Source: Alphaproteobacteria bacterium
Lineage (GTDB): Bacteria > Pseudomonadota > Alphaproteobacteria > Bin95
Assembly (NCBI GenBank): GCA_965205265.1
Contig: CBDBGH010000003.1
Location: 2,688,001 to 2,752,000 of the forward strand
Direction: 5' to 3'
Length of the DNA stretch: 64,000 bases
Shown: piece after piece, positions 1 to 64,000 of the stretch
How positions within the stretch are numbered: the first letter of the stretch is position 1
How the letters are laid out: every line of letters starts with the position of its first letter
Translations under genes and position numbers: made by a program
The notes under the pieces: model-generated
What the model was told of the DNA's origin: nothing
The model's input: only the letters and a program-made list of their open reading frames with translations
Databases searched by the model: none

Positions 1-126
1 GGCCTCACCATCTTCCTGGTCTTCCCGTTCAGCCGCCTCGTCCATATCTGGAGCGCGCCGGTCGGCTATCTGGGGCGGCGCGGCTACCAGGTGGTGCGCA
101 CCCGCGAAGGCCACCGCGCGGCTTGA
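1..126 (+). CDS. narI: Respiratory nitrate reductase gamma subunit, C-terminal end (partial, starts before window)
   Basis: Frame 1 reads [35 protein letters not shown]..., the NarI C-terminal motif; followed by the PPIase that typically trails narI. Confidence 0.9.
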
Positions 127-132
127 CCGGCC

Positions 133-894
133 ATGACCGAAATCCGCGTCAACGACCGGTGCATCGACGAGGACGCGATCCTGCGCGAGATGCAGTATCA
201 CCCGGCGGAGAACGCGGGCGCGGCGCGGCGCGCGGCGGCCGAATGGCTGGTGATCCGGGCGCTGCTTCTGGACCGCGCGGAGGTTATCGGCATAGACGCA
301 GCGGACGAGGCGGCGGCCATCAAGGCCGTGATCGAACGCGAGGTGGACATTCCCGCGCCCGAAGAGGCGGAATGCAGGCGCTATTTCGACAACAACCCGT
401 CCCGTTTCCGCAGCCCGGACCTGGTGGAGGCGGCGCATATCCTGCTGCCCGCAAGTCCGGATGATGGTGAGCAGCGCGCCCGGGCGGAGGCGCTTGCCGT
501 GGAACTGATCGAGTTGCTGTCCGTTGCCCCCGAGCGCTTCGGCGAGATGGCGCGGGCGCAGTCCGCCTGCGACTCGAAGCACAATGACGGGCGCCTCGGC
601 CAACTTTCGCGCGGCGACACGGTGCCGGAGATGGAGACCTTCCTCTTCAACCTCGAAGAGGGCCAGCTCTCGCCGGTCCCCGTGAAGACGCGCTACGGCG
701 TCCATGTCGTGCGTGTGGACAAGCGCGTGCCGGGCCGCGCGCTGCCCTACGAGGCCGTCGCCGACAGGATTGCGGAATACCTGAAAGAGGCGTCCTGGCG
801 CCGCGCGTTCGGGCAGTATGTCCGGCTGCTCGCCGGCGGCGCCCGGATCGCCGGTTTCGACATTGCCGCCGCCGAGTCGCCGCTGGTGCAGTAA
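133..894 (+). CDS. Parvulin/PpiC-type peptidyl-prolyl isomerase (NifM-like, nar-associated)
   Basis: AAHILL, ARAQSACDS..GRLGQL.RG.TVPE.E and KTRYGVHVV rotamase motifs; position after narI. Confidence 0.9.
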   Translation: MTEIRVNDRCIDEDAILREMQYHPAENAGAARRAAAEWLVIRALLLDRAEVIGIDAADEAAAIKAVIEREVDIPAPEEAECRRYFDNNPSRFRSPDLVEAAHILLPASPDDGEQRARAEALAVELIELLSVAPERFGEMARAQSACDSKHNDGRLGQLSRGDTVPEMETFLFNLEEGQLSPVPVKTRYGVHVVRVDKRVPGRALPYEAVADRIAEYLKEASWRRAFGQYVRLLAGGARIAGFDIAAAESPLVQ

Positions 895-1198
895 AACCGA
901 GCCACCCGGCCGGCAGCCGCAGGCTGGCGGATACCGCAACGACGGAACACGATCCGAAGGCATTCCACGATGCCCGCAGCCAGCCGGTATTCGTACCGTA
1001 GGCATACGGCAAGGACCGCAGGGTATGTCGAGGTGAGTTTGTCGGCGGTGTGCTGCCGATCGGGACGGATCGGGCAAGCGTGTCTGGCTATGCGGCTGTG
1101 ACCGTGCCGCTGGCTCTCCTGCCCATCGGGCTCGCTCCACACCTGGAGCCGCTGCAATCCCTCTCCTCTCCTGCCTGCGGCAAAGGCCGGTGGCCCGT

Positions 1199-2224
1199 CT
1201 ATACGCCGGAGCGAACCTTCGGGATCACCTCTTCGGCAAGCATCGCCATTTCGTCGAGCACCATGCTTTGCGGCATGCCCGGGAACTGGATGCCGAACAC
1301 GAAATGATTGATGGCGAAGCGGCGGACATAGCCGATGATCTGCTCCGCCACCTCGTCCGGCGAGCCGAACAGGAACCGGTCCTTCAGCAGGTCTTCATAG
1401 TCCTGGCCGAAATCGCCGTCACCCTCCGGCATCACCTTGTCCTGGCCCCATTCCTTGTAGGCGCGGTATTTCGCCATCAGGTAGGGCTCGGCGGTGCGGA
1501 TGGCCTCTGCCCGCGAGCGGCCCACCACCACCTCGCGCATCATCGGCAGCTCCGCCGGCATCGGTTTGCCCGCCTTGTCGAGCGCACGTTTGTACACTTC
1601 CATCTGCCGGGCGGTCGTGGCCACCGTGTTGTGCGGATTGATGAACCAGGCGTCCGTCAGCCGGGCGGCGCGCTCGATCGCCCGGTCGGCATTGGCCCCG
1701 ACCCAGACGGGCGGCGTCGGCTTCTGGAGCGGCTTGACCGTGCAGGCGGCGTCGATGAGCTCGAAATGCGAGCCCTTCATCGTCACCCGCTCCTCGGTCC
1801 ACAGCCGCCGGATCGCCTCGAGGTTCTCCACGAAGCGCGGCACAGCCTCCTTCTGCGTCGTGCCGAACGCCCTGAATTCCACCTCCCGATAGCCGAGCCC
1901 GATGCCGAAAATGAGCTTGCCGCCGCTCATTACGTCGATATTCGCGAAGATTTCCGCGACATCGAGCGGTTTGTGCAGCGGCAGCAGGCAGATGCCGCAA
2001 AGCAGCCGCAGGGACGGGCATTCCGCGGTCATGCGGGCCAGGAAGGGCACCTGCTGGAAGTCCATCAACGGCCAGGAACTGTAATGCGAGCCCTTCATAA
2101 TGGAATCGAATTCGAGCCGCTCCGCCGCGCGCGCCTGCTCGACCATCTCGTCCCAGTGCAGTTTCGCGTCGTCGCCGACGGGGAACTGGCCCCGGTTCAT
2201 GATTCCAAACTGAAGCGCCGTCAT
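1199..2224 (-). CDS. LLM-class (luciferase-like) flavin- or F420-dependent oxidoreductase
   Basis: GKLIFGIGLGYREVEF, KPLQKPTPPVWVG, AIERAARL.D, GSPDEV motifs. Confidence 0.88.
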   Translation of the reverse strand: MTALQFGIMNRGQFPVGDDAKLHWDEMVEQARAAERLEFDSIMKGSHYSSWPLMDFQQVPFLARMTAECPSLRLLCGICLLPLHKPLDVAEIFANIDVMSGGKLIFGIGLGYREVEFRAFGTTQKEAVPRFVENLEAIRRLWTEERVTMKGSHFELIDAACTVKPLQKPTPPVWVGANADRAIERAARLTDAWFINPHNTVATTARQMEVYKRALDKAGKPMPAELPMMREVVVGRSRAEAIRTAEPYLMAKYRAYKEWGQDKVMPEGDGDFGQDYEDLLKDRFLFGSPDEVAEQIIGYVRRFAINHFVFGIQFPGMPQSMVLDEMAMLAEEVIPKVRSGV

Positions 2225-3039
2225 TTACCCCTCTCCTTCCGGCGGCGCATAACGCCGCCATTCGTATTGTTCGCCGCGTTCGGCGCGGCGGTGCCAACGC
2301 CGCCATCGGTAACGTTCGCCGGGTTCCGCGCGGCGGCGGCGAGGCGCGCCGGTATGTCCGTACCGCCCAGCCATGCGAGCGCCCGGCAGGCGCCGCCCTG
2401 CGCAAGCAGCATGCGCAAATCCTCGGGCTTGTCCACATCCAGCGCGATGCCGGAAAGCCCGGTGACGATGCGCGGCTCGATGCCGAGCGCGCGCGCTTCG
2501 GCCTTGTGCGGCCGGAAGCTGTCATGGCCGAAATGGAACGCGATCACGTCGGGCGGAGAGCTGGCCACGCAATTGGTGCCGCGGCCGTCTCCAGCAGGCA
2601 CGAGCGTCACGGAGGGCGCGGCCCCGTGCGCCGCCAGGACCCGGTCGATCTCCGCCGGCGAAACGAGGGGCACATCGCCCGGCAAGGCCAGCGCGGCGCC
2701 GGCGCCGGCGCCGGCGAGCGCCGCGACGGCCTCGGCAACGGCGGGGCTCTGGCCGCGATTGGCCGGTTCTTCCAGCACTGCGGCGCCGTATCGTTCCGCA
2801 AGCGCCTGCGCCCAGGTGTCGCGGGTGACGACAACGGTTCCTTCCAGGCTGCCCGCGCCGGACAGCGCCGCGAGCACATCCTCCGCCATTGCGCGAAACA
2901 ATTTTCGCCGCTCTTCGGCCGTCAATGCCGCTGCCAGGCGGGTTTTTGCATGTTCCGGGTTCTTGAGCGGCAGGACGCCCCAGGCAGATCCTGCCGTAAC
3001 ATTCCTTAACAGAGTGTGACTTGTGGGGCGGCGAATCAC
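2221..3039 (-). CDS. cofC: 2-phospho-L-lactate/PEP guanylyltransferase (F420 biosynthesis); start uncertain
   Basis: PLKNPEHAKTRLA, PGDVPL, GRGTN, FHFGHDSFRPH, LDVDKPEDL. Confidence 0.88.
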   Translation of the reverse strand: MIRRPTSHTLLRNVTAGSAWGVLPLKNPEHAKTRLAAALTAEERRKLFRAMAEDVLAALSGAGSLEGTVVVTRDTWAQALAERYGAAVLEEPANRGQSPAVAEAVAALAGAGAGAALALPGDVPLVSPAEIDRVLAAHGAAPSVTLVPAGDGRGTNCVASSPPDVIAFHFGHDSFRPHKAEARALGIEPRIVTGLSGIALDVDKPEDLRMLLAQGGACRALAWLGGTDIPARLAAAARNPANVTDGGVGTAAPNAANNTNGGVMRRRKERGK

Positions 3040-3093
3040 CTCGTTATTCTCTTCTTACGGACTCGCAAGTTTGGGTAGCCATAATACATAGCA

Positions 3094-4032
3094 ATGGGCG
3101 CACGAGAGGGAAAAGCAGTCGAACGTCTTTCGAGACGGGTAGACGGCGGTGAGCGCACCTTGCGGTCATCTATTGCATGCGAAGGCATAGGCATCCATAG
3201 CGGCCGCAAGGTGCACTTGACGCTGGGGCCGGCTCCTGCGGGGCATGGATTTGTCTTCCGGCGTCTCGATGTTGCGGGCGATACCGGCGTTGTGCCGGCC
3301 AGATGGGATATGGTCTCCGATACCACCTTGTGCACCGTAATTTCAAATCGTGACGGCATTGGTATTCACACGCCCGAACATATCCTGGCGGCGCTTTCCG
3401 GCGCCGGGATCGACAATGCCACAATCGAGGTCGATGCGCCGGAATTGCCGATCATGGACGGCAGCGCGGACGACTTTACCTTCCTCATCGGTTGCGTTGG
3501 CGTCCGGCCGCAGCCCTCCCGGCCCCGGTGCCGGATCGAGGTCCTCAAGCCGGTCCAGGTGCAGGAGGGCGAAAGCTGGGCGCGGCTGCTGCCATCGGAC
3601 AGCTTCAAGGTCTCCTGCACCATCGACTACGACCACCCTCATGTCGGCGTTCAGCGGTTCGATTTCGATTCGGCGCGGCAGACCTTCTCGGAGGCGGTGG
3701 GCCGGGCGCGCACCTTCGGGTTCCTGGACGAATTGGAATGGCTGCGCGCGCAAGGCTATGCCAGAGGGGCCTCGCTGGACAACGCCGTCGCGATTTCGCC
3801 GAACGGCGTGATGAACGACGGCGGTTTGCGCTATCCCGAGGAAATGGTGCGCCACAAGGTGCTCGATGTGATCGGCGACCTTGCATTGGCGGGCGCTCCA
3901 ATTCTCGGCGCATTCCAGGGCTACAGGTCGGGCCACCGGCTCAACAACATGGTGCTGCGCGCGCTCTTCGCCGATGAATCGGCATGGAGGTGGGAAGGGG
4001 CCGGGACGGAGGCGCAGCGGGTCGTCGCCTGA
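3094..4032 (+). CDS. lpxC: UDP-3-O-acyl-N-acetylglucosamine deacetylase
   Basis: GIGIHSG, EHILAAL, ELPIMDGSA, ARTFGF, RHKVLDVIGD, GHRLN. Confidence 0.96.
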   Translation: MGAREGKAVERLSRRVDGGERTLRSSIACEGIGIHSGRKVHLTLGPAPAGHGFVFRRLDVAGDTGVVPARWDMVSDTTLCTVISNRDGIGIHTPEHILAALSGAGIDNATIEVDAPELPIMDGSADDFTFLIGCVGVRPQPSRPRCRIEVLKPVQVQEGESWARLLPSDSFKVSCTIDYDHPHVGVQRFDFDSARQTFSEAVGRARTFGFLDELEWLRAQGYARGASLDNAVAISPNGVMNDGGLRYPEEMVRHKVLDVIGDLALAGAPILGAFQGYRSGHRLNNMVLRALFADESAWRWEGAGTEAQRVVA

Positions 4033-4098
4033 ACCTATGCTTCGGCGCAAGCATGGCATAAACTGAAGCCTGCCTTGTCCCGTTGCCACGAGGATGCC

Positions 4099-5109
4099 GT
4101 GAGTCGGGCATACGGTCGTTTTTGGCCAAACATCGCCGCTGCCCTGTTCGCAGCCGCCATGCTGTCCGCATGCAGTTCGGACGGCGGCGAGCAATATGTG
4201 GAGCGGTCGGTCGAGGCTCTCTACAACAGCTCGATGGATGCGCTGCTGGCGGGCAATTTCGAGCTCGCCGCCCAGCAGTTCGACGAAGTCGAGCGCCAGC
4301 ATCCCTATTCGGTCTGGGCGACCAAGGCGCAATTGATGGGCGCCTACGCCCATTACCAAGCCGATGAGTATGACGAAGCGATCGCCGCGCTGGAGCGGTA
4401 TATCCAGCTTCATCCGGGCAATCCGGATGTCAGCTATGCCTACTACCTGACGGCGGTTTCCTACTATGAGCAGATTTCGGATGTCGGACGCGATCAGGCC
4501 GTGACCCGCAAGGCCCGCGGGGCGTTGGAAGCGGTCGTGCGGCGCTTCCCCGGCACCGACTATGCGAACGACGCCCGCCTGAAACTCGACCTGACACGGG
4601 ACCACCTGGCCGGAAAGGAAATGAGCGTAGGACGCTTCTATCTCCGCCAGGGCCATTTACTGGCTGCCATAAACCGGTTCCGCATCGTCGTGGAGGAATA
4701 CCAGACCACATCCCATGTGCCCGAAGCCCTGCACCGCCTTGCAGAGGCCTACACCGCCATCGGGCTCGACGAGGAGGCGGTCCGGGTTGCCGCCGTGCTT
4801 CAGCACAACTATCCCGGCGATGAGTGGTATTCGGACAGTTACAACCTGGTCGAAAAGGGCGAAACCGCCCCGCAGGAGGACGCCGAAGACGGCTGGTTCT
4901 CGCGCAACTGGAACGCTTTGCTCGATCCGGCGGCGACGATCGGCGGCGGCGGCGGGCGGGCCGAGGAACTGGCGAAGGAACTGGCCGAAACCAGAGCGGC
5001 CGAGGATGCCGAACTCATGGAGCGCGCCCGGGCGATGGAGCGGGAACGCGGCGGAGGAAAGAGCGGAGCGCCGCCGGCCATTGCGCCTCCGGGAACTCCC
5101 AAGGGATAA
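4099..5109 (+). CDS. bamD: Outer membrane protein assembly factor BamD with C-terminal extension (GTG start inferred; ORF open from 4075)
   Basis: Lipobox LSAC, FDEVERQHPYS.WA, HLAGKEM.VGRFY, HVPEALHRL; lpxC-bamD-recN synteny. Confidence 0.95.
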   Translation: MSRAYGRFWPNIAAALFAAAMLSACSSDGGEQYVERSVEALYNSSMDALLAGNFELAAQQFDEVERQHPYSVWATKAQLMGAYAHYQADEYDEAIAALERYIQLHPGNPDVSYAYYLTAVSYYEQISDVGRDQAVTRKARGALEAVVRRFPGTDYANDARLKLDLTRDHLAGKEMSVGRFYLRQGHLLAAINRFRIVVEEYQTTSHVPEALHRLAEAYTAIGLDEEAVRVAAVLQHNYPGDEWYSDSYNLVEKGETAPQEDAEDGWFSRNWNALLDPAATIGGGGGRAEELAKELAETRAAEDAELMERARAMERERGGGKSGAPPAIAPPGTPKG

Positions 5110-5121
5110 CGCCCGGCCGCC

Positions 5122-9778
<4,657 letters not shown>

Positions 9779-9837
9779 CGAGCCCGGCTGCAATCCTGAA
9801 TAAAGGGCCCACAACAGGAAGAGGAGGGTGCCTGCCT

Positions 9838-10056
9838 TTGTCGAAAGAGGAAATGATGGTCTTCGGCGGAACCGTGACCGAAAAGCTGCCGAACGCGATG
9901 TTTCGGGTGAAACTCGAGAACGAGCACGAAATCATCGCCCATACCGCCGGGAAGATGCGGAAATTCCGTATCCGCGTCATGGTCGGAGACCGGGTGGACG
10001 TCGAAATGACGCCCTATGACCTGACCAAGGGCCGGATCACGTTTCGCCACAAGTAA
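9838..10056 (+). CDS. infA: Translation initiation factor IF-1 (TTG start)
   Basis: [44 protein letters not shown]. Confidence 0.96.
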
Positions 10057-10714
10057 GCCCGAGCGAGGCTGCGACAGCGCGTTCGAGCGCCGGCCAGTCC
10101 TCCGGGCGGCCGTCGGCTTCCAGCGGTTTCTCGACAAGCCGCGCCAGGCGTTCCGTGGCCACGAAATGCAGGCATGCTATTTCCGGCGCTGTCCGCTTGA
10201 CCGAAACATGGTTGTTCGGCCCGTCATCGACGAAGACGGCGGGACCTCCGGCACGCGCGGCAAGCCAGGCTGCCGCCGGCCCCTTGTCTCCCGTATTCAC
10301 GACCACGGGGTAGGGCATCCGGTTCCGGGCCAGCGCCAGTCGCCGGGCATCGCGCTGCGCCGGCGGGATGTTGGTCAGCACCACGATCTGAACGCCGGCC
10401 CGGGCAAGCCGCGCGAGCCCGTCGGCCGCTCCCGGCACCGGCGGAATGTCTTCGGCGTGCGTGGCAAAGAAGTCCTGCAACAGAGCGAAAACCTGCGGCT
10501 GGTCCAGCACCGTATCGTCGGAAACCCGGCGCACATTTCCCGCGAGGCGGAAGGACGACCAATCGAAGGAAAAGCCGCGCCCCTCGATATGGTCCGCAAA
10601 GGTCTCGACGAAGCGGAACAACACCTCGTCCGCATCCGAAATCAGCAGCGGCCGGCCGGGCTCGACGCCGGCCGCTTCCAGTTGCGCCAGCGTGGCGGCC
10701 GGCAGTGCGTTCAT
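10037..10714 (-). CDS. HAD-superfamily hypothetical protein
   Basis: [10 protein letters not shown] (DxD), IVVLTN, KGP, VFVDD motifs. Confidence 0.75.
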
Positions 10715-11259
10715 GTCGGTTTGCCCTTCAGGCGTTCGCCGATCCGGTCCGCCAGATCGCGGACCCCGTCGAGATAGGGATTGAGTTCTAGCGCGCGGCG
10801 CAGCCACGCCAGCGCGTCCTCCTCCCGGTCCAGCGCGACCAGGATCATGCCGAGGCCCGACAGGGCGCCGTAATGGCGCGGCTCCAGACTGAGCACATGC
10901 TGCACATCGGCCACGGACTCGCGGTGGCGGCCCATCATGTAGAGAACGGTGGCGCGCTTGTTCCAGCCTTCCGCGAATCCGGGCGCACGCTTGACGACTT
11001 CATCGAAGCGTTCGAGCGCCCGTTCGAGCGCTCCGCGCTGCATGGCGATCACACCCTGGGCCATTAGCCGGTTCACTGCCCGGTCTTCGGAATGCAGCCA
11101 GAGCAGCCAGATGCGCTGGTCCACCTCAAAGGCTTCCTGCGGCGTCAACTCCTGCTGAAGGCGATCGAACAGCGCCGGCAGTTCGGGATCGTTCTGGTCG
11201 GCGGCGGCAATGCCGCCCGAGAGCGCCAGAAGAACCGCGAACGCCAGCGCGCGCAGCAG
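10711..11259 (-). CDS. Secreted TPR-repeat protein; frame extends upstream of the listed TTG (11148) to a probable CTG start
   Basis: AEGWNKRATVLY, LEPRHYGALSGLG TPR motifs; upstream in-frame signal peptide LLRALAFAVLLALSGGIAAA-DQNDPELPALFDRL. Confidence 0.8.
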   Translation of the reverse strand: MLRALAFAVLLALSGGIAAADQNDPELPALFDRLQQELTPQEAFEVDQRIWLLWLHSEDRAVNRLMAQGVIAMQRGALERALERFDEVVKRAPGFAEGWNKRATVLYMMGRHRESVADVQHVLSLEPRHYGALSGLGMILVALDREEDALAWLRRALELNPYLDGVRDLADRIGERLKGKPT

Positions 11260-11260
11260 T

Positions 11261-11386
11261 CTAGCCCTGCCGGGCCTTGAAGCGGCGGTTGGTCTTGTTG
11301 ATGACGTAGATGCGGCCGCGCCGTCTCACGACCTGCGAGTCCTTGTGGCGCTTCTTCAACGTCTTCAGAGAGCGAACGACCTTCAT
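11261..11386 (-). CDS. rpmJ: 50S ribosomal protein L36, type B (zinc-free)
   Basis: Hand translation [41 protein letters not shown]; too short for the ORF track. Confidence 0.95.
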
Positions 11387-11571
11387 CCTGTCCATCCCGG
11401 CCCGGAAGCCCCGGCTTCTACCCGCGCGCCCGGTTCACTGTCAACATGCAGGCCGCCGCAAGAACGGTTCATCCACCCGAAACGCTCATGGGCCTTACCC
11501 TGCAAGGCGGCACAAGGCTCAAGCGCGATCCGGCGGAATACTGGCCGCAGGCTGGTGTCCCCCGGGGGTTT

Positions 11572-12369
11572 TCAGGCTGACGGCCAGGCTTCGCCGAAAT
11601 CCCCCGGCGAGAAGTCGGTGCCCGGATGGCGGTTCCGGCCGCGGACCAGCTCCACTGGCAAGTCTCCCCAGTCTGCCGCCGCATTCTCGATGCGCCGGTG
11701 GACACAGCTCGTCGCCGGCATGTAGCGCATGGCGAAGCCGGCCCGGCGGCGCCCGGAGCTGTTGGCGGCCGAGCCGTGGACGATCCCGATATCGTGTACA
11801 GACACCTGTCCCGGCTCCAGTTCGATGGTGCGCGCCGTGCTTTCGTTGAAATCCTGAAGCCCGATCTCGCGATTCAGGGTCGAATCGGGATCGTCCACAA
11901 GCTCGTGGCGGCGGAAGGGCTCACGGTGCGAGCCGGGAATGACGCGCATCGCGCCATTGCCGGCATCCACCTTGTCGAGGGCGAGCCAGACCGTGCAGGA
12001 GGCCATCGGCTCTATGGGCCAGAACGGCCCGTCCTGATGCCAGGGCACAGTGCGCTTGCTCCGGGGCGTCTTGCAGAAGAGATGGGTGAACAGCAGCACG
12101 AGGTCCGGCCCCATGACGGCCCCCGCCATGTCCAGAACGCGGCTGTCATGCGCGATGGCATGGAAGGTCCGGTTGCCGCGCAGTCGGTAGGGCCGGCCGC
12201 GGTTCAGATGCGGGTTGATGATCCGGTCCGGCTCGGCGTCCGGGTTGTCGCGGAGCACTTGCTCGACAGCGGATTGCAGGGTCCCGAGTTCGTTGTCGTC
12301 AAGGCGGAACCCCGACGGGACCACATAGCCGTCGCGTCGGTAGGTTGCGACCTCCGCTTCGGTCAGCAT
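11572..12369 (-). CDS. Phytanoyl-CoA dioxygenase (PhyH) family Fe/2OG dioxygenase
   Basis: YRRDGYV, PWHQDG, VWLALD...NGAM..IPGSH, HGSAAN.S..RR. Confidence 0.88.
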   Translation of the reverse strand: MLTEAEVATYRRDGYVVPSGFRLDDNELGTLQSAVEQVLRDNPDAEPDRIINPHLNRGRPYRLRGNRTFHAIAHDSRVLDMAGAVMGPDLVLLFTHLFCKTPRSKRTVPWHQDGPFWPIEPMASCTVWLALDKVDAGNGAMRVIPGSHREPFRRHELVDDPDSTLNREIGLQDFNESTARTIELEPGQVSVHDIGIVHGSAANSSGRRRAGFAMRYMPATSCVHRRIENAAADWGDLPVELVRGRNRHPGTDFSPGDFGEAWPSA

Positions 12370-12458
12370 CCGCGCCTCCTTCCCCGCAAGCCTGTCCATT
12401 CCAGGCGCCTGCGGCAGTTGCGGTCCGGACGGCCCGCGCTATAAGTGCAGCGGTCCGG

Positions 12459-12533
12459 TGGGGCGTAGCCAAGCGGTCAAGGCAGCGGGTTTTGATCCCG
12501 CGATCCCTGGTTCGAATCCAGGCGCCCCAGCCA
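12459..12533 (+). tRNA. tRNA-Gln (anticodon UUG)
   Basis: TGGGGCG/CGCCCCA acceptor stem, anticodon arm GCGGG-TTTTGAT-CCCGC, GGTTCGAATCC T-loop, encoded CCA. Confidence 0.96.
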
Positions 12534-12551
12534 TTGCCGGCCTCCTGCCGA

Positions 12552-13376
12552 TCAGAACGGACGGTCGCCCTGGATTGTCACCCGGTTGCCCGACCGCACA
12601 TTGGGATAGTAGTCCCACATCGCCAGATGCTGGACGCTGCGGTTGTCCCAGAAGGCCACCGAGTTCGCCCGCCAGTGGAACCGGGCCTGGAACTGCGGTT
12701 TGGCATTGTGCCGGTAGAGGAACTCCAGGATCGCATCCGACTCGTCGCGCGGCATGCCCTTCAGCCGCATCGTGAAGACCGGATTGACGAAGATCGCCTT
12801 CCTGCCGGTTACCGGATGGGTGCGGATCACGGGATGCTCGCTGCGCGGATAGACCTTGTTGTCTTCCCTGCCGTCGCGCCGGCTGCGGTCGCGATAGTTG
12901 CGCGTGCCGTCATGGATGGCGGTCAACCCGCCGAGGAACGCCTTCATCGGCTCCGAGAGCGCATCGTAGGCCGCCGTCATGCTGGCGAAGAGCGTGTCCC
13001 CGCCCTCTTCCGGCACGGTGTGCAGATGCAGGATCGAGCCCATCGGCGGTTCCGGGTCGCAGGAGACGTCCGAATGCCAGGCCTCGCCGGCGATCTGGGT
13101 CGAGTTTGCATCGGTGTGGATCCGGAGGATTTCCGGATGGCCCTCGGGACCCGGCCGGAAGGGATGGATATGCAGCTCCCCGAACCGCCGGCCGAAATTC
13201 TTGTGCTGGTCCAGCGTCATCTCCTGATCGCGGAAGAAGATCACCTGGTGGCGCATCAGCGCATCGTGGACTTCGGTGAACTGGTGGTTCCCCATCGGCT
13301 CAGCCAGGTTGACGCCGCGGATCTCGGCTCCGACGGTCGGCGTCAGCGGACGGACTTCGATGGTCTCGTAAGTCAT
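12552..13376 (-). CDS. TauD/TfdA family Fe/2OG dioxygenase
   Basis: GAEIRGV, WHSDVS, GGDTLFAS, HPVIRTHPVTGRK, WDNRSVQH. Confidence 0.92.
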   Translation of the reverse strand: MTYETIEVRPLTPTVGAEIRGVNLAEPMGNHQFTEVHDALMRHQVIFFRDQEMTLDQHKNFGRRFGELHIHPFRPGPEGHPEILRIHTDANSTQIAGEAWHSDVSCDPEPPMGSILHLHTVPEEGGDTLFASMTAAYDALSEPMKAFLGGLTAIHDGTRNYRDRSRRDGREDNKVYPRSEHPVIRTHPVTGRKAIFVNPVFTMRLKGMPRDESDAILEFLYRHNAKPQFQARFHWRANSVAFWDNRSVQHLAMWDYYPNVRSGNRVTIQGDRPF

Positions 13377-13461
13377 GGACTTCCTGCCTCCCCAGCGTTG
13401 GTCCGAACGATAGCCGGTTGCGTCCAGTATAGCAGCTGCAGCAACCGGCGGCCTTCCGCGT

Positions 13462-14652
13462 TCAGACCACGCCCTTCCGGGCCAGTTCGGCGATCTCCTC
13501 CGGCGAAAGGCCGAGGGCGCCATAGACGGCCGCGTTGGCCTCGCCGAGCGCGGGGCCGAGCCGTTCCACCCGGCCCGGCGTGCGGGAGAGCTTCGGTACG
13601 ACGCCGGGCACCGCGATTTCTCCCGTGTCCGCATCGTCGATCCGCAGGATCGCGTCGCGCGCAGCGAAATGCGGGTCGGCGAAGATTTCGTCCACGGCGT
13701 TGACGGGGCCGACCGGCACCTCCGCCGCAAGGCAGCGGTCCATCGCCTCGTCGCGGTCCATCGAGCCGAGCCAGGCCCCGACGGCCCCGTCCACAATCTC
13801 GCGCTCCGCCAGACGGGCAGGCGCCTCGCCGTAGCTCTGCTGCAGGTCGGGCCGCGCCATGGCGCCTGTCAGCCGCTCGAACATCTTGTCGCTGGTGCAG
13901 GCAATGGCGATCCAGCGCCCGTCTCCGCACTCGAAATGCCCGTGCGGGCAGGCATTGAGCGTGTTGGACCCCTCGCGGCCGCGTATCGTGCCCACGGCGT
14001 CATAGGCGGGCGCAAGCTCGTCGAGCACGCGGAACACCGGCTCGAAGAGCGCGAGGTCGATCACCTGGCCCCGGCCCGAGCGCTCCCGCTCGCGCAGCGC
14101 CATCAGCACGCCGAGCGCCCCGTACATGCCCGTCATGTAGTCGCCGAGCGAAGTCGAGCCCGGTGTCACGGGCGGGCCACCCGGAAAACCGGCGAGGTGG
14201 GTAAGCCCGCCGAAGGCATGAGCTATGCGGGCGAAGCCCGGCCGCTGGCGGTAGGGCCCGGTCTGGCCGTAGCCGGTGACCCGCAGCATTACAAGGCCCG
14301 GATTGGCGGCGGCCAGCTCCTCGTAGCCGAGGCCCCAGCGCTCCATCGTGCCGGGGCGGAAATTCTCGCACACCACATCGGCATCGGCCGCCAGCCGCCG
14401 GAACAGCTCCGCCCCCTCGGGCGCGCGCAGGTTGAGCGTGATCGAGCGCTTGTTGCGCGATTCGCTGAGCCAGGCGAGCGAGCTGTCGGCGCGGGCGCTC
14501 GGGGTGCCGTAGCGCCGCCAGGGATCGCCGGCGGGCTGCTCGATCTTGATGACCTCGGCGCCGAACTCGCCCAGAATGGTTGCCGCGTGAGGCCCCGCAA
14601 TGAAGGTTGCCGCATCCAGAATCCGGATGCCGTCCATCGGCCGTCCGCTCAT
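13462..14652 (-). CDS. CaiB/BaiF family (class III) CoA transferase
   Basis: GAEVIKIE, RNKRSITLNL, DVVCENFRPGTMERWGLGY, GYGQTGPY. Confidence 0.92.
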   Translation of the reverse strand: MSGRPMDGIRILDAATFIAGPHAATILGEFGAEVIKIEQPAGDPWRRYGTPSARADSSLAWLSESRNKRSITLNLRAPEGAELFRRLAADADVVCENFRPGTMERWGLGYEELAAANPGLVMLRVTGYGQTGPYRQRPGFARIAHAFGGLTHLAGFPGGPPVTPGSTSLGDYMTGMYGALGVLMALRERERSGRGQVIDLALFEPVFRVLDELAPAYDAVGTIRGREGSNTLNACPHGHFECGDGRWIAIACTSDKMFERLTGAMARPDLQQSYGEAPARLAEREIVDGAVGAWLGSMDRDEAMDRCLAAEVPVGPVNAVDEIFADPHFAARDAILRIDDADTGEIAVPGVVPKLSRTPGRVERLGPALGEANAAVYGALGLSPEEIAELARKGVV

Positions 14653-14722
14653 TCCCCTTTTACCTCCGCTTCCAACCGGCGCGGCTTTATAGCAGGCGCA
14701 TGAGCGGATAGAGTGGCGCACC

Positions 14723-16480
14723 ATGTTCACCACGCGCCCCGAACTGCTCGGCACCTTCGGCGTAACCGCCTCGACGCACTGGCTGGCGTCGGCTACCGCC
14801 ATGGCCGTGCTGGAAGAAGGCGGCAACGCCTTCGATGCAGCGGTCGCAGCCGGCTTCGCGCTGCAGGTGGTCGAGCCGCATCTGAACGGCCCCGGGGGCG
14901 ACATGCCGGCGCTCATCTGGAGCGCGGCCAAGCAGCGGTTGCGAGTCGTCTGCGGACAAGGACCGGCGCCCGCGGCCGCAACCATCGACGCCTTTCGCGG
15001 CCTCGGCCTCGACATCGTGCCGGGAACCGGCCTGCTTGCGACCTGTGTGCCGGGCGCTGTCGATGGCTGGCTGCTGATCGCGCGCGATTACGGAACGATG
15101 GAACTCTCGCGACTGCTGCGCCCGGCCATCGAATTCGCCGGCGGCGGCTATCCGCTTGTAGGCCATGCGGTGGCGACCATCGCTTCGGTGGAGGCGCTGT
15201 TCCGCGACGAGTGGCCGACCTCGGCCGCTGTCTATCTGCCGGGCGGCAGGCTGCCCGAGGCCGGGAAGCTGTTCCGCAACCCGGCGCTTGCCCGGACCTG
15301 GACGCGGCTTGTCGAAGAAGCGGAAGCCGCCGGAGGGTCGCGGGAGGACCGGATCGAGGCCGCGCGGCGCATCTTTCAGCAGGGCTTCGTAGCGGAAGCG
15401 ATTGCCGATTTCGCGGCCGGCAACGAAGTCATGGACAGCTCGGGCCGGCGCCATCGCGGCCTGCTCGCCGGCGACGACATGGCGAACTGGCGGGCGAGTT
15501 ACGAGAAGCCGCTGACCTACGACTACGGGCGCTACCGGGTCGCGAAGGCGGGGCCCTGGTCGCAGGCGCCGGTGTTCCTCCAGCAACTGGCGCTGCTCAA
15601 GGAATTCGACCTCGAGAGCATGGACCCACTCGGCGCCGATTTCGCCCATGTCGTCACCGAATGCGCGAAGCTTGCCTTCGCCGACCGCGAGGCCTTTTAC
15701 GGCGACCCGGCCCATGTCGATGTGCCGATGGAGCGCCTCTTGTCCGACGACTACAATGACGCGCGCCGCGCGCTTGTCGGCGCGGAAGCCAGCCGGGAGC
15801 TCAAGCCGGGCGCGGTGGATGGTTTCGCTTCGACCGTGCGGGTCGGTGAGCGGCGCGGATCGACCGCGGGAGCGGGCGAGCCCACCATGGCGCTCGCCGA
15901 AGGCGACACCTGCCATCTCGACGTGATCGACCGCTGGGGCAATATGGTCTCCGCGACGCCTTCCGGCGGCTGGCTGCAAAGCTCGCCCGTCATCCCGGCG
16001 CTCGGCTTCTGTCTCGGTTCGCGGATGCAGATGTTCTGGCTCGAGGAAGGCCTGCCCGGCTCGCTCGCGCCGGGGAAGCGGCCCCGCACCACGCTCAGCC
16101 CTTCATTCGCCTTCCGCGACGGCGAGCCCTGGATGGCCTTCGGCACGCCGGGCGGCGACGGGCAGGACCAGTGGTCGCTGATCTTCTTCCTGCGCCATGT
16201 CCACCACGGCATGAACCTCCAGGCGGCGATCGACGCGCCGACCTTCCAGAGCCACCATTTCCCGTCGTCGTTCTATCCGCGCCAGGCCGATCCCGGTCGA
16301 CTCGCCGTGGAGGAACGCCTGCCCGGGGAAACCGTCGCCGAACTGGCCCGGCGCGGCCACGATGTCGAAGTTATCGGCCCATGGAGCATCGGGCGGATCA
16401 GCGCCTGCGCGAGAGAGGACGGCCTGTTGAAGGCGGCAGCCAATCCCCGCCTTATGCAGGGCTACGCGGCCGGCCGGTGA
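14723..16480 (+). CDS. Gamma-glutamyltransferase family protein
   Basis: GGNAFDAAVAA, GDTCHLDVIDRWGNMVSATPS, PGKRPRTTLSP, GTPGGDGQ. Confidence 0.92.
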   Translation: MFTTRPELLGTFGVTASTHWLASATAMAVLEEGGNAFDAAVAAGFALQVVEPHLNGPGGDMPALIWSAAKQRLRVVCGQGPAPAAATIDAFRGLGLDIVPGTGLLATCVPGAVDGWLLIARDYGTMELSRLLRPAIEFAGGGYPLVGHAVATIASVEALFRDEWPTSAAVYLPGGRLPEAGKLFRNPALARTWTRLVEEAEAAGGSREDRIEAARRIFQQGFVAEAIADFAAGNEVMDSSGRRHRGLLAGDDMANWRASYEKPLTYDYGRYRVAKAGPWSQAPVFLQQLALLKEFDLESMDPLGADFAHVVTECAKLAFADREAFYGDPAHVDVPMERLLSDDYNDARRALVGAEASRELKPGAVDGFASTVRVGERRGSTAGAGEPTMALAEGDTCHLDVIDRWGNMVSATPSGGWLQSSPVIPALGFCLGSRMQMFWLEEGLPGSLAPGKRPRTTLSPSFAFRDGEPWMAFGTPGGDGQDQWSLIFFLRHVHHGMNLQAAIDAPTFQSHHFPSSFYPRQADPGRLAVEERLPGETVAELARRGHDVEVIGPWSIGRISACAREDGLLKAAANPRLMQGYAAGR

Positions 16481-18660
16481 AGGCGCTCCGGGCCCTTCTT
16501 CTGTTGAGCCTGGTCGCAGGCTCCGGCGCGGCGGCGGAGCCTGCCGCCAATACGGGGCGCGAACCCTTCGTCTTCCAGGCGGACCGGATCGATTTCGACC
16601 ACGAGCGCAATCTCGTGGCGGCCACCGGCGATGTCGAACTCGCCCGCGAAGGACGCATTCTGCGCGCGGACCGGATCGTCCTCGACCGCAATGCCGGCAT
16701 TGCGCGCGCGGACGGGAACGTCACCCTGATCGAACCGGACGGCGAGGTGCTGTTCGCCGATTCGGTGGAGCTTACGGACGATCTCAGGGACGGCTTCGTC
16801 GAGCAGTTCAAGGCCCGGCTCGGTACCGGTTCGCGGCTGGCGGCAAGCTCGGGCCAATTGCAGGACGGAACGCGCGCCGAGCTTAACCAGGCTGTGTATT
16901 CCGCCTGCGAGCCCTGCGCCGACGAGCCGTCCGAAGCGCCGGTCTGGCAGGTCAAGGCCCGCCGCGTCACCCATGACAGGGTCGAGCAGCAGGTGACCTA
17001 CAGGGGCGCCGTGCTGGAGATGTGGGGCGTGCCGGTGCTCTACAGCCCCTATCTCAGCCATCCCGACCCGGACGTGACCCGCAAGAGCGGCTTCCTGACG
17101 CCGACGGTCGGGCATCGCAGCGATCTCGGCGCCCGCATCGAAACGCCCTGGTTCTGGAATATCGGGCCGGACCGGGACGCAACCTTCACCCCGATCGTCG
17201 CCAGCGAGCGCGGCTTCATAGGCGCGGGCGAATACCGGCAATTGTTCGACCGGGGGCGCCTCGAGCTTTCCGGCAGTCTTGCGACGCTCGACAAGGAACC
17301 GAAGGAACGGGCCGGAAGCGGGCCGCGCGGGCATGTCCGCCTCAAGGGCGAGTCGCATGCCGGCGACGACTGGCGGCTCCGGGGCGAGTTCTACCGCACC
17401 TCGGACGACGGCTATCTCGACCTGGTCGGGCTGGACAACAGCGAGACATTGCCCAGCTTCGCGGAAGCGGAGGGCTTCTTCGACCGGGCCTATGCGCGGG
17501 TCGGCATGTTCGATGTGCAGGAATTGCGCAGCGGCATTTCCGGGGACGAGTCCCCGTTGGCGGCGCCCGAGTTCCTCTATGAATGGCAGGACGCTCCCTC
17601 TCCGGACGGCGCCTGGTCGCTGCGCGCCGCCGGCGCCGCCCTGCACCGCCGCCGGGACGACGAGAACCAGCGCGTGACGCTCGAAGGCGGCTGGCGGCTG
17701 GAGCGCTTCACCGACGGCGGCCACCGGCTTGAAGTCGGCGCCGGCCTGCGGGGCGATTTCGCGCATGGGGACCTCGTGCGCGAAAACACGGCCGCCGACG
17801 ACAACAATGCCCGCCTGTTGCCGCGGGCCTCGGCCGGCTGGAGCTACCTGCTGGCCGGCGGGATGGAAGACCTGCAGATGACGGTCGAGCCCAGGGCCCA
17901 GCTGGTGCTGGGCCGCAACAGCGCCGATGCCGACGAATTCCCCATGGAGGACCGCCAGGCCGTCGAGTTCGAATTCGACAACCTGTTCGCCCTCAACCGG
18001 TTTCCGGGACTGGACGGCGCGGAGACCGGCCAGCGCATCGATTACGGGGTGCAGACCAGCCTTCACGGCGCCGGCGACTGGCATGTGGATGCGGGCATAG
18101 GACAAAGCCGGCGCCGGAAGGCGAACCGGGATGCACCCGAGGATTCCGGGCTCGATACCGCCGTGTCCGATATCGTGGGCCGGGTCAGCCTGACGGCCGG
18201 GGAAATGACCGCGCTCGGCTACCGCTTCCGCCTCGACAAGGACGACCTCACCGCCCGGCAGACCGCGCTCGACCTGTCCGTGAACCTGGACCCGCTGTAT
18301 TTCGATGCCCGCTACGCAAGGGCCGTCGGCGTGGCCGACCCTTTGGACGAGGAGGACGATGAGGAGGACAAGAAGGCCGGGGAGGAGCGCGAGCAGGTCG
18401 ATATCGGCCTCCGCTCGAAACTGGACGCGAACTGGTCGGTCCTGAGCCGTTACAGGCGGGACCTCGATACCGGGCGCTCGCTGCTCGGCGGCCTCGGCCT
18501 GAAATACGAGGACGAGTGCCTGCTGTTCGAGGCCGCTTTCGAGCGCGAATACAAGGTTGCCGGCGGCGATCCGGACAACCGGGTCTCGGTCCGCCTCGTC
18601 TTCCGGGACCTCGGCAGCCTTCCCGGAACGCAGGGCGTGCTGCCCGGCGGCCGGTCATGA
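16477..18660 (+). CDS. lptD: LPS assembly protein LptD (GTG start overlapping GGT stop)
   Basis: Signal peptide, N-terminal OstA-like domain, YSAC.PC, PYLSHPDP...RKSGFL.P, NLFALNRFPGLD, YEDEC. Confidence 0.88.
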   Translation: MKALRALLLLSLVAGSGAAAEPAANTGREPFVFQADRIDFDHERNLVAATGDVELAREGRILRADRIVLDRNAGIARADGNVTLIEPDGEVLFADSVELTDDLRDGFVEQFKARLGTGSRLAASSGQLQDGTRAELNQAVYSACEPCADEPSEAPVWQVKARRVTHDRVEQQVTYRGAVLEMWGVPVLYSPYLSHPDPDVTRKSGFLTPTVGHRSDLGARIETPWFWNIGPDRDATFTPIVASERGFIGAGEYRQLFDRGRLELSGSLATLDKEPKERAGSGPRGHVRLKGESHAGDDWRLRGEFYRTSDDGYLDLVGLDNSETLPSFAEAEGFFDRAYARVGMFDVQELRSGISGDESPLAAPEFLYEWQDAPSPDGAWSLRAAGAALHRRRDDENQRVTLEGGWRLERFTDGGHRLEVGAGLRGDFAHGDLVRENTAADDNNARLLPRASAGWSYLLAGGMEDLQMTVEPRAQLVLGRNSADADEFPMEDRQAVEFEFDNLFALNRFPGLDGAETGQRIDYGVQTSLHGAGDWHVDAGIGQSRRRKANRDAPEDSGLDTAVSDIVGRVSLTAGEMTALGYRFRLDKDDLTARQTALDLSVNLDPLYFDARYARAVGVADPLDEEDDEEDKKAGEEREQVDIGLRSKLDANWSVLSRYRRDLDTGRSLLGGLGLKYEDECLLFEAAFEREYKVAGGDPDNRVSVRLVFRDLGSLPGTQGVLPGGRS

Positions 18661-18706
18661 CGATGCCTGCGCCGGGTGTGCTGGCGCATGATCTGTCCGG
18701 GCGGCG

Positions 18707-19912
18707 TCAGACAGCGCCGGCGTCGCGCAATTCGCGAATCTCTCCCGCTGAATAGCCGATTTCGGCGAGGATCTCGTCGCTGTCTGCGCCGTGCTCCGGC
18801 GGCGGGCGCGCCGTGCCGGGGCCGTCGGTATCGGCAAGGAAGGCCGGGTTGACGGTATAGACGTCGCGCCCGATGCCGGCCGGCCCCGGACGGCGTTCGA
18901 CGAAGCGGCGCTCGGCCAGCGCCGGATGGGCGAGCGCCTGCGAAATATCGTTGATCGGCGCCGCGGGAACGCCCTCGGCCGCGAGGCGCTTCTCCCAGCC
19001 CTCCGGCGTGTCGTCCGCGAACGCCTCCTCCAGCGCCGCCCGCAGCGCGCCCTGGTTCGCCTTGCGCGCCTCGTTGTCGGCGAAGCGCGGGTCGGCGGCG
19101 AGGTCCGGCCGGTCCAGCGCCCGGCAGAGGCCCTGCCACTGGCGCTCGGTCAGGCAGGTCATCAGGATCGAGCCGTCGCGCACGCGGAAGGAGTCCGCCG
19201 TGGGAATGCGCGCCGGCGAGGAGTTGCCGACCGGCCGGGCCAGGCTTCCGGTGGTCAGGTAGTCGATCAGCAGCGGGGCGAGCATGGACAGCGACGACTC
19301 GAACATCGTCACGTCCAGGCGCTGGCCCTCGCCCGTCGCCTTCTGGCGGTAGAGCGCCGAGGCGCAGGCGAAGGCGGCGGTGATGCCGGTGGAGAGATCG
19401 ACCGCGGTGAAGCCCGCCCTGACGGGCCCCGTCTCGGGATGGCCGGTAACCGACATCATGCCCGACGCCGCCTGGATGGCGCCGTCATAGGCGGGCGCCC
19501 CGGCATAGGCGCCGGTCTGCCCGTAGCCCGAGATCGAACAGAAGACGAGGCCCGGCCGGACCTCCTTCAACGCCTCGTAGCCGAAGCCCAGCCGGTCCAT
19601 GGTGCCGGCCTTGAAATTCTCCACCACGATGTTCGCCCCGGCGACGAGGCGGTGCACCACCTCGCGGGCACGGGGATGCTTGAGGTCGAGCGTCAGCGCC
19701 CGCTTGCCGGCGTTGATCGACAGGAACATCGGCGACATGCCGACGCGCCCGAGATCGTTGTCGCCGATCAGGTAGCGGCCCTGGTCACCGCCCGACCGCT
19801 GCTCCAGCTTGATGACATCGGCGCCCATCATCGCCAGATGCTGGGTGCAGAACGGGCCGGCGATCACCTGCGTGAAGTCGATCACCCGCACCCCGTCGAA
19901 TGCCTTCGCCAT
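18707..19912 (-). CDS. CaiB/BaiF family CoA transferase
   Basis: GVRVIDFTQVIAGP, GADVIKLE, VVENFKAG, SISGYGQTG. Confidence 0.92.
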   Translation of the reverse strand: MAKAFDGVRVIDFTQVIAGPFCTQHLAMMGADVIKLEQRSGGDQGRYLIGDNDLGRVGMSPMFLSINAGKRALTLDLKHPRAREVVHRLVAGANIVVENFKAGTMDRLGFGYEALKEVRPGLVFCSISGYGQTGAYAGAPAYDGAIQAASGMMSVTGHPETGPVRAGFTAVDLSTGITAAFACASALYRQKATGEGQRLDVTMFESSLSMLAPLLIDYLTTGSLARPVGNSSPARIPTADSFRVRDGSILMTCLTERQWQGLCRALDRPDLAADPRFADNEARKANQGALRAALEEAFADDTPEGWEKRLAAEGVPAAPINDISQALAHPALAERRFVERRPGPAGIGRDVYTVNPAFLADTDGPGTARPPPEHGADSDEILAEIGYSAGEIRELRDAGAV

Positions 19913-20009
19913 GGCCTGCCCTTCCCCCTCTTGCTGCGGCAATTCTAGCGGCTGACGGCCGGTTGCGGAATCCGGCAGACTTGGGGGCCCCGCAAGTCAG
20001 GAACGCCTC

Positions 20010-20681
20010 ATGCGACCGCGCGACGCCGCCACGCTGATTCTCTACCGCCGCAGGGCGGAGGAAATCGAGGTGCTGATGGGGCGCCGGTCTCCCCGGCACG
20101 CCTTCATGCCCAACACCTTCGTGTTTCCCGGCGGCCGGGTCGATCCCGAGGACGGGCGCATAGCCCCGCTGGCGGACCTGCGCGAACCGGTGCTGGAACG
20201 CCTGCAGCGCAACGCCACGGCAAGGCGCTCCCGGGCGCTCGGCCTTGCGGCGGTCCGCGAGGCATTCGAGGAAACCGGCCTCGCCGTCGGCATGCCGCAT
20301 GGCGGCGCGGCGGACATGGACCGCATCCCGGCTTCCTGGCATCCCTTCTACGAGACCGGCCTCGCGCCCAGGCTCGACGTGCTGGACTATGTGTTCCGGG
20401 CGATCACGCCGCGCGGCGACGTGCGGCGCTTCCATGCGCGCTTCTTCCTCGCCGACAGCCGCCATGCCCGGGGCGCGCTCGGCGGCAGCGGCGAGCTTCA
20501 GGACCTGCAATGGATCGCGATAGACCGCGCGGTCGCGATGCCCACCACGCCCGGCGTCACCGCGAGGGCGCTGGAGGAAGTGCGCAGCCGCACGGCCGGC
20601 GCCCTTGTCCCCGGCGCGGCCCCTCCCGTTCCCCTCTATCACGGCACCCGCTACGGCGACCGGGTGCGCCTCGACCCCTGA
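20010..20681 (+). CDS. NUDIX hydrolase
   Basis: PRDAATL, VFPGGRVD, AAVREAFEETGL, RRFHARFF. Confidence 0.88.
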   Translation: MRPRDAATLILYRRRAEEIEVLMGRRSPRHAFMPNTFVFPGGRVDPEDGRIAPLADLREPVLERLQRNATARRSRALGLAAVREAFEETGLAVGMPHGGAADMDRIPASWHPFYETGLAPRLDVLDYVFRAITPRGDVRRFHARFFLADSRHARGALGGSGELQDLQWIAIDRAVAMPTTPGVTARALEEVRSRTAGALVPGAAPPVPLYHGTRYGDRVRLDP

Positions 20682-20708
20682 CCCCCGCAAAGGAGCCCCG
20701 CCGGTCCC

Positions 20709-21392
20709 ATGTTGATCGAACAGCGCAGCTACGACTTCCACCCCGGCCTCATGGACGCCTGGCTCGAGGTTTACGGCCGGCTCGGCATGCCCGCCTCGGA
20801 CCGCCATATGGGCCCGAGCCTCGGCTGCTTCACCACCGTGATCGGGCCGGTCAACCGCTTCGTCTTCCTGCGCGGCTACGATGACATCGACGCCCGCGAC
20901 ACGGGCCAGGCGGCGCGGGCGAAGGACCCCGAGTGGCAGGAGTTCCTGAAGGAAGCGCGCGCGCTCGGGGCGCTGAAATACCAGGAGAGCAAGTTCCTCC
21001 GCCCGACCGCCTTCTCGCCCGTGCAAAGCGAGGCCGACCTGCCGTGGACGCGCACCCTTCCCGGCACGGGCATGATCGTCGATCACCGCACCTACGACAT
21101 GCATCCCGGCAAGGGCGGCGCCTGGCTCGACGCCTACCGCGATGTCGGCCTCGCCGTGCAGCGCCGCCATCTGGGCCAGCTGCTCCTGTTCGCCACGACC
21201 GAGGTCGGCCCGATCAACCAGGCCGTCTTCATGTGGGCCTATGAGAGCATCGGCGACCGCGAACGCCGGCGGGCCGGCATGGAACAGGACCCGGGCTGGG
21301 CCGCCTTCCGCCTGCGCCACCAGCCGTTCCTCGCACTCAAGCAGCAGACGAACCAGCTCCTGGAGCCGGCGGCCTTCTCGCCCGTCCGCTGA
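20709..21392 (+). CDS. Tandem NIPSNAP-domain protein
   Basis: Two repeats of R.Y..HPG...W, GP.N..V, DP.W..F, L.P.AFSPV. Confidence 0.85.
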   Translation: MLIEQRSYDFHPGLMDAWLEVYGRLGMPASDRHMGPSLGCFTTVIGPVNRFVFLRGYDDIDARDTGQAARAKDPEWQEFLKEARALGALKYQESKFLRPTAFSPVQSEADLPWTRTLPGTGMIVDHRTYDMHPGKGGAWLDAYRDVGLAVQRRHLGQLLLFATTEVGPINQAVFMWAYESIGDRERRRAGMEQDPGWAAFRLRHQPFLALKQQTNQLLEPAAFSPVR

Positions 21393-21420
21393 ACGGCGGG
21401 TCCCGGAGGCCTGCCCCGCG

Positions 21421-21483
21421 GATGTCATGAGATGTCATGGTCCACTCCAGCCATGCGTCATGAGATGTCATGGGGTGTCATGT
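21421..21483. repeat. Short tandem repeats of a GATGTCATGA-like 10-mer
   Basis: gatgtcatgagatgtcatgg ... gtcatgagatgtcatggggtgtcatg. Confidence 0.7.
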
Positions 21484-21633
21484 TCTGCATGCGCATGGGG
21501 CATATGCCGCCGTCGGTCCGGGCATGAAGCCGTCCGCCCCTCGATCTCATCCGCCTGCCCTCACCGTCGCCCCGGACGCCCTCCTCCGTCATGCCCGAAC
21601 ACCGTCCCTGCGCCACGCCCGCACGCTCCCCTC

Positions 21634-21721
21634 CGTCATGCCCGGACTTGTTCCGGGCATCTCCCTCAAGCGCTTCCACCGGGCGGCCGCATGGATGCCC
21701 GGAACGAGTCCGGGCATGACG
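21634..21721. repeat. REP-like palindromic element, copy 1
   Basis: CGTCATGCCCGGACTTGTTCCGGGCATC ... GATGCCCGGAACGAGTCCGGGCATGACG; second copy at 32766-32853. Confidence 0.88.
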
Positions 21722-21916
21722 ATATGAGGGCATGACGATGAAGAGGGACTGCGGCGCGTCAATCAAGCTGAGACGTTTGCGTCAATCAGGATGAGACGGG
21801 GGAAGGCGGCGGCCTGGAACGCAGGGAGGGCGTAGCCCGACCGGAGTTCCGGGCCGCCGGCTCGAAAAATTTCCCCCGGGCCTTCTGGCGGCCAGGGCCG
21901 GCCGGGCGAACGGTGA

Positions 21917-24285
<2,369 letters not shown>

Positions 24286-24612
24286 GCCGCCGCCTGCTCA
24301 GGTAGAGCGGCCACGACAATCAGGGCCCGCGGGGATCGTCTCCGCGCGCCGTCTCTTCTCCGACCCGACGGCCTGCCGCGACAATCAAAACCATTCCCGA
24401 AAACACTGTTTGTCGCGCCGCGACAATCAAAACCGGAAACCGCTTGCAATCCACCCCCCGCGCGGCAATCATCAACTCGCCGCTGCCGCCGGGAATCTCA
24501 TCCTGATTGACGCGCAGCTCTCACCCAGATTGTCGCGCCATAAGGGACGGCGCGCCGGGCGGAAGAGGCTCCATACCCCGATCGAAGCCATGCGGGCTTC
24601 GAAACCGGGACA

Positions 24613-25209
24613 CTACCGCCCGTCCGCACCCCCGCCCGCAGCGGCGGCTTCCCTTGCGGCGAGTTCTGCGGCCTCGCGGCGTTCCTGGCGGGCGAGCCAG
24701 TCGTAGAACGCGGGCGTGGTCAGCTTGCCCACATACTGGCGCTCGCCGAAGTTGTAGTAGTCCTCGCTGCCGTCGTAACTGTCCTCGTCCGGCACCAGCG
24801 GCCCGAAGCGGCGCTCCTGCTCCGCATGCCAGGCCCGGAACTCCGGCGTCTGCTGGCTGCCGACATAGACCTCGTCGAAATAGTGGTATTCGTCCTCGCT
24901 GCCGTCATAGCCGGTCTCCGGTTCCGGCTCCGGAACCCAGTCGTCGAGATCGTCCGCCGGCTCTTCGGCAGTCACCTGTTCCGGCTCGGGCATGCGGGCG
25001 GCGGCCCAGTCGAGGAGGTTGAGGAGCTGGCGCAGATGGGAGAGCGCGGCGCGTCCGGCGCGGTGACGGTCGGCAAGGGCGCGGTCGTCCTCCGGCGGCG
25101 GCGCTGCGCCCATGTCCTGGGCATAAGCTTCGGCAAGGGCTGCGGCGGCGGGCGCCAGCTTTTCGGCCAGCATCGCCGCCAGTTCGGGTCGGGGGTCGAT
25201 TGCGGTCAT
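24613..25209 (-). CDS. Hypothetical protein with duplicated C-terminal module
   Basis: ATG at 25209 preceded by GGAGGAG RBS; two YDGSED.Y.F....VG...TP.F..W.A.QERR units. Confidence 0.65.
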   Translation of the reverse strand: MTAIDPRPELAAMLAEKLAPAAAALAEAYAQDMGAAPPPEDDRALADRHRAGRAALSHLRQLLNLLDWAAARMPEPEQVTAEEPADDLDDWVPEPEPETGYDGSEDEYHYFDEVYVGSQQTPEFRAWHAEQERRFGPLVPDEDSYDGSEDYYNFGERQYVGKLTTPAFYDWLARQERREAAELAAREAAAAGGGADGR

Positions 25210-25441
25210 CGTCTCTCCTCCTGCGACGGGGCGCGGGTCCCTGTTTCGCGCGTATCCCGCGCGGGCGCCTGTGCCGGCGCGGGCGGGCGTTACGCGGCGG
25301 CGCGGTTCGCGTGCCTGATTGCGCGCGCGAGGCGGAGGGCGCACCTCTCCCGTCGGCTTCTCACGGGTTTTCAGAAACTGGCGCCGCTCGGCCGCGCGGC
25401 ACCCGGGGGAGGCGGCTCCGGAGTCCGCTTCCCTGGGGACC

Positions 25442-25483
25442 ATCATACCACAATCCGCCAGATGTCAAGATCAAAATAAGAAC
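25442..25483 (-). promoter_or_regulatory. Sigma70-like promoter with adjacent alphaproteobacterial LexA-like box
   Basis: Minus strand TTGACA-15nt-TATGAT with extended -10 TG; GTTC-N7-GATC directly upstream (25469-25483) in an AT-rich patch. Confidence 0.55.
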
Positions 25484-25737
25484 AAAAAGCAAAAATAACA
25501 GAAATTATACCAGCGGCTACAAGCAAGAACCCACGAGCCTTTGCCGTCGTCCCGGACGGCGCGTCGACAGCCTGCCCCGGACCTCGATCCGGGACCACCC
25601 GCGGCAGGCGCAACGCCGAAGGAGGACCGGGGCGCCTCCCGCTTTCGCGAGGGCAGGCGGCGGGGCGCGGTCTCCATGGCCGCAACCCGGCACCGCCGGT
25701 ATTATTCAGATATGCGAATGAAGCCCGGCCTCCTGCC

Positions 25738-28263
25738 TCAGAAGCGCATGTTGAGGGTGAGGAAGAAGGTGCGGCCCCAGCCGGCTGCCGTCGGCCCGTC
25801 CGTGCTGGAGGGGTCGGAAGTGTCCGTGGTGAGCTGCGTGTCGGTGAGGTTGAACACGCCGGCCGAGACCCGGGCGCCCTTGAGCCTCAGCGGGTCGGTC
25901 CAGTCCACCGACAGGTCGTGGCCGGTCCAGGACTTGAACGCCCCGGTATTGGTCTGGTTCCTGAAGCCGGCGCGGTAATTGGCGGTCCACACGGCGCTCA
26001 GATTACCGCGCCGCACCAGGAAGCCGACCCGGACGGCGTTCCGGGCGATGACGAACCGCTCCTTGCGGCCCGCGAAGCGGCGTTCCGCGTCCAGGACGTG
26101 CCTCCAGGCGCCCCGCATGCCGACGACGCCCCAACTCGTCCTCAAGCCACCGCCGAAGCGGGTATTGATGCCCGAGATCTCGGAATCGAGGATATTGTCG
26201 TAGCTCTGGTGGATGGTGATGTCGCCGCCATTGCGCTGGATGCAGTTGCTGCCGCCATCCGGGCATTCGGGCAGGTTCAGCATGGCCCAGGTGGCGGTGT
26301 TCAACGCCGGCTGGCCGGACACCGAGAGCCGGTACCATTCCGCGGCCAGGAAGAACGGCCCCCGGCGGGCCTCGGCGCCGACGGCGAGCCTCTCCGCTTC
26401 CGAAGGATCGAGCCGCGGGTTGCCGCTGGCCTCGCGCGTCACCTGCCGACGGTTCGGCGCGGCGCAGGCGCGGGGCGGGTCCCCGGTCCCCGGATCGCAC
26501 AGGATATAGGGGTGGTCCTGGTCCTCGGTGCTGTAGAGGTCCGCCATCGAGGGCGAACCCTCTCCCGTGCTCCAGGAACCGCGCAGCGTGACGATGCCGG
26601 TCGGCCGGTATTCGGCCCCGACGCGCCAGGACCCGAGCCCGCCCACATCGTCATATTCGACGCCGCGCCCCGCGACCCTGAGGTCCAGCCTGTCGGCCAG
26701 CGGCAGGGACATTTCGGCGAAGGCTGCGGACGTGTTCCGGTCGCCGGCGAAACTGACCCCGCCGGAGCCGAGCACCTCCCTCACATCGCGGATTTCGCCT
26801 TCGTGCTTTCCGCCGACATGGCGAAAGCGCAGCAGGCTGTGCGCTTCGACCCGGCCCAGCTCGACCCCCGCCGTCCACGCCGCATCGCGGCCGCCGAGCG
26901 CGAAGCCGGACCCCTCCAGCGCAAACCGGGCCGAAAGGACCTCCGCGCCGGAATCCCGTTCTTGCCGCAGGCTGCTGTCCGTTATGGCCTGCAAGTGGTT
27001 CGCATCTTGGGAAAACGGGTCCGCGAGGTCGTAGTGTCCGGCCTGAACGGCGTCCTGGATCGTCCTGCCATGCACCAGGGTATTGCCGGTGACGGCGCTG
27101 TCCCAACGCCAGGCGTCGAGGCGCGCATCGTAGCCGAGGCCCTCCGCCAGCCGGCCGGTAACGCCCAGGGAGAGGTCGTACTCCTCGCTGTCCGTCACCC
27201 AGTCGCGGTTGCCATGCACCACGAAGCGGTGCCCCACGGCGAACAGGTCGTTGGCGTCCGCCGTAAAGTCCGAGCCGGCCGCTTCGTTGATTGCGTCGAG
27301 AAGCCCTTGGTTCGTCGTATTCCCGTCGTCGTCCGTCAGCCCGAAGGAAAACACATCGACCGACGGGGCGTAGCGGAATGCCGAATCGCTCTGCGTGAGG
27401 TTCACGTCCAGATGCAGTTCGGCATCGCCGCCGAGGGGGTGGTCCAGGTTCAGGATGGCGCTCCGCTGCTCGAAGCTCGGCGTGTCCCACCAGATATTGC
27501 CGAAGGCGAAGCCGCAGCCCTCGTCGCCGTTGCGGATGCCGGGCGGGTTGGTAAGCGGGCCGGTATAGCCCTGCGCCGGGTTGCACGCCCCCAGCGCGAC
27601 CGATCTTACGCCTTGAAAATTCCCGCCATCGTCGAACCTGACGACATAGACGGTGTTGCCGCTGAGGCTGACATTCTTCGCGTCGCTGAACGAGCCGCCC
27701 TCGACCCATTCGGAGCGGCTGTGCTTGCGGGCCCTGCCGGGGATTTCCTGGCGGTCGAGCATGTCCACGCCGAGAGTCATGCGGCCCCCCTTGCCGACCG
27801 CGCCGCCCCAGAAGACGCTGCCCTGCCAGGCATCGCCGCCCTCCCGGCTCGGCGCCCGCGTTACCGTGCGCGTCTCGAAGCCGTCCAGATCCGTCCTGAG
27901 CACGATGTTGAGCGCGCCGCGCACCGTGCCGCCGATGGAGCCCAGGCCGTCGCCGCCGAGGACCTCGATGCGCTCCACGGCCGAGAGCGGCAAGGGCTCC
28001 AGATCGCCGTCGGTGGAGGCATAAGGCCTGCCATTGACCAGGACAAGCAGGTTCTGCCCCCCGGTGAGGAAGTAGCGGATGATGCCCGTGTCCAGCAGTT
28101 CCTGGAGCGTCTGGGCGCCGGAGCGCTCGATGAAGGCCCGGTCGTATTTGGCGACGACGCGCGGCTGCGGCGCCAGCGGGCCGGCATGGGCCGCGCCCGC
28201 CACCAGCATGGCGAGAGCGGCAAACAACACCAGCAAGGTCTTCGGGGAGATTTCACTTTTCAT
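25738..28263 (-). CDS. TonB-dependent receptor, separated from its native RBS and promoter by IS1595 insertion
   Basis: Signal peptide, LVLVNGRP and PLSAVERIEVL plug motifs, AGVFNLTD, C-terminal FFLTLNMRF. Confidence 0.9.
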   Translation of the reverse strand: MKSEISPKTLLVLFAALAMLVAGAAHAGPLAPQPRVVAKYDRAFIERSGAQTLQELLDTGIIRYFLTGGQNLLVLVNGRPYASTDGDLEPLPLSAVERIEVLGGDGLGSIGGTVRGALNIVLRTDLDGFETRTVTRAPSREGGDAWQGSVFWGGAVGKGGRMTLGVDMLDRQEIPGRARKHSRSEWVEGGSFSDAKNVSLSGNTVYVVRFDDGGNFQGVRSVALGACNPAQGYTGPLTNPPGIRNGDEGCGFAFGNIWWDTPSFEQRSAILNLDHPLGGDAELHLDVNLTQSDSAFRYAPSVDVFSFGLTDDDGNTTNQGLLDAINEAAGSDFTADANDLFAVGHRFVVHGNRDWVTDSEEYDLSLGVTGRLAEGLGYDARLDAWRWDSAVTGNTLVHGRTIQDAVQAGHYDLADPFSQDANHLQAITDSSLRQERDSGAEVLSARFALEGSGFALGGRDAAWTAGVELGRVEAHSLLRFRHVGGKHEGEIRDVREVLGSGGVSFAGDRNTSAAFAEMSLPLADRLDLRVAGRGVEYDDVGGLGSWRVGAEYRPTGIVTLRGSWSTGEGSPSMADLYSTEDQDHPYILCDPGTGDPPRACAAPNRRQVTREASGNPRLDPSEAERLAVGAEARRGPFFLAAEWYRLSVSGQPALNTATWAMLNLPECPDGGSNCIQRNGGDITIHQSYDNILDSEISGINTRFGGGLRTSWGVVGMRGAWRHVLDAERRFAGRKERFVIARNAVRVGFLVRRGNLSAVWTANYRAGFRNQTNTGAFKSWTGHDLSVDWTDPLRLKGARVSAGVFNLTDTQLTTDTSDPSSTDGPTAAGWGRTFFLTLNMRF

Positions 28264-28277
28264 AGGGGATTATATAC

Positions 28278-28306
28278 TTGACGGCGCAAACCGGAGCGCC
28301 TATATT
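28278..28306 (+). promoter_or_regulatory. IS1595 transposase promoter overlapping the left TIR
   Basis: TTGACG-17nt-TATATT followed by GGAGG RBS before ATG 28330. Confidence 0.65.
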
Positions 28307-28329
28307 CATCCTTACAGGGAGGATCCACT

Positions 28330-29295
28330 ATGGCGAAAGCACCGGGTAAGGCACACCGCGAAGGCATCACGCTCTTGCAGGTTGTGGAGATGTTCCCGAC
28401 CGAGGAAAGCGCCCATGACTGGTTCGCGGATATGCGCTGGGGCCGCACCGGCCGTTTCTGCCCGCGTTGCGGTAACACCGAGACGACGCAGAAGGGCTTG
28501 ACCTTTTGGTGCGGCGGTTGCCGCCGTCGGTTCACGGTCCGCACCGGCACGGCGATGGAGCGGTCGAAGATTCCGCTGCGCAAGTGGGTCATCGCCATCT
28601 ACTTGAGCGTGACAAGCCTCAAAGGCGTGTCGTCGATGAAGCTGCACCGCGACCTTGGCATTACGCAGAAGAGCGCATGGTTCATGGCGCACCGCATCCG
28701 GGAAGCCATGATGGGCGAGCCGGGCGGGTTCTTCGGCCCTGCCGAGGCGGACGAAACCTACTTTGGAGGCAAACGGAAGAACATGAGCAACCGGAAGCGG
28801 AAGGAGCTTGCCGGGACGGGCCGGGGCACGGTCGGCAAAGCCGCCGTGGCCGGTGTGAAGGACCGGGACAGCAACAAGGTCGCGGCCCGCGTCATGGAAG
28901 CGACGAAGGCGGACGACCTGCAACGCTTCGTCCGGGACAATGTGCAGCCCGGCGCCACCCTCTATACGGACGAAGCGGCCGCCTACAAGGGAATGCCCGA
29001 ATTCGATCACGAGGCGGTCAATCACTCGGTTGCCGAGTATGTGCGCGGGCAGGCGCACACGAACGGGATGGAAAGCTTCTGGTCGATGTTGAAGCGGGCC
29101 TACGCCGGAACCTTTCACAAGTTTTCGCATAAGCACCTTCAGCGGTATGTCGATGAATTCTCGACGCGCCACAATCTCCGCGACATGGACACGGCGGACA
29201 TGATGGCGGCGCTCGCCGCTGGCATGGTCGGCAAGCGCCTCCTTTACAGCGACTTGATTGCGGACAACGGCCTGTCCTCCGGCGCTCGAAGCTGA
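28330..29295 (+). CDS. IS1595-family DDE transposase
   Basis: CPRCG..WCGGC zinc ribbon, KGVSSMKLHRDLGITQKSAW HTH, EADETYFGG, YTDEAAAY, HTNGMESFW. Confidence 0.95.
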   Translation: MAKAPGKAHREGITLLQVVEMFPTEESAHDWFADMRWGRTGRFCPRCGNTETTQKGLTFWCGGCRRRFTVRTGTAMERSKIPLRKWVIAIYLSVTSLKGVSSMKLHRDLGITQKSAWFMAHRIREAMMGEPGGFFGPAEADETYFGGKRKNMSNRKRKELAGTGRGTVGKAAVAGVKDRDSNKVAARVMEATKADDLQRFVRDNVQPGATLYTDEAAAYKGMPEFDHEAVNHSVAEYVRGQAHTNGMESFWSMLKRAYAGTFHKFSHKHLQRYVDEFSTRHNLRDMDTADMMAALAAGMVGKRLLYSDLIADNGLSSGARS

Positions 29296-29296
29296 C

Positions 29297-30310
29297 ATGG
29301 CGCTGCAAACGGTCATTCCGCCGACCGACCTAAGCGCGGAAGCCCTCGCCCGCCGCCTGCTGAATGAGGGATGGATGGAGGACGGCCGCCATCCCCTGCA
29401 CCTCCGCAAGGCGCGTTTCCTCGACCGGCTGCGCAGCACCGGCAAGCTGGACTACAAGCGGTATCTGGCCTCGCCGCTGCGCTACGCGGGCGGCAAGAGC
29501 CTCGCCGTCGGCATGGTCGTGGAACTCATGCCCGATGTCGTGGAGCGCGTCGCGTCGCCTTTCATGGGCGGCGGCTCCGTCGAGATCGCTCTTGCCCGCG
29601 AACTCGAACTGCCGGTCGCGGCCTACGATGTCTTCGACATTCTCTGCGCCTACTGGCAAGAGCAGTTGCAGCGCCCGGCCGCACTGGCGAAGCGGCTCCG
29701 GGCCTTCACGCCGGATCGGCCCACCTTCGCCGCCGTCAAAGCCCGGCTGGAAGCGCACTGGAAGCGCGGGGAGGCGTTGAACCGCTACGACCTCGCCGCT
29801 CACTACTACTTCAACTCGAACACCTCCTACGGGCCGCATTTCCTCGGCTGGCCGTCCGATGTGTATCTGGCACCGGATCGTTACGGGAAGACGGTGGAGA
29901 AGGTCGAGGCGTTTCGCGCGCCGGGGCTGACCGTGGAGTGCGCGGGCTTCGAGGAGTCGATACCGCATCACGCGGCGGACTTCCTCTACTGCGACCCGCC
30001 CTACTACCTCGAAGAGGGCAAGACTTTCGTGGGGATGTATCCGCACCGGAACTTCCCGATTCACCATGACGGCTTCCGGCATGAGGCGTTGCGCGATTTG
30101 CTCTTGCGCCACCGGGCCGGATTCATCCTGTCCTACAACGACTGCCCGACGATCCGCGACTGGTATTCCGACTGCAATATCGAGACGCCGGAATGGCAAT
30201 ACACCTTCGGGCAGGGCGATACGCGCATCGGCGAGAACCGGCGCGAGCGCAACGGCGGGTCGCATGTGAAGAAGTCGCACGAACTGCTTATCTGGCGGCA
30301 TCCCCGGTGA
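29297..30310 (+). CDS. D12/Dam-class DNA adenine methyltransferase
   Basis: SPLRYAGGKS, SPFMGGGSV, YCDPPY, FILSYND, HELLI. Confidence 0.92.
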   Translation: MALQTVIPPTDLSAEALARRLLNEGWMEDGRHPLHLRKARFLDRLRSTGKLDYKRYLASPLRYAGGKSLAVGMVVELMPDVVERVASPFMGGGSVEIALARELELPVAAYDVFDILCAYWQEQLQRPAALAKRLRAFTPDRPTFAAVKARLEAHWKRGEALNRYDLAAHYYFNSNTSYGPHFLGWPSDVYLAPDRYGKTVEKVEAFRAPGLTVECAGFEESIPHHAADFLYCDPPYYLEEGKTFVGMYPHRNFPIHHDGFRHEALRDLLLRHRAGFILSYNDCPTIRDWYSDCNIETPEWQYTFGQGDTRIGENRRERNGGSHVKKSHELLIWRHPR

Positions 30311-31074
30311 ACGCTCGCCGCGCAAGCACGACCGAGGCAGCCCGCGAATACCGGCAACGCGGCCATGACGACGCGCTGCTGTTCGCGCTCGCCATCGGGC
30401 TTGAGGATGACTACCGCCGCGACCAAGCGGCGAAGAAGGATGTCATCGACCCGGCCGGAGACGCGCACTCGGTCAAGTCCGGGCGCATCAAGTGGCAGGT
30501 CTTCCTCTACCGGCGAAACCGCTTCCTCGACGACGACGGGTTCCAGGCGCTCAATGGGGTCGGCTCGCTCCTGGTCCACTGCATTGACGCCTTCCCGCCG
30601 CGCTACAGCGACTATGAGGACAACAAGGAACCGGCCAAACTCCGCCTGCAAGCGCCCATGCGGGAGCTCAAAGACCGCTTCCAGCGCAAGGCTCTCCTGC
30701 GGGCCTTCCTGCGCAAGTCGCTCTTCAACGGCGCGGAGGTGCAATATCTGACGGTGCTGCGGGACGGCGTCTTCTGCGTCTATTGGAGCGACGATGTTGT
30801 CACGGCGATGGCGGACGGCTTCGAAGTCGTGAACTCGACGGCTCGTCGGCCCGGAGAATTCGACGCACAGAAGGTGCTCTTCCGGCATGAGGGCCGCAAT
30901 GTCGGGGAACTCGAAATGCGGAACTCCAGCCCCGGCCATTACGGCGAGGTGCTGTTCAACATGAACCGGGAACCGTGCCTTGCGCTCTTGGACGCGGCCG
31001 GCTTGGAGACTGCCGAGTGGTCGTCCGAAGTCCGGCTATACGGACAGGCGCGGCGGACCTTCGGTCGCTGGTAG
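30307..31074 (+). CDS. Putative type II restriction endonuclease (GTG start overlapping methylase stop)
   Basis: Coupled to methylase inside the IS; KKDVID..GDAHSVKS resembles a PD-(D/E)xK variant; function inferred from context. Confidence 0.6.
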   Translation: MNARRASTTEAAREYRQRGHDDALLFALAIGLEDDYRRDQAAKKDVIDPAGDAHSVKSGRIKWQVFLYRRNRFLDDDGFQALNGVGSLLVHCIDAFPPRYSDYEDNKEPAKLRLQAPMRELKDRFQRKALLRAFLRKSLFNGAEVQYLTVLRDGVFCVYWSDDVVTAMADGFEVVNSTARRPGEFDAQKVLFRHEGRNVGELEMRNSSPGHYGEVLFNMNREPCLALLDAAGLETAEWSSEVRLYGQARRTFGRW

Positions 31075-31184
31075 TTTGCGCAAGCATGTATATAATCCCC
31101 TTTTCATACATCCCTCCTGCGTGCGGCCCGGACATCGCAAAGGTGCACCGGCCGCTTTCCATGGCGCAATCCGGTCATTGCCGA

Positions 31185-31265
31185 CCATTGAATATTTCGC
31201 AGCTATATCATTAGCTCAAATACTATTTTATGTTCGTTGCCTATAGTATTTTCAAATAACCGAGC
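31185..31265 (-). promoter_or_regulatory. AT-rich former promoter region of the TonB receptor with inverted repeats
   Basis: AAATACTAT-N16-ATAGTATTT (31218-31251) and AGCTA-N6-TAGCT (31201-31216); orphaned GGAGG RBS just right of the IS. Confidence 0.45.
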
Positions 31266-31298
31266 GATTGGCCGCGCGGAATTCCGGTTGCCGGAGCC

Positions 31299-32060
31299 TT
31301 ACAGCCTGCCGGCGGAGACGCCGCCATCGACCATATAGACGCCGCCGGTGCAGAAGCTCGACTCCTCGCTCGCCAGGAACAGCATCAGCCGCGCGACCTC
31401 TTCCGGCTCGCCATAGCGGCGCAGCGGCGTCGCGCCGGCGAGCGGCTGGTTGGCGCCGGCGCGGTCCACGCCGTGCATCCCTTCGAGGCTCTGGATCATG
31501 CGCGTGTCGATGGGCGAGGGATTGACCGTGTTCACACGGATGTTCGAGGCCGCCCCCTCGATGGCGGCCGAGCGCATCAGCCCGATCACCGCATGCTTGG
31601 AGGCGGTATAGGCGGACATGTCCGGAATGGCGCGGATGCCGGCGGTCGAGGAAGTCAGCACCAGCGAGCCGCCGCCGCGCCGCTCCAGATGCGGCATCAG
31701 CGCCTTGAGGCCGAGCCAGACCGCGCGCGTGTTGACCGCCATGACGCGGTCGAACATCTCCACCGTATAGTCGGCTATGGGCGCGAGCGTGCCCTCTATG
31801 CCGGCATTCAGCAGGCCGATGTCGATGCCGCCGAACCGCTCGGCCGCCGCAGCCGCAATCGCCTCGTTTGCGGCCGGCTCGGACACATCGCCCGCATGCC
31901 AGGCCGCGCCGGTTTCGCCCGCCAGCGCCTCCAGCCTGTCCGCATCCAGATCGACCAGCATCAGCGCCGCGCCCTCTGCCGCGAACAGTCTGGACGCCGC
32001 CGCCCCGATACCCCCGGTCGCCCCCGTAATCACCGCTACCTTGCCGGCCAGCCTTGCCAT
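31299..32060 (-). CDS. SDR family oxidoreductase
   Basis: ITGATGGIG, NAGI, YTASKHAV, RVNTVNP, VDGG. Confidence 0.92.
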   Translation of the reverse strand: MARLAGKVAVITGATGGIGAAASRLFAAEGAALMLVDLDADRLEALAGETGAAWHAGDVSEPAANEAIAAAAAERFGGIDIGLLNAGIEGTLAPIADYTVEMFDRVMAVNTRAVWLGLKALMPHLERRGGGSLVLTSSTAGIRAIPDMSAYTASKHAVIGLMRSAAIEGAASNIRVNTVNPSPIDTRMIQSLEGMHGVDRAGANQPLAGATPLRRYGEPEEVARLMLFLASEESSFCTGGVYMVDGGVSAGRL

Positions 32061-32083
32061 GCCCCGCTCTCCCCCGCGCCGTT

Positions 32084-32455
32084 CTACCCGCCCCCACGCT
32101 CCGGCGGCGCCGGATCGTGGACCGCGCCGGCGTATTCGACAAGCCCTTCCGCGCCAGGCAGGAAGACGACGCCCGCCCGCTTCCAGCCGGCGGCGATCCG
32201 GCGCGCCCGGACCGTGCAGCCGAGCCAGCGCGCGAGCGCCGCCAGCAGGCAGAGCGCCAGCCCGCCCGCATTGGCGTAGATCATCCACGCCGCCATGCCC
32301 GCCGGCTCGAAGAACAGCAGGAAGGCCAGCGCCAGCCCGCCGATCGCCGCCAGCCAGACCGCGCAGATCGAGCCGTCCGCCTCCCGCGCAAGCCCCGCCA
32401 CCGCCCGCGCATCGCGCCCGATAGCCGGCTGGAACTCAGTGGGCAGCCCGGTCAT
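32084..32455 (-). CDS. Small membrane protein, two predicted TM segments
   Basis: Hydrophobic stretches ICAVWLAAIGGLALAFLLFF and AGGLALCLLAALARWL. Confidence 0.45.
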   Translation of the reverse strand: MTGLPTEFQPAIGRDARAVAGLAREADGSICAVWLAAIGGLALAFLLFFEPAGMAAWMIYANAGGLALCLLAALARWLGCTVRARRIAAGWKRAGVVFLPGAEGLVEYAGAVHDPAPPERGGG

Positions 32456-32575
32456 GAACGGCTCCTCCGCAATTGCGACGGATGCGACGACCCGCCAGGT
32501 CAGCCCTGCCGGGCGCCGGCGCTCACTATAGGATATAAGCGAAGATTCCTGCACCGGACGACACCGGAACGCGCC

Positions 32576-32720
32576 ATGCCGCAGCACGTCGACCGCGATG
32601 AGGACATCGAGGACCTGCTCGCCGCCATCGACAGGCTCCGCGACCCCGACGATCCGGTGTTGGCGTGGGACGAGGTCCGGTATGAACTTCTCGATAGGGA
32701 CTAATACCAGCGGTCGTTGA
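32576..32720 (+). pseudogene. Remnant of a RelBE-like toxin-antitoxin module
   Basis: 42-aa ORF ending EDIEDLLAAIDRLRDPDDPVLAWDEVRYELL (antitoxin C-terminus-like) overlapped by a 12-codon MNFSIG.. ORF (32682-32720). Confidence 0.45.
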
Positions 32721-32765
32721 CCGGAACCCGTTCCGGCTTGGACGCCGCCGCCCTGATTGCCCGTC

Positions 32766-32853
32766 CGTCATGCCCGGACTTGTTCCGGGCATCCATGCGG
32801 CCGCCCGGCAGAAGCGGTGGAGGGAGATGCCCGGAACAAGTCCGGGCATGACG
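32766..32853. repeat. REP-like palindromic element, copy 2
   Basis: Arms near-identical to 21634-21721. Confidence 0.88.
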
Positions 32854-32979
32854 ATATGGGGAACGGGCATCACGGGAAGAGGAGCGGGGCAGCGCCTTTG
32901 GCCCTGTCTCGAAACGCCCCGGCACCAGTTCCCAAACGGACACTCAGAATGAGGGGAACTGGCGCGCTGTCGCCGAGGG

Positions 32980-33555
32980 CTACTTGTCCTCGACGCCGAG
33001 CGCGGCGGTGCGGAAGCGGCGCTTGAGGTGCGGGCCGTCCTGCGGCGGCAGCGCGCCGGGTTCGCTCTCCGGCGCGACCTTGAGGATGGCGACCAGCGGC
33101 CCTACGCCCTGCCGGAGCGCAGCGACGGCCTCCGCCAGCTCGGCTTCCGTGCGGACCGTCCAAGATTGCCGGACGCCGCCCGCCGCCGCCATGGCGGCAA
33201 GGTCCGCGCCGCGCGCCGTGTGCGTCGCCTGCCCGCCGGTCTCGCCATAGCGCTCATTGTCGAGGATGCAGATCGCGAGGTTCTCCGGCGCCTCGGCCCC
33301 GACGGTCGCGAACGCGCCCGCGCTCATCAGCGCGTCGCCGTCGCCCGTCACCACCAGCACCCGGCGCTCCGGCTGCGCCAGCGCGATCCCGAGGCCCGCC
33401 GGTACGGCCCCGCCCATCGCGCCCCAGAGATAGAAATTGCGCGGGTCGTCGCCGGCCGCGAAACAGTCGAAGCAGGGCTGGCCGAGCCCCGCGACCACCA
33501 GCAGGCCGCCCCGGTCCGCCAGCAGCCGGCTGACGGCCTCCCTCCGGTTCAGCAT
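32980..33555 (-). CDS. ThDP-dependent decarboxylase beta subunit (ComE/phosphonopyruvate decarboxylase-like)
   Basis: FYLWGAMGGA, GDGDALM...DNERYGETGGQ ThDP-binding motif. Confidence 0.85.
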   Translation of the reverse strand: MLNRREAVSRLLADRGGLLVVAGLGQPCFDCFAAGDDPRNFYLWGAMGGAVPAGLGIALAQPERRVLVVTGDGDALMSAGAFATVGAEAPENLAICILDNERYGETGGQATHTARGADLAAMAAAGGVRQSWTVRTEAELAEAVAALRQGVGPLVAILKVAPESEPGALPPQDGPHLKRRFRTAALGVEDK

Positions 33556-34073
33556 GAGGCCGGCTCCTCGAACACCTTGGCGCCGATCAGCCGCTGCCCG
33601 AGCAGCACGGCGGCGATGGAGTTGGTGAAATAGGCGAAGCGGAAGGCCGACCCGACGGTCTCGCGCACGTCTTCCGGCCGGTCGCAGCGGTAGCAGGTCG
33701 CCCCACAGAGCTCCAGATGCGCCTGGGTCGTTGCGCCCATCGGCTTCTGCCAGCTATTGAACTCGCCCCATTCGCCGCGCATGGTCACCAGCATCACCAG
33801 CGGGAAGGCGCAGGTCCTGGCCAGGGAGAGCATGTTGACGCAGTTGCCGACGCCCGAGGATTGCAGCAGCAGCACGCCCTTCGCGCCGCCGAGCCAGGCG
33901 CCGGCGAGCAGCGCCACGCCCTCCTCCTCCGTGGTGAGCGACACCGCGCGCAGGTCGTTGTCCTCTATCGAGCGCTCGATCAGCCGGCTGTGCCCGGCGT
34001 CCGGCACATAGGCGACCTGCGTCACGCCCGCCGCCTTGATGGTCTCGAAAATCCCGTCCCGCCAGTCGTCCAT
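33549..34073 (-). CDS. ThDP-dependent decarboxylase alpha subunit (ComD-like)
   Basis: YVPDAGH, TTEEEGVA..AGAWLGG, LQSSGVGN, MRGEWGEFN.WQ. Confidence 0.85.
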   Translation of the reverse strand: MDDWRDGIFETIKAAGVTQVAYVPDAGHSRLIERSIEDNDLRAVSLTTEEEGVALLAGAWLGGAKGVLLLQSSGVGNCVNMLSLARTCAFPLVMLVTMRGEWGEFNSWQKPMGATTQAHLELCGATCYRCDRPEDVRETVGSAFRFAYFTNSIAAVLLGQRLIGAKVFEEPASC

Positions 34074-34124
34074 GTCCGTTCCGGCCCCCCCTGTCGGCGC
34101 TTCCATATACCGGAGCCGGCGAGC

Positions 34125-35321
34125 ATGAGCACCTCCCGGGTCCATTTGGCGGAGACCGCGCGCCCGGCGCTCCGCATCTCGCTCTTCTATACCGCCTATT
34201 TCACCATGGTCGGCGTCTATCAGCCCTTTTTCCCGCTCTGGCTGGAGTCGCGGGGCCTGGACGCCACCGACATCGCCTGGGTCATGGCCGCGAGCATATT
34301 CCTGCGCGTGGCCGTCAACCCCGGCGTCATGCTGTTCGCGGACTGGCGGGGCGAAAGGCGGCGCTATGCGTTCCGCTTTGCGCTCGCCTCGGTGGCGGTC
34401 GCCGCCTGTTTCCCGCTGGCGGAAGGCTTCTGGCCGGTGCTCGGCCTCGTGCTGCTGTTCGCGCTCGCCCACGGGCCGACCCTGCCGCTTTCGGACAATA
34501 TCGCGCTGCTGACGGCGCGCGCCCGCCGGCTCGACTACGGCAGAATGCGCGTGTGGGGCTCGGTCGCCTTCATCATGGCCTCGACGGCCGGCGGATGGGC
34601 GCTGGCCGGGCGCGGCGACGAGGCCATCGTCGCGGCCATGGTCGCCGGGCTCCTGCTGGTGACGGCGGCGACGGCGACCCTTCCGGACGCCCGCCCGGAG
34701 ACCCCGCCAGGGGCGCACCGGGCCATGCGCCGGGCGCTCGGGCGGCTGGTGCAGGACGGCGGCTTCCTGCTCTGCACCGGCGCCATCGCCTGCAACATGG
34801 CGAGCCATGCCGTGCTGATGGGCTACGGCACGATCCACTGGGAGAAGGCGGGCTACGACAAGGACATCACCGGGCCGCTATGGGCGGTGGGCGTCATCTC
34901 GGAAGTTGCGCTCTTCGCGCTCGGCAACCGGGTCGCGGACCGGCTCGGCATCGCCGGCCTGATTGCGCTCGGCGCCTCGGCCGCCATGCTGCGCTGGGCC
35001 GGCACGGCGCTGACGACCGAGCTCTGGCTGCTCGCGCCGGTGCAGATGCTGCACGGCTTCACCTTCGCCGCAACCCATCTCGGCGGCATGATCTACCTCC
35101 AGCGCCATGTGCCGCCGGAAATCTCGGCGACCGCGCAGGGCCTCTATTCGTCCATTGCGATGGGCGGAGCCCTCGGCTGCGCGCTGCTGGCGGCCGGGCC
35201 GCTCTACGAGAGCTTCGGCGGCGATGCGTTCTGGTTCATGTCGGCGCTTTCGGCGTGCAGCCTGCTGCTGGCGGGCGTCCTTGCGCGCCGGATGCGCCGC
35301 GGGCCGCGCCCGCCGGGTTAG
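34125..35321 (+). CDS. MFS transporter (HcaT/MFS_1-like)
   Basis: About 12 TM segments, DYGRMRVWGS, Q.LHGFTFA, ATAQGLY. Confidence 0.88.
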   Translation: MSTSRVHLAETARPALRISLFYTAYFTMVGVYQPFFPLWLESRGLDATDIAWVMAASIFLRVAVNPGVMLFADWRGERRRYAFRFALASVAVAACFPLAEGFWPVLGLVLLFALAHGPTLPLSDNIALLTARARRLDYGRMRVWGSVAFIMASTAGGWALAGRGDEAIVAAMVAGLLLVTAATATLPDARPETPPGAHRAMRRALGRLVQDGGFLLCTGAIACNMASHAVLMGYGTIHWEKAGYDKDITGPLWAVGVISEVALFALGNRVADRLGIAGLIALGASAAMLRWAGTALTTELWLLAPVQMLHGFTFAATHLGGMIYLQRHVPPEISATAQGLYSSIAMGGALGCALLAAGPLYESFGGDAFWFMSALSACSLLLAGVLARRMRRGPRPPG

Positions 35322-35353
35322 TACGGTGTCTGTTCATGTTGAACCGGAGCGGC

Positions 35354-35513
35354 AGCCGCCCTTCGATACGCACCCGCTGGCGCGGGCGCTACTCAGGGTG
35401 AGGGACAGGAGGAAGCGGTGCGGGGCTGCTCAGGGTAAGGAAAGGCAGGAAGGCACAGCTCCGAAAATTCCCTCATCCCGAGTAGCGGCGGAGCCGCGTA
35501 TCGAGGGACGGCT
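35354..35513. repeat. Second type of REP-like palindromic element between convergent genes
   Basis: CCCTTCGATACGC...GCTACTCAGGGTGAGGGA paired with TCCCTCATCCCGAGTAGC...GCGTATCGAGGG. Confidence 0.75.
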
Positions 35514-35545
35514 CGACTTCCGTTTCAGACTGAACGGGTCCCGCT

Positions 35546-35992
35546 CTAGCGTTCCTCCAGCGCGGCGCGCATGGCGGCGGCGCCGGCGGCCTCCCGGAGC
35601 GCCTTCACCGTATCCCGGTCGCGAAGCGCGCGCGAGACCCGCGCCAACGCCTTCAGATGCTCCGCGCCGGCGCTTTCGGGCGCGAGCAGCAGGAAGAAGA
35701 GATCGACCGGCTCGTCGTCCACCGCCTCGAAGGGCACGGCCTCCCGCGAGCGGATGAGGAAGCCGTGAATGCCCTCGAGGCCGGCCATCTTGGCGTGCGG
35801 AATGGCGATGCCGCGCCCGACGCCGGTGCTGCCGAGCTTCTCCCGGTCCACCAGCACGGTGAACACCGCCTTCGAGCTGAGCCCCAGGCTGTCGGCTGCG
35901 ACCGACGCCATCTGCTCCAGCGCGTGTTTCTTGCTGGAGGCCTCCAGATCGGCGATCACGCCGCCGGGGCCCACCAGCTCGAGGACGCCCAT
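35546..35992 (-). CDS. ptsN: PTS EIIA-Ntr
   Basis: REKLGSTGVGRGIAIPH, DLFFLLLAPESAGAEHLKALARVSR. Confidence 0.93.
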   Translation of the reverse strand: MGVLELVGPGGVIADLEASSKKHALEQMASVAADSLGLSSKAVFTVLVDREKLGSTGVGRGIAIPHAKMAGLEGIHGFLIRSREAVPFEAVDDEPVDLFFLLLAPESAGAEHLKALARVSRALRDRDTVKALREAAGAAAMRAALEER

Positions 35993-35999
35993 CGCCGCG

Positions 36000-36584
36000 T
36001 CAGCCGCTGCGGCCGGGCTGGCCGTCGGGATCGACCCAGCCGACATTGCCGTCGGCGCGCCGGTAGATCATGTTCAGTCCCCCATGTGCGGCATTGCGGA
36101 AGAGCAGGGCCGGCCGGTCGCCGAAGTCCATGCGCATCACCGCCTCGCCGACGCTGAGCGTGAGCACGTCTTCGGTCATCTCCGCGATGATCGCCGGCGC
36201 GTCCTCGGCCGCCTCCTCGCCCGCGCCTTCCGGCTCGTCGAGGATGCGATGGGCGACCGGCCAGCGGTCCGGTTCGGCCTCTTCGCGGCGATGATGATTG
36301 CGCAGCCGGCGTTTGTGGCGGCGCAGGCGCTTGGCCACCTTGTCCTCGGCTTCGCCGAAGGCCTGCCACGGGTCGGCCGCCTGGCCGTGCGTCTGCACCG
36401 TGAGCCCGCGCCCGGCATGGACCGAGACATCGGCCCGGACGCCCGCACCCTGCTTCGAAAACGCGACCTGGGCGTCGATCGCCCGGTCGAAATAGCGGGC
36501 CACCGACTGCTCGAGCGACGCCTTGACCCTGTCGGCGAGCCTCTGGCTCACCTCCAATTGCTTACCGCTTACGGAAATCCGCAC
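36000..36584 (-). CDS. hpf: Ribosome hibernation promoting factor (long HPF)
   Basis: ISVSGKQLEV, KRLRRHKRRL, LSVGEAVMRMD, YRRADGNVGWVDP. Confidence 0.92.
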   Translation of the reverse strand: MRISVSGKQLEVSQRLADRVKASLEQSVARYFDRAIDAQVAFSKQGAGVRADVSVHAGRGLTVQTHGQAADPWQAFGEAEDKVAKRLRRHKRRLRNHHRREEAEPDRWPVAHRILDEPEGAGEEAAEDAPAIIAEMTEDVLTLSVGEAVMRMDFGDRPALLFRNAAHGGLNMIYRRADGNVGWVDPDGQPGRSG

Positions 36585-36652
36585 CTGCCGCTCCCACCTG
36601 TCTCCGGACCGGGCGGTTCTTCGGAACATTTACGAGCGCAGACCGTCCCCGG

Positions 36653-38080
36653 TCAATGGCCTTTTCCAACGGCGCCCGCCAATTTCCGCCGGCGGCGCTG
36701 CGCGGAGGACGGAATACCCATTGTCTCCCGGTATTTGGCGACCGTGCGGCGCGCAATTTCGATGCCCTCGACGCGCATCGCGTCCGCCAGCTTGTCGTCC
36801 GAAAGCGTCCTGCCGGGGTCCTCGGCATCGACCAGCGCCTTCAACCGGTGCCGGACCGCTTCGGCCGAATGGGCCTCGCCGCCGCCCGTCCCCGCTATGG
36901 CGGCGGTAAAGAAATATTTGAGTTCGAAGAGACCGAGCGGCGTGGCCATCGTCTTGTTGGCGGTCACGCGGCTCACCGTGCTCTCGTGGAGTCCCACCGC
37001 GGCTGCAATGTCCCTGAGCGTCAGCGGGCGCAGATGCCGGACTCCCCGGGCGAAGAAGTCATGCTGCCGGCGCACCAGCTCGGCGGCGACCTTGAGCATG
37101 GTTTCCGCCCGCTGGTGCAGCGCCTTCACCAGCCAGTTGGCGCTGCTCAGCCTGTCGGCGATGAACTCGCGATCGGCGTCCGAGGCCGCATCGCCGCGCA
37201 CGCGCGCGTAATACTCGCGGTCCACCAGAACGCGCGGCAGCGCCTCGTCATTGAGTTCGACCGCCCAGCCGCCGCCGGCATGCGCGCGGACCAGGATATC
37301 CGGGACTGCCGGCATGATGGCCGCATCCCCGTCGAAGGCGGACGCCGGTTTCGGATCCAGAGACCGCAGCTCCCGCACCATTGCCGCGAGTTCGTCCCTG
37401 TCGACGCCGCAGGCCCTGGCGAGGACATCGAAGCGCCTCGCCGCCAGCAGGTCCAGATGGTCGAGCAGCGCCGCCATGGCCGGTCCGTAGCGGCCCCGGT
37501 CGCGCAATTGCAGGGCCAGGCATTCGGCGAGCGACCGGGCGAACAGGCCCGCCGGCTCGAACTGCTGCAGGCTTAGCAGCACCCGCTCGATATCCTCCGG
37601 CAACGCGCCGAGGCCGCGGGCGAAGTCCTCCGGATCGGCGGTGAACCAGCCGGAGGGGTCGAGCGCGTCGATGAGCGCCCGCCCGATCAGCCGGTCGCGG
37701 GGATCGGCGATGTCGAGCATCAACTGTCGCTCCAGGCGGTCGCGCAGGCTGGGCGCCGCCGCCACCCGCTCCTCGGGGCCGGGCAAATCGCCGTCGAAGC
37801 CTGCCGCAGAGCGGGGGACGGCGAACGCGTCCGCCGCAGGAATGCCCTCTCCTGTCGTTCCGGCAGGGAATTCGGGCCCGCCGGGCGCAGCGGCCGCGGC
37901 CTCGCCGTCGGTTTCGCTGCGCTTCAGCAGCGGGTTCTCCTCAAGCTGGGATTCGACGAATGCCTCCAGTTCGAGGCTGCCCATCTGCAGCAGCCTGATC
38001 GACTGCAGCAGCCTGGGCGTCATCGCCAGCCCCTGGGCCTGGCGTTGCCGCAGCCTCGGTCCGGGCGTCATCGTCCTCAT
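36653..38080 (-). CDS. rpoN: RNA polymerase sigma-54 factor
   Basis: LAMTPRL.QSI.LLQ, HESTVSRVT HTH, ARRTVAKYRE RpoN box. Confidence 0.97.
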   Translation of the reverse strand: MRTMTPGPRLRQRQAQGLAMTPRLLQSIRLLQMGSLELEAFVESQLEENPLLKRSETDGEAAAAAPGGPEFPAGTTGEGIPAADAFAVPRSAAGFDGDLPGPEERVAAAPSLRDRLERQLMLDIADPRDRLIGRALIDALDPSGWFTADPEDFARGLGALPEDIERVLLSLQQFEPAGLFARSLAECLALQLRDRGRYGPAMAALLDHLDLLAARRFDVLARACGVDRDELAAMVRELRSLDPKPASAFDGDAAIMPAVPDILVRAHAGGGWAVELNDEALPRVLVDREYYARVRGDAASDADREFIADRLSSANWLVKALHQRAETMLKVAAELVRRQHDFFARGVRHLRPLTLRDIAAAVGLHESTVSRVTANKTMATPLGLFELKYFFTAAIAGTGGGEAHSAEAVRHRLKALVDAEDPGRTLSDDKLADAMRVEGIEIARRTVAKYRETMGIPSSAQRRRRKLAGAVGKGH

Positions 38081-38137
38081 GCAGCCGTTCGCCGCTCCCG
38101 TCCTCTCCCCCGGGGCGCGTTATAGCCCAAAACGGTG

Positions 38138-38881
38138 CTACAGGCTGAAGCTGTCGCCCAGATAGACGCGGCGGACATGCTCGTCGGCGATGATGTCGGC
38201 CGGAAGGCCTTCCTTGAGGATGGCCCCGCCCGCCAGGATATAGGCGCGATCCACGATCTCCAGCGTCTCGCGGACATTGTGGTCGGTAATCAGCACACCG
38301 ATGCCGCGGTCCTTGAGATGCGAGACGAGGTCGCGGATCTCGCCGACGGCAATGGGGTCGATGCCGGCCAGCGGCTCATCCAGCAGCACGTAGTTCGGGC
38401 GCGCCGCCAGTGAGCGCGCGATCTCCACCCGCCGCCGCTCGCCGCCGGAAAGCGCCATCGCCGCCGAACGGCGCAAATGGCCGATGGCGAACTCCTGCAG
38501 CAGGTCTTCCAGCACCGCGGCGCGCATGTTCCGGTCCTTCTCGACGACTTCGAGCACGGCGCGGATGTTCGCCTCCACCGTCATGCCGCGGAAGATCGAG
38601 GGCTCCTGCGGCAGATAGCCGAGCCCGAGCCGCGCGCGGCGGTAGAGCGGAAGGCCGGTCACGTCCTGCCCGTCGATGCTGACATTTCCTCTGTCCGGCA
38701 CGGTCAGGCCGGTCATGATGTAGAAGCAGGTGGTCTTGCCGGCGCCGTTGGGCCCGAGCAGGCCAACGGCCTCGCCCCGCCCGACGGAAAGCGAGACATC
38801 GCGCAGGACCGTGCGTCTGCGATAGCGTTTGGCGAGGCCGGATGCGGTGAGGCCGGACGCGGCGAGGCCGGGCTCCCTCAT
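38138..38881 (-). CDS. lptB: LPS export ABC ATPase
   Basis: GPNGAGKTT, YLPQEPSIF, LSGGERRRVEIAR, LITDHNVRETL. Confidence 0.96.
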   Translation of the reverse strand: MREPGLAASGLTASGLAKRYRRRTVLRDVSLSVGRGEAVGLLGPNGAGKTTCFYIMTGLTVPDRGNVSIDGQDVTGLPLYRRARLGLGYLPQEPSIFRGMTVEANIRAVLEVVEKDRNMRAAVLEDLLQEFAIGHLRRSAAMALSGGERRRVEIARSLAARPNYVLLDEPLAGIDPIAVGEIRDLVSHLKDRGIGVLITDHNVRETLEIVDRAYILAGGAILKEGLPADIIADEHVRRVYLGDSFSL

Positions 38882-39678
38882 CGCGCCGGCGCGAGGTCCG
38901 TCGCTCCGGGCTCGAACAGGCCGCTCACCCGCCCGCCGGCGCCCGCCACAAGGCGGCTGCGGCCCTTTGCGATGTCCACCTCGGCGCATTCGCCGGCCAT
39001 CCGGTTGGGGCCCTGCTGCAGGCGGACATTGCCGCAGACTTCGGCAGTCTGCGCCTCGGTGTCGTAGAAGCCGCGCTCGCCGGTAACCGAGTCCGGCCCG
39101 TTGCGGACCTCCACCTTGCCGAACGCTTCCAGGCGCCGCGCCGCCAGCTTGCCGTCTCCCACATCCTCGAACCGCAGCACCAGCGTTTCGGCCGAGACGG
39201 ACTCCTCCGCCCGCACCGCCCGCACCGCGCCCCGCGCCACGGCGTAATTCTCGTCCCTGTGGAATTCGAGGCTGTCGTGCGCCGTGATCCGGTAGTCCGC
39301 GGTCCGGAGCGAAAGGTCGCCGCCGCGAAGCACGATGAGCGACCGGTCGAGGTCGTAGATCGCCTCGGCGCCGTTCGCCGTTCCGTCGGGCGAGTCGATC
39401 GTCACGCCGCCCCGCGCCTCGACCCGTTCGATTTGCGTTTTTCCCGCCTCGTCCGACCGGTAGTGGGCGGACAGGGTCTCCGCCTGCAGCACGAGTTCGC
39501 CCTGTGCGGCGCGGACATTCCCCTCCGCGATATAGACCTTCTCGTCCCGGCGCCACTCGATGCTCCGGCCGGCTTCGATCTGGAACGGCCCGCCCGTGCC
39601 GGCCGCGAGGTCGAGCTCGAAGCCCCACGCCGCCGCGGAGGCCAGAACCGGGAGGATGGCGAACGCGGCCCGCTTCAT
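38878..39678 (-). CDS. lptA: LptA/OstA family periplasmic protein
   Basis: Signal peptide, repeated beta-jellyroll motifs, position between lptC and lptB. Confidence 0.85.
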   Translation of the reverse strand: MKRAAFAILPVLASAAAWGFELDLAAGTGGPFQIEAGRSIEWRRDEKVYIAEGNVRAAQGELVLQAETLSAHYRSDEAGKTQIERVEARGGVTIDSPDGTANGAEAIYDLDRSLIVLRGGDLSLRTADYRITAHDSLEFHRDENYAVARGAVRAVRAEESVSAETLVLRFEDVGDGKLAARRLEAFGKVEVRNGPDSVTGERGFYDTEAQTAEVCGNVRLQQGPNRMAGECAEVDIAKGRSRLVAGAGGRVSGLFEPGATDLAPAR

Positions 39679-40313
39679 TGCCGGGGCGCCGCCGGGGCCG
39701 GGTCGAAGCTGACGGTGGAGCGGCCGAGCAGGCGGATCCTGTTGCCGCCGTCCAGTACCCGGAACCCCTCGGCCCGGAACCGGCCGGAATTGCCCGCGCC
39801 CTCCACCGGCCTGTCGCCGGACGCGGTTCTGTCGGCAATGTTGACGAATGCCGACTGGGTGAGGATCGCATAGCCGGCCTCGTGGCGGAGCTGGACCTCG
39901 CCCGACAGATGCACCGTCCGCTCCGTCCAGTCCACAATGCCGCTCTCGCCGCTGCCGGACAGCCATGCGCCGCCCGGGAGGACCATCCAGGCCCTCGGGC
40001 GTTCCATGTGGAAGCGCCGGCCCTCGCTGCCGAGCCGCCGGACCCCGGTGGACCGGATCGAGAAGGGCCGGTCGTCGTCCCAGCCGAATGCCTCCATATT
40101 GGTCATCGCGAGCTGCGCCGTCGCCTCGTCCTTCCATTCCGGCCCCAGAATCTCGTCGGTTTCCGGCCAGGTAAAGACCGCAAGCAGCAGGGCCCCCGCT
40201 GCAGCCGGCAAGGCGATTTTCGCCCACTGCACGAACGAAGAATAGGAGCGCGAATCGTGCGGCCTCCGGCCCCTGCCGGCGAAAGCGAAATATGCCCGGC
40301 CGCGAGGCGCCAC
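39675..40313 (-). CDS. lptC: LPS export protein LptC
   Basis: YSSFV..AKI.LP TM anchor, D.DDRPFSI, position in the kdsD-lptCAB operon. Confidence 0.85.
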   Translation of the reverse strand: MAPRGRAYFAFAGRGRRPHDSRSYSSFVQWAKIALPAAAGALLLAVFTWPETDEILGPEWKDEATAQLAMTNMEAFGWDDDRPFSIRSTGVRRLGSEGRRFHMERPRAWMVLPGGAWLSGSGESGIVDWTERTVHLSGEVQLRHEAGYAILTQSAFVNIADRTASGDRPVEGAGNSGRFRAEGFRVLDGGNRIRLLGRSTVSFDPAPAAPRQ

Positions 40314-40316
40314 CGC

Positions 40317-41288
40317 TCAGGCGACCCCGGCGCGCAGGCAGTCGTGGACATGGACGATGCCGACGGGCGCGTCGTCCTCGACCACAAAGAGGGCGGTAAT
40401 CTGCGCCTCGTTCATGACCGCCAGCGCCTCGGCCACCAGCGCCCTCGGGCGGATGGTCTTGGGCGATGCGGTCATGATCGCCGAGACGGGGCGCTGCAAC
40501 AGGTCCGTGCTCATCGAGCGCCGCAGGTCGCCGTCCGTCACGATGCCGAGAAGCGCGCCCGCATCGTCCGTCACGCCGACGCAGCCGAACGCCTTGGACG
40601 AAATCTCGAACAGGGCCTCGCCCATGACCGTGTCGGGCCCGACGAGCGGCATGGCGTCGCCCGCATGCATGATATCGGAGACGAGCTTGAGGCTCTGGCC
40701 GAGCGAGCCGCCGGGATGCAGGGTGCGGAAATCGTCCGCCGAGAAGCCCTTGCGCTCCAGCAGCGCCACCGCCAGGGCATCGCCGAGCGCCAGCATCATG
40801 GTGGTCGAGGTGGTGGGCGCAAGGCCCATCGGGCAGGCCTCGGACACCGGCGGCAGCACGACCGCCAGCGCCGCCGCTTCGGCGAGCGGACTGTCGGCAT
40901 TCGCCGTTACCGCGATCAAGGGCACGGAGTAGCGCGCTGCATGGGCAATTACGGCGGCGAGCTCGGCCGTGCCGCCGGAGTTCGAAAGCGCCAGCAGAAC
41001 ATCGTCCCGCGCAATCATCCCGAGGTCGCCATGCGCCGCTTCGCCCGGATGGACGAAATGCGCGGGCGTGCCCGTCGAGGCCAGGGTGGAGGCGATCTTG
41101 ACGGCGACATGGCCGCTCTTGCCCATCCCGCAAACGATCACCCGCCCGCTGGCCCCGGCCAGGATATCCACCGCTTCGTCGAAGGCCCCGTCCAGACTGT
41201 TGGCGAGCGACAGCAGCGCATCCGCTTCCATCGACAGCACCCGGCGTCCGGCCGCGCGCACTGCGTTATCCGGGGATTCAGTGAGCAA
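40317..41288 (-). CDS. kdsD: Arabinose-5-phosphate isomerase KdsD/KpsF (TTG start inferred)
   Basis: GMGKSGH, HPGEAAHGDLG, APTTSTT, HPGGSLG, CBS pair. Confidence 0.94.
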   Translation of the reverse strand: MLTESPDNAVRAAGRRVLSMEADALLSLANSLDGAFDEAVDILAGASGRVIVCGMGKSGHVAVKIASTLASTGTPAHFVHPGEAAHGDLGMIARDDVLLALSNSGGTAELAAVIAHAARYSVPLIAVTANADSPLAEAAALAVVLPPVSEACPMGLAPTTSTTMMLALGDALAVALLERKGFSADDFRTLHPGGSLGQSLKLVSDIMHAGDAMPLVGPDTVMGEALFEISSKAFGCVGVTDDAGALLGIVTDGDLRRSMSTDLLQRPVSAIMTASPKTIRPRALVAEALAVMNEAQITALFVVEDDAPVGIVHVHDCLRAGVA

Positions 41289-41889
41289 AGATGTCCTCCT
41301 CGGCCCAGCCTTCGAGGTCGAGCCGCGCGCGAACCGGCAGGAAATCGAAACAGGCCGCCGCCAGTTCCATCCGGCCCTCCCTGGCAAGCATCGAATCCAG
41401 CCGTTCCTTCAGGCGGTGAAGATACAACACATCGGCGGCGGCGTAGTCCCGCTGCGGCCCGGTGAGGTCCGATGCGCCCCAGTCGGACGATTGCTGGGTC
41501 TTGGAGATCTCGATGCCGAGCAATTCCTTGCAGAGGTCCTTCAGGCCGTGCCGGTCGGTGTAGGTGCGCACCAGCCGGGAGGCCGTGCGGGTGCAATATA
41601 CGGGCCGGGCCGCCGCGCCGAGATAGCGGTCCAGCACCGCGAGGTCGAAGCGGGCGAAGTGGAACAATTTGGTGACGCCCGGGTCCGTCAGCAAGGCCTT
41701 GAGACGCGGGGCGGCATAATCGCCGTCGGGAAACTGGACCAGATGGGCGTTGCCGTCTCCCGCCGAGAGCTGGACCACGCAGAGCCGGTCCCGGAACGGC
41801 TTCAGCCCCATGGTTTCGGTATCGACCGCCGCCATGGCGCCGAAGGTCAGGCCTTCGGGAATATCTTTGCGGTGGAGGTGGACTGCCAT
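41278..41889 (-). CDS. rnd: Ribonuclease D-like 3'-5' exonuclease
   Basis: AVDTETMGL, RDRLCVVQLS, FHFARFD, QQSSDWG, YAAADV. Confidence 0.9.
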   Translation of the reverse strand: MAVHLHRKDIPEGLTFGAMAAVDTETMGLKPFRDRLCVVQLSAGDGNAHLVQFPDGDYAAPRLKALLTDPGVTKLFHFARFDLAVLDRYLGAAARPVYCTRTASRLVRTYTDRHGLKDLCKELLGIEISKTQQSSDWGASDLTGPQRDYAAADVLYLHRLKERLDSMLAREGRMELAAACFDFLPVRARLDLEGWAEEDIFAH

Positions 41890-42095
41890 TGCGCGGAGCC
41901 TAGCATACCCCCTCCGTTCGGGGGAGACGCGCGGGGACCGGGACCCGACCCGGCCGATATAGACCGGCATTTGACAGCCCAGGCCGGCTGCGCGAGTGTT
42001 CCGGCGGTGTGACAGGCAGGACTTGCGAGTCGCCGGCGGGCGCGGGCGAGTCCCGTCCTGCCCGCTGACGTTAGCAACCGGGAGGAGGAATTTTC

Positions 42096-43088
42096 ATGAC
42101 CGCAATGCGTCGAGTATTGCCCCTGACGGCCGCGGCTGCGCTGTTGTCGTTCGGCGCCACCGCGCTTTCGGCGGCGGAATGGGATCTGCCGCTGGCCTGG
42201 CCGGACGGCAATTTCCATGTCGAAAACGCCAAGGTGTTTGCCGCCGAGGTCGAGAAGGCGACCGAAGGCCGCGTCAAGATCAACATCCATCCCGGCGGCT
42301 CGCTCGGTTTCAAGGGCCCGGAGATGTTGACCGCGGTCCGCGACGGGCTCGTGCCCATCGGCGACGTGCTGCTGAACCAGCAGGTCGGCGAATCTGCGCT
42401 TGTGGGTATCGAGGCCCAGCCCTATCTGGTCTCCGGCTTCGATGAACTGCGGACCCTGCACGAGCATTTCCGCCCGGTGCTGAACGAGGTCGCGGCCCAG
42501 TTCAACCAGAAGGTGCTCTACATGGTGCCGTGGCCCCGGCAATATGTTTACACGAAGGTGCCGATCGGCAAGCTCGAGGATCTGGCGGGCATCAAGATCC
42601 GCACCTATGACAAGACGACCACCGCGCTGTTCAACGCCATCGGCATGACGGCGGTCCAGCTTCCCTGGGGCGAGGTCGTGCCGTCGCTCGCCGCCGGCAC
42701 CATCGACGCCGTCACCACCTCCGCGAGTTCGGGCGTGGACGGCAAGTTCTGGGAGTTTCTCAAGTTCATGTATCCGACCGCCCATGTCTGGGGTTCGAAC
42801 ATGGTGAACGTCAATCTGGACGCCTGGGCGGCCATCGACGAGAAGGACCGGGCGGCCATCGAGGAGGTCGCCAAGCGGCTCGAGGCCCCGTTCTGGGATG
42901 TCAGCCGCATGGAGGACGAGGCCAAGTCCAAGATCCTGAACGACAACGGCGTCGCGATGGGCGTGGTCACGCCCGAGATGCTCTCGGGCATGCAGAACGC
43001 CACCAAGCCCATGGTCGCCGCCTACATGGAAGCCAATCCGAAGGCCAAGATGGTCATCGAGAACTTCTGGAAGGCTGTCGGACGCTGA
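42096..43088 (+). CDS. TRAP transporter substrate-binding protein DctP
   Basis: Signal peptide, HPGGSLGFKG, G.KIRTY, LPWGEV..SLAAG.ID. Confidence 0.92.
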   Translation: MTAMRRVLPLTAAAALLSFGATALSAAEWDLPLAWPDGNFHVENAKVFAAEVEKATEGRVKINIHPGGSLGFKGPEMLTAVRDGLVPIGDVLLNQQVGESALVGIEAQPYLVSGFDELRTLHEHFRPVLNEVAAQFNQKVLYMVPWPRQYVYTKVPIGKLEDLAGIKIRTYDKTTTALFNAIGMTAVQLPWGEVVPSLAAGTIDAVTTSASSGVDGKFWEFLKFMYPTAHVWGSNMVNVNLDAWAAIDEKDRAAIEEVAKRLEAPFWDVSRMEDEAKSKILNDNGVAMGVVTPEMLSGMQNATKPMVAAYMEANPKAKMVIENFWKAVGR

Positions 43089-43104
43089 ACGACCGTTAGG
43101 CGGC

Positions 43105-43133
43105 GCGGCTCCCCGGTTCCGCCGGGGAGCCGC
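43105..43133 (+). other. Intercistronic stem-loop after dctP
   Basis: Perfect 12-bp stem GCGGCTCCCCGG/CCGGGGAGCCGC with 5-nt loop and no U-tract. Confidence 0.65.
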
Positions 43134-43149
43134 TCGCAGGGAGGGGCCG

Positions 43150-43674
43150 GTGCGGGCAGCGCTGAGTGCCGTGGACAGGGTGTCTCAAGCCGCCGGCGTC
43201 ATTGCCGTGCTGCTCGTGGTCGGCATCGTGATCCTGATTATCGCGGAAGTGATCTGCCGCACGGTCTTCAACATCTCGCTCAGCTTCGCCTGGGAATACA
43301 GTTCCTATTTCCTGGGCACCGCGATCTTCCTCGGCGCCGCCTTCACGCTTCGAACCGGCGGCCAGGTCCGCGTTGCGTTCCTGATCACCAGCCGCAACGC
43401 CCGCGTGGCCTACATGTCCGAACTTCTGGCCACGGTCTTCGGCGTCGCCATCACCTGTTACTTGGCCTATTCCATGATCCTGTTCGCCTGGCAGACTTTC
43501 GTCGCCGGCAGCACCTCGTTCACCGTGGTCGCCGTACCCCTGATCTATCCGACCTCCGGCCTCGCGGTCGGCGCAACGCTCCTGGCCGTCCAGATGATCG
43601 TCCGCCTCATCCGGCTGCTTATCGACGATCCGCCGGACGACCGGGAAGCCATGCGCTCCTACAGCGTCGAGTAA
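43150..43674 (+). CDS. TRAP small permease DctQ
   Basis: Four TM segments, EYSSY, FTLRTGGQVRV. Confidence 0.9.
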   Translation: MRAALSAVDRVSQAAGVIAVLLVVGIVILIIAEVICRTVFNISLSFAWEYSSYFLGTAIFLGAAFTLRTGGQVRVAFLITSRNARVAYMSELLATVFGVAITCYLAYSMILFAWQTFVAGSTSFTVVAVPLIYPTSGLAVGATLLAVQMIVRLIRLLIDDPPDDREAMRSYSVE

Positions 43675-43690
43675 CAGGGCCGGGGCGTCC

Positions 43691-44995
43691 ATGACAACCA
43701 CCATTGTCTTCACGGTCCTCGGCCTTCTTGCAGTCACGCTTGCCGCGGGCGTGTGGGTCGCCGTCTCGCTGTTTTCCGTCGGGCTGATCTCGCTCGGCGT
43801 CTTCCGGTCCATGCCGGTGGAGAAGCTGCTCGCCCAGATGATCTGGAACGTCACGACGACGCCGGAACTGCTGGCGCTGCCGATGTTCATCCTGATGGCG
43901 GAAATCCTGTTCCGCACCAAGCTTTCCGAGACGCTGTTCGCCGGCATCACGCCCTGGACGACCCGCCTTCCGGGCCGCCTGCTGCATGTCAATGTGCTCG
44001 GCTGCACGCTCTTCGCCGCGATTTCGGGCTCGTCCGCCGCCACCACGGCCACGGTGGGGCGCATCACGCTCACCGAGCTGTTCCGGCGGGGCTACGACAA
44101 GGACCTGGCGATGGGGTCGCTGGCGGGCGCCGGCACGCTCGGCCTGCTGATCCCGCCGAGCCTGGTGCTGATCGTTTACGGCGTGCTCGCCGAGACCTCG
44201 ATCCTGAAGCTCTTCATCGCCGGCGTCGTTCCGGGCCTGCTGCTGGCGCTCGGCTACATGCTCTACATCGCGGTCAGGACGCTCACCCGGCCTTCCATGG
44301 CGTCGAACGAGGACCTCCATGTCCCGATGGCCGAGCGGCTGGCCGGCCTTCGCCATCTCGGTCCGGTCGTCTTCCTGATCGTCCTCGTTCTGGGCTCCAT
44401 GTACGGCGGTTACGCCAGCCCGTCTGAGGCCGCAGCCGTCGGCGTCGTCGGCGCGCTCATCGTGAGCGCGATGCAGGGCACGCTCACCTTCGGCAATCTG
44501 CGCCAGGCCTGTTTCGGCGCCGTGCGCACCATCTCGATGATCGGCCTGATCGTGGCAGGCGCCTATTTCCTGTCCATCGCCATCGGCTATCTGGGCGTGC
44601 CGCGCATCATCGCCGGCGAGATCGCCGGGCTCGGCCTCTCGCCTTTCGGGCTCATCCTGCTGCTGCTGGTGTTCTATGCCATTCTCGGCTGCGTGCTGGA
44701 GGGCATGTCGAGCATCGTCATGACCTTGCCGATCACCCTTGCGCTGGTCACGCAGGCGGGCTTCGACAAGGTGTGGTTCGGCATTTTCCTGGTGATCGTC
44801 GTCGAGATGGCGCAGATCACGCCGCCGGTCGGCTTCAACCTGTTCGTCATTCAGGGCATGACGGGCGAGAAGATCGGCCGCATCGCCATTGCGACGCTGC
44901 CCTTCTTCTTCATCATGGCAGGCATGGCGCTCCTGATTACGATCTTTCCCGAGATCGTCATGTTCCTGCCCGACAACATCAAGCTGAAGGGCTGA
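43691..44995 (+). CDS. TRAP large permease DctM
   Basis: LLALPMFILM, AISGSSAAT, GTLGLLIPPS, QITPPVGFNLF. Confidence 0.93.
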   Translation: MTTTIVFTVLGLLAVTLAAGVWVAVSLFSVGLISLGVFRSMPVEKLLAQMIWNVTTTPELLALPMFILMAEILFRTKLSETLFAGITPWTTRLPGRLLHVNVLGCTLFAAISGSSAATTATVGRITLTELFRRGYDKDLAMGSLAGAGTLGLLIPPSLVLIVYGVLAETSILKLFIAGVVPGLLLALGYMLYIAVRTLTRPSMASNEDLHVPMAERLAGLRHLGPVVFLIVLVLGSMYGGYASPSEAAAVGVVGALIVSAMQGTLTFGNLRQACFGAVRTISMIGLIVAGAYFLSIAIGYLGVPRIIAGEIAGLGLSPFGLILLLLVFYAILGCVLEGMSSIVMTLPITLALVTQAGFDKVWFGIFLVIVVEMAQITPPVGFNLFVIQGMTGEKIGRIAIATLPFFFIMAGMALLITIFPEIVMFLPDNIKLKG

Positions 44996-45020
44996 ACCGC
45001 CGGTCTCCGGCGATCCCGCT

Positions 45021-45464
45021 TCACTCCGCCGCTGCGGGATGCGGCGCGGTGCGTTCGATCAGCGCCTTCAGCGCCGCCATCGATTCCTCATGCCGGCGCA
45101 AGGCCTCCTCGTCGCGCCGCTTAGCCTCCTCGTCGCGCCGCCGGGCGTCCTCGTCCGCCCTGGCGGCGTCGCGCGCAAAGGCCGTCATCACTTCCTCGTG
45201 GCGGCGCTCGTCGGCTTCGTAGCGCCGGCGCGATTCCTCCCTGGCGGCATCCCGCTCCGCCTTCCAGGCGGCGTGCTCCGCTTGCCGGGTAGCGATCTCG
45301 GCGTCCCGGTCCGCCTTGCGCTGGGCGGAACTCCGGTCCATCGCGCGGATGCCGACCCAGATCACCCCGATCTGGCCGGTGCCGACCAGCAGGCCGACCG
45401 CCACCAACGCCATCGCCGCCAGCGCCGTGGCCGCATTGGGGTGCGCGATTATCCAGTCCAGCAT
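45021..45464 (-). CDS. Hypothetical TM + coiled-coil protein with heptad repeats
   Basis: N-terminal hydrophobic helix, RRDEEAK/RRDEEAL/RRHEESM repeats, GGAG RBS. Confidence 0.65.
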   Translation of the reverse strand: MLDWIIAHPNAATALAAMALVAVGLLVGTGQIGVIWVGIRAMDRSSAQRKADRDAEIATRQAEHAAWKAERDAAREESRRRYEADERRHEEVMTAFARDAARADEDARRRDEEAKRRDEEALRRHEESMAALKALIERTAPHPAAAE

Positions 45465-45522
45465 CCGCCATTCTCCGCCGCCATGCTGACCGGCAGGCTC
45501 CGTCCGGTCAAGCCGCCCGGCT

Positions 45523-47187
45523 TCATGCCGCCCCCTTCCAGCCATAGTCGCTGCGGGCCGCCGCCTCGCTGACGAGTCCGTCCTCCATATCCGCCGCCAC
45601 GGCTTCGCGCGCGCGGCCCCCGGAGGGTCCGTGCCCGCCGCCGCCCGGCGTGTGGACGACGAGCCGTTCGCCGGCGGGAATCGTCTGCGTGCCCTTGCCC
45701 TTCAGCCGGGTTCCCGACGCCAGGAAGACCGCGCCCGGCTCGCCGCCGCCGCCGCCGGCCCGCCCCCGCGCCGGGTTCTCGATGCGCTCGAAGGCCGCCA
45801 GCAACTCCATGTCCCTGCCATTGGCGGCTTCGACCTCGATGGTCTGGCCCGCCCCGCCGCGCCAGGTTCCGGGGCCGGCCGAGTCGATGCGCAGCTCCTT
45901 CCTGCGGAACAGCACCGGCGTCATCGTCTCGACGATCTCCACCGGCGTGCCCTTCACCCCGCTCGGATAGGCCGTGCCGTTCAGGCCGTCCTTCACGCCG
46001 CGCGCGCCGGTGCCCCCGTTGGTGACGGCGGTGAAGGCGAACAGGCTGCGCTCGTTCGAGCCGCGTTCGGCCTCGCCCCGGAAGGTGAGGTTCCAGAGCG
46101 ACGAGGCGCCCTCCGCCGGCACGCGCTCAGGCACCACTTTCTCCAGGCAGCCGAACACGACATCCGGCAGAAGCTGGCCGATGAGATGGCGGGCGCAAAC
46201 GGCCGCCGGATAGGGCGCATTGAGGATGGAGCGTTCCGGGGCCGTCACCCGGAAGGCGGAGAGCGAGCCCGCATTGTTCGGCACGCCCGGCGCGATCGCG
46301 CAGCCGAGCCCGAAGCTGGTGTAGGCGGTGGTGTAGGCGCTCGGCACATTGACGCCGTAGCGCGACATGGGCGAGGTGCCGTCGTAATCGACATGGATGC
46401 CGTCGCCGCCGATCTCGAGCGTGGCGACCAGGTCTATCGGCCGGTCGTAGCCGTCCACGGTCATCGTGTTGCGATACTTGCCCTTCGGCAGTTCGGCGAT
46501 TTCCGCAAGGACGGCGCGGCGGGAGCTGGAGACGATGTATTCGCCGAGCTCGTCCAGGTCCTCCAGGCCGAACTCGTCCATCATCTCGACCAGGCGCACG
46601 CAGCCCACCTCGTTGCAGGCGGCGAGCGAATAGACATCGCCCTCGCACTCCACCGGCTCGCGGGTGTTGCGCCGGACCATCGCCATGAGGGTGTTGTCGA
46701 TCTTTCCCCGGTCGGCGAGCTTCAGCATCGGGATGTAGAGCCCCTCCATATGCACATCGGTCGCGTCCGGGCCGGTGCCGATGCCGCCTATGTCGGTCAG
46801 ATGCGAGGTGCAGGAGAACATGCCGACGATCCGGCCCCGGCGGAAACAGGGCGTTGTCAGCACGAAGTCGTTGAGGTGTCCCGTGCCCAGCCAGGGATCG
46901 TTGGTGATGTAGATGTCGCCCTCGTTCATTTCCGCAATCGGGAAGTGGCGGATGAAGTGCTGCACGGACTCAGCCATCGAATTGACATGGCCCGGCGTGC
47001 CCGTCACCGCCTGGGCCAGCATCCGGCCCTTCAGGTCGAACACGCCGGCCGAAAGGTCTCCGCATTCGCGCACGATGGGGCTGAACGCCGTTCTCAGCAG
47101 CGTCTGCGCCTGCTCCTCGACCACCGAGATCAGGCGGTTCCACATCACCTGCCTGGTTATGACATCGAGTCCGTCTCTCTTCGCCAT
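45523..47187 (-). CDS. Hydantoinase B/oxoprolinase family protein
   Basis: RTAFSPIVRE.GD, NDPWLGTGHLND, DSAGPG.WRGG, TPGGGGHG. Confidence 0.92.
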   Translation of the reverse strand: MAKRDGLDVITRQVMWNRLISVVEEQAQTLLRTAFSPIVRECGDLSAGVFDLKGRMLAQAVTGTPGHVNSMAESVQHFIRHFPIAEMNEGDIYITNDPWLGTGHLNDFVLTTPCFRRGRIVGMFSCTSHLTDIGGIGTGPDATDVHMEGLYIPMLKLADRGKIDNTLMAMVRRNTREPVECEGDVYSLAACNEVGCVRLVEMMDEFGLEDLDELGEYIVSSSRRAVLAEIAELPKGKYRNTMTVDGYDRPIDLVATLEIGGDGIHVDYDGTSPMSRYGVNVPSAYTTAYTSFGLGCAIAPGVPNNAGSLSAFRVTAPERSILNAPYPAAVCARHLIGQLLPDVVFGCLEKVVPERVPAEGASSLWNLTFRGEAERGSNERSLFAFTAVTNGGTGARGVKDGLNGTAYPSGVKGTPVEIVETMTPVLFRRKELRIDSAGPGTWRGGAGQTIEVEAANGRDMELLAAFERIENPARGRAGGGGGEPGAVFLASGTRLKGKGTQTIPAGERLVVHTPGGGGHGPSGGRAREAVAADMEDGLVSEAAARSDYGWKGAA

Positions 47188-47198
47188 CGCCCGATCCC

Positions 47199-49283
47199 TC
47201 AAGCCTGTCTTTCCAGCACGATATTGCCCCCCGGCGCGAGCATGGCCCGGAATGTCCGGGAAACGAAGGTCGAAGTCTGCTCTTCGACGATCAGCGCCGG
47301 GCCGTCCAGCCCGTCGCCCGCGGCAAGGTCCGCGCGCCGGTAGAGCGGCACCCGCGCCGCCTCGCCGCTTTCCGTGTCGAACATGCTGCGCCAGGCGGCC
47401 GGTTCCGCCGAAGCCGGCGCAGGCGCCCGGCCGTCGGGGGCGGGCATCGCCTCCTCCGTGGAAACCGTCAGGCCCCAGGACAGCACCTCGACATCGGCGT
47501 CCGGAATGGTCCGCTTGAACAGCCGCTCGTATTCGCGGTCATAGGCCGCCTGCAGGACCCGCCCATCATCGGGCCCGAGATGCTCCGCTTCGACCGCCAC
47601 GGCGATCTCGTGCCCCTGCCCGAGATAGCGCATATAGGCAACGCGGCGCTCGGCGAGCGCCGCGCCGAACGCCCCGGATTCCACGACGGTGCGGGCTTCG
47701 CGGCGCATGTCGGCCATGAGCTCGTTCACGGCGTCCGCATCGAGGGCCGAGAGGCGCATGTTGAGGCTGCGCACGACCTCATAGGCGACCGGGGCCCGGA
47801 GGAAGCCGATGGCGGACCCGACCCCGGCATCGACCGGCACGACGATCCGCCGGATGCCGAGCTTCTCCGCAATCCGGCAGGCATGGAGCGGTGCGGCGCC
47901 GCCGAAGGCGATGATCGTCTGCTCGGCCGCGACCTTGCCCTCCTCGACCGCCAGCACCCGCGCCGCGTTCGACATGTTCTCATCGACGATTTCGACGATG
48001 CCCTGCGCCGCCTGCGACCGGTCGAGCTCCAGCGGCGCGCCGACGCTGCGGCCCACCGCCGCGCCCGAAAGCTCGGGCCGGAGTTCGATGCGCCCGCCGG
48101 CGAAACCCGCCGGGTCGATGCGGCCGAGCACGATGTCGGCGTCGGTAACGGTCGCGTCGGTTCCGCTGCGGTTATATCCCGCCGGTCCGGGCTCCGCGCC
48201 GGCGCTCTCCGGCCCCACGGCAATCCGGCCGAGCCGGTCCACGCGGGCGATGGAGCCGCCGCCCGCGCCGATCTCCACCATCTCGATCACCGGGATGCGG
48301 AGCGGCAGGCCGCTGCCCTTCATGAAGCGGGCCTGGCGGTCGATCTCGAATTCGCGCGCGCGCCTCGGCTCCAGGTTCTCGATGAAGCAGATCTTCGCTG
48401 TGGTGCCGCCCATGTCGAAGGACATGACCTTGTCGAGGCCGGCGCGCGCGGCGATGTCGCGCGCCAGCAGCACCCCGCCGGCCGGCCCGGACTCGACCAG
48501 CCGGACCGGCTGGCGCCGCGCCGTCTCGACGGTCGTGAGGCCGCCGCCGGATGTCATGAGCAGCATCGGGCAGACGATGCCGATCCCGGCCAGCATCCCG
48601 TCCAGACGCGCGAGATAGCCTTCCATCAGCGGGCGGACATAGGCATTCACGCTCGCCGTGGTGAAGCGCTCATATTCCCTGACTTCCGGACATACCTCGG
48701 AGGCCAGCGTCACCGAAAGCTCCGGCAGGGCCTCGCGGAGAATCGTTTCCACCCGCCGCTCATGCACCGGATTGGCGTAGGCGTGGAGGAACCCGACCGC
48801 CACGCTCTCGATCCGCGCGGCGGAGAGCGCCGGGGCGAGCGCCTGCACGGCCTCCTCGTCGAGCGGCACGAGAACGCCGCCCCTGGCATCGACGCGCTCC
48901 GGCACGGTGAAGCGCAGCCGGCGCGGCACGATGGGCTGCACCTTCTCGATCATCAGGTCGTACTGGTCGTACCGGGTCTCGTAGCCGACCTCGAGAATGT
49001 CGCGGAAACCTTCCGTCGTGATGAGCGCGGTGCGCGCGCCGCGCCGTTCGAGCACGGCGTTGGTGGCGAGCGTCGTGCCGTGCAGCACGAGCCCGACATC
49101 GCCGGCCTCAAGGCCCGCCTTGCGCAGCACTTCCCGCAGGGCCTCGATGACGCCCGCTTCCGGCGCGCGCGGCGTGGTCAGCACCTTGGCCGAGGTCCGC
49201 ATCCCGCCGGCTTCCAGCACGACATCCGTGAAGGTCCCGCCGACATCGATGCCGACCCTGCACCGGCTTTCCATCTCACTCAT
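47199..49283 (-). CDS. Hydantoinase A/oxoprolinase family protein
   Basis: GIDVGGTFTD, HGTTLATN, ESGPAGG, DMGGTT, GAGGGSIA, MRYLGQGHE. Confidence 0.93.
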   Translation of the reverse strand: MSEMESRCRVGIDVGGTFTDVVLEAGGMRTSAKVLTTPRAPEAGVIEALREVLRKAGLEAGDVGLVLHGTTLATNAVLERRGARTALITTEGFRDILEVGYETRYDQYDLMIEKVQPIVPRRLRFTVPERVDARGGVLVPLDEEAVQALAPALSAARIESVAVGFLHAYANPVHERRVETILREALPELSVTLASEVCPEVREYERFTTASVNAYVRPLMEGYLARLDGMLAGIGIVCPMLLMTSGGGLTTVETARRQPVRLVESGPAGGVLLARDIAARAGLDKVMSFDMGGTTAKICFIENLEPRRAREFEIDRQARFMKGSGLPLRIPVIEMVEIGAGGGSIARVDRLGRIAVGPESAGAEPGPAGYNRSGTDATVTDADIVLGRIDPAGFAGGRIELRPELSGAAVGRSVGAPLELDRSQAAQGIVEIVDENMSNAARVLAVEEGKVAAEQTIIAFGGAAPLHACRIAEKLGIRRIVVPVDAGVGSAIGFLRAPVAYEVVRSLNMRLSALDADAVNELMADMRREARTVVESGAFGAALAERRVAYMRYLGQGHEIAVAVEAEHLGPDDGRVLQAAYDREYERLFKRTIPDADVEVLSWGLTVSTEEAMPAPDGRAPAPASAEPAAWRSMFDTESGEAARVPLYRRADLAAGDGLDGPALIVEEQTSTFVSRTFRAMLAPGGNIVLERQA

Positions 49284-49388
49284 AAGGATATGCTTTCGCT
49301 GCCCGATCCTGCCCCGGACTGCGCCGCCCGGACCGCATGACGCCCGCCCAAGGATAGCGCAAGCGGCCCGCTTGCAAACCGCGTGCGC

Positions 49389-50135
49389 TCAGTGGTCGCT
49401 GAACAGGCTGCCGCAGCCGTATATCCGGTCGTCGAATCCGTTCGCGCGGTAGGCGTGCCAGGCGAGCGCGGCGTTGACCGCGACCACCGGCTTGCCGAGC
49501 CAGCCTTCCGCCTCCGCCGCGAGCCGCACCATGGAAAGGTTGGTGCCCACCTGCAGGATTGCATCCACGTCCGGTCCGTCGATCCCGCGCAGCGCGCCGC
49601 GCAACTCGTCCGGCGTCACCGCCGCGATGGCCGTGGCGCTCGGACATTCCAGATCGACGGAGCGGACCACCGGGAAGCCGGACTCCTCGAAATAGCGGAC
49701 GATCTGTTCGCGCATGACCGGCTGGTAGGGAGAGAGCACGGCGATCCGCCGCGCGCCCAGCGCCTCGAGCGCCGCACTGCACGCCTCCCCGCCCGTGGTC
49801 ACGCCGAGCCCGCAAAGCTTGCGGGCGCGTTCGAGGAACGCCGCGCCGCCCTCGCGCCCGCCCCAGAAGGTCGGCGCCGACATGCCCATCACCAGATAGT
49901 CCGGCTCGCAGGTCATCGCGTCGCGGACGGCCGTTTCGAAGGCCCGGTCCACCTGGCCGAGCAGCCGCTCGAAGGCGTCGTCCGAGTCGAGCGCCGGGTT
50001 CTCGAAATACATCCGCCCCGCCTGGAAAGTGACGCCCGGAATGCGGAAGAGATGGTTGAAATCGGCTTCCACCATTGCGTTGGTGGACGGCACGATGACC
50101 GCGATCTTGGCGCGGAATCCGGCGACATCGGGCAT
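49389..50135 (-). CDS. Asp/Glu racemase superfamily (maleate isomerase/arylmalonate decarboxylase-like) protein
   Basis: VIVPSTN..VE.DF, IAVLSPY, QVGTNL, KPVVAVN. Confidence 0.85.
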   Translation of the reverse strand: MPDVAGFRAKIAVIVPSTNAMVEADFNHLFRIPGVTFQAGRMYFENPALDSDDAFERLLGQVDRAFETAVRDAMTCEPDYLVMGMSAPTFWGGREGGAAFLERARKLCGLGVTTGGEACSAALEALGARRIAVLSPYQPVMREQIVRYFEESGFPVVRSVDLECPSATAIAAVTPDELRGALRGIDGPDVDAILQVGTNLSMVRLAAEAEGWLGKPVVAVNAALAWHAYRANGFDDRIYGCGSLFSDH

Positions 50136-50315
50136 GGCGGTCGGGGCGCCTCCTCGGCGGGCGGTGCGGCGGTGCGGTTCCGGGCCGGACCATCGCAGGA
50201 AGGCCGGCCTTCCGCCAGCCCGGCGGCATGGCGGCACAATCGTCCATGTATTAAGGTTCCTGCGGAATCGCCGGTCCGGAACGGGGCGGCGCTTCCGTCA
50301 GCGGGAGGAGAGGCG

Positions 50316-51212
50316 ATGTCCGACGGTATCGTTTTCATCGACGGCGAATACATGGCTCCGGAAGACGCCACGATGTCGGTTTTCGATGTCGGGTTCGTCT
50401 GGGGGGATTGTGTTTATGACGTGACCTCCACCTGGAACGGCTGGTTCTTCATGCTCGACGAGCATCTGGAGCGGTTCCAGCGTTCCTGCGAGGGCTTTCG
50501 TCTGGAGAATCCCTACTCCTTCGAGGAAATGCGCCGCATCTGCGCTGAGTGTGTGGAGCGCACGGGGCTCGCAAACACCTATGTGAAGATGCAGGTCTCG
50601 CGCGGCGTGCCGCCGCCCGGCGTCCGGGACCCTCGCGGGCTGAAGCCCATCGTCCTGGTGTACGCCGTGCCCTATGTGTGGATATGGGGCGAGGACAAGT
50701 GCCGCAACGGCGCGACCCTCTATGTAAGCGGCGTCGAGCGGGTGTCGTCGAAGGCCATCGACCAGCGCTTCAAGAACTACAACCGGGCCGACCTCGTACA
50801 GGCGCGCCTCGAGGCCTACGACAATGACTGCGACGACGCCATCCTCGCAGGCCCCGACGGCTTCCTCTCGGAGGGGCCGGGCTTCAACGTCTTCGTCGTG
50901 CAGGACGGCAGGGTGGCGAGCCCCGACTACAATGTGCTGGAAGGCATCACGCGGCGGTCGGTGCGGGAGATCTGCGAGCGCGAGGGCATCCCCTTCGAGC
51001 TGCGCAAGATCCGCCCCGAGGAGCTCGAAGAGGCAGGCGAGGTGTTCACCAGCACCACCGCGGGCGGGGTCATGCCGATTACCGGGGTCAACGGCAAGAC
51101 GGTCGGCAACGGCCATGCCGGCATCGTCACCAGCCGCATCCAGTCGATCTACTGGAGCGAGCGCGCGGCGGGCTGGCACGGCGTCAGGCCGGGCGACATC
51201 CTCGCCGCCTGA
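50316..51212 (+). CDS. Aminotransferase class IV (BCAT/D-amino acid/amine transaminase-like)
   Basis: FDVGFVWGD.VYD, KNYN, EGPGFNVF, LEGITR, TSTTAGG. Confidence 0.9.
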   Translation: MSDGIVFIDGEYMAPEDATMSVFDVGFVWGDCVYDVTSTWNGWFFMLDEHLERFQRSCEGFRLENPYSFEEMRRICAECVERTGLANTYVKMQVSRGVPPPGVRDPRGLKPIVLVYAVPYVWIWGEDKCRNGATLYVSGVERVSSKAIDQRFKNYNRADLVQARLEAYDNDCDDAILAGPDGFLSEGPGFNVFVVQDGRVASPDYNVLEGITRRSVREICEREGIPFELRKIRPEELEEAGEVFTSTTAGGVMPITGVNGKTVGNGHAGIVTSRIQSIYWSERAAGWHGVRPGDILAA

Positions 51213-51217
51213 ACGGC

Positions 51218-52780
51218 ATGGAGGGCGTTCCCCGCTCGGCAAGCGATTACGACGAGGCGTTCGATGTCGTCGTGGTCGGCTACGGTTTCGCCGGGTCCGT
51301 TTCGGCGCTGGAGGCGGCGCGCGCCGGCGCGCGGGTGCTGCTGATCGAGAAGACCGGCGTGCCGGGCGGCATCTCCATCTGCTCCTATGGGTCGGTGCGC
51401 TGCGCCCTCGACGCCGGGAAAGCCTACAGCTACCTGGCCGCGACCAATGGCGGGCGGACGCCTGACAATGTGAACCGCGTGCTCGCCGACGGCATGGCCG
51501 GGCTGGAGCCTTATGTGCGGGACCTTGCCAGGGTCAACGATGCGGAGATCGGCACCAGCGTCGAGGCCGGCAAGGCCGGCGGCAACTACCCGCTGCCGGG
51601 GTTCGACACCTTCTATCACACGACCGTTCACGCGGTGCCGAACTTCGACGCCCGCGCCGTCTATCCCTGGGCTAACGGGGCGCCGGGCGGGCCGATGCTG
51701 TTCAAGATACTCGACGACAATCTTGCGAACGAGGATGTCGCGATCCGGCTGAACACGCGCGGGCTGCGCCTGCTGACCTCGGAAGACGGGTCCGAAGTGC
51801 GCGGCATTACCGTCGAGGGACGGGACAGCATCCGCCATGTCAAGGCGCGGCGAGGCGTCATCCTCGCGTCGGGCGGGTTCGAGGGCAATGCCGAGAGGCA
51901 GGACCAGTTCTGGGAGGGCCGGCCCGTCCTGCCGGCCGCGGCCCGGCACAACACCGGCGACGGCATCGCCATGGCCCAGGACCTCGGCGCCGAGCTCTGG
52001 CACATGTGGCATTTCCACGGCGCCTACGGCTTCCGCAGCGCCGACCCGGACTACCCCTACGGCATAAGGGTCAAGCGCCTGCCGGACTGGCGCCCGGCCC
52101 AATCCGGCGAACATGACGACCCCGGCGTGAAGATGGCCTGGATCCTGCTGGACCGCGACGGGCGGCGCTACATGAACGAATACCTGCCCTACACCCACGA
52201 CACCGGCCACCGGCAGATGCAGTTCTACGACACGGTGCGGCAGGACTATCCGCGCATCCCGAGCGCCATGATCTGCGACGAGAACGGCCGCCGGCTCTAC
52301 CCGCTCGGCCAGCCCACCTCCAACGACGAGGGCATCCGGCTGGACTGGAGCGAGGACAATCTGGCGGAAGTGGAGTCGGGCGCGCTCAAGCGGGCGGGCA
52401 CGGTGGGCGCGCTTGCCGCCGCGCTCGGCCTCGACCCCGCCGCCGCGGAGGCCAGCGTCGCGCGCTGGAACGAGCTCTGCGCGGCCGGGCGCGACGGGGA
52501 TTTCGGCCGTCCGCCCGGAACCATGACGCCCATCGACACGCCGCCCTTCTACGGCGCGCCGATATGGCCGGTGGTGTCGAACACCCAGGGCGGGCCGGTC
52601 CACGATGCCGGCCAGCGGATCGTCAATGTGTTCGGCGCGCCGATCCCGAGGCTCTACGCAGCGGGCGAACTCGGCAGCGCCTTCGGCCACCTCTACCTCT
52701 CCGGCGGCAACATCGCCGAATGCTTCGTCTCCGGCCGCATCGCCGGCGCCGGCGCGGCGGCGCTTCCCGGCTGGGAATAG
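51218..52780 (+). CDS. FAD-binding oxidoreductase (SdhA/FrdA/TcuA-like flavoprotein)
   Basis: VVVVGYGFAG, ILASGGFE, NTGDG, NTQGG, LYAAGE, GRIAG. Confidence 0.85.
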   Translation: MEGVPRSASDYDEAFDVVVVGYGFAGSVSALEAARAGARVLLIEKTGVPGGISICSYGSVRCALDAGKAYSYLAATNGGRTPDNVNRVLADGMAGLEPYVRDLARVNDAEIGTSVEAGKAGGNYPLPGFDTFYHTTVHAVPNFDARAVYPWANGAPGGPMLFKILDDNLANEDVAIRLNTRGLRLLTSEDGSEVRGITVEGRDSIRHVKARRGVILASGGFEGNAERQDQFWEGRPVLPAAARHNTGDGIAMAQDLGAELWHMWHFHGAYGFRSADPDYPYGIRVKRLPDWRPAQSGEHDDPGVKMAWILLDRDGRRYMNEYLPYTHDTGHRQMQFYDTVRQDYPRIPSAMICDENGRRLYPLGQPTSNDEGIRLDWSEDNLAEVESGALKRAGTVGALAAALGLDPAAAEASVARWNELCAAGRDGDFGRPPGTMTPIDTPPFYGAPIWPVVSNTQGGPVHDAGQRIVNVFGAPIPRLYAAGELGSAFGHLYLSGGNIAECFVSGRIAGAGAAALPGWE

Positions 52781-52788
52781 CCCGCCGC

Positions 52789-53891
52789 TCAACTCTCGAA
52801 CGGCGCGGAGTCGGCGAAGCGGTCGAGGACGTTCTGTGTGATGCGCGAGATGTTGTTGTCGTAATTGTTGTGGGAGAGGCTGCCGCAATAGGTGATGGAG
52901 CCGACGGAGAAGACGGCCCCGCCCGCGGCGGTCTCGAAGAACGCCAGGTTCGAGCGGACCAGCGCCTCGGGCGGCTCGCCCGGCCAGGTGACGAGATGGG
53001 TCAGCAGCTCCTCCGGCACCACGACGAAGGTGTCGCCGTGCCGCTCGGAGGTCGCGAGCACGAGCGTGTTCGGCGGCGAGCCGAGGCGCGTGTCCACCCG
53101 GTCCAGCTCGAAGCCGGCCGCGCCCCCGCCAGAGAGGCCGAAATCGCCGAGTATGCGGTCCGGCACGCCCTCGAAGATCCAGGCCGCGCGCGGGTCGTCG
53201 GCGCCGGGGCCGCGCACATAGTATGAGCCGACGAACTGCCCCTGGGCGGAGAAGCCGACGCCTGCGAGCTTCTGCGGCGGGCGGTCGTTGCGCCGCCAGA
53301 GGCCGCCATATTCCCCGTCGAGCGCGTTGTAATACTCGCCGGGCTCCGCCGCCCAGGCGCGGATGCCGCCCTCGCCCCGCCGGATTTCCACGGCGCCGGG
53401 CGCGGCGTCGCTGACCGCCACCCGCCAGTAGAAGCCGTTGCCGCCGAGATACATGAGCCGCCCGCCCTTATCGAGATGGCGCTGGAGCGCGTCCAGCGTG
53501 TTGGCCGTGTGGTATTCGGGATGGGAGCCTGTCAGCACGACGCGGTAGGGCGAAATCAGGTCGTAGCCCTCGCGGTCCAGGTCGTGGTCGGTCACGAGGT
53601 CGAACTCGTAGCCCTTCTCCTCCAGCCAGTCGATGAGGTGGGTGTCGCCCGGATAGTGGCGCAGCCCCGAGCCCGCCTCGTCCAGATAGCTCATATAGCC
53701 GGAGCGCTGCGTCAGCACCGGGCGGCGCTGCGAGGCGAAGCAGATGCCGCTGCCGTCGGTGTGACGGTCATAGGTGGACAGGCCGTACTCCTTGTGGCGG
53801 TCGGCCGTAAGTTTGCGGGCGCCCCACTCCCGCGCCCGCGCCAGATACGCCTCGGTCGTCACGCCCCGCGCATAGTTGCCATACACCGTGT
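52789..53891 (-). pseudogene. N,N-dimethylformamidase large (beta) subunit, C-terminal half; 5' half cut off by element insertion
   Basis: GLSTYD.H.DGSG, TGSHPEY, YLGGNGFYW, GGAAGFELD, VFSVGSI; homology ends abruptly at TVYGN with no RBS. Confidence 0.85.
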
Positions 53892-54011
53892 GCGCACCAA
53901 TGGTGCTAACTATCTGAAATTACGTTGTTTTTTCTCCCGAACAACTGCCATCCGGGGAACTGAATTGCAACTGCCAGTTCCCCAGCTGCCACAGCAGGCG
54001 GGAGAGAAGGC

Positions 54012-55136
54012 ATGCCTGGAACTATCCTTACCGACGCCCGTGTCAGGGCGCTCAAATCCCGCAAGACGGTCCGGGACGTCCGCGACGGCAAGCTCAGGGG
54101 CTTCGGCGTCCGCGTGTCGCCTTCGGGCCGCAAGCGGTTCTTCCTCCAGTGCCAGCACTGCGGCGAGCGCGTCTGGAAGATCGTCGGCGATGCCGGGGCC
54201 ATTAGCGTCGCAGAGGCGCGGTCCGTTGCGGCTGAAATGCTCGCCGCCATCCGGCGCGGGGAGGAGACGCCTGCCTCGCCCGGCGAGGCGCTGTTCGAGG
54301 CTGTCGCCGAGACCGCATTCCGTCGTCGCGAGAGGGTCTGGAAACCGGGCACGCTCTATGTGAACCGCAGCTACCTGCGCAGCCAGCTCCTGCCGCATTT
54401 CGCCGGGCGTCCGATTGCTGACATCGACCGGCAGGAGGTGAGGAACTGGTTCGCCCGCCTGCGCGCGACGCCAGTGGCGGCGGACCGGTCGATGCCGGTG
54501 CTGTCCGTCATCATGAAGGAGGCGGAGGCCATGGGTATGCGCCCGGAAGGCTCCAATCCTTGCCGGGGCGTGCGGCGCTACCGCCGCAAGGGCCGCGAGC
54601 GGTTCCTGTCTGATGACGAGGTCCGCCGCCTGTCCGCGAGGCTCACCGCCCACGAAGTCCGGTTTCCGCAACAATCCGCCTTCATCCGCCTGCTGCTGCT
54701 CACCGGCTGCCGCAAGGGCGAGATGCTGACGCTGCAATGGTCCGACTACCGGGACGGCCACTTGCATCTCCGGGACAGCAAGACCGGTCCCAGAACCGTC
54801 TGGCTGTCCGGGGCGGCCCGGCGCGTTCTTGACAGCCTTGAGCGGCAGGGGCGCTGGGTGTTCCCGGCGGCGCGCGGTGATCGGCCGCGGAGCCTTCGCT
54901 GGCTGGACTATTTCTGGTCCAGGCTGCGCGCCGAGGCGGAACTTGACGACATGCATCTCCACGACCTGCGCCACTCGATGGCGACCATCGCTCTGAGGCA
55001 GGGCGAGACCGTACTGGCGATCAGCCGCCTGCTCGGTCACCGCAAGCCGGAGACGACGCTGAAATACCTCCACCTTCCCGACGCCGCGGTACACGAGGCC
55101 GCCGAGACGGTCGGCGCGGCGCTTGGGGGAGAATGA
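54012..55136 (+). CDS. Tyrosine recombinase 1 with N-terminal arm-binding domain
   Basis: RDGKLRGFGVRV.PSGRK.F; catalytic TGCRKGE, SKTG, HDLRH, LGH, TLKY. Confidence 0.94.
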   Translation: MPGTILTDARVRALKSRKTVRDVRDGKLRGFGVRVSPSGRKRFFLQCQHCGERVWKIVGDAGAISVAEARSVAAEMLAAIRRGEETPASPGEALFEAVAETAFRRRERVWKPGTLYVNRSYLRSQLLPHFAGRPIADIDRQEVRNWFARLRATPVAADRSMPVLSVIMKEAEAMGMRPEGSNPCRGVRRYRRKGRERFLSDDEVRRLSARLTAHEVRFPQQSAFIRLLLLTGCRKGEMLTLQWSDYRDGHLHLRDSKTGPRTVWLSGAARRVLDSLERQGRWVFPAARGDRPRSLRWLDYFWSRLRAEAELDDMHLHDLRHSMATIALRQGETVLAISRLLGHRKPETTLKYLHLPDAAVHEAAETVGAALGGE

Positions 55137-55139
55137 GCC

Positions 55140-56405
55140 ATGGCCGCCACGGAACGGATGAAACTCACCGAGGCGACCATCGCCCGGCTCCGACCCCGCG
55201 AGCGCGAATACACGGTCTGGGACACGCGCGTCGCCGGGCTCGGCATCAGAGTGCGGCCCTCCGGGGGATGCAGCTATGTGCTGCTTCTCGACGCCGGCGG
55301 GCGCACGAAGCGCGTCTCGCTCGGGCGGGTCGGTGTCAAGAGCCTGGAAGAGGTCCGAAGGGAGTGCCATGCCCGCCGGGCAAACCCGGAGCCGGAGAGA
55401 GGGACCGCGCCGGCGTATGCCGTCCCGCTGTTCCGGGACTTCGTCGCCGGGCCGTGGAAGGAGGCGCATTTCGACCGCTTCAAGCCTTCGACGCAGCGGG
55501 CGGCCCGGTATCAGCTGGCGGCGCAACTCCTGCCGGCCTTCGGGGCGAAGGCGCTGGACCGCATCGGCGAGGGCGGCATCAGGCGCTGGTTCGAGCCCTA
55601 CAGCCGCACCGCCCCCGGCAACGCCAATCACGCCCTCGGGCGTCTCAGGCAGATTTTGAACTTCGCCGTCGCCTGCGGCCATATTGAACGCAATCCGGCC
55701 GACGGCATCGCGTTCAACCGGCTGGCGAAGCTCACGCGCTTCCTGTCCCGCGAGGAGATTGCGCGCCTGCACGCCGTCCTAGACGCCCGGACCCGCGAGG
55801 GCGACCGCCAGCAGGCCGACATCATCCGTCTCTTGCTGCTCACCGGATGCCGCCGGGGCGAGATCGTCGGCCTCAGATGGTCGGAGGTCCGCGACGGGGC
55901 ACTAGCGCTCGCCGACGCCAAGACGGGGCCGAGGACAGTTGCCCTCAATAGGCAGGCGAGAGCCATTCTCGACCGGCAGCCGCGCACGGGCAGCGCGTTC
56001 GTGTTTCCCTCGCCGCTCGATCCCGCCCGCCCGCGCGGCCCCGATCTCAGGCTGTGGCATCGTGTGCGCTGCGAAGCCGGCATCGAGGACTGCCGCCTTC
56101 ACGACCTGCGGCACACGATGTCGAGTCATGCCGTGATGAACGGCGTGCCCGTGCCGGTGGTCTCCCGGCTGCTCGGGCATTCCAATGTGCAGATGACGAT
56201 GCGCTATGCCCACCTCGCAGACCGCGACACCGAAGCGGCGGCGGAGCGTGTGGGGGAAGTCATCGACGCGCTCATGAACCAGCAGGGGACAGGAACGTTG
56301 GCGGCCGGCGACCCTACCGCCGCCCTGTCTCCCGCTGGCCGCGATCAATCCGGGACCGAGTCGCCCGGACGAGGCGGCAGCATTCCCCGACGCCGGCACG
56401 GATGA
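55140..56405 (+). CDS. Tyrosine recombinase 2 with N-terminal arm-binding domain
   Basis: WDTRVAGLGIRVRPSG; catalytic TGCRRGE, AKTG, HDLRH, LGH, TMRYAH. Confidence 0.94.
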   Translation: MAATERMKLTEATIARLRPREREYTVWDTRVAGLGIRVRPSGGCSYVLLLDAGGRTKRVSLGRVGVKSLEEVRRECHARRANPEPERGTAPAYAVPLFRDFVAGPWKEAHFDRFKPSTQRAARYQLAAQLLPAFGAKALDRIGEGGIRRWFEPYSRTAPGNANHALGRLRQILNFAVACGHIERNPADGIAFNRLAKLTRFLSREEIARLHAVLDARTREGDRQQADIIRLLLLTGCRRGEIVGLRWSEVRDGALALADAKTGPRTVALNRQARAILDRQPRTGSAFVFPSPLDPARPRGPDLRLWHRVRCEAGIEDCRLHDLRHTMSSHAVMNGVPVPVVSRLLGHSNVQMTMRYAHLADRDTEAAAERVGEVIDALMNQQGTGTLAAGDPTAALSPAGRDQSGTESPGRGGSIPRRRHG

Positions 56406-56918
56406 GCGTAAGCGCTGCATCATTGCCTGTCCCGGTCGCCGTGGGGAGCGTCCCCGCTTTCCCTCGTCTGCCAGTCCACCCTGTGGTTCGCGTCTGCGCC
56501 CCTAGGCCGGATCTTCCCGCCGTTGAGTTGCTGCGTGTTGGCGAGATGTTCCGCTCCCCTAAGGTGTTGACGACGGCACGGTTACTCGTGCCGGTGCCGC
56601 GCTCGTAGGCCGCCCACCTCTCGCCCCAGCGCGCCGAGTCCATATCGAACTTAACCCCCAGCGTGCCAGTGATGTCGACCGACCCGCCGATAAAGCCCTT
56701 CCTAGGGCCCTCCCTCCATTCACCTTCATCCCTCTTCAACCGTACTGGTCAGCCCTCTTGCTCTCACCCTTTTGACTGACCGTGCAAAACACCCTACCAT
56801 TTCTTTAGCCTCGCGCCTCAGCCACCGTTACGACCTTCCACCCCTTCTGTTCTCCTAGCACCCACGAGCACTCCTTTCCTGCTCTTCGCCACCTTCCGCC
56901 TCCAGTGCGAGCACCTCA

Positions 56919-59216
56919 ATGCCCGAGCGAACCTTTGTTGCATTCTCTTCGGCTGATACCGTCCTCGCCGAACTCATTGACACGGCCTGTGAACACGCTC
57001 AAACCTCGAAACGCATTCTTGAGCCTTGGAACCGATTCGACCCCTCTGGTACTCCGATAGATAAAACGGTCTATTCTTGGATTGAAGACGCAGACTCGCT
57101 TATAGCTGACGTCTCAGAGCCCAACGACAACGTCACCTATGAAATCGGCTTGGCCTTGGGCCTGCGGAAACCACTACGACTAATTCGTGCTTCGAATAAA
57201 GCCTTAAAGAACTTGGTATCAGTAGGCCTTCTGCACAATGTTGGACACGACGAATACACCAATACCGCCTCTTTGGCCGCTATACTGAAGAAACCCATCT
57301 CGCCAAACAACTGGCCCAAGTCAAGCCCAAATCGCGAACATCCAGTATATTTTCTTCAACTGACTGGGGACGAAGATATCTCTCGCCGCGTCGCAAGTCA
57401 CATAAAGAAAATTATTAAATTGAAGTACCGGTCCATGAACCCCAATGAAGTGGATCGCCTGACGGCTTCCGAAGCATTCGAGCATATCTCTCAGTCCTTT
57501 GGCATTATTGCAGTTTGGGACAACTCCGAAGCAGGCTCTTCGACACGGCAAAATCAACGCACCTCTTTCGCGATTGGTGTTGCCCGGGGCCTAGACATTC
57601 CCTTTTTGCTTCTTGCCCACAAAGATGACAGGCTTCCACTCGACCTAGACGAAATAGCGACCCGATGGGAGCATATTGCTGGACTATCCTCCATTATGAG
57701 GAGATTTCGCGACGAGATATACGAATACCAGGAAGCCTTTGTTGAAATCAAGCCCAATACCGAGCGATTTCTTGACCAAGTGTATTGTGGAGATCCTGCG
57801 GCAGAAAATGAAGCATCCCAGCTGGAGACATACTTCCTTGAAACGGAGCAATTTCGACTAACATCATCCGGAGATCTGAACATCCTATTGGGGAGAAAGG
57901 GCAGCGGAAAAACAGCCATTTTTCTCCAAACACGAAATAGAACACGCTCAGAAAAATCGAATATAGTTGTTGATTTGCAGCCGGAAGGCTATCAGTTGAT
58001 TCGGTTAAAGGAGTTTGTGCTAGAATATCTTTCTATCGGTGCTCGAAAAGAATTTATCGCCTCTTTCTGGGAATATATCGTATGGCTGGAAATTGCTTAT
58101 AAAATTTTAGAAAAGGATCACCGCCGGGCCCGATATGATTTTGAGTTGATGGAAAGATATAGGCAGTTGGAGAAATTTTACCAAGAGCGGGCGGAAGGAG
58201 AGGGGGACTTTAGTGAACGACTTCAAGCCCTCGTCGAAAGAATTATTACCCGTTATGAAGGCCAAAGCGGATGGCAGGAGGGATCATTGGCGTCATCCCG
58301 CGTGCTGGAAATAGTTTATGGCAAGGAAATTACCCAAATACGAGAGGAGGTTTTGGGATACCTTTCGAGAAAGGGCGTGGTATTCTTTTTGTTTGATAAC
58401 CTGGATCGATTTTGGACACCGCCTTCATTCACTGAGTTGGATGCTGAAATTATCTCGGGGTTAATTGAGTCGCTAAAGGATATACGACGAAGATTTTCGC
58501 GAAAACAGTTAGAGTTTAGCTGGGCAATTTTTCTTCGCAGTGATGTATTCGAGTTCGTCATTGGTGCTATGGCGGACTACGGGAAGCTTAGCGTGGCGAG
58601 TGTGGAATGGAATGACAGAGCCTTATTGGAGCAGCTGTTCAAGAATCGAATATTGAAAGGCTTGCGAGCTGGTAAACGGAGGTGGGGCGAAGTATGGGAA
58701 CAGGTGTCCGTGCAACGGGTGGATGGTAAACGAACGTTGGAGTTTCTAGTCGAATCTTCGCTAATGCGCCCGAGATATCTCATTCGGCTGTTTGAAACCG
58801 CAAGGAGGAGGGCGGTAACGTTAGGTCGCAACACCGTGCAAGAAGAGGATTATCGCTTGGCTTTGGAGGAGCTGGGCTGGCAGGTATTGGAAGATTTTGA
58901 CCGAGAGCTGAAGGATGTGGTTCCCGCCGCGGAGGACTTGATGTTTGATTTGCTTCAGTTGGGGACCGAGTTTTCGTTGAATCGTTTACGCCGAGCAGTC
59001 GAAGCTAGAGCGCGGGCGGGGGATGTGGTCGATATGGTTGTGGACGTGTTGATATGGACAGGCTGTATCGGCGTCAAAAACGGTAGTGGGGTCACTTACA
59101 TTTCCGATTGCGGGTTTAGAAGGGCGTATATTCGATCATTGCTCCGCGACGAGGACGCGCAGGTTATAGTTTTTCATCCCACGTTGGCGGCCGTGATTGG
59201 GGGACCAACGACATAG
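56919..59216 (+). CDS. NDT/TIR-like domain fused to P-loop ATPase (Sll1717-like); candidate defence protein
   Basis: IADVSEPNDNVTYEIGLALGLRKP N-terminal motif, GDPAAENE, GRKGSGKTA Walker A, FFLFDNLD Walker B; much lower GC than flanks. Confidence 0.8.
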   Translation: MPERTFVAFSSADTVLAELIDTACEHAQTSKRILEPWNRFDPSGTPIDKTVYSWIEDADSLIADVSEPNDNVTYEIGLALGLRKPLRLIRASNKALKNLVSVGLLHNVGHDEYTNTASLAAILKKPISPNNWPKSSPNREHPVYFLQLTGDEDISRRVASHIKKIIKLKYRSMNPNEVDRLTASEAFEHISQSFGIIAVWDNSEAGSSTRQNQRTSFAIGVARGLDIPFLLLAHKDDRLPLDLDEIATRWEHIAGLSSIMRRFRDEIYEYQEAFVEIKPNTERFLDQVYCGDPAAENEASQLETYFLETEQFRLTSSGDLNILLGRKGSGKTAIFLQTRNRTRSEKSNIVVDLQPEGYQLIRLKEFVLEYLSIGARKEFIASFWEYIVWLEIAYKILEKDHRRARYDFELMERYRQLEKFYQERAEGEGDFSERLQALVERIITRYEGQSGWQEGSLASSRVLEIVYGKEITQIREEVLGYLSRKGVVFFLFDNLDRFWTPPSFTELDAEIISGLIESLKDIRRRFSRKQLEFSWAIFLRSDVFEFVIGAMADYGKLSVASVEWNDRALLEQLFKNRILKGLRAGKRRWGEVWEQVSVQRVDGKRTLEFLVESSLMRPRYLIRLFETARRRAVTLGRNTVQEEDYRLALEELGWQVLEDFDRELKDVVPAAEDLMFDLLQLGTEFSLNRLRRAVEARARAGDVVDMVVDVLIWTGCIGVKNGSGVTYISDCGFRRAYIRSLLRDEDAQVIVFHPTLAAVIGGPTT

Positions 59217-59773
59217 AGAGAGTTCAAAGGAAGCGGACGGTCCCGCCGCGGGCCAGGGCCCTGGAGGGCCGCGAGCATTCGCTTCACTGAGGGGTCTGCG
59301 GGGCTCGTTCCAGTTCTCCCTTGCGCCGGTTCTGCGCCGGCAGCCATTGCGTCGTGCTTCGCCGTGCTGCGTCCGGCCGGTCGGTGGTCCGGCCAGAGGC
59401 GCAAGAGGGCGGCGAAACGCGCCCGTCCGGCCTTGAGGGCCGGCCGTAGGCGCTTCTCTAGGTCGGGGCAGCATGCCTCCGTCCCGGGATTCGATCGCCG
59501 CTCCGCCCGGTCCACGCCGCGCGTCCCGGTTTCCGCTGTGCCCACCGCCGCCTTCCCCGCCTCCGGTCGCCTCACCATCTTGCGGTGATACGTAGTCCGA
59601 TCGTGTGCTCCGGCGCCGCCGCGCCTGCTTCGGGCCCGGCGGCCTCGCGCTGGTTGGCTTCGAGTGCGAGTGCGAGTTCGAGTGCACCGTAAGCGATGCG
59701 GCAGGGGCACCTTCCGCTCGGTCTCGGGATTTGAGACTCCGCTACGTTCGGGAGGACGTAGAGGAGTTTCTCC

Positions 59774-60163
59774 ATGGAGCGCACTGCGGAGTTTCTCAGC
59801 CCGGTCGAGGTGATCGGTGGAGTGAAGGGTCGCCGTCGCTGGCCGGAAGAGTTGAAGGCGCGGATTGTAGCGGAGACGCTTGAGCCTGGCGCGAGGGTGG
59901 CCTCGGTAGCACGGCGTTACGATCTTCGCCCAAGCCATCTGTCGGACTGGCGTCGCAAGGCGCGGGAGGGTCGCCTGGTTTTGCCTGCAGCGGACGAGGC
60001 AGTGGAGTTTGCGCCGCTGGTGGTCCGGGCTGAAGGGCACGGCGCCGAGGCGAACGGTGGGTGTCTGGAAGTGGTTCTGGACCGGGTTACGGTCCGTCTG
60101 GATGCGGCGGTGCCGGCGGGCCGGCTGGCGGAGATCGTGTCTGCGCTGAATGCGCTGTCATGA
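59774..60163 (+). CDS. tnpA: IS66 accessory protein TnpA
   Basis: RRRWPEELKARIVAETLEPGA.V..VARRY HTH. Confidence 0.9.
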   Translation: MERTAEFLSPVEVIGGVKGRRRWPEELKARIVAETLEPGARVASVARRYDLRPSHLSDWRRKAREGRLVLPAADEAVEFAPLVVRAEGHGAEANGGCLEVVLDRVTVRLDAAVPAGRLAEIVSALNALS

Positions 60164-60513
60164 TCTTCCCGTCGAACCGGGTGCGGATCGTTGTCGCAAC
60201 GAAGCCCGTCGACTTCCGCCGCCAGCACGACGGCCTTGTCGCGCATGTGAAGGGCGCGCTGCGGCGGGACCCGTTCACCGGCACGGTATACGTCTTTCGA
60301 TCGAGGCGAGCTGACAGGCTGAAGCTGGTCTTCTGGGACGGGACCGGGCTGGTGCTGATCTACAAGCGTCTGGAGGACCAGGGCTTTGTATGGCCGGCGA
60401 TCCGCGACGGGGTGATGTCGCTGAGCCATGCGCAGTTCGAGGCCTTGTTCGCGGGCCTGGACTGGCGTCGCGTGCGGGCGCTGTCGGCGCGGCGCCCGGC
60501 TGAGGCGGAGTGA
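60160..60513 (+). CDS. tnpB: IS66 accessory protein TnpB
   Basis: KPVDFRRQHDGL, VFRSRRADRLKLVFWDGTG, YKRLE. Confidence 0.93.
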   Translation: MIFPSNRVRIVVATKPVDFRRQHDGLVAHVKGALRRDPFTGTVYVFRSRRADRLKLVFWDGTGLVLIYKRLEDQGFVWPAIRDGVMSLSHAQFEALFAGLDWRRVRALSARRPAEAE

Positions 60514-60568
60514 CTCAGCCGGTGGATCGGGGCGTCCGGCTCCGCGACACTGTGCTACCAAGCGAGCC

Positions 60569-61787
60569 ATGGCTGCGCTTGCGGAGATCGACCTTGAAAC
60601 GCTGACACCCGAACAGCGGGAAGCGGCGGTGCAGGCGATCATGGCGCTGGAGACGCTTCGCACCGAGAACGAGGTGTTGACGGACCGCAATGAGGCGCAG
60701 TCCGAGCGCATCCGCCGTCTCGAACACCTGGTGCGCGAGCTGCAGCGCGTTATCTACGGGAAAAGGTCGGAGAAGCTGACGGCGGACGAGCGCCAGCTGG
60801 CGTTCGAGGACCTTGTTGCGGCGGCGGAAGAGATCGAGGAAGCGATCACGCCGGCCGATCCGGCGCCGGCCCAATCGCCGAAGCGTCCTCGCCCGGCGCG
60901 CAATCTCGGCCATTTGCCGGACCACCTGGAGCGGATCGAGCAGGTGATCGAGCCGGAGAGCACGCTCTGCCCCTGCGGCTGCGGGGAAATGGCGAAGATC
61001 GGCGAGGATCGCACGGAGCGCCTGGACATCGTGCCGGCGCAGTTGCGGGTGATCGTCACGGTGCGCCCGAAATACGCCTGCCGCCGGTGTGAGGAAGGCG
61101 TGACCCAGGCGCCGGCGCCGGCCCGGCTGATCGAAGGGGCGCTGCCGACCGAAGGCGCTATCGCGCATGTGCTGGTCTCGAAATACGCCGATCATTGTCC
61201 GTTGCACCGTCAGACGCAGATCTATGCCCGCTCAGGCCTCGATCTGGACCGCTCGACGCTGGCCGGCTGGGTCGGCAAGGCCTCGTTCCACCTCAGGCCG
61301 GTGGTTGACCGCCTGGCACGGCACCTGAAACGGTCGTCCAAGCTCTTCATGGATGAGACGCGGGCGCCGGTGCTCGATCCGGGCCGCGGCAGGACGAAGA
61401 CCGGCTGGTTATGGGCGCTGGCCCGCGACGACCGTTCCTGGGGCGGGCCCGATCCACCGGGCGTCGTCTACTTCTACGCCCCCGGGCGCGGCGGCGAACA
61501 TGCGGAGCGCTTCCTTGATGGCTTCGACGGCATCCTGCAGGTCGATGGCTATGCCGGCTACAGCCGGCTGGCCGGACCGAGCCGCAAGGGCGGCGCGCCG
61601 CTGCGGCTGGCCTACTGTTGGGCCCATTGTCGGCGCCGGCTTCGCGAAATCCACGACAGCAGCGGCTCGGAAATCGCAGCCGAGGGCTTACGCCGGATCG
61701 CCGAACTCTACGCCATCGAGGCCGATATACGCGGCAGCCCGCCGGAGCTGCGCCTCGCCGAACGGCAAACGCGCTCCGCGCCCCTGG
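60569..61787 (+). pseudogene. tnpC: IS66 transposase TnpC, truncated by IS21 insertion
   Basis: YGKRSEK, KYADH.PL.RQ, MDET, LQVDGYAGY, CWAHCRR; homology stops at RSAPLV. Confidence 0.88.
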
Positions 61788-61881
61788 TGTTAGCGACGGT
61801 TAGGAAGGGCGTTTATTTGCTGGCGCGGAACGGCCGGTTTGTGCGGCTTGCGAGCAGCGTCGCATGGGTTAGGTGTTGCGT

Positions 61882-62775
61882 TCATCTGATTGGGCGGTCA
61901 TCGGTTTCGAGCGGCTCGCCGTCGCGGTCACGGATGAGCATGTCGTTCCAGTCCTGGTTTTCGAGGGCCGGTCGCATTCGGACGATTCTTGTGTCGTTGT
62001 CTTGCATGCGGCGGGCGGCGTGATCGCCGTATCGTGTAGCGTCCCAGGCACAGAAGATACGGCGCGGGTTCCAGGCCTCGACCCATTTGGGGATTCTGGC
62101 CGTGATGGCGCCGGTGGAGACGACGGCGCATTTGCTGCGTTTTTCCGGGACGAGGTGGAGGGAGAGGATCGACAGGGCGTCGAGGGCGCTGCCGGTGAGG
62201 ATGACGGTGCCGGGCCAGTCGGGCTCCCATGACATCCAGAAGCCGCCGTCTGCGGCCGGCTCCTGCGCTGCGGGGAGGGTCTCTATGCCGACCACCTTGC
62301 TGGCGGCGTTTCGGCGGAGGAACACGGGATTGCCGCGCCGGTCGGCACGGATCAGGCCGAGGCCTCGGCATAGCTCGACGAGCGCGTCGGCGAGGCCGCG
62401 CTGCTCGATGAGGTATTGCCGCAGCGCCGGCCAGCGAGGGTCCTGGCACGAGGGCTCCGCCTCACAGCGACTGTTCGGGAGCCGTGAGTGGCGCGGCAGT
62501 TGGGCGAGGAAGTCGAGGGCTTCGGTCGTTGGGCATCCGAGCGCATGAACCGCCAGCTGGATGGCCCCGGCGCCTCCCTCTCCGCGCAGATGGTCGTAGA
62601 ACATGAAGCGGTTGATGGAGAGGACCGAACCGGCTCGTCTCCAGCGCGCGGCATCGGCGGGATCGCGGCGATAGCCGAGGGCGTGGACCACGTCTTCGAG
62701 GGGGCAGCTTCGCAGCCCCTCGGCCCGCAGGCGGCGATCCCATGGATGCAGATGCTGCACGGCTGGCTCAGGCAT
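61882..62775 (-). CDS. DUF3991 + degenerate Toprim domain protein
   Basis: [42 protein letters not shown]; start overlaps istB stop. Confidence 0.72.
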
Positions 62776-63553
62776 CCCCCGTGTCTTGCGCCGTGCTCTT
62801 GCCCGCTCCTTTTGCCGATCGCCGCCGGCGGCGATCGGCGCTGCGCTGCTTCTGGCGTTCCTCGGCCTCCTTGCGGCGGTATGAGTCGCCGTCGATGGCG
62901 AGGATCTCGGCATTGTGGACGAGCCGGTCGACAAGGGCCACGAGGCAGGCGGCGTTGGGGAAGGCCTCGCTCCACTCGGCGAAGGGGCGGTTTGTGGTGA
63001 TGATGGTGGAGCGCTGCTGGCTGCGGCTTGAGACGATATTGAACAGCAGGTCGGCATGACGGTTGGAGTAGGAGAGATATCCGACTTCGTCGATGACCAG
63101 GAGGTGCTGGCGGGCGTAGAAGCGCAGCCTGCGCTGGAGCATTGTGTCGGAGTCGATGGCGGCGAGCTCGCCGAGCAGGCTGGCGGCGGTTGCGAAGCGC
63201 ACGGTGTGGCCTTCGAGGACGGCGCGGTGTGCGATATTGGCGGCGATTGTGGACTTGCCGACGCCGTTGGGGCCGATGAGGACGACATTGGCGCCCTCGC
63301 GGAGGAAGTTGAGGGTCATGAGGTCCTCGACGGCCATGCGGTCGCATCGCCTTGGCCAGTCCCAGTCGAAGTCGGCGAGCGGCTTGAACTGTCCGAGGCG
63401 GGCGGCGGTGAGGCGTCGCCTGAGGCTTCGGCTTCGCCTCTCTTCCTCTTCCCATGCGATCAGGGGCGGGAGCCAGTCGCGCTCCGCAACCTCGCTCCAG
63501 TGGGCGAGGAGGCCGTGCAGTCCGAGCGCCGTGGCGCGGTCCTTGAGGGTCAT
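62768..63553 (-). CDS. istB: IS21 helper ATPase IstB
   Basis: [43 protein letters not shown]. Confidence 0.93.
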
Positions 63554-64000
63554 TCTTCGCTGTCCTCCTCGTGGTGGCTTGCGAGCCCGTCGTATCCGCC
63601 GAGGTCGTGATCGCGGACCGCGATATCGCGCAGTCTTGGATCGCCGGGCAGGTCGATGGGGATGGGTGGTGGCTCGTTGCGCTGTTCGCGCCGCCGGTTC
63701 AGGCTGAAGCGCACCGCATTGGGATGGGGGACGCCGCGCTCAAGGGCTTCATCGATGGCGGCTTCGAGTTCGACGGCTCCGTAGTCGTCGAGCAGGCGCA
63801 GCAGGGAGGCGACGGTTGTGCCGATATTGCCGCCGCGCCTGGCGGTCTCGGCAAGCAGGCGCTCGCTGTCGGGGGCGGCCTGGAGAAGGCGGCTCTGCCC
63901 GCGCAGGCGGTGGGCGTGACGTTTGAGCCTGACCAGCTCCTCGATGTGCTCGGGGGTCTCGATGCGGGCCGCCTTGTCGAAGCTGCGCGGATGACGGGCG
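63550..64000 (-). CDS. istA: IS21 transposase IstA, C-terminal part (partial)
   Basis: Hand translation ARHPRSFDK..IE.PEHI...LLRLLDDYG..EL.AAI.EAL..GVPHPNAVR...HDLGGYD; stop overlaps istB start. Confidence 0.88.
   Translation of the reverse strand, partial: ARHPRSFDKAARIETPEHIEELVRLKRHAHRLRGQSRLLQAAPDSERLLAETARRGGNIGTTVASLLRLLDDYGAVELEAAIDEALERGVPHPNAVRFSLNRRREQRNEPPPIPIDLPGDPRLRDIAVRDHDLGGYDGLASHHEEDSEE

Follow-up and report, generated by a model that had tools for sequence, protein, structure and literature searches.

A tandem pair of arm-type tyrosine integrases at the probable left end of a transposon-like element that interrupts a DMFase gene

Two adjacent tyrosine integrase genes in a 64,000-nucleotide stretch of alphaproteobacterial DNA (the window) probably mark the left, integrase-bearing end of a transposon-like integrative element, one member of a two-integrase family that is described here. 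The initial annotation had proposed a two-recombinase mobile element that disrupts protein-coding genes, and this was borne out by empty sites, flanking repeats, conserved ends, scattered copies and the co-divergence of the two integrases; the family thus shows the features by which mobile elements are generally recognised, namely defined ends, empty sites in relatives and copies at unrelated sites. Gene disruption and variable cargo also held, while the expected contiguity with a 5′ half of the gene beyond position 64000 did not, and the conserved NikA-like genes at the far end lay outside the view of that annotation. No published account of tandem arm-type integrase elements was found in the openly accessible main texts searched, and the family has apparently not yet been named in print.

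The first integrase, Int1 (54012..55136, + strand, 374 aa), and the second, Int2 (55140..56405, + strand, 421 aa), are separated by 3 nt (55137-55139), and the same 3-nt gap recurs in two paralogous pairs. A Shine-Dalgarno-like GGGGGAG lies within the 3′ end of Int1 and provides a ribosome-binding site ahead of Int2. The two proteins share 38% identity, and Pfam assigned Arm-DNA-bind_3, Phage_int_M and Phage_integrase to both, in agreement with the earlier reading of two full-length arm-domain recombinases. The intact R-K-H-R-H-Y set was located at R234/K257/H317/R320/H343/Y352 in Int1 and at R238/K261/H321/R324/H347/Y356 in Int2, and both have the arm, central core-binding and catalytic domains that define arm-type (P4/lambda-like) tyrosine integrases. 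All NCBIfam matches to Xer, integron and GmtZ models were below threshold: the XerC and XerD models gave 36-63 bits (cutoffs about 330-335), and the model of GmtZ, the gamma-mobile-trio integrase, which we guess to be akin to SE or GInt, gave 21.6 bits (cutoff 600). Such pairs are at present annotated just as 'site-specific integrase'.

The disrupted target is a dimethylformamidase (DMFase) large-subunit-like gene, of which a 3′ fragment remains (52789..53886, - strand; Pfam DMFA2_C positions 100-374 only, E 2.5e-75), with extra codons read through to the junction at 53891. The fragment is 90-97% identical to full-length congener genes. Similarity to the intact gene of seven congeners ends at 53891. 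This puts the start of the element at 53892, 120 nt ahead of the Int1 ATG, as anticipated from the sharp junction noticed about 120 bp away. The left copy of a 10-bp flanking repeat (53882..53891, + strand) reads TACACCGTGT on the + strand and ACACGGTGTA in the gene sense and includes the target motif ACACC. All seven congener loci examined carry the uninterrupted gene with a single copy of this repeat (six exact, and L008 with one substitution, ATACGGTGTA), while this genome carries it at both junctions (53882..53891 and C3:361935-361944); the insertion point is ...ACCT-ACACGGTGTA-CGGC... in the gene. As the initial annotation stated, the insertion is not at a tRNA, since no tRNA or tmRNA gene occurs within 45000-64000. 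We also considered whether the left junction was an assembly artefact, and found it bridged without differences by contigs from three public runs of three studies (X1 53425-54407, X3 53425-54409 and X5 53425-57819). DMFase sequence in a further run (X6) extends only to 53827, short of the junction, and has no bearing either way. Among the contigs of the public runs, the only form in which they were searched, no excision joint was found at this junction.

In the genome assembly, the 5′ half of the DMFase gene is located at C3:361664-361944, inverted and 2.38 Mb away, instead of beyond 64000 as predicted; the 20 kb past that position do not contain it. Next to it lies the cognate right end, which bears three NikA-like genes; an inverted copy of the TAACTATNTG...CGTTG left-end motif occupies C3:361945-362000 there. 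The right half of the window copy spans C3:361945-365420; at C3:365420 it abuts an Int1-like fragment, truncated and diverged, beyond which comes a TrwC relaxase gene. With the DMFase halves inverted and 2.38 Mb apart, the window copy must have been split later and is no longer one contiguous element, and it would not be able to excise as a unit. A twin of the right-half segment (C3:3085018-3088500, 99.97% identical) is present at a different ACACC site, and the genome holds no second copy of the window Int1-Int2 above 77% DNA identity, so it is the flanking repeat alone that ties the original left and right halves together. The GC-skew switch lies near 1.45 Mb, compared to 1.55 Mb for the midpoint of the two junctions, and the later history may thus have comprised a roughly terminus-symmetric 2.38-Mb inversion which, with IS66 and IS21-like insertions, parted the integrase half (53892 onward) from the right half. 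No clean pair of inversion breakpoints emerged from inverted repeats, the repeat map, the neighbourhood of a truncated pair at 4324 kb or the IS66 borders.

The IS66-family insertion sequence (59689..61788, + strand; TnpA, TnpB and TnpC by Pfam HTH_Tnp_1, TnpB_IS66 and DDE_Tnp_IS66, with TnpC cut at 61788) lies inside or beside the element and is present in six genome copies. Its left terminus, GTAAGCG, starts at 59689; neither a right terminus nor a target duplication was found at its borders. Nested in it is an IS21-like multi-copy element of 4,093 bp, the left part of which fills the rest of the window (61789..64000, - strand; istA, istB and a DUF3991 ORF by Pfam IstB_IS21 and DUF3991) and which extends to the window equivalent of 65881. 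It has 17 copies at >=90% identity, the listed ones being 99.7-100% identical.

The first ORF after Int2 in the window, 513 nt downstream, is a candidate defence gene (56919..59216, + strand) encoding an Sll1717-family P-loop ATPase whose N-terminal domain resembles a nucleoside 2-deoxyribosyltransferase. It matched NCBIfam NF047389 at 274.9 bits (cutoff 75) and Pfam Nuc_deoxyrib_tr at 28.6 bits, slightly below the 28.8 cutoff. Its G+C content is low (44-51% in four bins over 57000-58999) against about 69% in the surroundings. The defence cargo proposed in the initial annotation was only partly upheld: the candidate gene is present, but the defence models gave weak matches below cutoff (PADLOC PDC-M28C, E 3e-4; NCBIfam DS41_1, 28.6 bits with the cutoff at 370), and a defence role may be suspected. 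Elsewhere in the family, cargo includes ADP-ribosyl-glycohydrolase/ARPP-1, porins and surface proteins.

The left end of the window element (53892..54011, + strand) consists of GCACC-AAT-GGTGC at 53894-53906 and TAACTATCTGA at 53907-53917, after which come a conserved stretch rich in T and the ribosome-binding site of Int1. The family consensus is GCACC-N3-4-GGTGCTAACTATCTGA, or in fuller form (C)GCACC-N3-4-GGTGC-TAACTATCTGA. Six copies in this genome keep this end, each preceded by an ACACC-like 10-mer with unrelated flanks, and the motif was found in 12 of 16 congeners, a single genome having as many as 20 matches; the reversed control pattern had none across the 37 genomes of the bacterial family. 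Beyond these, the motif precedes the Int1 orthologue by about 117 nt in 33 of 51 tandem loci of other genomes, while the palindrome is absent from the other 18 (all six pairs at 35-40% identity and 12 at 54-75%), and a sample of 400 other genomes from across the class gave no match to the exact motif. Right ends consist of the inverted left-end motif, a terminus ...T-ACACC and one to three small NikA-like ribbon-helix-helix genes reading inward. A pattern search returned two identical right ends in this genome, and blastn a third at C3:4375458. The target is ACACC plus about 6 variable nt: insertion sites contain ACACC, and the motif with the next 4-6 nt stands at both borders, sometimes with one mismatch, as recombination of a circular attP with a loosely matching attB would leave them. 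The ACACC motif and the GCACC of the element form direct, not inverted, repeats, which is unusual for a core site, and at one locus (L013) the two flanks do not match.

Complete elements were recovered from the congener G005, where four are contiguous and flanked by repeats (L014, 10.07 kb; L018, 11.06 kb; L015, 8.2 kb; L017, 10.1 kb); flanking repeats in the family measure 10-11 bp. The empty sites of L014 and L018 are known from a paralogous IS copy, and the L015 site is empty in five of five congener loci. L015 and L017 are 99.86% identical across 7.2 kb at different sites. In the L015 insertion, the spacer of attL is that of the target, and attR has a variant. Copies with different cargo were numerous at unrelated sites; in G005, similarity among 14 copies ceases 40-100 bp past Int2 and the cargo differs thereafter. 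The copies have only two modules in common, one of 2.39 kb at the left and one of about 0.5-0.85 kb at the right, and NikA-like genes occupy the right end in the elements of G005 as well as in this genome. ORFs for the Pfam scan were chosen by size and GC3; the 23 scanned ORFs (not every ORF) of five complete G005 elements contained no relaxase or type IV secretion domain, whereas TrwC lies near the right half of the window copy. A search for small complete elements within the 4-kb flanks of 80 related loci gave three matches with unmatched repeats, which were judged spurious.

The two integrases are inherited together. A full tandem pair, with the Int1 orthologue directly upstream of the Int2 orthologue, was present at 51 of 64 related loci with a full-length Int; of the other 13, five have no upstream sequence and in seven of the remaining eight a partner is still visible, either shorter or truncated by the end of the contig. 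The upstream gene had Int1 as its better match in 51 of 51 pairs and the downstream gene had Int2 in 48 of 51, and identity to Int1 was correlated with identity to Int2 across pairs (r = 0.95). In the tree, the first and second proteins formed separate clades (support 98 each). The second protein of Photobacterium pPHDD1 joined the second clade with a support of 99, while its first protein, on the longest branch of the tree, joined the first clade at 88 only. Both members kept R-K-H-R-H-Y in 75 of 75 pairs, which are not all independent, and none of 80 related loci had a third adjacent full-length Int in the same orientation after the pair.

These data bear on other explanations of the pair. 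Two single-integrase islands could have landed side by side, the adjacency being incidental, as tandem accretion at a single att site is well known and about 18 tandem integrase pairs, along with many rearrangements, occur in this genome. This is very improbable and already contradicted, since the 3-nt gap shared with two paralogous pairs, the ribosome-binding site within Int1, the conserved order, the position-specific orthology and the separate clades speak against it, and no end motif or att repeat lies between Int1 and Int2. It is also quite unlikely that one protein is the recombinase and that the other has just kept an integrase fold while serving as regulator, arm-binding accessory or directionality factor. 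SE and GInt do have an essential recombinase-fold protein without the catalytic motif (Tfp, GinC), and the activity of both proteins is predicted here from sequence alone; all six catalytic residues are nevertheless kept in both members of every pair, and Int1 and Int2 each retain all three domains.

Two further explanations concern the element as a whole. The pair could be the integration module not of a small autonomous element but of a large island that is conjugative (ICE) or mobilisable (IME) and carries a TrwC relaxase, the DMFase insertion then being an ICE of roughly 80 kb, which we consider rather unlikely. Between the att sites an IME would have an integrase and a relaxase of its own, and an ICE a relaxase and type IV secretion. 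A 1630-aa TrwC-type relaxase/helicase about 8.5 kb inward of the right junction, the NikA-like relaxosome-accessory homologues at the right end, inverted repeats able to mediate inversion (21 kb inside one junction and 59 kb inside the other), and the right end at C3:4375458, which has a left module 50 kb away at 4324.6 kb, would fit such an element. However, the four contiguous G005 elements of 8-11 kb, three of them with empty sites, lack relaxase and type IV secretion domains in the ORFs scanned, and the truncated Int1-like gene between the right-half segment and TrwC (67% amino acid identity, a diverged copy) suggests that TrwC belongs to a separate element. Alternatively, the 2.38-Mb split of the DMFase gene could be a repeat-caused assembly error and the element contiguous in the cell. 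Identical IS copies abound (about 60 of a 1.9-kb IS, 27 of a 2.8-kb IS and 17 of the 4.1-kb IS), contamination is estimated at 7.28%, and the GC skew is flat or noisy across 2.75-4.5 Mb. An error is still unlikely given the bridged left junction and the rough symmetry of the two junctions around the skew switch, a common trait of real inversions; in addition, the sequence from C3:365421 onward is unique and not IS, so a simple repeat-mediated misjoin is not evident there. We favour the reading of a two-integrase transposon-like element whose window copy was later divided.

Compared to described RIT, Tn554 and prophage modules, the pair lacked the defining features of each. Tn554 is highly site-specific, whereas the target here is a 5-bp motif with many sites. 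Like this family, Tn554 of staphylococci and enterococci is a transposon-like element; PMC10214605 describes its two adjacent tyrosine recombinases at one end, terminal inverted repeats that are imperfect and a short core at the borders. However, Tn554 requires a third gene, tnpC, while nothing is conserved after Int2 here, and its TnpA and TnpB are simple, arm-less recombinases (the TnpA subgroup is placed with the simple recombinases by Smyshlyaev et al., PMC8138268), whereas both Int1 and Int2 have an arm-binding domain. RIT (recombinase in trio) elements are likewise thought to be moved by tandem tyrosine recombinases, but they have three, from the simple, arm-less RitA/B/C subgroups (same source), compared to two here, both arm-type. 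Strand-biased circularizing integrative elements (SE; intA-tfp-intB-srap) and GInt islands (ginABCD) share with this family selected insertion sites, terminal repeats that are imperfect, a left-end core of several recombinases and a spacer inherited differently at attL and attR, as at the L015 site. The four-gene core is not found here, however: no tfp- or ginC-like gene lies between Int1 and Int2 and no srap or ginD follows, both integrases are catalytically complete, and the NikA-like far-end genes are not part of the SE and GInt cores. According to PMC10214605, neither Alphaproteobacteria nor Betaproteobacteria yielded Tfp or Srap homologues, and ginC-ginD blocks were likewise missing from Alphaproteobacteria. 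Among 50,697 phage records none matched Int2 at E <= 1e-30, and the ORFs scanned contained no phage structural domains. The pair would further resemble XerC/XerD as a paralogous, co-evolving and catalytically complete pair acting on one site as a heterotetramer, but the Xer proteins lack an arm domain and have a housekeeping role on the chromosome. IntDOT of CTnDOT and Int of Tn916 are arm-type integrases that use a short conserved motif flanking a variable overlap and tolerate mismatches in that overlap. The family shares with them the arm-type integrase and the conserved motif on one side of a mismatch-tolerant overlap (heterology tolerance of IntDOT is given in the abstract of PMC2817482), whereas CTnDOT and Tn916 are large conjugative elements with a single integrase and Xis, compared to two integrases in elements of 8-11 kb.

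Int1 and Int2, predicted to be translationally coupled in this order, may form a heteromeric recombinase like XerC/XerD or Tn554 TnpA/TnpB, in which each integrase would carry out one pair of strand exchanges. By analogy with CTnDOT and Tn916, ACACC would be a conserved core half-site beside a heterology-tolerant overlap of 6-7 bp, and the NikA-like proteins could serve as architectural, directionality or oriT-binding (mobilisation) factors. We read the family as a new variant of multi-recombinase integrative elements. A broader proposal, to which we give slightly less than even confidence, is that an ancient and obligate arm-type integrase duo, a mobile counterpart of XerC/XerD, defines an unnamed class of tyrosine-recombinase transposons with ACACC and a heterology-tolerant overlap, far-end NikA-like genes and IS-like multiplication to at least 20 copies per genome; the class would have spread across Alphaproteobacteria and reached Vibrionaceae plasmids.

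The known transposon-like elements with several tyrosine recombinases (Tn554, RIT, GInt and SE) are few, poorly understood and taxonomically narrow. The present family extends them by a design of two arm-type integrases, with clear ends, a readable target rule and natural empty sites. It would offer a tractable system for how two recombinases divide one reaction, and its very high copy numbers in some genomes raise the question of how a tyrosine recombinase element attains IS-like abundance. For annotation, such pairs flag cargo islands and disrupted genes. This genome also contains another tandem-integrase family, in 5.5-kb units with a sharp left border and a far end that runs into further repeats.

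Two adjacent tyrosine integrase genes lie at the left end of the element, Int1 (54012-55136, + strand; an ORF of 374 aa) and Int2 (55140-56405, + strand; an ORF of 421 aa), separated by 3 nt, with the purine-rich ribosome-binding stretch of Int2 located within the end of the Int1 gene. The two proteins share 38% identity, and both carry the three arm-type integrase domains (Arm-DNA-bind_3, Phage_int_M and Phage_integrase) and an intact R-K-H-R-H-Y set, which bears out the observation of adjacent, full-length and catalytically complete integrases made in the initial annotation. The site is, as also noted there, not at a tRNA, none being found across window positions 45000-64000, and the left end adjoins a fragment of a dimethylformamidase-like (DMFase) gene. 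No match to Int2 was found among phage records at E <= 1e-30, and the closest solved structures were distant integrases and Xer proteins.

The DMFase-like ORF upstream of Int1 (52789-53886, - strand) matches Pfam DMFA2_C at positions 100-374 only. A full-length orthologue was present in 13 of 16 congeners (90-97% identity), and the site was uninterrupted in all seven congener loci examined, reading ...CACCT ACACGGTGTA CGGC...; the 10-mer ACACGGTGTA was exact in six of them, while the locus L008 carried a single substitution (ATACGGTGTA). In this genome, ACACGGTGTA was found at both junctions with element sequence next to each. The window junction is bridged without difference by contigs of three runs from three studies; it is a real insertion. 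The 5' half of the gene, initially expected beyond position 64000, was located instead on the same contig (CBDBGH010000003.1, hereafter C3) at C3:361664-361944 (+ strand), where the absent part (profile positions 2-99 and the open frame upstream) lies 2.38 Mb from the window in inverted orientation. The claim of a mid-gene insertion thus holds, given the repeat at both junctions and the uninterrupted congener sites, but not that of a single contiguous copy: the window's copy appears to have been divided by an inversion and is peppered with IS elements. The midpoint of the two junctions (1.55 Mb) is close to a GC-skew switch near 1.45 Mb, and this rough symmetry fits a real inversion after insertion, although no inversion breakpoints were identified in this genome from inverted repeats, the repeat map or the IS66 borders. 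The C3 chromosome bears an extreme IS load (about 60 copies of a 1.9-kb IS, 27 of a 2.8-kb and 17 of a 4.1-kb element). Many rearrangements or foreign blocks are suggested by its GC skew, which is flat or noisy at 2.75-4.5 Mb but strongly positive from 4.75 to 5.3 Mb.

The right half, a segment of 3.48 kb, starts at C3:361945 with a terminal sequence that holds TAACTATTTGTATAGCGTTG, the inverted counterpart of TAACTATCTGAAATTACGTTG at the window's left end, followed by three inward-pointing ORFs encoding NikA-like ribbon-helix-helix proteins with weak MobA-like matches only (NCBIfam). This conserved right module is added here as a correction to the initial annotation. The segment ends at C3:365420. 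Directly beyond it lies an Int1-like fragment that is diverged and truncated (aa 1-169, at 67% aa identity), with a gene for a TrwC relaxase after it. A twin of the segment (99.97% identical) was found at C3:3085018-3088500, with a border (...CGGTGTA) that represents another ACACC site, while no second copy of the window's Int1-Int2 was detected above 77% DNA identity in this genome; the internal history of the window's copy is therefore tangled. What ties the left half (window 53892 onward) to the right half in this proposal is the one clean insertion signature found in DMFase. The TrwC relaxase/helicase gene adjoining the Int1-like fragment encodes 1,630 aa (C3:366475-371367, - strand; 10475-15367 in L001, the DNA around the right half), and an ORF with a Type ISP restriction C-terminal domain lies farther along (L001 18563-19501); this region is possibly another island.

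A genome-contig search with an alignment of eight Int2-type proteins returned 80 related loci, mostly from Alphaproteobacteria assembled from metagenomes; Defluviicoccus, Paracoccaceae and Sphingomonadales are among the bin labels. A full-length integrase was present on the matched strand in 64 loci, and 51 of these held a full tandem pair; among the remaining 13, five had no upstream sequence, seven had a partner that was shorter, cut by the contig end or slightly farther off, and one was a remnant. By score, the upstream gene was closer to Int1 in all 51 pairs and the downstream gene closer to Int2 in 48, and identity to Int1 correlated with identity to Int2 (r = 0.95). In a tree of 42 proteins, the first-position and second-position proteins each formed a clade with a support of 98, and position labels changed 4 and 5 times compared to a shuffled mean of 14.2. 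The pair of the Photobacterium damselae plasmid pPHDD1 splits likewise, its second protein joining the second clade at 99, while its first protein, which has the longest branch of the tree, joins the first clade with a support of only 88. One other clade, in which first and second positions were mixed, represents another of this genome's tandem families. The R-K-H-R-H-Y residues were kept in both members of all 75 pairs examined, which are not independent because some come from the same genomes. Taken as sequence evidence, the invariant, co-diverging and catalytically complete pair indicates that the two integrases are a unit. Tandem pairs whose only annotation is 'site-specific integrase' were also found on pPHDD1 and on a plasmid of Aurantiacibacter. 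Some bins with close relatives of the pair are labelled Acidobacteria, Gemmatimonadetes, Bacteroidota or Chloroflexi, which could be cross-phylum transfer or binning error, and small shares of the query's words occurred in sponge and marine metagenome runs.

This genome harbours about 18 tandem integrase pairs, among which four are close paralogues of Int1-Int2 (50-75% aa identity; 3-nt gap in two of them). The left end (C)GCACC-N3-4-GGTGCTAACTATCTGA recurs in six copies, roughly 110 nt ahead of Int1, and the flank before it differs from copy to copy but always ends in an ACACC-like 10-mer. Among the 51 pairs, GCACC-N3-4-GGTGC was found in 33, at 115-131 nt before Int1 with one exception, and was preceded by ACACC, mostly 7 nt earlier, and then by unrelated sequence; it was absent from 18 pairs, namely all six at 35-40% identity and 12 at 54-75%. 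Int1 homologues (E <= 1e-80) were present in 14 of 16 congeners and the left-end pattern in 12 of 16, with up to 29 and 20 matches, respectively, in the copy-rich congener G005. Two sister genera (20 genomes) lacked the pattern, as did a class-wide sample of 400 other genomes, and its reversed control gave no matches in the 37 genomes of the family. A second, unrelated-looking tandem-integrase family in this genome (36-40% identical to Int1/Int2) occurs as near-identical copies of 2.2-5.5 kb (C3:3509166-3514647, 5345950-5351435, 5153912-5159403, 4734317-4736520 and 5320871-5323045). Their left border, (GG)TGCGTCGGGTGTGAGAACC, is sharp in four different flanking contexts, and two units lie head to head within a duplicated 12.4-kb block.

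Fourteen G005 loci were compared, and only a module of 2.38-2.43 kb (left end, Int1 and Int2; 84-93% identity) was common to all, with divergence after it. Five were contiguous elements with the right end TCAGATAGTGCCCTAAC-N23 bordering ACACC, in which TCAGATAGT is the inverse of ACTATCTGA at the left end. L014 (10.07 kb; flanking repeat ACACCGCGCC left, ACGCCGCGCC right) and L018 (11.06 kb; ACACCGCGCC at both ends) sit within an IS transposase gene, whose intact copy in L011 has one ACACCGCGCC. L015 (8.2 kb) is flanked by ACACCAGCGAG and ACACCAGAGAG, L017 (10.1 kb) by ACACCCGAGAG and ACACCCGGGAG, left and right respectively, and the flanks of L013 (8.3 kb) did not match each other. The L015 site was empty in all five congener loci, including C3:644-645 kb of this genome, with the exact ACACCAGCGAG in two and the A variant of the right border in none. 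Recent movement is indicated by L015 and L017, which occupy different sites yet share 99.86% identity over 7.2 kb. A right-end stretch of 0.5-0.85 kb common to the elements codes for between one and three NikA-like proteins homologous to those of this genome, the match being split over two frames in L015 and L017. The cargoes varied from element to element and comprised ADP-ribosylglycohydrolase with ARPP-1, a porin, a fibronectin-III repeat protein of 2,273 aa, and IS elements. Copies at unrelated sites with different cargo, as predicted initially, exist in G005. In L012, L014, L018 and L020, the left end lies at an identical ACACCGCGCC site in copies of one IS transposase gene (DDE_Tnp_1/DUF772; compared with L011 8168-10106), which is either a hot spot or the result of spread together with the IS.

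The element has defined ends, a target with ACACC, empty sites, and many sites and cargoes, and its flanking repeats consist of ACACC plus 4-6 nt, with a mismatch possible. We infer that it excises as a circle with the attP right end-ACACC-overlap-(C)GCACC-N3-4-GGTGC-left end and would integrate at ACACC sites where the following bases agree in part with its own overlap. ACACC would then be a conserved half-site beside a 6-7 bp overlap, and the far half-site in the target would be weakly defined, much as for CTnDOT. Candidate integrase-binding sequences are ACACC, GCACC-N3-4-GGTGC and the TAACTATCTGA repeats. The stems of the left-end palindrome were invariant, the search pattern itself fixing them, and its loop variable, which suggests half-sites for protein binding and not a hairpin. 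A heterotetramer of Int1 and Int2 is probable, with each integrase catalysing one pair of exchanges. The role of the NikA-like proteins may be to give directionality by bending the right-end DNA, or to bind an oriT for helper mobilisation.

We class the element among those integrative or transposable elements that are driven by more than one tyrosine recombinase. Of the systems already described, Tn554 has two adjacent recombinases and needs TnpC (PMC10214605), its TnpA subgroup being simple recombinases, RIT elements have three simple recombinases (PMC8138268), and SE and GInt have four-gene cores including a non-catalytic recombinase-fold protein (PMC10214605). The latter paper reports that Alphaproteobacteria lack both the ginC-ginD blocks of GInt and homologues of the SE proteins Tfp and Srap, the SE homologues being absent from Betaproteobacteria as well. 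The defining extra genes of all four are absent from this element, in contrast to these systems, and Int1 and Int2 scored far below the cutoffs of known family models. Together with the lack of a phage match, this agrees with the initial view of a two-recombinase element distinct from described RIT, Tn554 and prophage modules. No description of tandem arm-type integrase elements was found in the open full-text literature searched. The overall interpretation of a two-recombinase element with copies at many sites is supported, with the split copy, the candidate cargo and the NikA-like module as corrections.

Cargo is present in the window's copy, as proposed, but it is only a candidate defence gene, for a Sll1717-family P-loop ATPase with a deoxyribosyltransferase-like N-terminus (56919-59216) downstream of Int2, which is low in G+C (44-51% in four bins at 57000-58999). 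It is followed by an IS66-family element (from 59689), within which an IS21-like element of 4,093 bp is nested (from 61789, reaching C3:2753881). The latter carries istA, istB and an ORF with a DUF3991 match (about 61882-62900, - strand), occurs in 17 copies genome-wide and appears to be a relative of IS21 that bears a third or passenger gene. In L002, the DNA beyond position 64000, two Slam (surface lipoprotein assembly modifier) genes, a porin gene and TbpB-like/factor-H-binding-like lipoprotein genes lie at 3592-13849 (window-equivalent 67592-77849). One of the lipoprotein genes is broken by a 1.9-kb IS, and a 164-nt stretch in this region resembles the right half's NikA region at 84%.

Follow-up and report, generated by a model that had tools for sequence, protein, structure and literature searches.

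Insertion sequences of the IS21 family serve as a structural model for the activation of DDE transposases by AAA+ proteins, and have been described as a two-protein system. Why, then, would such an element carry a gene for a primase-like protein whose catalytic residues are gone? The question is raised by the end of the window, a stretch of 64,000 nt, where positions 61788-64000 hold the right-hand 2.2 kb of an IS21-family insertion sequence that is 4086 bp long, active, and present in multiple copies. The other end of the element lies beyond the window, at position 65873. Its genes form the tight string orf0-istA-istB-orf3, with a 1-nt spacing, a 4-nt overlap and an 8-nt overlap, respectively. 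The features of the locus are:

60428-61787, plus strand: 5' part of an IS66-family tnpC gene interrupted by the insertion (Pfam DDE_Tnp_IS66, profile positions 3-210 of 284 only)
61783-61787, no strand assigned: left target-site duplication CCTGG; right copy at 65874-65878, outside the window
61788-61881, minus strand: right IS terminus, 94 bp, downstream of orf3, starting with TGT and placed by the copy boundaries
61805-61825: inverted-repeat core in the right terminus, pairing with L011 4049-4069
61882-62775, minus strand: orf3, 297-aa primase-like protein; 298 codons including the stop, 94 bp from the element end
62768-63553, minus strand: istB, 261-aa AAA+ helper ATPase (Pfam IstB_IS21, PF01695, 6.5e-57)
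63550-64000, minus strand: istA, C-terminal 149 codons in the window; the gene runs on to 65055 (501 aa in total)
65057-65491 (extrapolated; L011 3270-3704), outside the window, minus strand: orf0, 144-aa Cys-rich basic protein
65492-65873 (extrapolated), outside the window: left terminus, non-coding, 382 bp, with an inverted repeat and a perfect 16-nt hairpin at L011 3934-3990

Within its own genome, this part of the window has matches of 100% identity at 16 places, most of which start at window positions 61787-61789. Twelve copies are uninterrupted (99.9-100% identity; 4086 bp, one copy 4085 bp), and TGTTAGCGACGG at the start and ACCGACA at the end are common to all 12. The element ends, TGT...ACA, are part of imperfect terminal inverted repeats with core arms of 21 nt that are 90% complementary, and direct repeats of 5-7 bp flank 11 of the 14 full-length copies in this genome. 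The window copy has CCTGG on both flanks, the target duplication that the first-pass annotation had predicted, and the remainder of the interrupted IS66 element picks up directly past the insertion (query positions 4175-4591 match other IS66 copies). In one variant, found twice with different duplications, an IS630-family element is nested at position 83-85. In addition, two direct copies 437 kb apart have their duplications, CCCGG and ACCGA, reciprocally swapped, which is consistent with replicon fusion. Five other genomes contain 23, 24, 11, 21, and 2 matches; its two conserved extra genes are carried by a highly proliferative IS21 lineage, with 11-24 matches per genome in four of these.

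The proteins encoded beside orf3 place the element in the IS21 family. IstA scores 249.7 bits against the NCBIfam IS21 family transposase model (NF033546, cut-off 160) and matches Pfam rve and Mu-transpos_C_2. The helper IstB, which is encoded directly after istA and whose start is overlapped by istA by 4 nt, reaches 212.2 bits against IS21_help_AAA (NF038214, cut-off 200). The element has the further family traits of inverted repeats, short duplications and multiple mobile copies, and it is like canonical members (IS21, IS5376) in its IstA and IstB families, in the istA-istB overlap, in imperfect inverted repeats starting with TGT, and in the replicon-fusion-like arrangement. Canonical IS21 elements consist of istA and istB only and are usually ~2-2.7 kb in size. 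In contrast, this element spans 4086 bp and has four conserved genes, the extra ones being the Cys-rich orf0 upstream and the primase-like orf3 downstream, both inside the repeats. The stop codon of orf0 lies 1 nt before the ATG of istA, and its product has 9 invariant cysteines, at least 616 relatives, and no Pfam or NCBIfam family match. Its structure model is poor (pLDDT 60.7); Foldseek returned nothing significant for this model (top row, a YacG zinc finger at E 1.9), and the ESM Atlas returned unnamed clusters only. The orf0 profile matched 2 other genomes among 400 sampled genomes of the phylum, a sample that is little informative on its true range.

The orf3 frame (61882-62775) and the end of the istB frame (62768) overlap by 8 nt, assuming the ATG at 62775, and orf3 lies within the inverted repeats; both the coupling and the position inside the IS terminus had been proposed by the first-pass annotation, and both held. 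Homologues of orf3 mostly start ~5 codons later, and the istB-orf3 junction of other variants is 0-12 nt wide or overlapping. Orf3 comprises an N-terminal domain resembling a zinc-binding domain (ZBD) but lacking a Cys cluster, a DUF3991 domain, a Toprim fold, and a conserved acidic tail (ETDDRPI). The DUF3991 call of the earlier annotation is borne out by Pfam (PF13154; 27.9 bits against a cut-off of 24.5, residues 120-165). Its Toprim call is supported by Pfam matches of other family members to Toprim_2 and Toprim_3 and by fold comparison, the window protein itself having no Pfam Toprim match at E<=0.01. The AlphaFold model of Orf3 (pLDDT 80, pTM 0.75) was matched by Foldseek to 2au3, the zinc-binding and polymerase domains of DnaG, with E 1.8e-6, and further to 5w33 (1.1e-4), 1dde (1.5e-4), 1nui (2.3e-4), and 7t8b; these fold matches include human Twinkle, catalytic cores of DnaG, and the primase fragment of T7 gp4. 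With 1d0q, an isolated zinc-binding domain, the match was weak (E 0.13). Fold comparison alone worked here, as the family profile had no match at E<=1 among PDB sequences. Orf3 is thus a homologue of DnaG/T7-gp4-type primases and belongs to the plasmid-borne DUF3991/Toprim group.

Residues 1-95 have no Cys cluster and do not qualify as a CHC2 domain, though they contain two invariant histidines, H62 and H77, and an almost invariant C81. The earlier description of a Cys-poor, zinc-finger-like N-terminus therefore stands as to composition, but not as to a degeneration specific to the IS: Glu-bearing relatives have the same Cys-poor domain, so that it characterizes the DUF3991 group as a whole. 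DnaG, T7 gp4 and the N-terminal domain of Twinkle share the domain order of Orf3, with a ZBD-like domain, a polymerase N-subdomain (here DUF3991) and Toprim. Orf3 differs from these proteins in lacking a helicase domain, a helicase-binding domain, the zinc cluster, the catalytic Glu and the second Asp, and in that its gene sits inside a transposon. Metazoan Twinkle is similar in that its fold is preserved while the zinc ligands and key metal ligands are missing, and it is inactive as a primase. The plasmid DUF3991/TOPRIM proteins and MobV relaxase-primase fusions resemble Orf3 over its full length (24-29% identity) and share its three domains, including the Cys-poor N-domain. On the other hand, both groups retain the Toprim Glu and mostly the DxD motif, while Orf3 does not, and their genes lie in a conjugation or mobilization context (relaxase, coupling protein, ParA/ParB) rather than after istB.

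The catalytic residues are where Orf3 departs most clearly from its relatives. In the alignment, G195 takes the place of the Glu in the ESAIDALS motif of the relatives, and D245-A-T247 that of DxD, which agrees with the Glu-to-Gly and DxD-to-DAT changes originally read from the sequence. Orf3 has the polymerase-domain fold with a Toprim subdomain that marks DnaG-type primases, but not their Glu and DxD ligands. This loss is conserved across the orf3 family, a point that the first-pass annotation had singled out for checking: 92 of 93 members have another residue in place of the Toprim Glu (Lys in 40, Gly in 22, Ala in 19, Asp in 5, Asn in 4, Thr in 1, Arg in 1), and 90 of 91 lack the second Asp of DxD, most having Thr there. 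Among the nearest stand-alone relatives (35-43% identity), the Glu is kept in 12/12; plasmid relatives also keep it, and DxD is kept in most stand-alone and plasmid relatives. That the anatomy of the element is as described and that the active site of Orf3 is dead can be considered nearly certain. It could still be argued that Orf3 is a primase or nuclease with a non-canonical active site, as D199 is invariant, D245 is kept in 76/91 members and the DWND motif in 56/86. However, no single residue has replaced the Glu, the second Asp is mostly Thr, and the first Asp and D275 are also replaced in several members, as expected of a metal site from which constraint has been lifted. A surviving enzyme activity is accordingly rated very unlikely.

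A protein without its catalytic residues might also be a decaying remnant, its open frame being an accident of GC-rich sequence; in the GC-rich DNA here, long ORFs arise by chance in every frame. Pooled NG86 dN/dS values from six disjoint pairs are 0.51 for orf3 (CI 0.44-0.60), 0.37 for orf0, 0.32 for istA and 0.23 for istB, so that constraint is weakest on orf3, as might be expected either of a remnant or of a passenger. Nevertheless, the upper limit for orf3 is 0.60, and constraint follows the protein structure: the linker is neutral (1.3), the folded domains are at 0.45-0.55, and the C-terminal tail is at 0.30. An alignment of 31 sequences, with identity down to 38%, has 42 invariant columns, and its indels preserve the frame and fall only in linkers. 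Together with the confident fold prediction, these data make a decaying remnant extremely improbable. Judged from substitution rates, orf3 is kept under purifying selection in every lineage examined. The gene is also found in this arrangement well beyond one genome. Of 72 loci from other genomes, 63 have istB immediately before orf3, and 55 have the four genes in colinear order; a count of accession prefixes gives 15 assemblies, and istB-orf3 loci span several phyla, according to record titles. The original interpretation is supported in part, as none of the three outcomes that would have told against it was observed: a one-off association, a position of orf3 outside the inverted repeats, or neutral decay of the homologues. 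As for RNA, a 1103-nt contig from an RNA library covers orf3 completely, together with 188 nt of istB, at ~91% identity; the orf3 RNA contigs come from one metatranscriptome, and, with DNA carry-over possible, they indicate presence in an RNA library rather than transcription. In the other runs the shares were low or nil, to which no weight is given.

A second, distant group of elements bears on what such a gene might do. Metagenomes contain a separate clade of ~5-kb IS21-like elements that encode a zinc-finger protein, a ParB-like protein, IstA, IstB, and a primase-like protein in which the Toprim Glu and DxD are kept. In metagenome loci with a Glu-bearing homologue, the IstB gene is directly upstream in 63/80, and the full five-gene string is present in 34 of those 63, the scan patterns having included ESA.DALS and being thus biased toward Glu-bearing proteins. 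In two of these elements (L119 and L127), the five genes all lie between inverted repeats of 50-52 nt. IstA and IstB of this clade are 25-34% identical to those of the window element, and those of one member (L136) fall below the NCBI IS21 cut-offs. Like the window IS, these elements have a primase-like gene directly after istB, inside the inverted repeats, and a small Cys-containing protein at the head of the operon. They differ in the ParB-like gene, in their intact Glu and DxD, and in a head protein that is not detectably homologous to orf0; the candidate homology between the two was dropped, as hhalign gave a probability of 0.4% (E 0.15). In the primase tree, branches with SH-aLRT values of 95 and 99 set the clade without Glu apart from the five-gene clade, and sequences from plasmid or integrase contexts lie between the two. 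Given this separation, the tree is no demonstration of an ancestral active primase borne by an IS, and the two IS21 lineages may have captured their primase-like genes independently. The intact-looking gene in the distant clade suggests that the role of IS-borne primase-like proteins elsewhere may be enzymatic.

The recurrence of this gene order is also relevant to whether orf3 is simply cargo, i.e., a gene unrelated to transposition, for instance a dominant-negative primase against plasmid or phage replication, that is carried between istB and the right end. The high dN/dS of orf3 would fit this, as would its relatives, which are plasmid and conjugation proteins and include C-terminal fusions to MobV relaxases. 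Genome G159 contains a related element with orf0, istA (55% identity) and istB (62%) but without orf3, indicating that the core machinery does not need orf3. For canonical IS21, IstA and IstB by themselves carry out integration in vitro, and the core reaction needs just these two (PMC11208146). Weighing against cargo are the tight coupling of a primase-like gene after istB in two IS21 lineages as far apart as those above, the conservation of position and coupling across the loci of several phyla, and the lack of any other cargo in the element. On balance, cargo is regarded as doubtful, although a substantial minority possibility.

Another role, which the first-pass annotation proposed together with that of a replication helper, would be that of a target selector, in which Orf3 recognizes forks, lagging-strand gaps or conjugating DNA and recruits IstB as TnsE and TniQ recruit TnsC. 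The gene content lends itself to such a model, as a DDE transposase and an AAA+ regulator are joined by a gene for a predicted DNA-binding protein beside the ATPase gene, and primase folds (DnaG, T7 gp4) bind single-stranded templates. Tn7-like elements and Mu share this logic of a transposase, an AAA+ matchmaker, and further element-encoded DNA-binding proteins. Insertion data point the other way. By a hand count from strands and GC skew, 8 copies are co-directional with replication and 9 are head-on, which bears no resemblance to a TnsE-like bias, although the sample is small (n=17) and any orientation signal might be lost if the IS21 transpososome is symmetric. Single-copy chromosomal DNA hosts 10 of 14 insertions, and the target duplications have no clear motif beyond GC-rich pentamers. 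The window IS also differs from Tn7-like elements in having no homology to TnsD, TniQ, TnsE, or TnsA; no Pfam or NCBIfam match to the TnsD/TniQ or TnsE families was found in the element's proteins. Target selection by Orf3 is therefore considered unlikely. A preference for other mobile elements was also considered and rejected, as repeated flanks were seen in 3 of the 14 insertions, and one more had a right flank present in two copies.

The reading preferred here, to which we assign a probability of roughly 0.5, is that of a four-gene IS in which a dead primase acts as a non-catalytic, DNA-binding accessory subunit at strand-transfer products. That Orf3 is a non-catalytic accessory subunit of the IstA/IstB machinery is, taken by itself, held at about even odds or a little under. 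Orf3 would no longer make primers, but would bind DNA through its primase fold, most plausibly DNA that is single-stranded or branched. IstA would join the 3' ends of the element to a target bent by IstB, leaving gaps of 5-7 nt and, in replicon fusions, fork-like branches as well. Orf3 could then bind these gaps or branches and hand them over to host repair or replication; alternatively, it might aid the release of the IstA-IstB complex. The placement of Orf3 at gaps or fork-like branches after strand transfer is the step regarded as likeliest, though a tentative proposal. Among relatives of the helicase loader DnaC, IstB is the closest (PMC11208146), which makes a DnaG-like partner beside IstB a suggestive pairing. 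The complex prediction for IstB and Orf3 (family alignments) scored 0.00 in both runs and carries no weight either way. In Mu, strand transfer is linked to host replication restart. The intact gene of the five-gene clade may hint that IS-borne proteins can prime, with the window lineage keeping only a binding or adaptor role. By extension, some IS21-like transposons might have taken up a DnaG-like primase of the plasmid type as a third, dedicated transposition subunit, coupling strand transfer to priming (self-primed gap repair or replicative transposition), with the window lineage turning it into a pseudoenzyme adaptor for DNA structures that works together with orf0 as a new zinc-finger protein; this broader scenario is possible, if rather speculative.

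If the extra proteins do take part in transposition, they would provide a direct handle on how the strand-transfer product passes to repair or replication, and orf3 hints at an unstudied link between IS21-type transposition and DNA priming. In the literature library searched, no paper combines IS21 with DUF3991 or IstB with Toprim, and none of the papers listed for IS21 with primase and IstA, or for wider subjects, describes such an element. The active-looking and dead clades form a natural experiment on the change from enzyme to pseudoenzyme inside a mobile element. Searches for the nearest Glu-bearing relatives, of the P0219 type, found none in viral contigs, and returned only copies without Glu from the five IS-holding genomes and, among 400 sampled genomes of the class, only those of the element's own genome. 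The protein search for P0219-type relatives yielded at least 600 clusters, many of them on contigs of 4-6 kb.

By its core genes and its ends, the element carrying orf3 is a member of the IS21 family with two conserved extra genes, one of which (orf3) encodes a primase-derived pseudoenzyme. The full unit is 4086 bp long (window 61788-65873, reaching past the window end; L011) and contains four co-oriented genes in the order orf0-istA-istB-orf3. The features at its insertion site are as follows:

59774-61787, plus strand: IS66-family element with tnpA, tnpB and tnpC frames, target of the IS insertion
from 60428, plus strand: IS66 tnpC; Pfam transposase profile matched only at 3-210 of 284, then unrelated sequence
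61882-62775 including the stop, minus strand: orf3, 297 aa from the ATG at 62775; Pfam DUF3991 only
62768-63553, minus strand: istB, complete, 261 aa; Pfam IstB_IS21 6.5e-57
63550-64000, running off the window, minus strand: last 149 codons of istA, from the reading frame (full istA, 501 aa)

The mobility of the element is evident from its copies. In the window, which covers G000:C3:2688001-2752000, positions 61700-64000 match 16 places in the same genome at 100% identity, with the match starting mostly at 61787-61789. Twelve uninterrupted copies (99.9-100% identity) are present, along with two interrupted and several truncated ones, and all copies begin with TGTTAGCGACGG and end with ACCGACA. 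The ends share a 21-nt inverted-repeat core (L011 18-38 and 4049-4069, 90% complementary), and perfect direct repeats of 5-7 bp surround 11 of the 14 full-length copies. A CCTGG target duplication flanks the copy in the window exactly as the first-pass annotation had predicted from one end. IS66 sequence picks up again right after the element, and orf3, which ends 94 bp from the right end, therefore lies inside the mobile unit, as had also been proposed. As the truncated profile match shows, tnpC of the IS66 element has been cut by this insertion. The 89 bp of IS66 at the junction recur at 5 other places with 100% identity and at about a dozen with 87-88%, and so does the stretch after the IS.

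Two of the three repeat-less copies (C3:4904715 and 5341828) share one orientation at a distance of 437 kb, and their repeats are reciprocally exchanged, with CCCGG outside and ACCGA inside. Fusion of a one-copy replicon with the chromosome would leave such an arrangement, and so would recombination between two copies. The pair spans G000:C3:4904715-5345913, outside the window; 10 of the 17 larger copies are concentrated at 4.67-5.35 Mb, where the cumulative GC skew climbs unusually steeply. An IS630-family element of 1051 bp, of which the genome has 7 full copies, splits both interrupted copies; it is nested at position 83-85, between the IS right end and the orf3 stop (C3:3728904-3729954 and 4998892-4999942). 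The target duplications of the two host copies differ, and the composite seems to have moved as one unit. The left non-coding end contains, upstream of orf0, a perfect inverted repeat of 16 nt around a loop of 25 nt (L011 3934-3990, window-equivalent 65721-65777), which could stop read-through transcription or serve as a binding site for a protein.

The core proteins pass the NCBI IS21 cut-offs (IstA, 249.7 vs. 160 for the transposase; IstB, 212.2 vs. 200 for the helper). The genes are tightly packed: orf0 ends 1 nt before the istA ATG, istA and istB overlap by 4 nt, and the 8-nt overlap of istB and orf3 noted in the first reading is confirmed. The start of orf0 was set at MRNAARLF because stop codons lie upstream in two variants. 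Its 144-aa product has nine invariant Cys, invariant His and a strongly basic helical middle; it matches no Pfam or NCBIfam family, and at least 616 relatives are found in the protein collection. The structure model of Orf0 is poor (pLDDT 60.7) and has no significant match among known structures.

Orf3 has a primase fold. Pfam detects DUF3991 in the window protein (27.9 bits, cut-off 24.5) but no Toprim domain at E<=0.01, while other family members match Toprim_2 and Toprim_3. A sequence profile of the family found nothing in the PDB. An AlphaFold model built from 31 family members (pLDDT 80, pTM 0.75) has as its best solved structure the zinc-binding and polymerase domains of Aquifex primase (2au3, E 1.8e-6), followed by DnaG catalytic cores from several bacteria, a T7 gp4 primase fragment and human Twinkle. 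By these structural matches, DUF3991 takes the place that the N-terminal subdomain has in the polymerase domain of primases, with the Toprim fold after it. Of the two domains first reported, DUF3991 stands by Pfam and Toprim by the modeled fold. The cysteine-poor N-terminus likewise holds in that a Cys cluster is missing, but the Glu-bearing relatives, which retain the Toprim catalytic glutamate, also lack one, so the feature characterizes the group as a whole and is not peculiar to the IS copy.

The metal-binding residues of Orf3 are lost, and the loss is conserved. Relatives have ESA(I/L)DA(L/I)S and D-x-D-x-x-G-D; the corresponding stretches of the window protein read TGSALDALS and DATRYGD, which bears out the reported replacements of Glu by Gly and of DxD by DAT. 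Among the 98 family members, counted over those covering each position, the Toprim Glu is missing in 92 of 93 (K40, G22, A19, D5, N4, T1, R1) and the second Asp of DxD in 90 of 91; another residue stands at the first Asp in 15 of 91, and 56 of 86 retain DWND. The sole Glu-bearing member is an outlier (P0095, 38% identity). Such varied residues at the Glu position are what an unconstrained former metal site would look like. In contrast, Glu and DxD are both present in each of the 12 closest stand-alone proteins from outside the family (35-43% identity; P0219 to P0236), and plasmid relatives keep Glu in 3/3 and DxD in 2/3 cases.

Loss of the active site has not been followed by decay, as orf3 is under purifying selection. 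Pooled over six disjoint variant pairs (Nei-Gojobori, bootstrap 95% interval), its dN/dS is 0.51 (0.44-0.60), compared with 0.37 for orf0, 0.32 for istA and 0.23 for istB; codon bias driven by GC content has probably raised the absolute values, with the four genes measured alike. Within orf3, the value is 1.3 in the linker (96-113), 0.45-0.55 in the three folded parts and 0.30 in the acidic tail (ETDDRPI). The upper limit of the pooled ratio, 42 invariant columns in an alignment of 31 sequences, and indels confined to linkers reject the possibility of a decaying gene.

The association of orf3 with istB is conserved as well. At E<=0.001 the family comprises 98 clusters, most with proteins of 280-311 aa, and several of its contigs, at about 4 kb, match the element in length. 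In a scan of one genome per species (72 orf3 loci), 63 have istB (>=60% identity) as the immediate upstream neighbor on the same strand and 55 have all four genes colinear, so that the synteny put forward for checking is kept. The four-gene loci come from 15 assemblies (counted by accession prefix), and four more assemblies have istB-orf3 on contigs too short for the remaining genes; the 9 loci in which istB is not the neighbor are fragments, contig ends or insertion-bearing copies. The istB-orf3 junction measures 0-12 nt or overlaps in 16/16 variants. Host labels of these metagenome-assembled genomes include Alphaproteobacteria, Defluviicoccus, Dehalococcoidia/Chloroflexota, Gemmatimonadota and Pseudomonadales, and five of the genomes hold 23, 24, 11, 21 and 2 matches to the primase-like gene. 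A metatranscriptome contig of 1103 nt, about 91% identical, includes orf3 in full together with 188 nt of istB, which fits co-transcription but is not proof of it, because such libraries can contain DNA.

A full profile search returned 2693 relatives of orf3 at E<=0.001. On PLSDB plasmids, the best matches (24-29% identity) either form the C-terminal part of a MobV relaxase or are "DUF3991 and TOPRIM" proteins encoded close to conjugation genes, and metagenome relatives adjoin relaxases, coupling proteins and ParA/ParB, or in one case a tyrosine recombinase. At a contig start (L102:267-1951), an AAA_22 ATPase gene is overlapped by the Glu-bearing primase-like gene that comes immediately after it, a pair that may be another transposase-helper context. 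An element in another genome (G159) has orf0 (41% identity, N-terminal part; a 149-aa zinc-finger protein), istA (55%) and istB (62%), and no primase-like gene (L100 = G159:C1:2544000-2554000, genes at 4444-7156). Because of this element, and because orf0 has far more relatives than orf3, it appears that orf3 was added to an IS21 lineage of the orf0 type.

A second, distant IS21-like clade carries an intact-looking primase. Eighty metagenome loci were collected with an alignment of Glu-bearing relatives, a scan that favors such proteins because one search pattern held ESA.DALS, and gene neighbors were counted with the proteins of one locus (L136) as queries. The primase-like gene directly follows istB in 63/80 loci, with istA as well in 50/80, and stands alone in 17/80. 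In 34/80 a five-gene string is found, in which genes for a small Cys-containing protein and a ParB-like protein precede those for IstA, IstB and the primase-like protein (among them L111, L114, L117, L119, L124, L126, L127, L136 and others). In L136, the ParB-like protein matches HTH_ParB and KorB, and the primase-like protein matches DUF3991, Toprim_2 and Toprim. Many of the contigs are about 5 kb, and inverted repeats with repeated sub-sites enclose all five genes in L119 (50 nt, 96% complementary; element ~4.99 kb) and L127 (52 nt, 87%; ~4.97 kb). IstA and IstB are 25-34% identical to those of the window element, and relatedness of the head protein to Orf0 is not detectable. IstA and IstB of L136 fall just under the NCBI IS21 cut-offs (IstA, 117.5 vs. 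160; IstB, 188.7 vs. 200).

In a maximum-likelihood tree of 57 proteins (quick search, SH-aLRT support only, midpoint root), the Glu-less IS clade is a single group (support 100, long stem of 0.61) that nests, with support 95, among stand-alone proteins that retain the Glu (P0219, P0220 and P0223). The five-gene clade forms a separate group (support 99) nearer plasmid proteins. This placement favors, but does not prove, the view that IS21-like elements captured a plasmid-type primase twice, each time independently.

At roughly even odds or slightly below (about 0.45-0.5), Orf3 would be a non-catalytic accessory factor of transposition. It would have kept the template-DNA-binding part of the primase and lost the polymerising part, and would work together with the IstA/IstB machinery. 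In a study of IS21 (PMC11208146), IstB is described as bending target DNA and as recruiting and activating IstA, with the helicase loader DnaC as its closest relative. The strand-transfer product contains short gaps and, in replicon fusions, fork-like branches; Orf3 could bind these and hand over to host repair or replication, or could help release the complex, a specific step that is rather unlikely as it stands. In the five-gene clade, the intact enzyme itself would lay down the primer. Against an accessory role, the same study states that IS21 needs only IstA and IstB in vitro, the three-gene relative in G159 does without orf3, and orf3 is the least constrained of the four genes. The first-pass annotation had also considered Orf3 as a target selector. 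This idea is weakened, in a small sample, by two observations: copies have no orientation bias (8 co-directional and 9 head-on, counted by hand from strands and GC skew), and 10/14 insertions lie in single-copy DNA.

In full-text literature searches, no combination of IS21 with DUF3991 or of IstB with Toprim was found; IS21 with primase and IstA gave only unrelated work, as judged by title and abstract, and among the matches listed by wider searches none describes such an element. In one of the papers that mention it, DUF3991 names a plasmid gene induced along with transfer genes.

Elsewhere in the window, a low-GC island (56500-59300; 43-54% vs. ~69% around it) encodes a 765-aa protein whose N-terminus scores 28.6 bits against a Pfam cut-off of 28.8 for nucleoside 2-deoxyribosyltransferase. 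The gene may be an acquired one of defence type, and is adjoined by a 421-aa ORF (55140-56405) that is tyrosine recombinase-like by eye.
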